A stretch of 13,451 bases of DNA from a virus. Taxonomy: Duplodnaviria > Heunggongvirae > Uroviricota > Caudoviricetes. A program made the translations under genes and the position numbers. This document shows, piece by piece, positions 1 to 13,451 of this stretch (positions are counted from its first letter, which is position 1; every line of letters begins with the position of its first letter). The notes beneath the pieces were generated by a model. That model was not told where the DNA came from. It did not search any database and saw nothing but the letters and a program-made list of their open reading frames with translations. Location of the stretch: IMG/VR virus record IMGVR_UViG_2695420471_000009; one strand, 5' to 3'.

Positions 1-240
1 AAAGAACAAATGGTAGTGTCCGCTATTGCCAGTACACCTCATCCATCACCGAAAAAAATTGGCTTTTACACCATTGGCGATAAAAGCATTTACCTGTATG
101 ACCTACGCCGCATGGATGAAATCATGGAGGCTCTTGATAATCGTTCGTCGATGGATTGGTGTGTTGCTGTTCATGATATGAATGCAGGGTTTGATGAAAA
201 GATTTTGTTCCCCTCATCAGTTGAAAGCACTGCGGGTTAA
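1..240 (+). CDS. Hypothetical prophage protein, C-terminal part (reading frame open from window edge)
   Basis: Frame 1 is open from base 1 to a stop at 238-240 and is followed by closely spaced same-strand genes. No family recognised. Confidence 0.4.
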   Translation, partial: KEQMVVSAIASTPHPSPKKIGFYTIGDKSIYLYDLRRMDEIMEALDNRSSMDWCVAVHDMNAGFDEKILFPSSVESTAG

Positions 241-250
241 GGAGTAACAC

Positions 251-418
251 ATGACCACTATTACCAAAGAACGTATTGAATTGTTCATTAAAAACCCGCT
301 TGAAAACGGGCTTACCCGTGGTGAACAAATGGAACTGGCACGGATTGCGCTGGCATCGCTGGAAGCAGAGCCGGTTGTGTTCTGGTTTGAAAAATATCAA
401 GAAGGGGCTACGGCATGA
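251..418 (+). CDS. Small nin-region protein (55 aa), paralog of the next ORF
   Basis: ATG at 251 with GGAG 9 nt upstream; stop overlaps the next start (ATGA at 415-418). Shares N-terminal MTT-x-T-x-E and IAL-x-SL-x-AEP motifs with ORF 415..759. Confidence 0.5.
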
Positions 419-759
419 CGACTTTTACCAGAGAGCAGTTAATAGCTCACGCAGAGGAGACTATTGAAGCACAGAGACTGTGCATACCGGGCACAATCGA
501 CCATGACATCATCCGCACATATAAGATGGATATTGCTGTTCTGGAAATCGCACTGGTATCGCTGGCAGCAGAGCCAGCCGGTAAATTGCATGAATACAAA
601 CCAGTGGGATATCAGCGTCTGGTCGATGAGTTAACCATGCTGGTAAAGCAGTTAACCTGGCAACTGAGGAAAGCGAAGCCAGACTGCAAATTACCGGATA
701 AGGCGATGAGTTATCTGGAGCGGAACGGACTGATAAGCGTGGAGGATATTTTACGATGA
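415..759 (+). CDS. Small nin-region protein (114 aa), paralog family
   Basis: Translationally coupled to the upstream ORF (ATGA). Motifs MTTFTREQL and [10 protein letters not shown] recur in ORFs 251..418 and 4771..5028. Confidence 0.6.
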
Positions 760-839
760 CCTGGCCTGAAGCATTAACAACGGTAGGAATTGCGATGGCG
801 GTGGCGCTGGTGGTGTATTCGATTTGCCGCTGGGGATAA
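756..839 (+). CDS. Possible 27-aa hydrophobic peptide ([27 protein letters not shown])
   Basis: ATG overlaps the upstream stop (ATGA at 756-759). Single predicted membrane-spanning segment. Too short to call firmly. Confidence 0.25.
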
Positions 840-1050
840 AAACGGTTTGCGGGAAAAGGAGAGTTAAGTAGAATTGCAGCGGGTGCTTGAGGCTATCTGT
901 CTCAGGCATGAACACCAAAAGGCAGATAGAGAAAAGCCCCAGTTAACATTACGCGTCCGGCAAGACGCTTAACATTAATCTGAGGCTCAATCTATGAACG
1001 GCAAATCTAGGTTAGCCTCTTACGTGCCGAAAGGCAAGGAGAAGCAGGCT

Positions 1051-1206
1051 ATGAAGCAGCAAAAGGCGATGTTAATCGCCCTGATCGTCATCTGTTTAAC
1101 CGTCATAGTGACGGCACTGGTAACGAGGAAAGACCTCTGCGAGGTACGAATTCGAACCGGCCAGACGGAGGTCGCTGTCTTCACAGCTTACGAACCTGAG
1201 GAGTAA
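1051..1206 (+). CDS. hokD: Hok/Gef-family type I toxin (51 aa), HokD/RelF-like
   Basis: Sequence MKQQKAMLIALIVICLTVIVTALVTRKDLCEVRIRTGQTEVAVFTAYEPEE has the Hok architecture (short basic N-terminus, one TM helix, conserved Cys, acidic C-terminus) and matches HokD/RelF as I recall it. The overlapping longer frame 994..1206 adds 19 codons, like a mok leader. Confidence 0.8.
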   Translation: MKQQKAMLIALIVICLTVIVTALVTRKDLCEVRIRTGQTEVAVFTAYEPEE

Positions 1207-1276
1207 GAGACCAGGCGGGGGAGAAATCCCTCGCCACCTCTGATGGGTCAGGCATCCTCAATGCACCCACACTTAA

Positions 1277-1300
1277 CCCGCTTCGGCGGGTTTTTGTTTT
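1277..1300 (+). terminator. Rho-independent terminator downstream of hok
   Basis: Stem CCCGC / GCGGG with loop TTCG, followed by TTTTTGTTTTT. Confidence 0.6.
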
Positions 1301-1314
1301 TATTTTCAACGCGT

Positions 1315-1344
1315 TTGAATTTTTAGATGGTGCCGGAATAGAAT
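1315..1344 (+). promoter_or_regulatory. Candidate sigma70 promoter upstream of the rem-like ORF
   Basis: TTGAAT, 18-nt spacer, TAGAAT, about 80 nt upstream of the ATG at 1424. Confidence 0.3.
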
Positions 1345-1423
1345 CAAAAATACTTAAGTAGCGCGCAGGGAGAAGAGGGATGGACCCCGAACAGGGGAGT
1401 GCTATTTATCTGGAAGGATTCTG

Positions 1424-1708
1424 TTGATGAAAATCGAAGAATTACGTGAAATTTTTAGTGAAGATGGCCTCTATACTGTGCGCGTTGAGAATGGCGCTAT
1501 TGTCAGCCACTGCCTTCCAGACTACACAATTCTGATAATTCAGCCGTCTTTGCCAGCAGGCACGGGCGGCGCTCTCACGCATTTAAATCTGATTGGTACC
1601 AGCATCCCCCATGCACTGAAGAACAGGCCGAATGGCTCATTCAGTGTTACCGCAGGCGCGGATGCGAGGTTAAAAAAGCCCTTAGCCTCGACTACCGTCA
1701 CTGGATAA
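1424..1708 (+). CDS. Hypothetical protein (94 aa), rem-like by position
   Basis: ATG-ATG start preceded by GGAAGGA. Sits between hok and the DUF968 gene, as rem does in the Qin-type arrangement. C-terminal half is low complexity; same frame as the downstream ORF, separated by a single TAA. Confidence 0.4.
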   Translation: MMKIEELREIFSEDGLYTVRVENGAIVSHCLPDYTILIIQPSLPAGTGGALTHLNLIGTSIPHALKNRPNGSFSVTAGADARLKKPLASTTVTG

Positions 1709-1783
1709 TCTCCGTCAGGCTCCCTTACTCCGAACGGCCAACGCGTCCGTCCCGCACATTCCAGCAACGGATCTGGAGGTAAT

Positions 1784-2842
1784 GTGCGGGTATTACTTCG
1801 ACCTGTTCTGGTACCGGAACTCGGTCTGGTTATCGTTAAGCCAGGCCGTGAATCAATGTCAGCATTCCATAACGGCAGAATACTGGTGGAGCCGGAACCA
1901 AAAAGCATGCGTAATCTGCCGTCCGGGGTCGTTCCTGCCGCTCGCCAGCCGCTGGTGGAAGACAAAACATTGCTGCCGTTTTTCAGTAACGCACGGGTGA
2001 TTCGTGCTGCTGGTGGTGCTGGTGCATTGTCTGACTGGCTGTTGCGCCATATTAAATCCTGCCAGTGGCCACACGGCGATTATCATCACAGCGAAACCGT
2101 CATTCACCGTTATGGTACCGGCGCAATGGTGTTGTGCTGGCACTGCGACAACCAGCTGCGTGACCAGACATCCGAATCACTCGAGCAACTTGCTCATCAA
2201 AACCTGTCAGCATGGATGATTGACGTCATCGGTCACGCAATAAGCGGTACGCAGGAGCGTGAATTATCTCTGGCTGAATTATCCTGGTGGGCGGTCCGCA
2301 ATCAGGTGGCGGACGCGCTACCGGAAGCGGTATTACGTCGTTCGCTGGGGTTGCGTGCGGAAAAAATTCGCTCTGTGTACAGTGAAAGCGACATCATACC
2401 GGGAGAGCAGACAGCCACCAGCATACTGAAGCAGCGCACAAAAAATATTGCGTTACTGCCTCACGTCCACCAGCAACAGAACCCACCACAGGAAAAGACG
2501 GTGGTCAGCATTGCCGTTGATCCGGAGTCACCGGCTCAGTATCTCCAGCGCCAGAAATCACAACGGGAAGAGATGCCTGTATACACGCGCTGGGTAAAAA
2601 CGCAGAAATGCATGACGTGTGGCAATCAGGCAGATGATCCGCATCACATCATTGGTCATGGACTGGGAGGGATGGGAACAAAGGCTGATGATTTGTTTGT
2701 TATTCCGTTATGCCGTAAATGCCGTAACGAACTACATGCCGGAGTAAAAGATTTTGAAGAGAAACACGGCAGTCAGCTGTTGTTGCTGATTCGTTTTTTA
2801 ATGCACGCGAGAAATTCGGGTGTTCTGAAGTGGAAAGCATAA
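1784..2842 (+). CDS. DUF968/YdfU-like prophage protein with C-terminal HNH-like zinc-finger motif
   Basis: 352-codon ORF; track start is GTG at 1784, first ATG at 1856. C-terminal CMTCGN...DPHHIIGHG...IPLCRKCRNELH resembles an HNH/Zn-finger nuclease signature. Stop abuts the rusA start (TAAATG). Confidence 0.7.
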   Translation: MRVLLRPVLVPELGLVIVKPGRESMSAFHNGRILVEPEPKSMRNLPSGVVPAARQPLVEDKTLLPFFSNARVIRAAGGAGALSDWLLRHIKSCQWPHGDYHHSETVIHRYGTGAMVLCWHCDNQLRDQTSESLEQLAHQNLSAWMIDVIGHAISGTQERELSLAELSWWAVRNQVADALPEAVLRRSLGLRAEKIRSVYSESDIIPGEQTATSILKQRTKNIALLPHVHQQQNPPQEKTVVSIAVDPESPAQYLQRQKSQREEMPVYTRWVKTQKCMTCGNQADDPHHIIGHGLGGMGTKADDLFVIPLCRKCRNELHAGVKDFEEKHGSQLLLLIRFLMHARNSGVLKWKA

Positions 2843-3223
2843 ATGACCGAGCGCATAGAATTTGTTTTACCTTACCCGCCGACGGTGAACACTTACTGGC
2901 GTCGTCGTGGCAGCACATATTTTGTATCAAAAGCCGGGGAGCGTTATCGCCGGGCAGTGGCGCTTATTGTTCGCCAGCAGCGGCTGAAATTAAGCCTGTC
3001 CGGAAGGTTGGCAATAAAAATTATTGCAGAACCACCGGATAAGCGCCGCCGTGACCTGGACAATATTCTGAAAGCGCCGCTGGATGCGCTGACGCATGCG
3101 GGGTTGCTAATGGACGATGAGCAGTTTGATGAAATCAATATCGTTCGTGCTCAGCCAGTATCTGGTGGACGTCTGGGGGTGAAGATTTATCCCATAATGC
3201 TTGAAGGGCAGGTCAAAAAATGA
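2843..3223 (+). CDS. rusA: RusA-family Holliday junction resolvase (copy 1)
   Basis: 126 aa with LPYPPTVNTYWRRR and DKRRRDLDN (acidic catalytic cluster) motifs typical of RusA. Stop overlaps the next start (ATGA). Confidence 0.9.
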   Translation: MTERIEFVLPYPPTVNTYWRRRGSTYFVSKAGERYRRAVALIVRQQRLKLSLSGRLAIKIIAEPPDKRRRDLDNILKAPLDALTHAGLLMDDEQFDEINIVRAQPVSGGRLGVKIYPIMLEGQVKK

Positions 3224-3318
3224 AACTGGAAGATTTACCGAAATACTACTCCCCAAAATCCCCCGGCCTGACTGATGCATCGGCCTCAACGTCGAAAGAT
3301 GCGCTGAGTATCACTGAT
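3220..3318 (+). pseudogene. 5' fragment of Q-like antiterminator gene, interrupted by IS2
   Basis: First 33 codons (MKLEDLPKYYSPKSPGLTDASASTSKDALSITD) match the start of the intact copies at 5399 and 6526. The reading frame runs into the IS2 end at 3320; base 3319 is N. Confidence 0.7.
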
Positions 3319-3330
3319 NTGGATTTGCCC

Positions 3331-4236
3331 CTATATTTCCAGACATCTGTTATCACTTAACCCATTACAAGCCCGCTGCCGCAGATATTCCCGTGGCGAG
3401 CGATAACCCAGCGCACTATGCGGATGCCATTCGTTATAATGCTCGAACGCCTCTGCAAGGTTCTTTGCTGCCGTTAACCCGTCTGGTTTGGGCATGATAC
3501 TGATGTAGTCACGCTTTATCGTTTTCACGAAGCTCTCTGCTATTCCGTTACTCTCCGGACTCCGCACCGCCGTGTTCTTCGGTTCAAGTCCCAACATCCG
3601 GGCGAACTGGCGTGTTTCATTAGCCCGGTAGCATGAACCATTATCCGTCAGCCACTCCACTGGAGACGACGGAAGATCGTTGCCGAAGCGGCGTTCCACC
3701 GCTCCCAGCATGACGTCCTGTACTGTTTCACTGTTGAAGCCGCCGGTAGTCACCGCCCAGTGCAGTGCCTCACGATCACAGCAGTCCAGCGCGAACGTGA
3801 CACGCAGTCTCTCTCCGTTATCACAGCAGAACTCGAACCCGTCAGAGCACCATCGCTGATTGCTTTCTTTCACGGCCACTCTGCCTGTATGTGCCCGTTT
3901 CGATGGCGGTACAGCAGGTTTTCGCTCAAGCAACAGCGCATTCTGGCGCATGATCCGGTAAACACGTTTGGCATTGATCGCAGGCATACCATCAAGTTCT
4001 GCCTGTCTGCGAAGCAGCGCCCATACCCGACGATAACCATACGTGGGCAGCTCTCCGATAACATGGTGTATACGGAGAAGCACATCCGTATCATCAGTGT
4101 GACGACTGCGGCGGCCATCCATCCAGTCATCGGTTCGTCTGAGAATGACGTGCAACTGCGCACGCGACACCCGGAGACAACGGCTGACTAAGCTTACTCC
4201 CCATCCCCGGGCAATAAGGGCGCGTGCGCTATCCAC
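3331..4236 (-). CDS. insD: IS2 transposase OrfB (InsD), DDE catalytic domain
   Basis: 301-codon frame with GTG start, overlapping insC in the -1 frame. Sequence is typical of IS3-family OrfB. Confidence 0.85.
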
Positions 4237-4559
4237 TTTTTTGCCCGTCCATATTCAACGGCTTCTTTGAGGAGTTCATTTTCCATCGTTTTCTTGCCGA
4301 GCAGGCGCTGGAGTTCTTTAATCTGCTTCATGGCGGCAGCAAGTTCAGAGGCAGGAACAACCTGTTCTCCGGCGGCGACAGCAGTAAGACTTCCTTCCTG
4401 GTATTGCTTACGCCAGAGAAATAACTGGCTGGCTGCTACACCATGTTGCCGGGCAACGAGGGAGACCGTCATCCCCGGTTCAAAGCTCTGCTGAACAATT
4501 GCGATCTTTTCCTGTGTGGTACGCCGTCTGCGTTTCTCCGGCCCTAAGACATCAATCAT
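4194..4559 (-). CDS. insC: IS2 OrfA (InsC), HTH DNA-binding/regulatory protein
   Basis: 121 aa starting [18 protein letters not shown] at the ATG at 4559 on the minus strand (track ORF extends upstream to 4604). Helix-turn-helix and leucine-zipper-like segment. Confidence 0.85.
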
Positions 4560-4770
4560 CTGTACTCCAATGACTAGTCTAAAAACTAGTATTAAGACTA
4601 TCACTTATTTAAGTGATACTGGTTGTCTGGAGATTCAGGGGGCCAGTCTACGGACATTTTCTGCCTGTGGACCAGGAAAGTGCACGGGTGCTTTCCACTC
4701 CCATGAAGCCCGGCAATCCGCGCAGATACAGTAATAAACGAACTGACAGCAGTAAGATGGAGCGTTTCTT

Positions 4771-5028
4771 TTGAACAACCAGACAATGACTTTTACCCCT
4801 GAACAATTGCGTAAACACGCGCAGGAAATGCTGCGTCATGCTGAACAACTCGAAAAAACGGGCATAACAAAAGACGCTATCCGTAAAGATATGGTACCCG
4901 CGCTTCGGGAACTGATGCAGGCGAAGCATCGCGCACAGAAAGCAGTAGATGAGCTGGTGGACTGTGTGGCAGAGCTGGAAACCAGAGTCGGAAAGTTTGA
5001 AAAACTGGTGCAGGAGGTGCTGCGCTGA
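4771..5028 (+). CDS. Small nin-region protein (85 aa), same paralog family as 415..759
   Basis: N-terminus MTFTPEQLRKHAQE parallels [15 protein letters not shown] of ORF 415..759. Stop overlaps the rusA copy 2 start (TGATG). An alternative start is the ATG at 4786. Confidence 0.5.
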   Translation: MNNQTMTFTPEQLRKHAQEMLRHAEQLEKTGITKDAIRKDMVPALRELMQAKHRAQKAVDELVDCVAELETRVGKFEKLVQEVLR

Positions 5029-5402
5029 TGCGCCATGAGTTTATTTTACCTTATCCGCCGACGGTGAATACTTACTGGCGACGTCGTGACAACACATATT
5101 TTGTATCAAAAGCCGGTGAGCGTTATCGCCGGGATGTGGCGCTTATTGTCCGTCAGCAGCGACTGAAATTAAGCCTGTCCGGAAGACTGGCGATAAAGAT
5201 TATTGCAGAGCCACCGGATAAGCGCCGTCGTGACCTGGACAATATCCTGAAAGCACCACTGGATGCACTGACACATGCGGGAGTGTTAATGGACGATGAG
5301 CAGTTTGATGAAATCAATATCGTTCGTGCTCAGCCAGTATCTGGTGGACGTCTGGGGGTGAAGATTTACCCCATAATGCATGAAGAGCAGGTCAAAAAAT
5401 GA
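5028..5402 (+). CDS. rusA: RusA-family Holliday junction resolvase (copy 2, distinct allele)
   Basis: 124 aa, about 90% identical to copy 1, with differences at the N-terminus and C-terminus (HEEQ versus LEGQ). Confidence 0.85.
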   Translation: MRHEFILPYPPTVNTYWRRRDNTYFVSKAGERYRRDVALIVRQQRLKLSLSGRLAIKIIAEPPDKRRRDLDNILKAPLDALTHAGVLMDDEQFDEINIVRAQPVSGGRLGVKIYPIMHEEQVKK

Positions 5403-6218
5403 AACTGGAAGATTTACCGAAATACTACTCCCCAAAATCCCCTTGCCTGACCGATGCATCGGCCTCAACGTCAAAAGATGCGCTGAGTATCACTGATGTG
5501 ATGGCCGCGCAGGGCATGACACAGAATCGGGCTGAGATGGGGGTTTCTGCGTTCCTTGGGAAAATGGGCATTAGTATGAATGACAGAGAGCGGGCAACAG
5601 AATTGCTGACAGAATATGCACTCAGTCGGTGTGATCGCGTGGCGGCGTTAAGAAAACTCCCGGCAGAAATAAAACCGGCAGTGATGCGTATTATGGCTTC
5701 GTATGCGTTTGAAGATTATGCCCGTAGCGCGGCGAGCAAAAAACAGTGCCCCTGCTGTCACGGAAAAAAATTTATTGAAAGCGAGGTTTTTACAAACAAG
5801 ATCCAGTATCCGGATGGTAAGCCGCCGGTATGGGCAAAGTGTACGAAAGGTGTGTATCCGTCTTACTGGGAAGAATGGAAAAAAGTCAGGGAGGTGGTAA
5901 AAGTTGCCTGTCCGGAGTGTGGCGGAAAGGGTGAGGTTTCCACCGCCTGTAAGGATTGCCGTGGGCGTGGTGTCGCCATTCATCGTGAAGAGTCGGTAAA
6001 ACGTGGTATGCCTGTTATCAGAGACTGCCAGCGTTGTGGTGGTCGTGGCTATGAAAGACTACCATCAACGGAGGCATTTAATGCTATATGCGAGGTGACA
6101 AACCAGATAACACGCGCGTCATGGGAAAAAACAGTTAAGAAATTCTATGATGCGCTGGTGACTCGGTTTGATATTGAAGAAGCATGGGCTGAGCGGCAGT
6201 TAAAAAAGGTAACTAGGT
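5399..6218 (+). CDS. Q-like late antiterminator candidate (copy 2); 3' end runs into an N junction
   Basis: Same protein as 6526..7347 with several substitutions. At N 6219 the frame continues into rusA internal sequence, which creates the 376-aa track ORF. This is a join artefact or recombination point, not a natural fusion. Confidence 0.55.
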
Positions 6219-6219
6219 N

Positions 6220-6529
6220 CACATATTTTGTATCAAAAGCCGGTGAGCGTTATCGCCGGGATGTGGCGCTTATTGTCCGTCAGCAGCGACTGAAATTAAG
6301 CCTGTCCGGAAGACTGGCGATAAAGATTATTGCAGAGCCACCGGATAAGCGCCGTCGTGACCTGGACAATATCCTGAAAGCACCACTGGATGCACTGACA
6401 CATGCGGGAGTGTTAATGGACGATGAGCAGTTTGATGAAATCAATATCGTTCGTGGTCAGCCAGTATCTGGTGGACGTCTGGGGGTGAAGATTTACCCCA
6501 TAATGCATGAAGAGCAGGTCAAAAAATGA
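6220..6529 (+). pseudogene. RusA 3' fragment (copy 3), beginning at the N junction
   Basis: Encodes RusA residues from TYFVSKAGERY to the C-terminus. No start codon or 5' part is present. Confidence 0.6.
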
Positions 6530-7347
6530 AACTGGAAGATTTACCGAAATACTACTCCCCAAAATCCCCTTGCCTGACCGATGCATCGGCCTCAACGTCA
6601 AAAGATGCGCTGAGTATCACTGATGTGATGGCCGCGCAGGGCATGACACAGAATCGGGCTGAGATGGGGTTTTCTGCGTTCCTGGGGAAAATGGGCATCA
6701 GTATGAATGACAGGGCGCGGGCAACAGAATTACTGGCAGATTATGCACTCAGTCGGTGCGATCGTGTGGCGGCGTTGAGAAAACTTCCGGCAGAAATAAA
6801 ACCGGTAGTGATGCGCATTATGGCTTCGTACGCTTTTGAGGATTATGCCCGCAGCGCAGCGAGTAAAAAGCAGTGCCCTTGTTGCTATGGGGAAAAATTT
6901 ATTGAAAGCGTAGTTTTTACAAACAAGGTCCAGTATCCGGATGGTAAGCCGCCGGTATGGGCAAAGTGTACGAAAGGTGTGTATCCGTCTTACTGGGAAG
7001 AATGGAAAAAAGTCAGGGAGGTGGTAAAAGTTGCCTGTCCGGAGTGTGGCGGAAAGGGTGAGGTTTCCACCGCCTGTAAGGATTGCCGTGGGCGTGGTGT
7101 CGCCATTCATCGTGAAGAGTCGGTAAAACGTGGTATGCCTGTTATCAGAGACTGCCAGCGTTGTGGTGGTCGTGGCTATGAAAGACTACCATCAACGGAG
7201 GCATTTAATGCTATATGCGAGGTGACAAACCAGATAACACGCGCGTCATGGGAAAAAACAGTTAAGAAATTCTATGATGCGCTGGTGACTCGGTTTGATA
7301 TTGAAGAAGCATGGGCTGAGCGGCAGTTAAAAAAGGTAACTAGGTAA
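6526..7347 (+). CDS. Q-like late-gene antiterminator candidate (273 aa) with four DnaJ-type CxxCxGxG zinc-finger repeats
   Basis: Lies after rusA and immediately upstream of a lambda-type pR' promoter, pause element and tR' terminator. Repeats CPCCYGEK, CPECGGKG, CKDCRGRG, CQRCGGRG. Q assignment is by position and context, not by recognised homology. Confidence 0.65.
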   Translation: MKLEDLPKYYSPKSPCLTDASASTSKDALSITDVMAAQGMTQNRAEMGFSAFLGKMGISMNDRARATELLADYALSRCDRVAALRKLPAEIKPVVMRIMASYAFEDYARSAASKKQCPCCYGEKFIESVVFTNKVQYPDGKPPVWAKCTKGVYPSYWEEWKKVREVVKVACPECGGKGEVSTACKDCRGRGVAIHREESVKRGMPVIRDCQRCGGRGYERLPSTEAFNAICEVTNQITRASWEKTVKKFYDALVTRFDIEEAWAERQLKKVTR

Positions 7348-7352
7348 CAAGG

Positions 7353-7380
7353 TTGATTTTTCCGGAATCTGTGGTAAATT
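7353..7380 (+). promoter_or_regulatory. Late promoter pR'-like (TTGATT, 16-nt spacer, TAAATT) with downstream AACGAT pause element at 7387-7392
   Basis: Resembles lambda pR', which has a GGTAAATT -10 region and an AACGAT sigma70-dependent pause element in the initial transcribed region. Lies 6 nt after the Q-like stop. Confidence 0.6.
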
Positions 7381-7386
7381 CGTCAT

Positions 7387-7452
7387 AACGATGGGCGTTT
7401 TATGCCTGACGTTAGAAGAGTTTCTACAACCCGCCGCCGAGCGGGTTTTTTA
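7387..7452 (+). ncRNA. Short pR'-to-tR' terminated transcript (lambda 6S-like / StxS-like candidate)
   Basis: Inferred from promoter and terminator positions only. The start coordinate is a guess. Confidence 0.35.
7429..7452 (+). terminator. tR'-like intrinsic terminator
   Basis: Stem CCCGC / GCGGG with loop CGCCGA, followed by TTTTTTAT. Confidence 0.65.
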
Positions 7453-7571
7453 TGACTGAAATCGCGTCAGTACAGTAAACGCGCTGGTGGCGGTGAATAC
7501 CTGTCTTTCAGCTTGCTGGCTTTTTCGACAAGAGTTATTGGTGTGTCACGTTAACCGGAAAAGGAAAAGAC

Positions 7572-7769
7572 ATGCTAAAACAGCAGGATATGACAGAAAC
7601 CGCCAGAGTGGTGTTTAATGAATTAAGCGTTACCGAACCGGCGACAGTCGGGGAGATAGCGCAGAATACTTACCTTTCACGCGAACGCTGCCAGTTAATA
7701 CTGACCCAGCTGGTTATGGCGGGTCTGGCAGACTATCAGTTCGGTTGTTACAGACGCCTTCCGCAGTGA
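7572..7769 (+). CDS. Hypothetical 65-aa protein, possible small winged-helix/HTH
   Basis: Good RBS (AAGGAAAAG, 4-nt spacer, ATG). Stop lies within a terminator hairpin. No family recognised. Confidence 0.5.
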   Translation: MLKQQDMTETARVVFNELSVTEPATVGEIAQNTYLSRERCQLILTQLVMAGLADYQFGCYRRLPQ

Positions 7770-7780
7770 AGGCTTTTTTA
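7756..7780 (+). terminator. Intrinsic terminator overlapping the stop of the 65-aa ORF
   Basis: Stem GCCTTC / GAAGGC with loop CGCAGT, followed by TTTTTTATTT. Confidence 0.5.
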
Positions 7781-7796
7781 TTTGTGGTAAATGGGC

Positions 7797-7827
7797 GGCT
7801 GGTGGGTGTTAGGGGCACCCACCAGCC
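7797..7827. repeat. Perfect 12-bp inverted repeat (GGCTGGTGGGTG / CACCCACCAGCC) with 7-nt loop, upstream of the methyltransferase
   Basis: Seen directly; no T-run follows, so it is not a classic terminator. The second repeat copy begins inside this loop, right after the N run. Confidence 0.5.
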
Positions 7828-7919
7828 ATCTGCTCATGCGTTGGGTTCACAAGCAAACCTCAGGCCCACTGCTTTGCGCAAAAGCAGAATGAGCCTATCA
7901 GAGACAGGCTTAATGATCC

Positions 7920-8978
7920 ATGCTTAATACTGTAAAAATATCCAGTTGTGAGTTAATCAACGCCGACTGCCTGGAATTTATCCGGTCGTTACCCGAAAAT
8001 TCTGTTGACCTGATAGTCACGGACCCGCCGTACTTTAAAGTGAAGCCTGAGGGCTGGGATAACCAGTGGAAGGGCGACGATGATTACCTGAAGTGGCTGG
8101 ACCAGTGTCTGGCGCAGTTCTGGCGGGTGCTGAAACCTGCCGGAAGTCTTTACCTGTTCTGTGGTCATCGCCTGGCATCTGATATCGAAATCATGATGCG
8201 TGAACGCTTCAGTGTGCTGAACCATATTATCTGGGCGAAGCCGTCCGGACGCTGGAACGGATGCAACAAGGAAAGCCTGCGGGCGTATTTCCCCGCCACA
8301 GAGCGCATTCTGTTCGCGGAACATTATCAGGGGCCGTATCGTCCGAAAGATGCCGGGTATGCGGCGAAGGGCAGTGCACTGAAACAGCATGTGATGGCCC
8401 CGCTGATTTCTTACTTTCGTGATGCGCGAGCTGCCCTGGGGATAACGGCAAAACAGATTGCAGATGCCACAGGAAAGAAAAACATGGTGTCGCACTGGTT
8501 CAGTGCCGGTCAGTGGCAGTTGCCGAATGAAAGCGATTATCTGAAATTACAGGCGCTGTTTGCCCGGGTGGCAGAAGAGAAGCATCGGCGTGGTGAACTG
8601 GAAAAGCTCCACCACCAGCTGGTGGATACGTATACCTCACTGAACCGGCAGTATGCGGAGCTGCTGAGTGAATATAAACATCTGCGGCGGTATTTTGGCG
8701 TGACGGTGCAGGTGCCGTATACCGATGTGTGGACGCATAAACCGGTGCAGTTCTATCCCGGGAAACATCCGTGCGAAAAACCGGCAGAAATGCTGCAGCA
8801 GATAATCAGCGCTAGCAGTCGTCCGGGTGACCTGATTGCAGATTTTTTCATGGGGTTGGGTTCGACAGTGAAAGCGGCACTGGCGCTCGGGCGTCGTGCA
8901 ATTGGCGTTGAGCTGGAGACTGAACGTTTTGAGCAGACGGTTCGGGAAGTACAGGATTTAGTCAGCCAGAACGGATGA
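7920..8978 (+). CDS. DNA methyltransferase, beta-class N6-adenine/N4-cytosine type (copy 1)
   Basis: DPPY catalytic motif (TDPPYF) near the N-terminus and AdoMet motif FxGxGS (DFFMGLGST) near the C-terminus. This motif order defines the beta class. No restriction endonuclease gene is adjacent. Confidence 0.85.
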   Translation: MLNTVKISSCELINADCLEFIRSLPENSVDLIVTDPPYFKVKPEGWDNQWKGDDDYLKWLDQCLAQFWRVLKPAGSLYLFCGHRLASDIEIMMRERFSVLNHIIWAKPSGRWNGCNKESLRAYFPATERILFAEHYQGPYRPKDAGYAAKGSALKQHVMAPLISYFRDARAALGITAKQIADATGKKNMVSHWFSAGQWQLPNESDYLKLQALFARVAEEKHRRGELEKLHHQLVDTYTSLNRQYAELLSEYKHLRRYFGVTVQVPYTDVWTHKPVQFYPGKHPCEKPAEMLQQIISASSRPGDLIADFFMGLGSTVKAALALGRRAIGVELETERFEQTVREVQDLVSQNG

Positions 8979-9018
8979 TATTGAAGAATTAATTACGCGT
9001 CGTTATTATGCGGCTCCC

Positions 9019-9094
9019 GGCCCTTTAGCTCAGTGGTGAGAGCGAGCGACTCATAATCGCCAGGTCGCTGGTTCAAATCCAGCAAGGGCCACCA
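9019..9094 (+). tRNA. ileZ: tRNA with CAU anticodon (Met or lysidine-Ile2), ileZ-like
   Basis: Cloverleaf: acceptor GGCCCTT / AAGGGCC, D-arm GCTC...GAGC, anticodon loop CTCATAA, T-arm GCTGG TTCAAAT CCAGC, then A-CCA. Confidence 0.8.
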
Positions 9095-9101
9095 TCACAT
9101 A

Positions 9102-9178
9102 CCGCCATTAGCTCATCAGGAAAGAGCGCCAGCCTTCGAAGCTGGCTGCGCGGGGTTCAAGTCCCCGATGGCGGTCCA
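9102..9178 (+). tRNA. argN: tRNA-Arg (anticodon UCG), argN-like
   Basis: Acceptor CCGCCAT / ATGGCGG, anticodon arm CCAGC CTTCGAA GCTGG, T-arm CGGGG TTCAAGT CCCCG, then CCA. Confidence 0.75.
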
Positions 9179-9191
9179 TTATCTGCATCAT

Positions 9192-9268
9192 GCGTTGTTA
9201 GCTCAGCCGGACAGAGCAATTGCCTTCTAAGCAATCGGTCACTGGTTCGAATCCAGTACAACGCGCCA
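9192..9268 (+). tRNA. argO: tRNA-Arg (anticodon UCU), argO-like
   Basis: Acceptor GCGTTGT / ACAACGC, anticodon arm ATTGC CTTCTAA GCAAT, T-arm ACTGG TTCGAAT CCAGT, then G-CCA. Confidence 0.8.
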
Positions 9269-9282
9269 CACTTATTTTCCCT

Positions 9283-9308
9283 GGCTCGCTTTTGCGGGCC
9301 TTTTTTTT
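9283..9308 (+). terminator. Intrinsic terminator after the tRNA triplet
   Basis: Stem GGCTCGC / GCGGGCC (one G-U pair) with loop TTTT, followed by eight T. Confidence 0.6.
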
Positions 9309-9314
9309 AAATGT

Positions 9315-9527
9315 CTCACAATTCAGACGGTTGACAGTTGTCTGTTTTGCGGGGAGTTTGTTAAAAGAAACTGGCATGGTGAATCCCCCTGTGCGGAGGG
9401 GCAATCAGCGAGTAGGTATATGGGATAATCGCGGATTCAGGTGCTGGTACTGAATTCACCGGGAGGCACCCGGCATCATGCAATGGCACATAGCGCCACT
9501 CTCCAGCCCTCTCCGGAGGGGCTTTTC
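9315..9527 (+). repeat. Conserved ~215-bp GC-rich structured element downstream of tRNAs (copy A)
   Basis: Three copies in the window, with TTGACA near the 5' end and a GC hairpin plus T-rich tail at the 3' end. Copy A has a weaker 3' hairpin and is followed by the N junction at 9546. Confidence 0.5.
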
Positions 9528-9546
9528 TGTGCCGGATACATCACAG

Positions 9547-9607
9547 TTTCTGGAANCGGTTTGATATTGAAGAAGCATGGGCTGAGCGGCAGTTAAAAAA
9601 GGTAACT
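9547..9607 (+). pseudogene. 3' fragment of a third-allele Q-like gene, beginning at the N junction
   Basis: Encodes ...FDIEEAWAERQLKKVTR. A 7-bp deletion relative to 7341-7350 removes the TAA stop. Confidence 0.5.
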
Positions 9608-9610
9608 AGG

Positions 9611-9638
9611 TTGATTTTTCCGGAATCTGTGGTAAATT
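9611..9638 (+). promoter_or_regulatory. pR'-like late promoter (second copy), pause element variant AACTAT
   Basis: TTGATT, 16-nt spacer, TAAATT. Pause hexamer at 9645-9650 reads AACTAT instead of AACGAT. Confidence 0.55.
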
Positions 9639-9686
9639 CGTCATAACTATGGGCGTTTTATGCCTGACGTTAGAAGAGTTTCTACA

Positions 9687-9710
9687 ACCCGCCGCCGAGC
9701 GGGTTTTTTA
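9687..9710 (+). terminator. tR'-like terminator (second copy)
   Basis: Same CCCGC / GCGGG hairpin and T6 tract as at 7429. Confidence 0.6.
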
Positions 9711-9748
9711 TTGCGGAATTAATTACGGACCGTTATTATTCTGCTCCC

Positions 9749-9824
9749 GGCCCTTTAGCTCAGTGGTGAGAGCGAGCGACTCATAATCGCCAGGTCGCTG
9801 GTTCAAATCCAGCAAGGGCCACCA
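9749..9824 (+). tRNA. ileZ: tRNA with CAU anticodon (ileZ-like), copy 2
   Basis: Identical to 9019..9094. Here it sits directly after tR' with no 65-aa ORF or methyltransferase in between, as in Stx-type phages. Confidence 0.8.
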
Positions 9825-9831
9825 TCACAAA

Positions 9832-9911
9832 CCGCCATTAGCTTATCAGGAAGAGCAGACGACACGATAACAGGGTTGTTGGTGCGGGGGCGGGTCCCCG
9901 ATGGCGGTCCA
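9832..9911 (+). pseudogene. Degenerate argN-like tRNA (anticodon arm replaced, non-canonical T-loop)
   Basis: Acceptor and D-arm match tRNA-Arg(UCG), but the region between D-arm and T-stem is unrelated and the T-loop lacks TTCRA. Confidence 0.5.
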
Positions 9912-9924
9912 TTATCGGTATTCA

Positions 9925-10001
9925 GCGTTGTTAGCTCAGCCGGACAGAGCAATTGCCTTCTAAGCAATCGGTCACTGGTTCGAATCCAGTACAGCGCGCC
10001 A
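9925..10001 (+). tRNA. argO: tRNA-Arg (anticodon UCU), argO-like, variant with G-U pair in acceptor stem
   Basis: Same as 9192..9268 except the 3' acceptor strand reads ACAGCGC (A to G change gives a T-G wobble). Confidence 0.7.
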
Positions 10002-10111
10002 TATTCATTCTTCCAGATTCCTTCCGGCAGAGCCTTATACTGAAATATACCTGGCTCAGGATATTGTTGAAAATATTTTATGTTTGTCAAAAATAAAAGT
10101 TCTGTTAAGTA

Positions 10112-10465
10112 TTGATTGAGTGTTTGTTATACGGTCTAATGGTTTTTTCAGCATTAAATATTTATCATTCATATGGTGTGGGTAGAGTGAATATTGATGA
10201 GGCGTCGGGGTGTTTCATCCTTAGGCAGCGTATTGATATAGTCAATGCAGCACGAGCAAAGGCCTTCAGCCGTTTGACAGTTTTGTTCTGTACTCCTGAT
10301 CGTCTTTCGGGAAGAGACGTTATTATTCTGAATAGTGATGCTATACAGAGGGTTTGCGATGAGTTCATGGTTGCTAATTCAGAATTATTTGCTCTTGTTC
10401 AGGAGTACAACAGAATAGCCAGGACCTGTGGTATGGATGAACTTCGGATTACTCATCTGGGGTAG
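10112..10465 (+). CDS. Hypothetical protein in the variable insert downstream of argO (start uncertain)
   Basis: Track ORF starts at TTG; first ATG is 10139 with no clear SD. Lies in a unique 650-bp segment absent from the other two tRNA-downstream copies. No family recognised. Confidence 0.3.
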   Translation: MIECLLYGLMVFSALNIYHSYGVGRVNIDEASGCFILRQRIDIVNAARAKAFSRLTVLFCTPDRLSGRDVIILNSDAIQRVCDEFMVANSELFALVQEYNRIARTCGMDELRITHLG

Positions 10466-10668
10466 ATACATATCTGGATTATCACCTGTTACGGTAAAAA
10501 GTGATTGCTTACTGTTTTTGTGAATGGCATTGCAGCAGCCGGATAATGTCAGTGCTGGCTGACGGTGTGCTGGTGGCGGGTGTGGTGGTTGTTGCTTTCC
10601 CGTTGCTGAAAAAGAAAACGCCAGACTGTTAGCCGGGTATCAGTTAGCGGGAGAAATTTTTAAATACT

Positions 10669-10893
10669 TCACAATTCAGGCGGTTGACTGTTGTCTGGTT
10701 TGCGGGGAGTTTGTTAAAAGAAACTGGCATGGTGAATCCCCCTGTGCGGAGGGGCAATCAGCGAGTAGGTATATGGGATAATCGCGGATTCAGGTGCTGG
10801 TACTGAATTCACCGGGAGGCACCCGGCACCATGCAATGGCACATAGCGCCACTCTCCAGCCCCTCTCCGGAGGGGCTGTTTATATTGATTTTG
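10669..10893 (+). repeat. Conserved GC-rich structured element downstream of tRNAs (copy B, divergent)
   Basis: Homologous to 9315..9527 and 12450..12675 with scattered substitutions (TTGACT instead of TTGACA). Ends with a perfect 8-bp hairpin and T-rich tail. Confidence 0.5.
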
Positions 10894-10934
10894 TCAGATG
10901 TGAGTAAACTCCTTATGGACTAAAACAACAAAGT

Positions 10935-10944
10935 NNNNNNNNNN
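10935..10944. other. Assembly gap (10 N)
   Basis: Run of N. Both flanks end inside inverted-repeat hairpins. Confidence 0.95.
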
Positions 10945-11054
10945 TAGGGGCACCCACCAGCCATCTGCTCATGCGTTGGGTTCACAAGCAAACCTCAGGC
11001 CCACTGCTTTGCGCAAAAGCAGAATGAGCCTATCAGAGACAGGCTTAATGATCC

Positions 11055-12113
11055 ATGCTTAATACTGTAAAAATATCCAGTTGTGAGTTAATCAACGCCG
11101 ACTGCCTGGAATTTATCCGGTCGTTACCCGAAAATTCTGTTGACCTGATAGTCACGGACCCGCCGTACTTTAAAGTGAAGCCTGAGGGCTGGGATAACCA
11201 GTGGAAGGGCGACGATGATTACCTGAAGTGGCTGGACCAGTGTCTGGCGCAGTTCTGGCGGGTGCTGAAACCTGCCGGAAGTCTTTACCTGTTCTGTGGT
11301 CATCGCCTGGCATCTGATATCGAAATCATGATGCGTGAACGCTTCAGTGTGCTGAACCATATTATCTGGGCGAAGCCGTCCGGACGCTGGAACGGATGCA
11401 ACAAGGAAAGCCTGCGGGCGTATTTCCCCGCCACAGAGCGCATTCTGTTCGCGGAACATTATCAGGGGCCGTATCGTCCGAAAGATGCCGGGTATGCGGC
11501 GAAGGGCAGTGCACTGAAACAGCATGTGATGGCCCCGCTGATTTCTTACTTTCGTGATGCGCGAGCTGCCCTGGGGATAACGGCAAAACAGATTGCAGAT
11601 GCCACAGGAAAGAAAAACATGGTGTCGCACTGGTTCAGTGCCGGTCAGTGGCAGTTGCCGAATGAAAGCGATTATCTGAAATTACAGGCGCTGTTTGCCC
11701 GGGTGGCAGAAGAGAAGCATCGGCGTGGTGAACTGGAAAAGCTCCACCACCAGCTGGTGGATACGTATACCTCACTGAACCGGCAGTATGCGGAGCTGCT
11801 GAGTGAATATAAACATCTGCGGCGGTATTTTGGCGTGACGGTGCAGGTGCCGTATACCGATGTGTGGACGCATAAACCGGTGCAGTTCTATCCCGGGAAA
11901 CATCCGTGCGAAAAACCGGCAGAAATGCTGCAGCAGATAATCAGCGCTAGCAGTCGTCCGGGTGACCTGATTGCAGATTTTTTCATGGGGTTGGGTTCGA
12001 CAGTGAAAGCGGCACTGGCGCTCGGGCGTCGTGCAATTGGCGTTGAGCTGGAGACTGAACGTTTTGAGCAGACGGTTCGGGAAGTACAGGATTTAGTCAG
12101 CCAGAACGGATGA
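11055..12113 (+). CDS. DNA methyltransferase, beta-class (copy 2, identical to 7920..8978)
   Basis: Identical 352-aa translation. Part of a ~1.7-kb exact repeat (7810..9500 matches 10945..12635, offset 3135). Confidence 0.85.
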   Translation: MLNTVKISSCELINADCLEFIRSLPENSVDLIVTDPPYFKVKPEGWDNQWKGDDDYLKWLDQCLAQFWRVLKPAGSLYLFCGHRLASDIEIMMRERFSVLNHIIWAKPSGRWNGCNKESLRAYFPATERILFAEHYQGPYRPKDAGYAAKGSALKQHVMAPLISYFRDARAALGITAKQIADATGKKNMVSHWFSAGQWQLPNESDYLKLQALFARVAEEKHRRGELEKLHHQLVDTYTSLNRQYAELLSEYKHLRRYFGVTVQVPYTDVWTHKPVQFYPGKHPCEKPAEMLQQIISASSRPGDLIADFFMGLGSTVKAALALGRRAIGVELETERFEQTVREVQDLVSQNG

Positions 12114-12153
12114 TATTGAAGAATTAATTACGCGTCGTTATTATGCGGCTCCC

Positions 12154-12229
12154 GGCCCTTTAGCTCAGTGGTGAGAGCGAGCGACTCATAATCGCCAGGT
12201 CGCTGGTTCAAATCCAGCAAGGGCCACCA
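12154..12229 (+). tRNA. ileZ: tRNA with CAU anticodon (ileZ-like), copy 3
   Basis: Identical to 9019..9094. Confidence 0.8.
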
Positions 12230-12236
12230 TCACATA

Positions 12237-12313
12237 CCGCCATTAGCTCATCAGGAAAGAGCGCCAGCCTTCGAAGCTGGCTGCGCGGGGTTCAAGTCCC
12301 CGATGGCGGTCCA
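12237..12313 (+). tRNA. argN: tRNA-Arg (UCG), copy 3
   Basis: Identical to 9102..9178. Confidence 0.75.
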
Positions 12314-12326
12314 TTATCTGCATCAT

Positions 12327-12403
12327 GCGTTGTTAGCTCAGCCGGACAGAGCAATTGCCTTCTAAGCAATCGGTCACTGGTTCGAATCCAGTACAACGCG
12401 CCA
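12327..12403 (+). tRNA. argO: tRNA-Arg (UCU), copy 3
   Basis: Identical to 9192..9268. Confidence 0.8.
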
Positions 12404-12417
12404 CACTTATTTTCCCT

Positions 12418-12443
12418 GGCTCGCTTTTGCGGGCCTTTTTTTT
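12418..12443 (+). terminator. Intrinsic terminator after tRNA triplet (copy 3)
   Basis: Identical to 9283..9308. Confidence 0.6.
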
Positions 12444-12449
12444 AAATGT

Positions 12450-12675
12450 CTCACAATTCAGACGGTTGACAGTTGTCTGTTTTGCGGGGAGTTTGTTAAA
12501 AGAAACTGGCATGGTGAATCCCCCTGTGCGGAGGGGCAATCAGCGAGTAGGTATATGGGATAATCGCGGATTCAGGTGCTGGTACTGAATTCACCGGGAG
12601 GCACCCGGCACCATGCAATGGCACATAGCGCCACTCTCCAGCCCCTCTCCGGAGGGGCTGTTTATATTGATTTTG
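12450..12675 (+). repeat. Conserved GC-rich structured element downstream of tRNAs (copy C)
   Basis: TTGACA at 12466; 3' hairpin AGCCCCTC TCCG GAGGGGCT at 12640..12659 followed by a T-rich tail. Confidence 0.5.
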
Positions 12676-12691
12676 TCAGATGTGAGTAAAC

Positions 12692-12725
12692 TCCTTATGG
12701 ACTTTGTTGTTTTAGTCCATAAGGA
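12692..12725. repeat. Perfect 11-bp inverted repeat (TCCTTATGGAC / GTCCATAAGGA) with 12-nt loop
   Basis: Seen directly. Marks the boundary between the GC-rich element and the AT-rich island. Confidence 0.5.
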
Positions 12726-13030
12726 CATATTTGCAGAGTGCAACGGTTATTAAAGCATTCATTCAATACGTTATCTGTATTTGTAGGGCATTCCTGGCTA
12801 TTTTTGATTGAATTCCAGAATGTTTTATTGAATGGTACTACGTTGTAAATGGTTACAGGTAGCACTTTGTTATTGAGCATGATGCCTGTGTGAGTCAGTG
12901 TAAATATACTTTCAGGAGGTAAGAAAGCATCCGATTGATACCAGATTATTAATTTTATTTTACTCCATATGACTGAAAAAGATATTCCGCATGATGGCTG
13001 GATAACTGTATCAATCACAATCCACTTCAT
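12695..13030 (-). CDS. Hypothetical 111-aa protein on the reverse strand within an AT-rich island
   Basis: ATG at 13030 preceded by AAGGAA SD (5-nt spacer) and a TTTACA / TATACT promoter-like pair. A 111-codon open frame is unlikely by chance in DNA this AT-rich. No family recognised. Confidence 0.45.
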
Positions 13031-13290
13031 TTAGTTTCCTTGTTTATGCCTTGCTGGTGATGTTCTGAAAAGTATAAATGATATTTTTGAATGTAAACCA
13101 TAGAGCAGAATTATTTTTCTGATGTTGTTTATTGTTTATTTAAATGCAGGGTGGTTTATATCTCGTCTTGTAGTTTATCCATGCATATCTGCTTGATAAT
13201 CAGGTTTTTATTTAAGGTATGGTTTTGTGTTTTTTCTGTATTACATGTCAGGTATTTTAAAGAATTATTTTTCAGATGGTGGAAAGAACC

Positions 13291-13451
13291 ATGGCATTTA
13301 AACACTATGATGTTGTCAGGGCGGCGCCGCCGTCAGATCTTGCGGAAAAGCTGACACATAAACTGAAAGAGGGCTGGCAGCCGTTTGGTAGTCCGGTGGC
13401 CATAACCCCTTATACCCTGAGGTGTACTGGCAATAGCGGACACTACCATTT
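13291..13451 (+). CDS. Conserved prophage hypothetical protein, N-terminal part (continues beyond window)
   Basis: ATG at 13291; frame open to the window edge (MAFKHYDVVRAAPPSDLAEKLTHKLKEGWQPFGSPV...). GC content returns to the prophage-backbone level. Probably the first gene of the lysis-proximal late region. Confidence 0.55.
   Translation, partial: MAFKHYDVVRAAPPSDLAEKLTHKLKEGWQPFGSPVAITPYTLRCTGNSGHYH

Follow-up and report, generated by a model that had tools for sequence, protein, structure and literature searches.

Gene content and block structure of the locus

The window, that is, the whole stretch of 13,451 nt that was analyzed, holds prophage genes together with an IS2 element and is interrupted by four runs of N (3319, 6219, 9556 and 10935–10944). 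Exact-sequence comparison revealed that it is identical to CXAW01000147.1 of GCA_001254155.1, a draft WGS scaffold; since this record matches the window over the full 13,451 nt, the window is one entire draft scaffold. Its parts are as follows.

Blocks between the N runs: A, 1–3318; B, 3320–6218; C, 6220–9555; D, 9557–10934; E, 10945–13451
1–41: terminal part of an IS3-family element; the scaffold starts inside the element, an inverted copy of which is at 13418–13451
1–3318, plus strand: block A, left part of remnant P1, with hok, Rem, DUF968, rusA copy 1 and the first 33 codons of Q
2843–3223, plus strand: rusA copy 1, 126 aa, P1 type (Pfam RusA, E = 1.5e-16)
3220–3318, plus strand: first 33 codons of the Q antiterminator gene of P1, a contig-end fragment
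3319: single N between blocks A and B, a scaffold gap placeholder
3320–4650, minus strand: IS2 (IS3 family), 1331 bp, with 99.9% identity from end to end to annotated E. coli IS2 copies
3331–4236, minus strand: IS2 orfB (Pfam HTH_21, rve and rve_3)
4194–4604, minus strand: IS2 orfA (Pfam HTH_Tnp_1)
4651–4655: right copy of the 5-bp target duplication of IS2, CGGAC; the left copy is absent from the scaffold
4651–4774, plus strand: 3'-terminal 41 codons (stop included) of a prophage gene for a replicative DNA helicase, DnaB_C type
4771–5028, plus strand: 85-aa ORF of remnant P2
5028–5402, plus strand: rusA copy 2, 124 aa, P2 type
5399–6218, plus strand: mosaic Q gene in block B (P2 to 5473, P1 = P2 in 5474–5542, P1 in 5543–5801, P2 at 6145 and 6163)
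6219: single N, the second scaffold gap, which yields a false 376-aa Q::RusA fusion ORF (5399–6529)

Self-comparison of the window showed that homology is broken at every block boundary and that the blocks are mutually paralogous: positions 5093–6218 in B and 6220–7345 in C are 97.2% identical, positions 7810–9526 in C and 10945–12663 in E are 99.8% identical, and the final 55 nt of B are the same as the initial 55 nt of D. The blocks derive from two paralogous prophage remnants, P1 and P2. A reading of the N joins as overlapping contig ends that had been left unmerged was rejected, because the copies of the repeat in B and C differ at 32 sites.

Both ends of the scaffold lie inside an IS3-family terminal repeat, positions 8–41 being the reverse complement of 13418–13451, and an IS3-family transposase gene of 385 aa stops 3 nt short of the position equivalent to window base 1 in closed genomes. 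At the N of position 6219, the fusion ORF combines residues 1–273 of a Q antiterminator with the C-terminal part of RusA. The public record lists this ORF among its genes, and an exact-sequence look-up matched GCA_001254155.1 alone; when placed on complete E. coli genomes, the halves of the join fall in permuted order within one 1126-nt rusA–Q unit. The fusion ORF is an artefact of the scaffold join at 6219.

The IS2 element as deposited

In the deposited letters, the IS2 copy has both of its ends and both ORFs, as the first-pass annotation had stated. A single A6G slippery site (AAAAAAG) lies in the orfA/orfB overlap at 4236–4242 (IS2 nt 409), and the imperfect terminal inverted repeats have arms of 33 nt at 3328–3360 and 4609–4641 that are 79% complementary. 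The 5-bp flanks in the scaffold are TGATN (3315–3319) and CGGAC (4651–4655), with no visible duplication; the earlier description of these flanks is likewise true of the deposited sequence. The median number of IS2 sites per E. coli genome is 4.

In the closed relatives that carry an IS2 with the same right junction (7 of 7; their loci are given below), an IS21-family element lies inside this IS2 copy (positions 1661–3725 of locus L014), with 47 nt corresponding to window 4449–4495 replaced. The inserted element has an istA-like gene of 390 aa and an istB-like gene of 265 aa, and no left end was recognizable. Because all seven relatives contain it while the IS2 of the scaffold is uninterrupted, the presence of a complete IS2 at this very locus is not secure; the uninterrupted form may reflect a strain difference or a collapsed consensus of other IS2 copies.

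When the query covered window 4400–4668 (query 1–269), many unrelated IS2 copies of E. coli aligned for ~18 nt beyond the end of IS2 into the flank. This overrun may be a chance extension or may represent a preferred target sequence.

The Q gene of remnant P1

Block A is 99.94% identical to the closed-genome P1 loci L006 and L023. Its terminal Q fragment of 33 codons gave no Pfam match on its own and differs by one residue from the N-termini of both full Q copies in the window, which match PF03589 (5399–6218, within ORF 5399–6529, E = 4e-55; 6526–7347, E = 6e-55). The P1 locus was read in 12 closed or near-closed relatives (L006, L010 and L023–L032), among whose sources CP022672 is Shigella sonnei strain 866 (PMC6128377). 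In all 12, an exact match to the final 118 nt of block A runs straight on into the remainder of an intact 273-aa Q. The sequence that continues the fragment there is GTGATGGCC (longer form, GTGATGGCCGCGCAGG...), and CACTGATGTGATGGCC with P1 alleles would mark an intact P1 Q. IS2 was absent from all 10 of the 13-kb P1 loci examined.

Positions 3220–3318 are a contig-end piece of Q and not a truncated gene. Two copies of one IS3-family element enclose remnant P1, whose Q is intact in the closed relatives. An insertion of IS2 behind codon 33 of Q is not supported: the base between fragment and element is the N at 3319, and Q is intact in 12 of 12 P1 loci. With the P1 Q of the closed relatives intact, the headline reading of the first-pass annotation, late-gene silencing by truncation of Q, is unsupported.

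The last base of block A is Q nt 99, which falls in a stretch of 69 nt (Q nt 76–144) in which P1 and P2 are identical. On either side of this shared stretch, the P1 alleles are G at 3294 and G at 5543.

The IS2 target site in the helicase gene of remnant P2

The C-terminal helicase translation at 4651–4774 is identical to that of the closed-genome gene, and the 463-aa helicase is intact in loci L016 and L020. IS2-filled P2 loci sharing the right junction of the window as a 34-mer were found in closed or near-closed chromosomes (L013–L015, L017, L018, L021 and L022). With a slash marking each junction, the filled site reads ...TTTATAACGGAC/IS2/CGGACATTTT in 7 of 7 of these loci, with CGGAC on both sides; the left junction, also in 7 of 7, is TTTATAACGGAC/TGGATTTGCC, or in longer form ...GGCGTTTTTATAACGGAC/TGGATTTGCCCC. 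The empty site (L002, L016, L019 and L020) has a single CGGAC and reads ...TTTATAACGGACATTTT (longer form, ...GGCGTTTTTATAACGGACATTTTCTG...). The presence of CGGAC on both flanks of IS2 in all seven filled loci indicates a simple insertion with a perfect 5-bp duplication. The real target of IS2 is the 3' end of the P2 replicative-helicase gene, reached by ordinary transposition, and closed genomes already have this insertion. The suggestion that the duplication is missing as a result of IS2-mediated deletion or recombination is not supported, since the closed relatives have both CGGAC copies.

To the left of IS2, the closed genomes have 41 nt of the helicase gene and then the end of another IS3-family element. 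Loss of this 41-nt unique piece between two repeats during short-read assembly would account for the exact coincidence of the start of block B with the IS2 terminus. The distance between P1 and P2 is 654–660 kb on the same chromosome (CP104423.1 and CBDDMI010000001.1).

In L014, positions 432–491, presumably the opposite end of the same type of IS3-family element, adjoin the 41-nt helicase remnant; these positions and the element ends at window 1–41 and 13418–13451 are all of a kind that we take to be IS600-type. The P1 and P2 remnants are both boxed in by IS copies.

Allele composition of the blocks

The blocks of the window were scored at ~80 sites that separate P1 from P2 in closed genomes. 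Block A showed the P1 allele at every diagnostic site. Block B carried P2 alleles in 5034–5473 with one exception (5329), P1 alleles at 31 of 31 sites in 5543–5801, and P2 alleles again at 6145 and 6163. Block C was P2 throughout its rusA–Q part and 100% P1 in 7454–9555. Note that the 55-nt overlap between B and D corresponds to the spacing of two diagnostic sites and gives no k-mer size for the assembler.

The switch from P2 to P1 in block B falls in 5474–5542, the same 69-nt stretch that holds the end of block A, and the P1-allele part of the block B Q gene is preceded by uninterrupted Q sequence. The right flank of IS2 had been described as leading into the 85-aa ORF and then rusA copy 2, which is correct; the accompanying statement that it does not lead into the rest of Q is half right, in that the "missing" remainder of block A's Q is located farther on, at ~5498–6144, and 5474–6144 has no mismatch to the closed-genome P1 Q.

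The exception at 5329 is a lone P1-type C within P2-type sequence, with the nearest P2 alleles 43 nt upstream and 40 nt downstream, and the equivalent position in block C (6456) has the P2 base. Mixed reads that led to a wrong consensus base, a patch of gene conversion or a third copy could each account for this odd allele. It counts against a simple two-locus tangle, which leaves 5329 unexplained. A search for a third rusA–Q locus showed that the Q protein of block C is widespread in E. coli prophages.

The P2 Q gene of the closed relatives (L013, 4629–5483) encodes 284 aa, since the stop codon of the other copies is altered (TG instead of AA). In block C, the P2-type Q ends with a P1-type stop (7346–7347) and encodes 273 aa; this stop marks another switch point between P1 and P2.

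Searches for the junction between Q and IS2

The junction between the Q fragment and IS2 in the scaffold reads ...GAGTATCACTGAT/TGGATTTGCCCC, where the end of block A, CACTGAT, stands against the IS2 terminus TGGATTTG with the N between them. This junction was present in none of 5,426 complete E. coli genomes, and exact-pattern scans gave no match to it in GTDB species representatives or in JGI metagenomes. The duplication-bearing IS2 junction likewise gave no match in an exact-pattern scan of GTDB species representatives, and the right IS2 junction of the window was spanned in none of the 5,426 complete E. coli genomes searched.

The only complete E. coli genome spanning the left-junction query was GPEC1405 (NZ_CM142774.1), in which the insertion is at a different, later position of Q. 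This genome served as a positive control: it contains a genuine IS2-like insertion in a prophage Q gene (L001, 3729–5059; 97.6% identical) after ~193 codons of Q, with a GTCGC target duplication and the remaining Q directly downstream of the IS. Both halves of this Q are annotated as parts of a pseudogene.

Origin of the Q–N–IS2 adjacency

We consider it very probable (roughly 90%) that the adjacency of the Q fragment, the N and IS2 is a scaffolding artefact of a short-read draft assembly and not an insertion. In closed genomes of the same lineage, the adjoining pieces, from P1 and P2, map to separate loci. An assembly join had been named earlier as one alternative on the basis of the N at 3319, and this alternative is the one favored: the record is a draft scaffold, an N stands at each block break, and P1 and P2 are far apart.

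The following course of assembly would account for the structure. The isolate, most likely Shigella sonnei or a very close relative, would carry two decayed lambdoid remnants with paralogous rusA–Q modules and would match the closed relatives at P1 and P2, and the assembler would have been unable to separate the P1 and P2 copies of Q. The P1 contig (block A) would have stopped at a dead end 24 nt into the 69-nt stretch in which P1 and P2 are identical, and the P2 contig (block B) would have started at the end of IS2, beyond which the various IS2 copies have different flanks. Within the same identical stretch, block B would have taken the wrong outgoing path and crossed from P2 into the Q of P1. 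A read-pair scaffolder would then have placed A before B, presumably because the mates of A fall in the P1-type part of B, and, being unable to overlap them, would have written a placeholder of one N. In SSPACE output, a single n stands for a negative gap. The end of block A lies 24 nt inside the shared stretch, at neither of its edges, and this weighs against the proposed course; it is compatible with a k-mer overlap of 24. The 24-nt overhang would fit k = 25, and we derive no particular assembler from it. A further point against this course is the uninterrupted IS2 of the scaffold, which implies either that the isolate departs from the seven closed relatives at this site or that a collapsed consensus was written.

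A different account is that two real IS2 insertions were collapsed into one: a strain-specific copy in the Q gene of P1, and the copy that the lineage shares in the helicase gene of P2. The insertion in Q would follow codon 33 with a duplication of CTGAT or similar, so that the left junction would belong to Q and the right junction to the helicase gene. Block A is indeed flush with the IS2 terminus and does not stop at an edge of the stretch shared by P1 and P2, IS2 is a multi-copy element, and real IS2-like insertions in Q genes exist, as in GPEC1405. However, the flushness is uninformative, because the start of block B at the IS2 end has a separate cause and any contig placed ahead of it would look flush, and the junction itself lacks a determined base (N at 3319). 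Furthermore, the P1-allele remainder of Q in block B is preceded by uninterrupted Q and not by the other end of IS2, the related P1 loci have an intact Q without exception, and the junction occurs in no collection searched (E. coli complete genomes, GTDB representatives and JGI metagenomes). An extra IS2 in Q would also leave the three further N joins of the scaffold to be accounted for in some other way. We therefore regard two collapsed insertions as improbable.

The mismatch between the flanks, TGATN and CGGAC, could also be read as a real rearrangement, in which an IS2 in the Q of P1 recombined with its counterpart in the helicase gene of P2 or in which IS2 mediated an adjacent deletion. 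IS-mediated inversions and deletions are frequent in Shigella. This reading starts from an IS2 in Q that was not observed, and it requires a large inversion or deletion, given the 654–660 kb between P1 and P2 in the closed relatives; in addition, the remaining Q of P1 and its downstream genes are still in the same scaffold. The three remaining N joins show the same discontinuity, and for at least one of them the product is a nonsensical gene fusion; with all four joins discontinuous, scaffolding is the simplest common cause. Such a rearrangement is very improbable in our view. The same can be said of the version confined to a single isolate, for which we see hardly any likelihood, where recombination between a strain-specific IS2 in Q and the helicase IS2 inverted or deleted a large part of the chromosome and the resulting junction was captured in the scaffold.

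Comparison with known insertions and false joins

IS2 truncating Q without a target duplication is not a real feature. What the locus shares with a simple IS2 insertion is the element itself (1331 bp, 99.9% identity, orfA/orfB, A6G, the rve (DDE) domain and imperfect terminal repeats) and, in the closed relatives, CGGAC on both sides at the identical site. It differs in that the scaffold has neither the left-hand CGGAC nor the genuine left flank (41 nt of helicase gene and the IS end), and in that the copy of the closed relatives carries the IS21-family element replacing 47 nt (window 4449–4495). The disruption of Q in GPEC1405 is similar to the window in that an IS2-like element adjoins the 5' part of a PF03589-type Q after rusA; however, in GPEC1405 the two halves of Q flank the IS, a GTCGC duplication is present and the sequence is continuous, whereas the window has none of these.

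The scaffold also resembles the false joins known from scaffolders: runs of N stand exactly at the breaks between blocks of paralogous repeats, the joined pieces are 654–660 kb apart in closed genomes, and sequence is duplicated on either side of the gaps. In a published pipeline of Velvet, SSPACE and GapFiller, N gaps are placed where read pairs join contigs, and false joins by these greedy programs are warned of; S. sonnei was the most fragmented species in that pipeline, with a mean of 405 contigs (PMC5320598). This pipeline is cited as an example of the kind.

Short-read scaffolds of genomes rich in IS elements and prophages, such as those of Shigella, can abut paralogous prophage pieces through a single N, and caution is needed because these joins mimic gene truncations, insertions without duplication, tandem duplications and fusion genes. 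The biology that underlies the present case is routine prophage decay, with IS2 in the helicase gene and later IS elements around and into IS2.

A further duplication was observed in the distal part of the scaffold. The N6_N4_Mtase methylase gene (352 aa) occurs twice in the window, at 7920–8978 and 11055–12113, on either side of N gaps. The regions that contain it (7810–9526 and 10945–12663, 99.8% identity) correspond to a single copy in the closed-genome P1. The second methylase region in the scaffold probably came from scaffolding or gap filling, the alternative being a second genomic copy.

Follow-up and report, generated by a model that had tools for sequence, protein, structure and literature searches.

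A tandem rusA/Q array in a draft S. sonnei scaffold is very probably an artefact of two prophage remnants joined at N bases

Introduction

The late region of lambdoid and Stx phages has the order rusA - Q - ileZ/argN/argO-type tRNAs - (stx) - lysis genes, and Stx phages carry stx at this site. The loci described here have the composition of the lambdoid rusA-Q late-regulation module, namely a RusA gene, an overlapping downstream Q and then a tRNA cluster and lysis cassette, with RusA, Q, tRNA-Ile(CAU)/Arg/Arg and a downstream holin in the same order as in the phages. Holin and lysozyme genes lie downstream of the module in related complete loci; in the stretch of DNA analysed here (13,451 nucleotides; the window), IS600 cuts the loci before the lysis genes. 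The remnants in the window differ from the lambdoid/Stx late region in lacking stx genes and in being degraded and IS-truncated. All of the phage records compared carry a single rusA-Q copy.

The joins in the window also resemble two described kinds of assembly error. Ns that mark read-pair joins in a repeat-rich species are a property of SSPACE/GapFiller-type false joins (PMC5320598), and overlapping or duplicated contig ends flanking short gaps are a property of negative-gap joins of overlapping contigs (PMC3158087; PMC5368935).

Results

The window is drawn from two prophage remnants

The window corresponds from end to end to WGS record CXAW01000147.1 (13,451 bp; draft assembly GCA_001254155.1), to which it is identical at positions 1-11402, the part of the record compared. 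It almost certainly represents a full scaffold from the short-read draft assembly of an S. sonnei genome; organism and pipeline for CXAW are taken from sister accessions and sequence identity. An origin in E. coli O157 or another STEC was discarded, as segment C (defined below) matches complete E. coli genomes at no better than 97.4% and exact-protein look-ups gave ~4.8-Mb chromosomes including that of Ss046.

For comparison we used 10 complete ~4.8-Mb chromosomes retrieved via the DUF968 protein, including CP000038.1 (4,825,265 bp), which we take to be S. sonnei Ss046. All ten contain a single-copy, continuous DUF968-RusA-Q-hyp-methylase locus (locus 1), with the order IS600, hok/sok, DUF968, RusA, Q, hyp, DNA methylase, three tRNAs, STnc100, IS600. 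Locus 2 has the order IS2, helicase stub, hyp85, RusA, Q, two tRNAs, DUF3927, STnc100, IraM, DUF1737', IS600, and has a further relative in a prophage of E. coli FDAARGOS_944. Both are present on one chromosome (CP104423.1) as separate IS-bounded lambdoid prophage remnants in direct orientation, ~670 kb apart (locus 1 at ~1.860-1.867 Mb, locus 2 at ~2.530-2.537 Mb; in CP000038.1 locus 1 lies at ~1.997-2.003 Mb). Identical stretches occur in both loci within Q, at its 3' end and in STnc100. The first-pass annotation had assigned the rusA/Q copies to different prophages rather than to a recent duplication; the different origins stand, but the sources number only two, these remnants.

Four joins delimit five segments (A-E), composed as follows.

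1-41, minus strand: terminal 41 nt of IS600; left boundary of locus 1 and left scaffold end
42-3318, plus strand: segment A, pure locus 1 (44/44 diagnostic sites); small ORFs, sok/hok at 881-1206 (sok by Rfam), DUF968 at 1784-2842 (Pfam), RusA allele 1 at 2843-3223, first 33 Q codons at 3220-3318
3319, no strand: N; locus 1, interrupted within Q, falsely joined to the IS2 terminus
3320-4650, minus strand: IS2, 1331 bp, left boundary of locus 2; orfA at 4194-4604, orfB at 3331-4236
4651-5473, plus strand: segment B, locus-2 part (43 diagnostic sites of locus 2 and one, 5329, of locus 1); 3' stub of a replicative helicase at 4651-4774, hyp85 at 4771-5028, RusA allele 2 at 5028-5402, first 75 nt of Q
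5474-6218, plus strand: locus-1 part of segment B, with the remainder of Q (locus 1 at all 31 diagnostic sites in 5543-5801)
6219, no strand: N; Q stop codon falsely joined to RusA codon 23
6220-7290, plus strand: segment C, locus-2 part (60 diagnostic sites at 6244-7272, all locus 2); RusA allele 2 residues 23-124 at 6220-6529, body of Q allele 2 from 6526
7291-9555, plus strand: segment C, locus-1 part (100% to CP000038.1 over 2265 nt); Q end, hyp65 at 7572-7769, N6/N4 DNA methylase at 7920-8978 (Pfam), tRNA-Ile(CAU)/Arg/Arg at 9019-9268, STnc100 at 9345-9534 (Rfam)
9556, no strand: N; locus-1 tail falsely joined to the final 55 nt of the locus-2 Q
9557-10921, plus strand: segment D, pure locus 2 (100% over 1365 nt to the retrieved locus-2 sequence); Q 3' end, tRNA-Ile and tRNA-Arg at 9749-10001, DUF3927 at 10501-10632, STnc100 at 10698-10887
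10922-10934, no strand: fold-back of 13 nt where the contig ends; loop of a hairpin with a 12-bp stem, in inverted orientation, from alignment with segment E
10935-10944, no strand: 10 Ns in a row; scaffold gap at which the sequence returns from locus 2 to locus 1
10945-12480, plus strand: segment E, locus-1 part (26 diagnostic sites, all locus 1), duplicating 7810-9345; second methylase copy at 11055-12113, three tRNAs at 12154-12403
12611-13417, plus strand: segment E, locus-2 part (81 diagnostic columns, all locus 2); IraM at 12695-13030 on the minus strand (named in related annotations), truncated DUF1737 ORF at 13151-13354
13418-13451, plus strand: first 34 nt of IS600; right boundary of locus 2 and right scaffold end

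In the chromosome, locus 1 is one unbroken ~6.4-kb copy flanked by IS600 on both sides; in the window, it is cut up, partly duplicated (7810-9475 and 10945-12610 are identical over 1666 nt) and interleaved with locus 2. It corresponds, with the same gene order, to window positions 1-3318 (99.94%), 5474-6218 (only 2 mismatches to the Ss046 Q) and 7291-9555 (100%). The left IS600 flank is the same, whereas the right IS600 flank is not reached in the window. The 99.94% identity was obtained for window positions 1-3321 against CP000038.1 and the nine other complete chromosomes, in an alignment that passes through N3319. Positions 5474-6218 are the true continuation of segment A.

Locus 2 corresponds to window positions 3320-5473, 6220-7290, 9557-10921 (100%) and 12611-13451, including the DUF1737'-IS600 junction. 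Its IS2 (99.3-99.6% to annotated IS2 copies; Pfam HTH_Tnp_1 and rve) is intact in the window, whereas in complete chromosomes it is split by a ~2-kb insertion carrying IS21-type genes. An assignment of the element at 3320 to IS629 was dropped, the annotated matches being IS2. The locus-2 part of segment B is 99.8% identical to FDAARGOS_944, whose annotation supplied the gene names, with the gene order of locus 2. Identity to the retrieved locus-2 sequence is 99.2% for the locus-2 part of segment C and 99.4% for window positions 12439-13451, IS600 junction included. An IS600 34-mer occurs at both scaffold ends (bases 8-41 and 13418-13451 are reverse complements of each other); it adjoins an annotated IS600 transposase in a related record, and the same junction is found in complete chromosomes. 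At the 10-N gap, bases 10910-10934 recur in reverse complement at 12701-12725, and segment E starts inside the loop of another hairpin. The 55 nt that follow N9556 are identical to both 6164-6218 and 7291-7345. Repetition extends beyond rusA/Q, with methylase, tRNA and STnc100 modules recurring up to position 13451.

The rusA/Q copies reduce to two alleles and a chimera

RusA (Pfam PF05866) was detected at 2843-3223 and 5028-5402 (E about 1e-16), with a third, 5'-truncated duplicate (residues 23-124) at 6220-6529. The Q antiterminator (PF03589) was detected at 5399-6218 and 6526-7347 (E 1e-53 to 1e-55), with a 33-codon fragment at 3220-3318. Domain matches and translations therefore bear out the first-pass calls of RusA at 2843, 5028 and 6220 (partial) and of Q at 3220 (fragment), 5399 and 6526. 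In all complete loci compared, as here, Q lies immediately downstream of rusA and overlaps it. Breakpoints had been placed at N bases 3319 and 6219, and both Ns are present; a further N, given as 9546, is actually at 9556, off by 10, and a fourth join, the 10-N run at 10935-10944, had been missed.

The repeats 5093-6218 and 6220-7345 are 97.2% identical over 1126 nt without gaps, and 2851-3321 and 5030-5500 are 92.2% identical. The substitutions between copies 2 and 3 had been called scattered, but all 32 are confined to 5329-5801, between identical flanks of 236 and 417 nt; the copy differences are block-wise and match two distant loci. Painting the window with diagnostic sites assigned segment A entirely to locus 1, B and C to locus 2 and then locus 1, and E to locus 1 and then locus 2. 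Every switch lies inside a stretch identical in both loci (69 nt in B, at 5474-5542; about 69 nt in C; 130 nt in E, at 12481-12610). Examined in detail, segment B flips from locus 2 to 1 to 2 to 1 to 2, with single-base flips at 5329 and 6145. Because all five N-delimited segments are pieces of two loci, the sequence indicates two real rusA/Q alleles, not three, and the remaining copy (copy 2, in segment B) is a chimera of both. Of the original proposal of three allelic copies in tandem, the repeats survive; the third allele and the real tandem do not.

The locus-2 Q has 284 aa in complete chromosomes and appears as 273 aa in the window because its end is spliced to locus-1 sequence. The Q 3' end in segment D lacks the 8-nt AACAAGGT, and the reading frame therefore runs on. 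Part of the Q stop codon is taken up by N6219, which, as had been noticed at first reading, fuses the frames: Q continues in frame into RusA residues 23-124, giving a 376-aa ORF (5399-6529). This fusion ORF is an assembly artefact. The 124-aa RusA of segment B is chimeric and exists only in eight draft scaffolds; the exact protein was found in 8 drafts of this series, only in contigs of 17 kb or less, and never in a complete genome.

The junctions are absent from complete genomes and vary among sister drafts

We compared 101-nt queries across N3319, N6219 and N9556 with 5,426 complete E. coli genomes. None of the genomes (0/5,426) spans any of the three junctions; one half or the other of each query matched in 1,430-3,579 genomes (2,057 for N6219). 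The exact junction patterns were found in none of the viral, genome and metagenome collections searched, in which the source record itself was not matched either. In complete chromosomes locus 1 runs through N3319 into an intact 273-aa Q. With the canonical prophage as a ruler, each segment that follows an N jumps backwards; the segments are colinear with a real locus or chimeric in shared sequence, and the joins are not colinear. A real IS2 insertion into Q at 3318 was rejected: a 5-bp target duplication around IS2 (3320-4650) was looked for and none was present, Q is intact in all complete chromosomes retrieved, and the position of the join varies, sister drafts placing N3319-type joins at other Q positions.

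The same modules occur in seven sister contigs of the same accession series. Six of these have Ns; all their breaks in colinearity fall at an N, and the flanks of the Ns vary from draft to draft. In one sister contig, 2.7 kb of locus 1 is present in two copies that are 100% identical. At least three sisters (WGS prefixes CXFM, CXFS and CXFU) are given as S. sonnei assemblies made with Velvet, SSPACE and GapFiller (PMC5320598), and these accessions suggest that CXAW belongs to the same dataset (Page et al., 2016); the prefix CXAW was absent from the entries searched. The authors of the pipeline state that greedy tools 'can lead to false joins', the joins being Ns that GapFiller tries to close, and S. 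sonnei tops their dataset in mean contig number, with 405 (PMC5320598).

Discussion

We conclude with high confidence that the tandem rusA/Q array is an artefact, two paralogous S. sonnei prophage remnants having been mis-scaffolded into one string at N bases. Every segment has its origin in one of two loci or in both, the junctions are absent from the other genomes and collections searched, and the sister drafts vary. The basis is sequence comparison rather than raw reads, and the isolate could differ structurally from the reference genomes.

We infer the exact software steps for this record to be as follows. Read pairs bridging the shared stretches and IS copies would lead the scaffolder to chain contigs from both loci. 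Gap filling would then extend contig edges with reads from either paralogue, and this extension would generate duplicated and chimeric sequence (B, C and E), with each join finally reduced to a single N or to 10 N. The 'tandem' copies thus amount to two real alleles plus their chimera. A single N would be, in such tools, the remainder of a nearly closed or negative gap; on this convention the literature gave only general statements about negative gaps. The overlaps at segment ends are 24, 25, 34, 41 and 55 nt. A single de Bruijn k (k=55, from the B-D overlap) was rejected, as no single k fits all of the ends. Segment starts ascend on the canonical prophage, as reference-guided contig ordering would have it, but a scaffolder with a gap filler explains the chimeras better and is preferred, the two not having been formally distinguished.

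The first-pass annotation had left a choice between a real tandem or recombinant prophage array and contigs concatenated by the assembler, of which concatenation is upheld. That rusA-Q modules were tandemly duplicated or recombined at one locus, the Ns being ambiguous base calls, is highly improbable, even though the deposited sequence reads so, lambdoid prophages recombine and single genomes have up to 16 places matching segment C. The joins link points without homology: the stop codon of Q meets RusA codon 23, and codon 33 of Q meets the IS2 tip, the latter join lacking a target duplication. A tandem array would be expected to have unbroken sequence at its unit junctions, junctions that recur in independent genomes, and common unit boundaries with duplication-like divergence. 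Instead, every junction is an N or N run, the boundaries differ at every join, sister drafts show other joins, complete S. sonnei chromosomes are continuous through N3319, the 10 chromosomes have locus 1 in single copy, and the junctions recur in none of the 5,426 E. coli genomes and the phages searched. Still less credible is an extra 'allele' contributed by a mixed culture or contaminating second strain. Strain mixtures can give allelic contigs that scaffolders chain, but the same scrambling is seen in several independent sister drafts, and a third haplotype is not needed because two loci co-resident in single complete chromosomes account for every diagnostic site.

There is a small chance that the N joins are artefactual while some of the chimerism (B, C and E) reflects real gene conversion or recombination between the remnants in the isolate or its lineage, in which case combinations such as that of segment B, RusA allele 2 with Q allele 1, would have a biological origin. 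Homologous recombination, too, would take place in shared identical stretches such as those that contain the switch points, FDAARGOS_944 is a natural mosaic of these modules, and the exact segment-B RusA recurs in 8 drafts. That protein, however, is confined to short contigs of one draft series, and the repeated flips in B, including the single bases 5329 and 6145, look like a mixed-paralogue consensus. Moreover, the window contains both locus versions of the same stretches, in more copies than two loci supply, and a crossover would delete or duplicate ~670 kb because the loci are in direct orientation.

On the preferred reading, mis-scaffolding of two remnants, the genes of the window are ordinary, already known lambdoid prophage-remnant genes of S. 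sonnei. The case has no biological import and concerns data hygiene only: genome scans and protein databases that take in such scaffolds can pick up a false 'tandem array' or 'novel fusion' from them, and flagging direct repeats whose copy boundaries fall on N bases would be a simple filter against these false positives. The public record lists the 376-aa Q-RusA fusion among its genes.

Segments and repeated modules of the window

The window contains 13 N bases at four places (3319, 6219, 9556 and a run at 10935–10944), which delimit five segments. The first-pass annotation placed the first two correctly; the third lies at 9556, not 9546, and the 10-N join had been overlooked. Complete E. coli prophages carry these genes in the single-copy order DUF968-RusA-Q-hyp-methylase-tRNAs-...-IraM-holin. 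When the segments are mapped onto the canonical E. coli prophage reference L001, each segment that follows an N steps backwards.

Segments of the window and their position on prophage L001
1–3318, segment A, L001 4001–9270
3320–6218, segment B, L001 8803–9983
6220–9555, segment C, L001 8863–12799
9557–10934, segment D, L001 9934–12839
10945–13451, segment E, L001 10455–13556

Self-comparison and Pfam matches bear out the repetition of rusA/Q modules (copies 1–3, at 2843, 5028 and 6220). Positions 2851–3321 and 5030–5500 are 92.2% identical, 5093–6218 and 6220–7345 are 97.2% identical without gaps, and 7810–9526 and 10945–12663 are 99.8% identical; the first 55 nt of segment D equal both the last 55 nt of segment B and 7291–7345. 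The substitutions, described earlier as scattered, are not: copies 2 and 3 differ at 32 positions, which cluster in 5329–5801. The rusA-Q-tRNA genes show the features of the familiar lambdoid module for late regulation, made up of RusA, Q and a tRNA cluster, and belong to it.

Features of the window
881–1206, hok/sok toxin-antitoxin pair (Rfam sok, 112 bits, the sole sok match; Pfam HOK_GEF)
1784–2842, DUF968 (Pfam)
2843–3223 and 5028–5402, RusA (Pfam)
3320–4650, minus strand, IS3-family element (Pfam)
5399–6218 and 6526–7347, Q antiterminator (Pfam)
7920–8978 and 11055–12113, N6/N4 DNA methylase (Pfam)
9019–9094, 9749–9824 and 12154–12229, CAU-anticodon tRNAs (Met by ARAGORN; tRNA-Ile in RefSeq homologues)
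9345–9534, 10698–10887 and 12480–12669, STnc100 sRNA family (Rfam, 124–134 bits)

ARAGORN identified three tRNA sets, and the STnc100 copies sit downstream of the tRNA clusters. A tRNA-Ile with a CAU anticodon would need lysidine modification of CAU.

The source record and two chromosomal loci

An exact look-up of the segment-B RusA returned only eight contigs, each at most 17 kb long. One of these, CXAW01000147.1 (GCA_001254155.1), has a length of 13,451 bp, and its first 11,402 bases are identical to the window, which is therefore the entire WGS record. Searching with the DUF968 protein and with a hypothetical protein (hyp85) led to complete ~4.8-Mb chromosomes, including CP000038.1 (which we take to be Shigella sonnei Ss046), each with two separate loci; in CP104423.1 some 670 kb separates the two, and both are on the same strand.

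Gene content of the two loci (bounding IS elements set off by slashes; hyp65, a hypothetical-protein gene)
Locus 1: IS600 / small ORFs, hok, Rem, DUF968, RusA (126 aa), Q (273 aa), hyp65, methylase, 3 tRNAs / inverted IS600
Locus 2: IS2 (split) / helicase stub, hyp85, RusA (124 aa), Q (284 aa), DUF3927, IraM-like, truncated DUF1737 / IS600

The hok/sok pair belongs to locus 1, upstream of DUF968. The loci are told apart by an 8-nt indel at the Q stop (AACAAGGT; 7341–7353 versus 9607–9614): locus-1 Q stops at TAA (273 aa), whereas locus 2, without the 8 nt, encodes 284 aa in the complete chromosomes. The 'Q allele 2' of 273 aa (6526–7347) is therefore itself a splice at its last codons. The IS2 at 3320–4650 is intact, whereas at locus 2 of the complete chromosomes (L031/L036, 4532–7880) it is split by a ~2-kb insertion with IS21-type genes (rve and IstB); either the insertion is absent in this isolate or the IS2 of the window is a consensus into which other copies collapsed. 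In a sister draft scaffold (L028), IS21-type genes adjoin hyp85.

Assignment of the segments to the loci

Window positions 1–3321 match locus 1 at 99.94% in 10/10 chromosomes. Only position 1320 and N3319 itself differ, so the true sequence continues through N3319 into an intact Q. Positions 7291–9555 match locus 1, and 9557–10921 of segment D match locus 2, each at 100%. We then painted the window using only diagnostic sites, the alignment columns at which the two loci differ.

Painting of the window by locus
Segment A: locus 1 at 44/44 diagnostic sites
Segment B, first part: locus 2 at 5029–5473 (43 sites; the base at 5329 is that of locus 1)
Segment B, second part: locus 1 at 5543–5801 (31 sites)
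Segment C: locus 2 at 6244–7272 (60 sites), then locus 1
Segment E: locus 1 up to 12480 (26 sites), locus 2 from 12611 (81 columns) up to the IS600 junction

Segment A truly continues into the Q part of segment B and then into distal segment C. On the artefact reading, position 3318 should be followed by GTGATGG... (Q of locus 1), and locus 2 should lead from the left part of segment B to the left part of C, then to D and the right part of E. All locus switches fall inside sequence identical in both loci (5474–5542, about 7273–7341 and 12481–12610); that of segment E lies in the 130-nt STnc100 core. The real rusA/Q alleles thus number two, and the 'third' copy is a chimera of them. The proposal of three alleles from different prophages thus holds as to distinct loci and fails as to their number.

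Anatomy of the joins

N3319 joins Q codon 33 to the IS2 tip and N6219 joins the Q stop codon to RusA codon 23; the points joined are non-homologous in both cases. No 5-bp target duplication surrounds the IS2 at N3319 (CTGAT/N versus CGGAC). N6219 takes out part of the Q stop codon, giving an in-frame 376-aa ORF of Q plus RusA residues 23–124. Segment D ends in a 13-nt fold-back, the hairpin loop in inverted orientation, and segment E opens within the loop of a different hairpin (GGCTGGTGGGTG...CACCCACCAGCC). These two contig ends (10898–10934; 7793–7827, equivalent to the segment E start at 10945) lie in hairpin loops with 12-bp stems. The window ends (1–41 and 13418–13451) are the same IS600 terminus, mutually inverted. 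The one at the left end bounds locus 1 on its left side, and the one at the right end bounds locus 2 on its right side; the contigs end 34–41 nt inside IS600.

Each of N3319, N6219 and N9556 was taken as the centre of a 101-nt query. With spanning defined as at least 80% query coverage, none of the three junctions was spanned in any of 5,426 complete E. coli genomes, in which one half or the other was matched in 3,579, 2,057 and 1,430 genomes, respectively. The exact junction patterns (wildcard at N) were not found in the viral, species-representative genome or metagenome collections. In the phage records among the matches listed, both query copies fall on a single rusA-Q copy.

Origin of the array

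The rusA/Q array is an assembly artefact over known sequence. Of the two options left open by the first-pass annotation, concatenation by the assembler stands. A real tandem or recombinant array does not, since we found neither continuous sequence across a junction, nor reproducibility in independent genomes, nor common unit boundaries. Some of the chimerism might instead reflect real gene conversion between the two prophage remnants; this is unlikely because segment B shows single-base flip-flops, the chimeric RusA is confined to short draft contigs, and two loci could not supply as many copies of these stretches as the window has.

The sister assemblies bear on the artefactual origin. The other seven contigs with the chimeric RusA belong to the same accession series and carry the same modules in differing orders. 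In the six N-containing sister contigs each break is at an N, and the N-flanking sequence varies between drafts.

Position at which locus 1 is broken (Ss046-locus coordinates)
Window: 11535
L025: 11599
L027: 11642
L026: 11828
L023: 12182

This shift of the joins from isolate to isolate is unlike a real insertion or duplication, and is as would be expected from greedy scaffolding and gap filling when two loci are paralogous. A single N would be the residue of a nearly closed gap. Sister scaffold L029 has, around 1610, a single N whose two flanking ends share a true overlap of 4 nt (ACTAGGT N AGGTTGATT), and in L023 (1–12089) a 2.7-kb stretch of locus 1 occurs in two copies, 100% identical, flanking an inserted locus-2 piece; these are the same class of artefact in other public records.

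Page et al., 2016 (PMC5320598) list three sister assemblies (CXFM, CXFS and CXFU) as Shigella sonnei in their supplementary table, and CXAW presumably belongs to the same dataset. The sequencing runs of sister assemblies are deposited under study ERP000568. That pipeline combined Velvet, SSPACE and GapFiller; read-pair joins become Ns, which are then targeted by 120 GapFiller iterations, and, as the authors caution, greedy algorithms of this sort 'can lead to false joins' (PMC5320598). The mean contig count for S. sonnei, 405, is the top of the dataset (PMC5320598) and fits its IS load. Scaffolders assign negative gaps to overlapping contigs or set them apart by inserted gaps (PMC3158087, PMC5368935).

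The 376-aa Q-RusA fusion (5399–6529) is an annotated gene in the public record, and the 124-aa RusA in segment B (5028–5402), a locus-2 backbone with the one locus-1 base at 5329, occurs in this exact form only in the eight short draft contigs; artefactual proteins are thus now inside protein collections.

Follow-up and report, generated by a model that had tools for sequence, protein, structure and literature searches.

A long-form, eight-cysteine Q antiterminator of the lambda family and its late promoter cassette in a lambdoid prophage of Escherichia coli

A gene at positions 6526-7347 of the viral record IMGVR_UViG_2695420471_000009 of IMG/VR very probably encodes the Q-lambda-family late-gene antiterminator of an Escherichia coli lambdoid prophage, with the sequence directly downstream forming its cognate late promoter cassette. 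The whole stretch of 13,451 nucleotides that was analysed is referred to as the window, and the gene, its cassette and the genes that follow are all on the plus strand. Family membership, cysteine ligands, fold, cassette geometry and purifying selection of the window Q are established in the present analysis. Both the protein and its late switch are already known and ordinary, and the motifs that had drawn attention to them are a trait of the family.

The gene comprises 273 codons and a stop and represents a long form of Q with eight cysteines. Its product matches the Pfam profile PF03589 (E 6e-55, 183.7 bits against a cut-off of 26.7), PHROG 127, 'anti-termination protein Q-like', over its whole length (E 1e-110) and, as its best match in the PDB, lambda Q (7ubm_Q, E 1.5e-40). 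Residues 1-113 align to lambda Q 1-113 (E 1e-22) and residues 182-273 to lambda Q 116-207 (E 5e-15), in both cases without gaps. An AF2 model, computed with 56 homologues as input, reached a mean pLDDT of 80.9; searched with Foldseek against the PDB, it returned eight significant matches, all of them lambda Q chains with a probability of 1.00, led by 7ubn_Q (E 4e-14), and the TM-scores by target length ranged from 0.61 to 0.75 over matches 1-8, in agreement with the four-helix body, the helix-turn-helix and the arm of the family. Neither PF06530, the Q21 family, nor PF06323, the Q82 family (PMC9388147), was among the Pfam matches at E values up to 1, and membership of the protein in either family was ruled out on this lack of a profile match. 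The homology and structure searches advised by the sequence-only reading of this DNA have thus identified lambda Q as the closest relative, both over the full length and in fold, and left the Q21 and Q82 profiles unmatched.

The domain layout follows that of lambda Q (207 aa; PDB 4MO1, 7UBJ-7UBN), which shares with the window protein the PF03589 domain, the N-terminal segment, the body, the arm and four cysteine ligands. The N-terminal segment, residues 1-60 (6526-6705), is aligned to lambda Q 1-60 without gaps, and its first 25 residues have pLDDT values below 50 in the AF2 model of the free protein. In lambda Q this segment lacks order in the free protein and, once on RNA polymerase, refolds to form a nozzle at the exit channel (PMC9388147), a role which may be carried over to residues 1-60 of the window Q. 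The body of lambda Q is formed by residues 61-113 and 153-207, separated by an arm, a shuffled zinc ribbon, at 114-152 (PMC9388147). The first half of the helical body corresponds in the window Q to residues 61-113 (6706-6864), aligned to lambda Q 61-113 and modelled as helices with pLDDT 83-96, while the arm of lambda type corresponds to residues 182-218 (7069-7179), aligned to lambda Q 116-152. The second half of the body, residues 219-273 (7180-7344), is aligned to lambda Q 153-207, with modelled helices at 223-233 and 239-272; in lambda Q it holds the helix-turn-helix (PMC9388147). The cysteines C184, C187, C210 and C213 of the arm correspond to lambda C118, C121, C144 and C147, and they are invariant in 56 homologues.

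The only structural difference from lambda Q is an extra block of approximately 66-68 residues (about 114-181; 6865-7068), which falls into a gap of the alignment exactly at the junction of body and arm. It carries two of the four cysteine knuckles, C117xxC120 (6874-6897) and C171xxC174 (7036-7059), and a long beta-hairpin is modelled inside it, with strands at 125-136 and 159-170; the other two knuckles, C184xxC187 (7075-7098) and C210xxC213 (7153-7176), are within the arm. Lambda Q, which lacks residues 114-181, has four cysteines and one zinc in place of these eight cysteines. The four motifs read C117-P-C-C-Y-G-E-K, C171PECGGKG, C184KDCRGRG and C210QRCGGRG. The sequence-only reading had described four tandem CxxCxGxG repeats: the four knuckles are indeed present, but the exact motif occurs in only three of them (C171, C184 and C210), the first being CxxCxGxK, and with spacings of 54, 13 and 26 residues the first knuckle lies 54 residues before the second, so that the series is not strictly tandem. 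In 107 long-form homologues the conservation of C117, C120, C171 and C174 is at least 99%. Most likely, the extra block adds to the base of the arm a presumed second zinc site and a beta-hairpin. By homology with lambda Q, knuckles 3 and 4 of the window Q would share one zinc, which presumably leaves the other to knuckles 1 and 2, on either side of the modelled hairpin. An origin of the block by internal duplication was considered and not adopted, as the self-match is weak (10 of 29 identities, E 0.002 in a single comparison) and suggestive without establishing it.

The same knuckles had been read as a DnaJ-type signature unexpected in a lambda-type Q. This expectation does not hold, as two motifs of the kind, CRDCHGTG and CGRCKGVG, are present in lambda Q, where they form the single zinc-ribbon arm (PMC9388147). 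A rival reading would make the protein a chaperone or holdase with a DnaJ-like zinc finger, or some other zinc protein unrelated to Q, which merely occupies the position of Q. We regard this as highly improbable. The DnaJ central domain profile, PF00684, aligns residues 171-218 with positions 1-52 of its 65 and thus covers knuckles 2 to 4 only, with 28.4 bits against a threshold of 32.7; likewise, the NCBIfam DnaJ models match only the knuckles, residues 163-218, with 27.9 bits against a cut-off of 377. Such matches below the curated cut-offs are confined to the knuckles, and neither a J domain nor a DnaJ C-terminal domain was found in the Pfam and NCBIfam scans of the 273-aa protein. Similarly weak scores come from the arm of lambda Q and from anti-TRAP; the comparison figures were 4.1 for DnaJA2, 3.2 for the DnaJ of S. 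pneumoniae, 2.7 for lambda Q, 2.4 for the Cys-rich domain of E. coli DnaJ and 2.3 for anti-TRAP. The full-length homology of the protein is to lambda Q, which effectively refutes the chaperone reading.

The Cys-rich domain of DnaJ (PF00684; PDB 1EXK) also differs from the window Q in its knuckle spacings, which are unlike the 54, 13 and 26 residues given above, and in belonging to proteins with a J domain, which the window Q does not have. The zinc centres of DnaJ are nested, motif 1 pairing with 4 and motif 2 with 3; the window Q, unlike it, would pair its knuckles in tandem, 1 with 2 and 3 with 4. The comparison groups the arm of the window Q with these domains in one broad class of zinc-knuckle ribbons, and the joining of a DnaJ module to Q is not implied.

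The distribution of the knuckles across the family was assessed by seeking relatives in 1.84 billion cluster representatives at 50% identity, which yielded 236 sequences, about 40 of them full-length. Eight cysteines are found in 32 of these full-length representatives, and only about five have four, the type of lambda. In the eight-cysteine set all knuckles are mostly CxxCxGxG, with glycine at +5 in 31-32 and at +7 in 25-32 of the 32 sequences, and the interval between knuckles 1 and 2 is highly variable, giving block lengths of 28-77 aa. Judged from these sequences, the eight-cysteine form is the commonest architecture of the Q-lambda family at 50% clustering, and lambda Q is a reduced form. 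To our knowledge, there is no solved structure of an eight-cysteine Q, and structures exist for the four-cysteine exception of lambda only. The combination of Q with a DnaJ-like module, which the earlier reading had singled out as worthy of attention, is therefore no new pairing of modules: the four-knuckle form is usual in the family and is also that of phi80 Q and of thousands of entries named 'antitermination protein'.

The position of the gene agrees with its assignment. DUF968 and RusA genes are located upstream of Q, and the first genes of the putative Q-dependent unit extend over 7572-9268. The first of them after the cassette is a 65-aa open reading frame (7572-7769), the end of which is overlapped by another terminator-like hairpin (7756-7773). 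It is followed by a gene for a DNA methylase (7920-8978) and by an array of Met(CAT), Arg and Arg tRNAs (9019-9268). Strain TOE17, for which a complete genome exists, has this gene order as well, and there holin, lysozyme and lysis genes come next. The proposal that a Q antiterminator sits where Q is expected is borne out by these neighbours, with RusA upstream, methylase and tRNAs downstream, and holin and lysozyme in the complete genome.

The window consists of contigs scaffolded with Ns between them, and within it the segment 6220-9555, holding the Q gene and its cassette, is uninterrupted. An apparent tandem duplication of RusA and Q in the window was put down to assembly: its repeats start directly after single Ns, and a 376-aa open reading frame resembling a Q-RusA fusion (5399-6529) reads through an N. 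The second full copy of Q in the window (5399-6218) differs from the first at 31 of 820 bases and nine residues, with a dN/dS of 0.11, and comparison with the alleles of related viral loci gave a median dN/dS of 0.13 (29 comparisons with dS above 0.02).

The late promoter, pR', is placed at 7353-7380. It consists of the -35 hexamer TTGATT (7353-7358), a spacer of 16 nt, TTTCCGGAATCTGTGG (7359-7374), which is a candidate Q-binding element by its likeness to the spacers of mEp237, Eho49 and phi80, and the -10 hexamer TAAATT (7375-7380), in the extended form TGgTAAATT (7372-7380). Six nucleotides (CGTCAT) after the -10 element comes AACGAT (7387-7392), the sole occurrence of this hexamer in the window, which together with a GGG discriminator-like triplet makes up a putative sigma-70-dependent pause element (7387-7395) identical to that of lambda pR', with the hexamer predicted at +1 to +6. 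An intrinsic terminator, tR', follows at 7428-7453, with a 7-bp GC-rich stem and a 6-nt loop (7428-7447) and a run of six Ts to 7453. It was found by the terminator scan, the same element is present in homologous loci, and the RNA fold of 7386-7455, with a z-score of -2.5, includes its hairpin; no known RNA family was found in an Rfam scan of 7340-7800.

A generic sigma-70 scan called no promoter at 7353-7380, where 8 of 12 hexamer positions agree against a threshold of 9, and for this reason pR' is argued from its match to lambda pR' and from conservation. Lambda pR' is arranged as TTGACT, 17 nt, TAAATT, TGACTC and AACGATGGG, and the window cassette as TTGATT, 16 nt, TAAATT, CGTCAT and AACGATGGG; the unit TAAATT-N6-AACGATGGG is accordingly identical in the two, including the distance from the -10 element. 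The differences concern the binding-element spacer and the terminator, which is at about +190 in lambda and at about +62 in the window. The pattern TTGAYT-N16/17-TAAATT-N6-AANNATGGG occurs at two sites of the window (7353 and 9611) against none in 200 shuffles, the site at 9611 being part of another prophage piece. With the identical TAAATT-N6-AACGATGGG unit and the terminator at 7428-7453, the earlier suggestion that promoter, AACGAT and terminator mirror the pR', pause and tR' of lambda is upheld.

Conservation of the cassette points in the same direction. Its pattern was matched in 71 of 80 closely related viral loci, and in these 71 the -35 element, the spacer and the -10 element are almost invariant, while the 6-nt linker is variable. 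The pause hexamer varies at positions 3 and 4 only (AACGAT, AATGAT, AATAAT, AACTAT, AAAGAT and AACAAT), with GATGAT as the one exception to AAnnAT. The conserved A2 and T6 of the hexamer correspond to the bases of a -10 element which matter most to sigma-70. The same layout is also found 3' of Q in mEp237, the Stx2c phages, phi80 and Eho49. The spacers TTTCCGGAATCTGTGG of the window, TTTCCCGAATCTGTGT of mEp237 and TTTCCCGAAACTGGGG of Eho49 share a long-form motif, TTTCCsGAA..CTG.GG, which is unlike the spacer of lambda.

Phage phi80 offers the closest annotated parallel outside the immediate relatives of the prophage. Its Q (gp17, 269 aa) is 41% identical to the window Q across the entire protein, with the extra block, the hairpin and both added knuckles all represented. 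Its gene, too, precedes a pR', in which a Q-binding site adjoins the -35 element and a -10 element, the pause-like TAACGCTGGG and a nearby terminator come next. The pR' promoter, the Q-binding site TCGCGGA and the terminators are annotated in the phi80 record, and the window counterpart of this binding site is TTCCGGA, directly 3' of the -35 element. The two systems differ in the length of the spacer (17 nt in phi80, 16 in the window), in the sequence of the binding site (TCGCGGA as opposed to TTCCGGA), in knuckle 3, which is CxCxGxG in phi80, and in the upstream gene, Rap/Lar in phi80 and RusA in the window. DNA binding by phi80 Q is reportedly the subject of work by Guo and Roberts from 2004 (J Bacteriol 186:3599, cited in PMC9388147).

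DNA binding, pausing, nozzle formation and antitermination by the window Q are carried over from lambda and phi80, and the switch would be expected to operate as follows. In a Q cassette, the binding element lies within the promoter, in the interval from -35 to -10; a sigma-dependent pause element is part of the initial transcribed sequence, and a terminator completes the cassette (PMC9388147). In lambda, AACGAT at +1 to +6, followed by GGG, induces a sigma-70-dependent pause at +16 which is needed by Q (PMC4005639). By analogy, RNA polymerase would initiate at pR', at about 7387, sigma-70 region 2 would re-bind the -10-like AACGAT (+1 to +6), and the polymerase would pause near +16/+17, at about 7402-7403. 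The helix-turn-helix body and the zinc-ribbon arm of Q could then bind the spacer element between -35 and -10, with Q also touching the repositioned sigma region 4 and the polymerase. Together with NusA, the N-terminal segment of Q would refold to form a nozzle where the RNA leaves the polymerase, and the enzyme thus modified would read past the terminator at 7428-7453 and past later terminators, so that the late genes are transcribed. Without this modification, the pR' transcript would be predicted to end after about 62-67 nt. As the window spacer differs from the lambda Q-binding element, the DNA contacts of lambda are not transferable base for base.

The position of the extra block raises the possibility, which we put forward as a tentative one, that the added knuckle pair and hairpin at the hinge contribute a further contact, to DNA near -35, to sigma region 4 or to the polymerase flap, or that they fix the arm in an extended state, giving a loading geometry beyond that of the lambda structures. 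The lambda Q arm gets to positions 11-13 of the binding element by a swing of roughly 75 degrees (PMC9388147), and the block is placed exactly at the hinge of this movement. Taken alone, it has a dN/dS of 0.065, a constraint as strong as that on the rest of the protein; its four cysteines are conserved family-wide although the length of the hairpin varies, and the spacer motif of the long-form promoters is not that of lambda. On the other hand, the N-terminal, arm and body segments which make all known lambda contacts are kept without gaps, and the geometry of -10 element, six nucleotides and pause element is the same as in lambda, with no indication of a new contact. Such altered loading is compatible with the main reading of a lambda-type antiterminator.

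The window Q is widely distributed. Proteins 100% identical to it are encoded in at least 16 IMG/VR contigs, and a cluster of 3739 sequences that goes by the name "antitermination protein [Escherichia coli]" matches it with 98% identity. DNA related to 6220-7900 was detected in 3341 of 5426 complete E. coli genomes, in up to 10 places per genome. Between the window Q and the alleles of E. coli prophages and of mEp460_ev081 there are a few substitutions, together with changes at positions 3 and 4 of the pause element, a difference without substance. Beyond E. coli, homologues of the long form are present in Salmonella, Klebsiella, Enterobacter, Citrobacter, Serratia and other genera, as well as in the phages phi80, ES18, mEp237, Eho49 and the Stx2c-converting phages, the Q of the latter being 39% identical.

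Related prophages can be degraded, and the switch in the window may have ceased to support productive lytic growth in its host. A further reading, which we consider unlikely, takes the gene for a relic of a defective prophage, intact but out of use, its product still capable of antitermination and presently serving only the incidental expression of methylase, tRNAs or other cargo. The closest locus in a complete genome, that of TOE17, is in a truncated prophage with pseudogenes directly upstream; the window is made of pieces of several related prophages, in one of which Q is cut at codon 33 beside an IS2; and the related DNA recurs up to ten times in a single E. coli genome, all of which speaks for this reading. 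Against this, Q is under strong purifying selection, the promoter elements are nearly invariant, and the sequenced phage mEp460_ev081 carries a Q which is 98.9% identical. Idleness of this kind concerns the biological role of the switch and leaves its molecular mechanism as described for the Q-lambda family.

As a discovery the locus has limited weight, since identical proteins are public and near-identical ones are already named antitermination proteins. For annotators, the DnaJ-like knuckles of Q are not to be taken for a chaperone domain, as has happened in one misnamed database entry. Lambda has already provided the mechanism of the family in atomic detail, and the structure of a loading complex with a long-form Q would be a modest but real addition, since the late genes of the Stx2c-converting phages, which carry a related Q, are under the control of this family. 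Should the extra block indeed alter loading, what the lambda structures show would be a reduced form found in a minority of the family, and not the loading geometry of the majority, to which phi80, the present prophage and the Stx2c phages would belong.

The window was found to be a scaffold of small contigs, joined either by single Ns (positions 3319, 6219 and 9556) or by a run of ten (10935-10944). Its pieces are near-duplicates derived from several related lambdoid prophages, and several items recur within it, namely RusA and Q (three times each), an identical methylase (twice) and tRNA arrays (three times), with the repeats starting immediately 3' of the Ns. A 376-aa ORF at 5399-6529, resembling a Q-RusA fusion, was rejected as an artefact, as its reading frame runs across the N at 6219.

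Two further copies of the Q gene accompany the focal late-gene antiterminator (6526-7347). The second allele, at 5399-6218, is full-length and shares 96.2% DNA identity with focal Q, from which it differs by nine amino acids with a dN/dS of 0.11. Four of these differences (H121Y, K123E, E129V and I135V) fall in or adjoin knuckle 1, the first of the four cysteine motifs, and the beta-hairpin at residues 125-136/159-170. In the third copy (3220-3318), a scaffold N interrupts the gene at codon 33; directly after it comes an IS2 element on the minus strand (3331-4604), whose TnpA (4194-4604) and TnpB (3331-4236) match the NCBIfam IS2 models well above cut-off. Either IS2 has inserted into a Q gene here, or the contig simply broke at the IS element.

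Variation was also registered among database homologues of Q. In several members of the family (P0139, P0133, P0170, P0156, P0163 and the Q of phi80, encoded at L004 601-1407), knuckle 3 takes the form CxCxGxG, in which the spacing between the cysteines is shorter by one residue. One homologue, from Serratia quinivorans (P0033), carries the wrong database name "chaperone protein DnaJ". In precomputed annotations, most long-form Q proteins among the matches listed are assigned the Pfam accession PF27659.1, which was not reported by the Pfam scan run in the present analysis.

The first ORF 3' of the focal terminator (7572-7769) encodes 65 aa, is annotated as "hypothetical protein" in RefSeq and returned no match in Pfam and NCBIfam searches; a second terminator-like hairpin, at 7756-7773, coincides with its end. 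Elsewhere in the window, a hok/sok-type type I toxin-antitoxin locus occupies positions 881-1206, comprising a sok Rfam match at 881-1056 (112 bits, gathering score 59) and a Hok-like ORF at 994-1206, whose match to the NCBIfam Hok model is under cut-off.

The three prophage tRNA arrays (9019-9268, 9749-10001 and 12154-12403) feature Met(CAT), Arg(TCG) and Arg(TCT), with Arg(TCG) missing from the middle one; the CAT tRNA, Met(CAT) in the window, is annotated as tRNA-Ile at the homologous locus in RefSeq. The sRNA family STnc100 (Rfam RF02076, 124-134 bits) is likewise present in three copies (9345-9534, 10698-10887 and 12480-12669), those starting at 9345 and 12480 being located shortly downstream of a tRNA array.

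The pR' cassette occurs a second time at 9557-9718, with its -35 element at 9611, the pause hexamer AACTAT, and tRNAs directly 3' of it without a methylase in between. Here, an 8-nt deletion (TAACAAGG), also found in three of the 80 related viral loci, takes away the Q stop codon; the Q allele carrying it would therefore be predicted to gain 11 codons, reading through the promoter.

Follow-up and report, generated by a model that had tools for sequence, protein, structure and literature searches.

Three STnc100-type (RF02076) small RNA elements with a predicted pseudoknotted core in lambdoid prophage DNA

The DNA analysed here is a stretch of 13,451 nucleotides of the IMG/VR virus record IMGVR_UViG_2695420471_000009 (Caudoviricetes), called the window below. 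It carries, in this order, the gene for a Q protein (positions 6526–7347; the product matches Pfam PF03589), a lambda-like PR'/tR' unit, an N6/N4 DNA methylase gene, genes for one isoleucine and two arginine tRNAs followed by a terminator, the element that is the subject of this report, and a convergent iraM-like gene. Also present in the window are hok/sok, DUF968 and RusA genes and an IS3-family insertion. The PR' unit consists of TTGATT, a 16 nt spacer, TGg-TAAATT, an AACGAT pause-like element and a terminator (7428–7447 followed by T6). Pfam gave no hits for the iraM-like open reading frame (ORF) or for a 117-aa ORF that lies ahead of the second copy of the element. In complete E. coli genomes the corresponding order is Q, a 65-aa ORF, methylase, tRNAs, the element, IraM (on the opposite strand), SASA esterase, holin and lysozyme. 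The element is a self-contained “moron” unit of the lambdoid prophage late region, at the moron site that lies past PR' and ahead of the lysis genes. RefSeq leaves it unannotated and places a spurious pseudo-CDS on its opposite strand. The features of the window are collected in Table 1.

Table 1. Positions of the features discussed in the text; A, B and C are the three copies of the element.
Feature	Copy	Position	Strand	Basis or detail
Lambda-like PR', pause element and tR'		7353–7453	+	directly after Q; true late leader
Second PR'/tR' copy		9606–9712		
tRNA-Ile2(CAU), tRNA-Arg(UCG), tRNA-Arg(UCU) and terminator (9283–9300 + T8)		9019–9308	+	ARAGORN, Rfam, terminator scan
Second occurrence of the same tRNA-terminator unit		12154–12443		
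Degenerate two-tRNA cluster		9749–10001		
STnc100	A	9345–9534	+	RF02076, 123.6 bits
STnc100	B	10698–10887	+	RF02076, 132.4 bits
STnc100	C	12480–12669	+	RF02076, 133.6 bits
Conserved 5' flank and candidate promoter	A	9316–9373	+	read from sequence
Candidate -35 TTGACA, 17 nt, weak -10 GAGTTT	A	9331–9336; 9354–9359	+	
Overlapping candidate -35 TTGTCT, 18 nt, extended -10 TGT-TAAAAG	A	9338–9343; 9359–9367	+	
Structured core	A	9374–9481	+	own covariance model R1, covariation, MFE
Structured core	B	10727–10834	+	R1
Structured core	C	12509–12616	+	R1
P1 (8-bp closing helix)	A	9374–9381 with 9474–9481	+	
P2	A	9386–9390 with 9397–9401	+	
P4	A	9433–9440 with 9450–9457	+	
P5	A	9459–9463 with 9469–9473	+	
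Predicted pseudoknot, 5' strand	A	9404–9410	+	AUCAGCG, pairs with 9442–9448
Predicted pseudoknot, 3' strand	A	9442–9448	+	UGCUGGU, within P4 loop
Single-stranded linker (part of 9482–9529)	A	9482–9504	+	23 nt, before terminator
Terminator	A	hairpin 9505–9523, then TTTT	+	terminator scan
Terminator	B	10857–10878	+	terminator scan
Terminator	C	12639–12660	+	terminator scan
Convergent 111-aa ORF, iraM-like		12695–13030	-	RefSeq homologue annotated anti-adapter protein IraM

A repeat search of the window returned direct repeats of a ~280 bp unit at 9291–9568, 10644–10921 and 12426–12703, and alignment shows that the copies are nearly identical from ~30 nt before a TTGACA/TTGACT hexamer to a terminal hairpin. 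An earlier note, made from the sequence alone, had already pointed to three such copies and proposed that they encode a prophage small RNA. In a cmscan search of Rfam 15 all three match the STnc100 family (RF02076, described by Rfam as “Gammaproteobacterial sRNA”) on the plus strand and at full length, model positions 1–206 of 206, with E values of about 1e-27 to 1e-30 and scores (Table 1) that compare with a gathering score of 47 bits; no other Rfam family overlaps any of the three copies at E ≤ 1. There is hardly any doubt, in our view, that each of the three elements encodes STnc100, a known prophage small RNA that also goes by the names EcOnc27 (E. coli O157 Sakai) and sRNA103 (EDL933). 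Because of this match and of its earlier detection in pathogenic E. coli (below), the element is an already known one; the proposal of a prophage-encoded regulatory sRNA thus agrees with the full-length matches and with published experiments on homologues, and its novelty does not stand, since the family is catalogued in Rfam and has been detected experimentally. The boundaries first drawn for the element are those of the RF02076 matches plus ~30 nt of additional 5' flank. The sequence landmarks described for it are also present: the hexamer is TTGACA in copies A and C (12466–12471 in the latter) and TTGACT in copy B (10684–10689), and the GC stems CCCCU/AGGGG (P2 in Table 1) and CCGGG/CCCGG (P5) both appear in the unconstrained minimum free energy (MFE) fold of copy C. 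Just three positions, each of them in the 5' flank/promoter region, distinguish copy B from copy C. Copy A carries a C-to-U change in P1 that turns a G-C pair into G-U; its terminator stem lacks one nucleotide, and its 3' tail is different. The argument that copy B keeps the structure in spite of substitutions, which had been offered as a sign of selection, carries no weight, because none of B's three changes lies in a helix.

The occurrence of three copies within 3.4 kb is probably the result of scaffolding of paralogous prophage pieces and not a tandem array, while the element itself is real. This reading rests on the N-separated copies, the repeated flanking modules and the single copy per prophage module in complete genomes. 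An N is present at 9556 and a run of N at 10935–10944, the flanking modules repeat at 96–100% identity, the sequence after 9556 is the final ~60 nt of a Q gene, and, at 100% identity, the sequence that starts at 7810 recurs from 10945 onward. RusA and Q pieces are repeated upstream as well, where they give rise to an odd Q-RusA “fusion” ORF. Complete E. coli genomes have a single STnc100 copy per prophage module, and the contiguous three-copy arrangement was reproduced in none of the complete genomes examined. The placement of the element “after every tRNA triplet” is correct for copies A and C, which start ~50–75 nt past a tRNA-Arg gene with a strong terminator between, but not for copy B, which lies ~700 nt past a degenerate two-tRNA cluster and behind the 117-aa ORF and a DUF3927-type ORF.

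Each element opens with a promoter-like 5' flank, continues with a structured core of ~108 nt and a single-stranded linker of 23 nt, and closes with an intrinsic terminator. The cores of the three copies score 98.8–102.4 bits under our covariance model R1, and the unconstrained MFE structure of copy C (-70 kcal/mol, z -2.4) contains P1, P2, P4, P5 and the terminator; copy A folds worse than copy C at the terminator. The architecture is that of RF02076, a closing helix around the CCCC/GGGG and CCGGG/CCCGG stems and one variable hairpin. The MFE fold also offered a helix P3 (GCGA/UCGC), which we rejected because it overlaps a strand of the pseudoknot described below and because its GCG partner is absent by eye from some family members (for example L078).

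The copies in the window are almost identical and so yield no covariation evidence, and relatives were therefore collected by scanning species-representative genomes for the invariant 17-mer CACCGGGAGGCACCCGG; chance hits of this 17-mer in Streptomyces and other GC-rich genomes were removed by keeping just those hits that had the 5' block and showed pairing in P1. In an alignment of the diverse copies by MAFFT alone, P4 and the pseudoknot were misregistered, so covariance models were built, and a search with the core model returned 103 copies from 75 sources. Among 100 distinct copies from many Enterobacterales, standard pairs fill 90.0% of the cells (76.5% after shuffling, a value of 90.0% being reached in 0/500 shuffles), both sides change in 22 of the 26 pairs, and the covariation score is 0.396, compared with 0.156 for shuffled alignments and at most 0.086 when the partners are slid. 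Covariation is heavy in P1 and P4, and P2 and P5 are nearly invariant in sequence, as are the loops and junctions GGUGAAUCC, GCGG (the P2 loop), CGCG before P4 and CCGGGAGGCACCCGG. The covariation analysis that the earlier note had suggested as a check thus comes out in favour of the fold, in that substitutions across the family preserve base pairs.

The same comparison predicts a pseudoknot that joins the strand after P2 to the P4 loop and covaries across the family. Its 5' strand lies 3–5 nt past P2, and the putative pairs are CAGC/GCUG in the window and CUGGUG/UACCAG in the STnc100 copy of the Sakai prophage Sp5, with AAGCCA/UGGCUU, UUAACC/GGUUAA, AGGCUAC/GUAGCCU and GACUGAA/UUCAGUC in other members. 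In a register-free test the longest helix that each 5' strand forms with its own partner averages 6.18 bp, compared with 4.58 bp for permuted partners (z 14.6; 0/10,000 permutations), and an energy test gave a z of -8.3. When fixed columns of an alignment fitted to the pseudoknot are scored, 57.8% of the cells pair (36.5% when shuffled) and all six of six pairs change on both sides; the fixed-column value is just ~58% because the register and length of this helix vary, and the register-free permutation test is the cleaner of the two. The pseudoknot is absent from the RF02076 consensus line printed by cmscan and is unmentioned in the STnc100/PasD preprint of the Storz laboratory (bioRxiv 10.64898/2026.05.13.724894). 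We could find no earlier description of it, of the near-threshold relatives or of the array and leader contexts (both below).

STnc100 is widely distributed. A match is present in 2861 of 5426 complete E. coli genomes, at up to 13 places per genome, and copies occur in Salmonella, Enterobacter, Kosakonia, Pantoea, Erwinia, Superficieibacter, Klebsiella and other genera, often 2–6 per locus and near tRNA, IsrI or IsrK genes. A divergent subtype with GCGGCUnAGCGC as its P2 is carried by an E. coli prophage, ahead of yfdP, and also occurs in Klebsiella, Citrobacter and other genera; its RF02076 score of 45.4 bits narrowly misses the gathering score, and its members score ~44–57 bits under our core model. 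The real family therefore reaches slightly below Rfam's threshold. Across Enterobacterales mobile elements the core is met in three settings: in terminated sRNA genes, in back-to-back arrays near tRNA genes and in putative 5' leaders.

Experiments published on homologues support the small RNA reading of the window copies. E. coli O157:H7 strain EDL933 has 11 STnc100 copies, all of which have RNA-seq reads, and one of them (STnc100_4) is Northern-positive (PMC5331693). Stx2 phages carry a copy 75 nt past stx2B, and this copy has also turned up in outer-membrane vesicles (PMC12370729); it overlaps the Hfq-bound EcOnc27 of Sakai, which is sRNA103 of EDL933, and overexpression of sRNA103 raises fimZ and espA transcripts (PMC12711010, PMC7873438). 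In a machine-learning study, the highest-ranking predictors of haemolytic uraemic syndrome included SNPs in the stx2-linked copy (PMC12711010). EcOnc27 was seen as an Hfq CRAC peak and in Northern blots as species of ~235/247 nt, of which the 247-nt species was destabilised (PMC4104026 supplement). The Northern probe, GGCCTTGGTATATGCCTAATCTCTGTATACTGCAT, is the exact reverse complement of positions 4067–4101 of our Sp5 sequence (L123), which are the linker of the STnc100 copy there; this copy follows stx2B, and AsxR is convergent just beyond it. Using a ~142-nt offset inferred from the position of AsxR, the CRAC peak maps to the 3' strand of P1, the linker and the terminator. In eight Sakai prophages, a conserved moron site with pairs of convergent sRNAs has been described downstream of PR' (Tree et al.; PMC4104026, PMC7873438).

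Taken as a whole, the account in which the element is an STnc100 gene, forms a moron unit and acts in the manner proposed here is the best explanation, and we hold it with good confidence. The mode of action, considered jointly in all its parts, is on balance somewhat favoured. In a lysogen, STnc100 would be transcribed from its own sigma-70 promoter and end at its own terminator, giving an RNA of ~150–200 nt; Hfq would bind the linker, terminator and U tail; the variable single-stranded parts would pair with target RNAs in trans; and the invariant pseudoknotted core would be a stabilising scaffold or a binding site for some partner. During lytic growth, Q-modified polymerase from PR' would read through STnc100. 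Strongly conserved loops together with a predicted pseudoknot are unusual for a plain seed-pairing sRNA, and this counts against the proposal, as does the lack of an adjacent terminator in part of the family elsewhere (below).

The explanation that competes best with this mode of action makes the core itself the functional part, an aptamer-like or protein-binding domain that serves as cis leader, attenuator, RNP scaffold or decoy, of which the sRNA is just the terminated form and no classical seed-pairing regulator. The near-invariant loops and junctions and the covariation of the putative pseudoknot speak for such a domain, as do the settings of the core elsewhere. An adjacent terminator is missing in ~45% of the members outside the window (35/78, an approximate figure from a crude scan; the crude scripts used for family members detected terminators in 34/78 and 43/78), some terminator-less cores directly precede ORFs of unrelated families (KdgM porin, DUF5983 and DUF1317 proteins), and a Pantoea plasmid has six cores in 1.05 kb, some of them back to back. 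However, every copy in the window is terminated, and the gene next to copy C is convergent, which leaves nothing to regulate in cis at that copy; the genes downstream of the core across the family share no common function; and Hfq binding and trans effects have been reported for EcOnc27 and PasD. We consider this explanation unlikely, though it is the most serious of the alternatives. The same terminator and convergent gene show that copy C is not the 5' UTR of a downstream gene, the outcome that the earlier note had named as one that would speak against its sRNA. A related idea, that STnc100 is more than a seed-pairing Hfq sRNA and that its ~110-nt pseudoknot-locked core is a binding domain for a specific protein or small molecule, or the recognition site of an RNA-processing enzyme, appears to us a little more probable than the purely core-centred explanation but still doubtful.

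The own-promoter part of the proposed mode of action can be weighed against excision of the RNA from a longer transcript, be it a tRNA 3' trailer, the stx/late PR' transcript or the 3' UTR of an upstream gene. Two overlapping candidate promoters precede the core of copy A (Table 1), and copies B and C have the same features, offset by +1353 and +3135 respectively; both candidates are weak relative to consensus, which is in line with excision, and both failed a simple sigma-70 scan. A sigma-54 promoter was considered and rejected: CTGGCATGGTGAATCC has a TGGCA-type -24 element without the -12 GC and is unconserved outside E. coli and Salmonella. Excision would also fit the position of STnc100 in the late operon, which is always behind tRNAs or stx, and the joining of its 5' and 3' ends by P1, as in RNAs that are excised from precursors. 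The ~235/247 nt of EcOnc27 point the same way, exceeding by 50–70 nt the span between P1 and the terminator in Sp5, so that this RNA may start upstream or be cut from a longer transcript. Against excision, a strong terminator (9283–9300 followed by T8) stands between the tRNAs and copies A and C, conservation among copies with different upstream DNA sets in ~15 nt before TTGACA, and in other genera a TTGAC-type -35 recurs with a -10 at a fixed distance, ending 5–7 nt ahead of P1. This position of the -10 suggests that the RNA starts at or just before P1 and is ~150–160 nt long in the window. RpoD binding has been reported at Salmonella STnc100 promoters (PMC10794520), and the reads at all EDL933 copies came from an uninduced culture (PMC5331693). 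Excision is accordingly improbable in our judgement, and distinctly more so than a functional core.

The 3' end of the element is a terminator-like hairpin with a T-rich tail, as the earlier note had described, and the terminator scan found it after each copy. The hairpins of copies B and C have nine pairs (seven of them G-C) and a weak T tail (TGTTTATATTGATTTTG), whereas copy A has lost one C and is counted by the scan at six pairs, its TTTT tail being better. The deletion in the terminator of copy A shifts the reading frame relative to B and C, and the ORFs that overlap the copies (9441–9596, 10684–10806 and 12355–12588) are not alike; the element holds no conserved ORF. A small protein encoded by STnc100 might be considered because short ORFs overlap every copy, because ribosome footprints were reported on some EDL933 copies (coverage value up to 3.2) and because a Shine-Dalgarno-like “tatgggata” was pointed out there (PMC5331693). 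It is very unlikely, given that the ORFs differ among the three copies and are thrown out of frame by an indel, that the lengths of the variable region fall in all three mod-3 classes across the family (27, 21 and 30 sequences) with scattered ORF starts, and that the substitution pattern keeps base pairs and not codons; as judged from sequence comparison, conservation gives no support to the EDL933 footprints. Least credible of all, and dismissed although it was our first suspicion, is a Q-dependent PR'-tR' leader transcript like lambda 6S RNA or StxS, itself an sRNA of this kind (PMC7873438): the promoter-like hexamer, the terminator and the position between Q and the lysis genes would suit one, but the lambda-like PR'/pause/tR' unit sits right after Q, ~1.9 kb upstream, its terminator is common to the region after Q in Sp5, and the methylase gene, three tRNAs and another terminator intervene before STnc100.

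The correct label for the element is therefore an STnc100/EcOnc27-type prophage sRNA, of a family that is abundant in pathogenic E. coli and adjoins stx2 in Stx2 phages. The covariation-backed fold, the predicted pseudoknot and the extension of the family past the Rfam threshold are handles for mutational work, and the last two of these, together with the occurrence of the core in arrays and leader-like positions, leave room for a more interesting role of the core.

Comparison with known systems places the window copies closest to EcOnc27 of Sp5 and sRNA103 of EDL933, with which they share the full-length model match, the helices, the terminator, the moron position and the occurrence in multiple copies in E. 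coli. The Sp5 copy has a different variable region, linker and set of putative pseudoknot pairs (given above), and it follows stx2B, whereas copies A and C follow tRNAs. The convergent neighbours differ as well: the window has no AsxR/AgvB-type partner, and copy C faces iraM. AsxR and AgvB (RF02703 and RF02702; no match at E ≤ 1 in positions 7300–13451) also reside at this moron locus, and AsxR converges on the STnc100 copy of Sp5, but they are 51–60 nt long, lie on the opposite strand and are unrelated to STnc100 in sequence. StxS, which binds Hfq, and lambda 6S RNA are likewise short terminated transcripts of the late region of lambdoid prophages; they start at PR' after Q, however, whereas STnc100 is a separate downstream unit that is unrelated to them and much more structured. 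PasD1 and PasD2 of EPEC E2348/69 (Pearl Mizrahi et al. 2021) are also prophage-encoded, Hfq-dependent and located near Q and esterase/holin genes. The Storz-laboratory preprint states that they share ancestry with STnc100 (bioRxiv 10.64898/2026.05.13.724894), and a consensus structure common to both is reported there (Zhu, Shabalina and Storz 2026 preprint); by that preprint's description, on which our likening rests, PasD1 and PasD2 have reportedly diverged from STnc100 beyond what BLAST can see and have different seeds.

The Ns and the repeated modules of the window suggest that it was scaffolded from paralogous prophage segments rather than being a single true locus: identity among the repeated modules is 92–100%, the sequence from 10945 on is a recurrence of that from 7810 on, pieces of RusA and of the Q gene are present three times, and a Q-RusA "fusion" ORF is among the repeats (the table lists these and the other features discussed here). 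An IS3-family insertion sits between copies of the RusA and Q region. In the second tRNA cluster the Arg(UCG) position holds only a degraded remnant, and this two-tRNA version of the cluster is also found in complete genomes.

The hairpins that lie 3' of copies B and C of the prophage sRNA STnc100 have identical stems, but their loops are reverse-complemented (TTTGTTGTTTT versus AAAACAACAAA), and this spot directly adjoins the N run; the reversal could be due either to a flip-flop inversion or to an assembly artefact.

Features of the window and of comparison loci from other genomes (L-numbers)
Feature	Location	Strand	Remarks
sok antitoxin RNA	881-1056		type I toxin-antitoxin locus (hok/sok); RF01794 in Rfam, 112 bits
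RusA/Q pieces	2914-3213, 5093-5392, 6220-6519		
IS3-family transposase pair	3331-4604	-	HTH_Tnp_1 + rve
Q-RusA "fusion" ORF	5399-6529		
Lambda-like late promoter unit	7353-7453		immediately 3' of Q stop codon
Lambda-like late promoter unit, second copy	9606-9712		
N characters	9556; 10935-10944		
Second tRNA cluster	9749-10001		Ile2(CAU) + Arg(UCU)
Hairpin 3' of STnc100 copy B	10908-10934		
Hairpin 3' of STnc100 copy C	12690-12727		
STnc100 core arrays	L081 944-1994; L078 6364-7007; L074		L081: Pantoea plasmid NZ_CP133292.1
Divergent STnc100 subtype	L122 6003-6136		prophage of E. coli ATCC 11775; yfdP lies downstream
Divergent subtype, further loci	L003, L027, L028, L040, L079		

STnc100 cores (the structured part of the RNA) are found as arrays in other genera, one of them with up to six cores within 1.05 kb, and part of the arrayed cores stand back to back with no terminator in between; their neighbours are often tRNA, IsrI or IsrK genes. 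A divergent subtype has GCGGCUnAGCGC as its P2 hairpin and a longer closing helix, and its score of 45.4 bits is just under the Rfam gathering score of 47, so it is missed by standard annotation. In RefSeq, STnc100 itself has no PGAP annotation at L001 9100-9225 and L124 5699-5824, where PGAP places a partial "hypothetical protein" pseudogene across it on the opposite strand.

In the late promoter unit a 16-nt spacer separates TTGATT from TGg-TAAATT, and the pause-like element AACGAT (AACTAT in the second copy), a terminator and T6 follow; the unit is predicted to give a leader transcript of ~67 nt of the type of StxS and lambda 6S RNA.

Follow-up and report, generated by a model that had tools for sequence, protein, structure and literature searches.

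The moron or lysogenic-conversion cargo of lambdoid phages lies 3' of Q, PR' and the tRNA genes ileZ-argN-argO and 5' of the holin gene, and we take stx in the 933W-type phages, the cspB/cspF region in the Qin prophage of K-12 and nmpC in DLP12 to be examples of such cargo in the Q-to-lysis interval. In phage JLK-2012 a tciA-tciB cassette occupies the corresponding position after the phage tRNAs. The insert considered here, which follows argO in a 13,451-nt stretch of viral DNA (IMG/VR record IMGVR_UViG_2695420471_000009, hereafter the window), sits in the same place. Like morons, it is patchy among otherwise-homologous prophages, differs in composition from its flanks and has relatives with their own terminator; unlike known morons, its cargo is no toxin or known fitness factor, and the terminator and two of three genes have been lost. 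The JLK-2012 cassette, for its part, is without the gene orf92 that the insert carries, whereas the window allele is without tciA and the first hydrophobic segment of TciB. We consider it probable that the insert is the surviving, partly decayed remainder of a moron cassette in lambda-like (Qin-type) E. coli prophages, in which orf92 is intact and selected, and for which late co-transcription and a protein-binding product are presumed; the part of this account that concerns identity and architecture is well supported.

The window is a scaffold, with single Ns at 3319, 6219 and 9556 and a run of ten Ns at 10935-10944, and self-comparison showed that large blocks of it are present two or three times. 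ARAGORN found eight tRNAs in three groups, which the first-pass annotation had read as triplets. Exact 55-nt repeats corresponding to the 3' end of the Q antiterminator gene abut the Ns at 6219 (6164-6218) and 9556 (9557-9611), and a third copy lies at 7291-7345, within the end of a 273-aa Q ORF (6526-7347); repeats set against Ns in this manner are the pattern expected of k-mer-overlapping assembly-graph contigs strung together. Two joins (9556 and 10935-10944) were searched against 5,426 complete E. coli genomes, and none of them was colinear across either. No genome spans the ten-N join in one place, and the 16 genomes that seemingly cover the join at 9556 do so as two permuted pieces, the true order being Q, tRNAs, element. 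The 13 bases that lead up to the ten-N gap correspond, in reverse complement, to a hairpin loop as read in a complete genome. Since no genome is colinear across the joins, and the Ns coincide with 55-nt overlaps, the three copies are not a tandem array and the apparent arrangement is a scaffolding artefact: they stem from the late regions of separate lambdoid prophages, or from alternative paths of the assembly, which the scaffolder linked. The insert-bearing segment (9557-10934) is authentic, as 1,143 complete genomes match at least 80% of it, and identity reaches 99.4-99.6% in the best of them.

Next to the N at 9556, the segment opens with the last bases of the gene for the late antiterminator Q (9557-9611, plus strand, the 55-nt repeat), the equivalent of which in locus L001 ends a gene annotated as 'antitermination protein'. 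An intrinsic terminator detected by a terminator scan between Q and the tRNAs (9686-9712, plus strand; AACCCGCCGCCGAGCGGGTT followed by TTTTATT) presumably plays a tR'-like role in the late leader, as its position in lambdoid phages suggests. It is followed on the same strand by a tRNA of the ileZ type with CAT anticodon (9749-9824; ARAGORN; 72.5 bits with the Rfam tRNA model; tRNA-Ile in the RefSeq annotation of L001), by a degenerate argN (9825-9924) and by a tRNA-Arg (TCT) of the argO type (9925-10001; ARAGORN; 68 bits in Rfam), which forms the left border of the insert. The pseudo-argN was placed by alignment to copy 1, with respect to which both ends of the acceptor stem are conserved and the anticodon region and core are scrambled, and neither ARAGORN nor Rfam called a tRNA between 9825 and 9924. 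The second 'triplet' hence comprises two functional tRNAs only, those with the CAT and Arg-TCT anticodons.

A unique segment of about 650 bp had been proposed after the argO of the second copy, and a three-way alignment bore this out: approximately 655 bases (10002 to ~10656) are absent from copies 1 and 3, and homology, expected to resume near 10669, does so at TTTTTAAAT..TCACAATTCAG (10657-10668). In copies 1 and 3, again as described, argO runs directly into an intrinsic terminator (9283-9300 plus T8), after which comes the shared element, and this post-argO terminator is confined to the insert-less copies. The Q/PR'/tRNA/STnc100 backbone carries the insert in L001 and 78 other loci and is found without it in window copies 1 and 3 and in locus L102, in keeping with a presence/absence cargo site directly 3' of the phage tRNAs. 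The insert block is present in approximately 1,180 of the 5,426 complete E. coli genomes (~22%), mostly at 99% identity or more, and its carriers include ST131 and EAEC 042; it is found, for instance, at 2255719-2257040 in E. coli 042 (NC_017626.1) and at 2165386-2166707 in EC958 (NZ_HG941718.1). In 78 independent loci the natural order is Q 3' end, ileZ, pseudo-argN, argO, leader, orf92, tciB, STnc100 and iraM; complete genomes show the succession Q, PR'/tR', ileZ, pseudo-argN, argO, insert, STnc100, an IraM-like gene on the minus strand, DUF1737 and holin.

The base composition of the insert is distinct from that of the neighbouring phage genes, as is usual for morons, with GC contents of 26-33% in the leader and 39-47% in orf92, vs. 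50-59% in the tRNA region and 47-55% in STnc100 and its flanks. The AT-rich beginning noticed in the first reading (26-33% GC at 10007-10206) largely corresponds to the leader (10002-10186, plus strand), the most variable part of the insert, and homology to other orf92 loci begins only at 10110-10156. Within the leader the terminator scan returned no terminator, and its promoter-like sites (9-10 of 12 positions matched) were no commoner than in shuffled sequence. The minimum free energy fold pairs 10002-10015 with the start region of orf92, with a z-score of only -0.38, and Rfam gave no match inside the insert at E-values up to 1. Two minus-strand ORFs (10165-10368 and 9803-10090) were treated as spurious, having no family matches, and the second of them overlaps a tRNA.

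To the right of the insert, the shared element that follows the tRNAs was rightly recognized as conserved, yet it is an already known small RNA that had gone unnamed, STnc100 (Rfam RF02076). The gene in this segment spans 10698-10887 on the plus strand (132.4 bits against a gathering score of 47, full model 1-206) and ends in a terminator at 10857-10878 found by the terminator scan; the other copies lie at 9345-9534 and 12480-12669 on the same Rfam basis, and all three score 123.6-133.6 bits over model positions 1-206. According to a 2026 preprint (bioRxiv 10.64898/2026.05.13.724894), STnc100 is an sRNA that prophages encode; it is related to PasD and frequent in prophage regions of the Stx type.

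The main gene of the insert was first read as a frame of 108 or 117 codons starting at 10139 or 10112 and ending at 10465. The open frame exists, but conserved coding begins at a GTG at 10187, giving a product of 92 aa (orf92, 10187-10465, plus strand, stop codon 10463-10465). The additional 16-25 upstream codons lack conservation, and within them a 1-nt deletion (at 10147) occurs in one allele. The closest relatives start at the same point (M/V-NIDE), the distant ones three to four residues farther upstream, and full-length members of the family mostly measure 91-99 aa, with a few outliers of 106-110 aa. As to the reported lack of an obvious ribosome-binding site, it is true of the longer starts, whereas the GTG at 10187 is preceded by a degenerate Shine-Dalgarno sequence (GGGTAGA-GTG) where relatives carry AGGAG; in the relatives, clear sequences of this kind stand 5-7 nt before the start (AGGAGTAGA-GTG, AAGGGATAAT-ATG and AAAGGATACTCC-ATG), and the window allele keeps this spacing.

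The homology search suggested for this ORF retrieved phrog_2873 over residues 1-108 of 108 (E-value 2.8e-70, 234 bits), and RefSeq/PGAP annotates the relative in E. coli SA31-1 as a 92-aa hypothetical protein (WP_001017777.1), so that the frame, called uncharacterised in the first description, is on record. The phrog_2873 model, of a small Enterobacterales family of phages and prophages with no function attached and with phrog_4827 as a distant relative, was built on a longer 108-aa gene call, while the comparative data presented here favor the 92-aa product. Neither Pfam nor NCBIfam matched the query. An exhaustive HMMER profile search of 1.8 billion representative proteins found only 20 members and no annotated relative; among the homologues, some clusters from E. 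coli are near-identical and others are more distant, at 54-63% identity, and a second, word-indexed search added proteins of Citrobacter, Morganella, Serratia and Xenorhabdus at 20-40% identity, which retain the length and the motifs ERA.AFS, TPDR, AN.EL and EYN. An alignment-based scan of GTDB species representatives yielded only three loci, the viral contigs searched with the distant members P0028, P0029 and P0030 gave no further contexts, and in the literature nothing relevant was found on TciA/TciB, DUF3927, phrog_2873 or the RefSeq accessions. PGAP omits orf92 in all 26 records of ~99% alleles among the matches listed, annotating only the DUF3927 gene under the match, and RAST also missed it in phage mEp460_ev081. 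On comparative evidence, orf92 is a genuine, conserved small gene of 92 aa that standard annotation usually misses.

It could have been objected that the frame does not stay open elsewhere; in other genomes it is retained and selected. Against two E. coli-type homologues the Nei-Gojobori dN/dS was 0.25-0.27, with dS around 1. For the comparison of alleles we used 34 distinct ones from 78 loci, which are related and non-independent, so that the P-values are indicative only. The density of variable sites was lowest in orf92 (0.039), compared to 0.108 in the leader (P = 0.007) and 0.106 in tciB (P = 0.013), and not a single indel occurred in orf92 across the 34 alleles. Its 11 variable sites comprised six synonymous and five non-synonymous ones, a synonymous excess (P = 0.02, given non-independent alleles). 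These values indicate purifying selection on orf92, for which the evidence among close alleles is modest.

Between orf92 and STnc100 the insert holds remains of two other genes. The sequence at 10473-10500 (plus strand), 86% identical over 28 nt to phage JLK-2012, represents the 3' remnant of tciA, of the TerB family, together with the tciA/tciB junction, and no intact TerB-domain ORF is present between orf92 and tciB in the window beyond this 28-nt remnant. A second ORF of the insert, of 43 aa (10501-10632, plus strand), is annotated in RefSeq (WP_000562553.1) and had escaped the first reading; it belongs to DUF3927 (Pfam PF13064, 95.6 bits vs. a cut-off of 25) and to phrog_1470, 'TciB-like' (E-value 7.8e-13). 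Window positions 10533-10843 are 93% identical to the 3' part of JLK-2012 tciB and the region downstream, and the 5' region of tciB differs from JLK-2012 by gaps of 11, 4 and 5 nt. The two hydrophobic segments of TciB found in JLK-2012 and in loci L008 and L009 are not both present here, the N-terminal LAVVALLLFLVVMV being replaced by IAYCFCEWHC. Variable-site density in this 5'-damaged ORF is like that of the non-coding leader, and the 34 alleles include a nonsense one as well as a 3-nt indel; a degree of synonymous excess (P = 0.03) was also recorded, and a residual function is possible. The suspicion that the insert might be a fragment of a known gene or an IS remnant is thus borne out for a known gene in its right quarter (tciA/tciB) and not for an IS. 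No paper was found that tests the functions implied by the 'Tci' names, that is, a TerB-family 'tellurite resistance' protein and a DUF3927 peptide, which are annotation labels.

Next to the locus of E. coli SA31-1 (L100), the window allele is short of some 0.6 kb, comprising the terminator of orf92, the spacer and almost the whole of tciA, with the junction approximately 10 nt past the orf92 stop codon. The intact series orf92-terminator-tciA-tciB is present in L100, L008 and L009. The ancestral cassette would then have consisted of orf92, a terminator, tciA (TerB family) and tciB (a DUF3927 membrane peptide); a deletion of ~0.6 kb would have taken the orf92 terminator and nearly all of tciA, and later small indels would have damaged the 5' end of tciB.

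Relatives of orf92 keep the position between Q and holin, with or without a methylase gene or tRNAs, in prophages of E. coli, Citrobacter, Morganella and Serratia. The Morganella locus reads Q, methylase, gene, holin and lysozyme, and the Serratia locus reads Q, gene, two small ORFs and lysozyme. In E. coli SA31-1, a metagenome contig and Citrobacter braakii the gene comes after a methylase gene or tRNA and before a TerB-family gene (phrog_632, 'tciA'), a DUF3927 gene ('tciB'), holin and endolysin. In O157-type prophages a homologue lies after an AraC-family gene and an IS3-family element, upstream of STnc100-like repeats. Two copies depart from this pattern, one of them on a plasmid next to a fimbrial operon and the other in a Mu-like prophage of Xenorhabdus. 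An intrinsic terminator follows 15-70 nt past the stop codon in the Morganella, Serratia and E. coli SA31-1 loci, and the terminator scan, in comparison with the last of these, showed it to be absent from the window allele; promoter-like matches near the genes of relatives were again no commoner than in shuffled sequence. Judged from these contexts, orf92 is a stand-alone unit that strongly prefers the Q-to-holin interval, with a layout resembling that of classic morons in its terminator-bearing relatives. The gene is found mainly in resident prophages, many of them decayed, as in L001, where IS66 lies inside the endolysin gene, and since it occurs in only one of 50,697 phage records (mEp460_ev081), it could be baggage of decaying prophages with no working phage function.

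The site of the insert is the interval of the late operon between the Q-linked tRNAs and lysis, where Shiga-toxin phages carry stx. In insert-less alleles the post-argO terminator would end the tRNA transcript unless a Q-modified polymerase reads through. Because that terminator is absent from the insert-bearing allele and none precedes orf92, the gene is probably co-transcribed with the tRNAs, in the Q-antiterminated PR' transcript. The scan found only a weak internal hairpin in the insert (10301-10319), and the late transcript would extend past the tciB remnant to take in STnc100 with its terminator. A promoter in the AT-rich leader that is active in the lysogen is possible but unsupported. 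With a GTG start and a weakened Shine-Dalgarno sequence, translation of orf92 would probably be modest.

The structure search proposed for the ORF was run on an AlphaFold2 model from a shallow alignment (pLDDT 84.6), with helices at residues 2-34 and 49-80 and a short turn between them that holds the conserved TPDR motif. The protein has a mass of 10.4 kDa, a pI of 5.7 and no transmembrane or hydrophobic segment, and is predicted to be an acidic, soluble cytoplasmic protein folded as an antiparallel two-helix hairpin. Structure and profile searches returned no functional homologue. We set Orf92 beside small helical-hairpin binding proteins such as the TraM anti-activator and the T4 RIII antiholin, the latter a cytoplasmic helical protein of 82 aa. 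By a weak analogy with helical hairpins, which often do so, it may most plausibly act in the cytoplasm by binding another protein, and it is probably independent of TciA and TciB, since relatives occur without them.

This independence bears on one of the other explanations, in which orf92, TciA (a stress or metal-binding protein with a TerB domain) and TciB (a membrane peptide with two spans) make up one module, leaving the window orf92 as a non-functional orphan not yet decayed. The three genes do lie adjacent and in that order in three diverged loci, L100 and L008 (both ~63% protein identity to the window gene) and L009 (~43%), but tciA-tciB occurs without orf92 in phage JLK-2012, relatives of orf92 in Morganella, Serratia, O157-type prophages and the plasmid have no tciAB, a terminator separates orf92 from tciA in L100, and even in alleles without tciA no part of the block is better conserved than orf92; we regard a three-part module as unlikely. 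About half as probable is a factor of lysis timing or late gene expression, e.g., a cytoplasmic antiholin like T4 RIII, rather than a gene of benefit to the lysogen. Being the first or only protein gene between Q and holin in the Morganella and Serratia prophages would suit such a role, as would a small, soluble product predicted to be helical, like the cytoplasmic RIII. In E. coli, however, tciAB, STnc100, iraM and DUF1737 genes intervene before the holin, the copies on the plasmid and in the Mu-like prophage have no lysis cassette nearby, the gene is nearly absent from sequenced viable phages, and the searches detected neither sequence nor specific fold similarity to any lysis protein.

The remaining explanations have very little probability. 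That Orf92 is a distant DNA-binding protein of the GapR/UPF0335 type is suggested by the PDB sequence-profile search, in which the best matches were four GapR entries (sub-significant E-values of 0.045-0.26, over the N-terminal helix and turn); nevertheless, these values hardly improved with a deeper profile, the similarity to GapR and UPF0335 (DUF2312) is not significant in sequence or fold, no family member matches any related Pfam model and the protein is acidic, which makes this relationship highly improbable. Even less credit can be given to a chance open frame in variable intergenic DNA: the region is AT-rich, the starts first proposed have no ribosome-binding site and PGAP and RAST skip the ORF in most records, but a dN/dS of 0.25 at saturating dS, the conserved length and motifs of the relatives, their clear Shine-Dalgarno sequences and the PGAP-annotated WP_001017777.1 contradict it, and selection and family data together exclude it. 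An equally slight chance is left to a mobile element or IS remnant transposed into the site, as its presence or absence with sharp borders and the IS elements near related loci (IS3 family by the O157-type homologue, IS66 in L001) might suggest. Terminal inverted repeats and a target duplication are lacking at 10002/10668, and no ORF of the insert resembles a transposase or integrase, for which reasons such an origin was rejected; the right border, common to tciAB-bearing phages (93% identity to JLK-2012 from 10533), points to module exchange by recombination and deletion.

The partly decayed moron cassette, our preferred reading, is an ordinary feature and not a new kind of element: the cargo site and the sRNA are known, the protein family is catalogued and the tandem layout is a product of scaffolding. 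The new contribution is small, namely a corrected gene model, evidence of selection, a reconstruction of cassette decay and a systematic annotation gap. Its practical value is modest and the organization of lambdoid phage genomes is not challenged. For scanning pipelines it holds the warning that repeated prophage regions in N-joined scaffolds mimic tandem arrays, and gene catalogues and pangenome studies undercount orf92, RefSeq skipping it in the sampled carriers of this allele. Given a cargo site of the stx type, with STnc100 and an IraM-like, RpoS-stabilizing gene alongside, a role in host physiology is plausible and easily tested. A bolder and rather doubtful extension is that phrog_2873 and its relatives represent a 'first late gene' that is conserved, and for the most part unannotated, in lambda-like prophages across Enterobacterales, and that its two-helix product modulates a specific host or phage protein by binding it, for example a factor of lysis timing, stress response or superinfection. 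If true, the orf92 family would constitute a new functional class of small phage regulator, and the proposal would be directly testable, because about one-fifth of E. coli genomes carry orf92.

N characters interrupt the window at 3319, 6219, 9556, and 10935-10944 and represent scaffold joins, those at 6219 and 9556 being adjoined by exact 55-nt repeats that correspond to the 3′ end of the Q gene. Such repeats are what would be expected of assembly contigs overlapping by a k-mer. No colinear match to the joins at 9556 and 10935-44 was found in any of the complete E. coli genomes searched and, taken together with the repeats abutting the Ns, this indicates that the window is a chimeric string, in which late regions of prophages are joined together. 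The sequence preceding the 10-N gap is also anomalous, as its final 13 bases (10922-10934, AAAACAACAAAGT) give, when reverse-complemented, the hairpin loop found at 7322-7334 in L001, a complete-genome locus carrying the insert. This hairpin reads CCTTATGGACT-TTGTTGTTTT-AGTCCATAAGG both in copy 3 of the tRNA region and in complete genomes, and it lies immediately 3′ of the convergent iraM-like gene, adjoining the STnc100 terminator. The inverted loop is a fold-back artefact of the contig end.

The stretch downstream of Q is duplicated in the window (7342-7460 and 9613-9712), with an intrinsic terminator (9686-9705) at its 3′ end, and by its position it looks like the PR′-tR′ late leader. The tRNAs of the insert-bearing prophage directly follow this stretch; in copies 1 and 3 a gene for a 352-aa DNA methyltransferase is placed between the two. 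The middle tRNA of the insert-bearing allele, argN (Arg-TCG, 9825-9924), is a pseudo-tRNA with a scrambled core and both acceptor-stem ends kept, and this degenerate form accompanies the insert in most of the fetched loci. In a few backbones with the methylase the insert occurs but nothing matches the degenerate argN, so that an intact argN may be present there.

Within the insert, the 14 bases directly 3′ of argO (10002-10015) show 86% complementarity to the segment bearing the orf92 Shine-Dalgarno and GTG start (10180-10194), and the two segments are paired in both the minimum-free-energy and the centroid fold of the leader. The leader fold was not more stable than that of shuffled sequence (z −0.38), and the predicted pairing could occlude the orf92 start codon.

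Relatives of orf92 occur in other surroundings. P0036, a 91-aa member of the family with 33-34% identity, is encoded at 5001-5276 in L092-L094, which look like a plasmid (Rep3 replicase and integrase present); there its gene adjoins a PapB-regulated chaperone-usher fimbrial operon, distant from any phage lysis genes. In another locus (L002) the orf92 homologue lies beside an IS3-family transposase pair, whose size and layout are similar to those of two overlapping minus-strand ORFs of the window (3331-4236, 301 aa; 4194-4604, 136 aa). By these features the latter are a candidate IS3-family transposase pair.

An O157-type prophage (L101, NZ_AP027246.1) harbors five STnc100-like segments (2129-2368, 4065-4330, 4361-4600, 4631-4860, and 4891-4985; identity 69-85%), four of which lie in a head-to-tail arrangement a short distance downstream of the orf92 homologue. 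This arrangement looks like a tandem sRNA-gene array, a possible counterpart of the PasD/STnc100 variants in a 2026 preprint (bioRxiv 10.64898/2026.05.13.724894).

The 111-aa iraM-like ORF (12695-13030, minus strand) matched phrog_4407 and the NCBIfam model NF007393, "anti-adapter protein IraM" (162 bits, cut-off 121). In complete genomes the gene is found directly downstream of the STnc100 copy that comes after the insert. Prophage cargo here thus includes a predicted homologue of an RpoS-stabilizing anti-adaptor, beside an sRNA.

Follow-up and report, generated by a model that had tools for sequence, protein, structure and literature searches.

The AT-rich island at positions 12692-13290 of the window (the whole 13,451-nucleotide stretch of phage DNA analysed here) is almost certainly the iraL cassette of a lambdoid prophage, whose product, IraL, blocks RssB and so stabilises sigma-S. 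Our analysis itself establishes the identity of the gene, the identity of its promoter and its genomic position; the gene was characterised in 2014, and the finding is therefore real but not new. At 32.6% G+C, compared with a mean of 50.0% (sd 4.0%) over the 599-bp stretches of the window, the island is the most AT-rich stretch present, and the eight 599-bp stretches of lowest G+C all begin between 12651 and 12721. The open reading frame has 34.5% G+C and the region upstream of it, 13031-13291, has 29.5%. The island ends at 13290, the last base ahead of the ATG of a DUF1737 late gene (13291, plus strand). A first-pass annotation of this DNA had described a segment far more AT-rich than its flanks carrying a reverse-strand 111-residue open reading frame, and both statements hold: the list of open reading frames and the translation give an intact frame with an ATG start.

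12695..13030, minus strand: iraL coding sequence, 111 aa, RssB anti-adaptor of the IraM family (profile, structure and identity matches).

The identity of this protein is carried by three kinds of match. The NCBIfam model NF007393 ('anti-adapter protein IraM') is matched at 162 bits, where the cut-off is 121, and spans residues 1-110 of the 111, and the sequence of IraM in PDB 8TWD (chain A) is matched without gaps over residues 1-78 (E = 6.3e-31), from which the protein is predicted to have the PmrD-like beta-barrel core of the solved IraM structure. K-12 IraM is 61% identical over 107 residues, without gaps, and IraL of CFT073 (WP_000871291.1) is identical at 110 of 111 residues, the sole change being L74S; the corresponding genes (NC_004431.1 1343465-1343800 in CFT073) share 99.4% nucleotide identity. 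The CFT073 gene was renamed iraL by Hryckowian et al., mBio 2014 (PMC4045071). With at least 95% identity to CFT073 iraL, together with the iraL promoter and start, taken as the mark of the IraL subfamily, the sequence places the gene of the window within it. The exact protein, with serine at position 74, is encoded by chromosomes of Shigella sonnei, among them HE616528.1 (strain 53G), and the DNA from 12481 to the window end at 13451 is 100% identical to S. sonnei loci. In complete genomes of E. coli, well over a thousand of them, PGAP names the same locus IraM. A Pfam-A scan of the open reading frame gave no significant match, PmrD being absent at E <= 1; a sub-threshold match to Nairovirus NSm (E = 0.056) was dismissed as noise, the NCBIfam and PDB matches being decisive instead. 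Unlike our own scan, a precomputed table lists Pfam PF11183 (PmrD) for the exact same protein, a disagreement that probably reflects different Pfam versions; the listing fits the reported likeness of the IraM and PmrD folds. The frame has a dN/dS of 0.15 relative to K-12 iraM and of 0.12 relative to a paralogue in Stx2c-type phages (dS > 1 in these comparisons), and between the three clades of the family (IraM, IraL and Stx-phage) dN/dS is 0.10-0.15 with dS of 1.1-2.0. These low values indicate purifying selection on the family and hence a frame maintained as a protein, its coding signal lying well above chance.

The iraL transcript's 5' end was mapped in CFT073 by 5' RACE to ACATCACCAGCAAGGCATAAACAAGGAAACCA (PMC4045071). 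This string is found exactly in CFT073 and at 31 of 32 bases in the reverse complement of window positions 13063..13032, and because of this match the transcription start is placed at 13063 on the minus strand. The control and transcript elements of the gene are as follows.

13031..13063, minus strand: iraL 5' UTR, from the 5' RACE match, with the Shine-Dalgarno sequence AAGGA at 13041-13037.
13071..13097, minus strand: predicted sigma-70-type iraL promoter, with -10 TATACT at 13076-13071 and -35 TTTACA at 13097-13092.
13064..13163, minus strand: -100 to -1 region, which suffices in CFT073 for native iraL expression.
12693..12724, no strand assigned: inverted repeat of 11 bp with a 10-nt loop, across the iraL stop codon, seen in the sequence.

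The strong Shine-Dalgarno sequence and plausible promoter of the first-pass annotation are thus borne out, the former lying six bases ahead of the ATG and the latter by the mapped start. The promoter hexamers were assigned by reading the sequence against this start; both are unchanged in CFT073, and the predicted spacer between them is short, at 15 nt. A consensus promoter scan restricted to spacers of 16-18 nt missed this promoter because its spacer lies outside that range, and the two sites that the scan did report were at chance level. Plasmid and Tn7 complementation constructs carrying the region from -100 to the end of the iraL gene were used in the published work, and this fragment raised sigma-S in K-12 and complemented the CFT073 mutant (PMC4045071). 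It corresponds to window 13163 down to 12695, and from -100 to +33 the window differs from CFT073 at two bases, 13033 (in the 5' UTR) and 13064 (position -1). At the other end of the gene, the inverted repeat encodes the C-terminal residues QQSP that are specific to IraL, and it is possible that it forms a 3' stem-loop of the iraL mRNA; its left arm is missing from the Stx2c-phage paralogue. The RNA of 12735-12625 (minus strand) folds with -39.7 kcal/mol (z = -5.9), and of the two stable hairpins past the iraL stop neither has a U-run behind it on the minus strand. AT-rich DNA such as that of the island is a typical target of H-NS, and expression of the window's iraL could therefore be condition-dependent.

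The gene lies between the tRNAs and the first late gene of the prophage, among the following elements.

12154..12403, plus strand: tRNA trio of the ileZ/argN/argO type (anticodons CAU, UCG and UCU), by ARAGORN and Rfam.
12441..12446, no strand assigned: stx2AB insertion point of Stx2c-type phages, by pairwise alignment with Stx2a_WGPS8.
12480..12669, plus strand: STnc100 sRNA element (Rfam RF02076, 133.6 bits, gathering score 47).
13164..13290, no strand assigned: remaining AT-rich spacer up to the DUF1737 start codon, in which no separate function was identified.
13291..13420, plus strand: 5' part of the DUF1737 (yjhS/nanS-p-type) first late gene, by PGAP on identical loci.
13421..13451, no strand assigned: IS600 terminus interrupting the DUF1737 gene, by an exact 34-base match.

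The tRNA trio is 92-94% identical to that of Stx2 phages, the 5' part of DUF1737 matches yjhS of Stx1 phages at 96%, and the spacer is about 99% conserved with CFT073 and only partly alignable with the Stx2c-phage locus. The first-pass annotation had set the island between a 'tRNA-downstream element' and the next late gene, as is indeed the case: the element is the STnc100 copy at 12480-12669, whose terminator-like hairpin (12639-12660) faces the iraL 3' end, and beyond the island come DUF1737/yjhS and the holin. In CFT073 and E. coli strain 131 the order is Q, (methylase), tRNAs, (STnc100), iraL, DUF1737, holin, lysozyme. The same annotation had equated the position with the stx locus, which stands in so far as the island falls in the moron region, flanked by the Q-dependent tRNAs on one side and the first late gene on the other, and fails in that stx2AB enters at 12441-12446. 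In the alignment with Stx2a_WGPS8, homology stops past the argO terminator and restarts at 12447, with 1.33 kb of stx2A-stx2B between, followed in the phage by an STnc100-like element, a minus-strand gene for a 107-residue IraM-family protein and yjhS. The insertion point thus lies about 250 bp to the left of the iraL island, ahead of STnc100, and the flanks common to Stx phages reach to about 12441 on the tRNA side and begin at 13291 on the DUF1737/yjhS side. This alignment rules out a strict model of iraL as alternative cargo to stx; as judged from sequence, iraL is a neighbour of the stx slot rather than its allele, and both cargos coexist. The island also shows the presence/absence polymorphism among lambdoid prophages to be expected of a moron. 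Phage JLK-2012 has an empty site, with homology ending near 12630 and resuming near 13313 and about 190 unrelated bases between, and a survey of 5426 complete E. coli genomes finds one to three copies of the island in 1446 of them. Deviant base composition and this polymorphism, together with a promoter of its own at the mapped start site 13063, bear out the view of a self-contained, AT-rich and oppositely oriented cargo gene, or moron, in a lambdoid prophage. The DUF1737 gene is broken by IS600 after 130 bases, exactly as in S. sonnei chromosomes: the 34-base match adjoins an 'IS3-like element IS600 family transposase', and S. sonnei genomes have the same junction. As IS600 cuts this gene, the lysis module is disconnected and the prophage is decayed.

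The window as a whole has to be read as a scaffold of five blocks joined by N, not as continuous natural sequence. The N characters stand at 3319, 6219, 9556 and 10935-10944, each exactly on the junction of an internal repeat, and since every junction carries an N the repeated modules are scaffolding products of repeat-ended contigs. Artefactual repeats of this kind are three tRNA clusters, three STnc100 copies, two methylase genes and two Q genes, with apparent duplications of 5093-6218 as 6220-7345 and of 7810-9526 as 10945-12663 (the latter at 99.8%), and a Q-RusA 'fusion' open reading frame (5399-6529, 376 aa) is likewise an assembly product; a real tandem amplification of tRNA sets, methylases and Q genes, with a genuine Q-RusA fusion, is ruled out by the N at every junction. 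The iraL feature lies wholly within the last block, 10945-13451, and its immediate context is therefore sound. The left flank of this block is nearly identical to block 3 (7810-9526) and identity to the S. sonnei iraL locus begins only at 12481; the prophage backbone shown to the left of iraL may therefore not be the one next to it in the source genome. The end of block 4 (10900-10934, compared with 12682-12724) lies inside the 3' inverted repeat of iraL with the loop inverted, reading AAAACAACAAAGT instead of TTGTTGTTTTAGT, which looks like a fold-back artefact of a contig end. Blocks 4 and 5 may describe one single iraL gene with two competing left flanks, a methylase with three tRNAs in one case and Q with two tRNAs and DUF3927 in the other.

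Other elements were noted across the blocks. STnc100 copies at 12480-12669, 10698-10887 and 9345-9534 score 124-134 bits, each past a prophage tRNA cluster, and an STnc100-like element also lies just past stx2B in Stx2c-type phages. An IS2 copy (3320-4650, minus strand) begins directly after the N at 3319, with a TnpB of 301 aa (727 bits) and an open reading frame of 136 aa matching TnpA (276 bits). The Rfam sok antitoxin RNA is found at 881-1056 (112 bits) and is part of a toxin-antitoxin locus of the hok/sok type (hokD-like) in the prophage's early-right region. A second AT-rich patch (9901-10465, 37-38% G+C) follows the two-tRNA cluster of block 4; loci homologous to it carry a small open reading frame of the DUF3927 family, and a 117-aa frame with a TTG start at 10112-10465 gave no family match.

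What the gene is likely to do is known from other strains. Deletion of iraL lowers log-phase sigma-S in CFT073 and in S. sonnei and makes sigma-S decay twice as fast, its half-life falling from about 5 to about 2.5 min, and in a two-hybrid assay IraL binds RssB's N-terminal domain, the only RssB domain bound by this log-phase-active anti-adaptor (PMC4045071). IraM, a beta-barrel, spans the two domains of RssB and its segmented helical linker, and it lies over the RssB 4-5-5 face, the site of sigma-S binding (PMC10844676). RssB binding and the stabilisation of sigma-S against ClpXP were shown for the CFT073 protein, and by analogy would extend to the window protein, 99% identical to it. In the mechanism that we propose, iraL would be transcribed leftward from its own sigma-70-type promoter at 13063, against the Q-dependent late transcript, to give a 111-residue protein with the PmrD-like beta-barrel fold of IraM and a cysteine-rich tail. 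This protein would bind the response-regulator-like adaptor RssB, which would then be unable to deliver sigma-S (RpoS) to the ClpXP protease; sigma-S would be stabilised and the general stress regulon partly switched on, even in exponential growth. In growing uropathogenic E. coli and Shigella, RpoS is thus lifted by a horizontally acquired prophage gene, with an effect on stress tolerance. All five cysteines (14, 81, 92, 97 and 102), the 'several Cys' of the first-pass annotation, are kept in IraM, IraL and the Stx-phage clade, and four of them belong to the C-terminal tail cut off for IraM crystallisation. Among the 15 RssB-contact residues listed for IraM (PMC10844676), 11 are identical in the window protein and 4 are substituted. 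Cluster I, which contacts RssB's N-terminal domain, is identical at 5/5 positions; cluster II is identical at 3/5, with T13S and L75I, and cluster III at 2/4, with H63N and I64V, while Pro66 is kept. T13S, L75I and I64V are conservative and H63N is less so, and all four substitutions fall in the clusters touching the RssB C-terminal domain and linker. They fit, without proving, the reported loss of C-terminal-domain binding by IraL. The L74S change adjoins contact residue 75, and this exact variant is the S. sonnei allele.

Several other readings of the island were weighed. The first-pass annotation, which recognised no family behind the cysteines, proposed a candidate uncharacterised moron, that is, a cysteine-containing protein of a new family in the toxin slot. 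The want of a significant Pfam-A match and the position in a moron-rich region past the tRNAs would suit such a protein, but NF007393, 8TWD and the 110/111 match to CFT073 IraL supply the family, and the protein is already represented by a curated model of the family, by a structure that has been solved and by a paper devoted to its function, in which IraL is an experimentally characterised RssB anti-adaptor (PMC4045071); stx moreover inserts elsewhere, and an IraM-family gene coexists with it, so that this proposal is scarcely credible. That the gene might instead be a true IraM orthologue, with a PhoP/PhoQ-dependent promoter, induction by low Mg2+ and contact with both RssB domains, is suggested by the name given by PGAP and NCBIfam and by the IraM-RssB contact residues, most of which are kept; set against this, the protein is only 61% identical to IraM, yet 99% to IraL. 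The upstream regions of K-12 iraM and the window gene do not align, only the coding parts doing so, and a transfer of the K-12 iraM regulation to the window was rejected on this ground. The repeats of a PhoP box are spaced by 5 nt; the sole upstream TGTTTA repeat, at 13126-13138, has a 1-nt spacing by eye, and by eye no properly spaced PhoP-box repeat was seen upstream of the open reading frame. Neither the iraM-type upstream region nor the PhoP-dependent promoter of K-12-type IraM is thus found here, and IraL is reported to be active in log phase and to bind RssB's N-terminal domain only (PMC4045071), so that orthology to IraM is most improbable.

It is also very unlikely that the copy in the window is a remnant without effect on sigma-S, whether silenced, for instance by H-NS, or inactivated by L74S. 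The prophage is decayed, with the adjacent DUF1737 gene cut by IS600, the DNA is very AT-rich and L74S is non-conservative, all of which would agree with a remnant; yet the open reading frame, the Shine-Dalgarno sequence and both promoter hexamers are intact and match those of CFT073, the family is under purifying selection, and the exact allele and locus are those of S. sonnei, in which deletion of iraL is reported to lower log-phase sigma-S (PMC4045071), although the allele studied there may differ from that of the window. We therefore favour the reading of the island as an iraL cassette, and its sequence suggests that the window copy is transcribed and active.

The effect of iraL on RpoS was established in 2014, and finding the gene again adds nothing new to it. 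What is added is a precise map position for iraL relative to where stx inserts, the recognition of STnc100 in the 'tRNA-downstream element', and a third, apparently unstudied clade of the IraM family beside the toxin genes in Stx2c phages. In the Stx2-converting phage Stx2a_WGPS8 the gene of this clade (AP012540.1 22076-22399, minus strand, 107 aa) is found some 300 bp downstream of stx2B, in antisense orientation, and the protein is 74% identical to IraL and 65% identical to IraM. The clade is found in 41 Stx2/Stx2c phage records, most without annotation of the gene, and 236 of the 5426 E. coli genomes have it too, O157:H7 for the most part; literature searches on this Stx2c-phage paralogue found no functional study. 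Immediately downstream of the point where stx inserts, the arrangement of STnc100 followed by an antisense IraM-family gene is conserved. If this layout is functional, convergent transcription might link the state of the prophage to sigma-S control, an idea that we regard as rather unlikely and that has the conserved geometry as its sole basis. Were it true, iraL would upon induction be met head-on, and switched off, by Q-antiterminated late (and toxin) transcription; in the lysogen, read-through into the lysis genes would be damped by the transcription of iraL and by its hairpins.

Among known systems, the window gene is closest to iraL of CFT073 and S. sonnei (PMC4045071), with 110/111 residues shared with the former and all with the latter. 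CFT073 iraL shares the mapped 5' end (31/32 bases), the promoter hexamers and the slot between the tRNAs/STnc100 and DUF1737-holin, and differs at L74S and at bases 13033 and 13064; the IS600 cut of DUF1737 is the window's. IraM (YcgW) of K-12 is homologous over its full 107 residues, is an RssB anti-adaptor and has the five cysteines, but its gene has a different, non-aligning promoter and stands just beyond the annotated end of the e14 prophage, and IraL is longer by four residues (QQSP) at its C-terminus. Mg2+ starvation induces IraM, which engages both domains of RssB, in contrast to IraL, which is active in log phase and engages only the N-terminal one (PMC4045071). The Stx2c-type phages 2851, 1717 and Stx2a_WGPS8 carry an IraM-family gene in the same place and the same antisense orientation, between STnc100 and yjhS/DUF1737. 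Its product retains all invariant core residues and all cysteines of the window IraL, but it forms a distinct third clade, of 107 residues, without the QQSP tail and without the left hairpin arm. RssC of Salmonella is an IraL/IraM-like anti-adaptor according to the IraL paper, with rssC about 49% identical to iraL and about 47% to iraM, and is reported only in Salmonella (PMC4045071). Only PmrD (PDB 4HN7) otherwise shares the IraM fold, and like IraM it binds the receiver domain of a response regulator (PMC10844676); unlike IraM and IraL, it has PmrA as its target, and the outcome is different.
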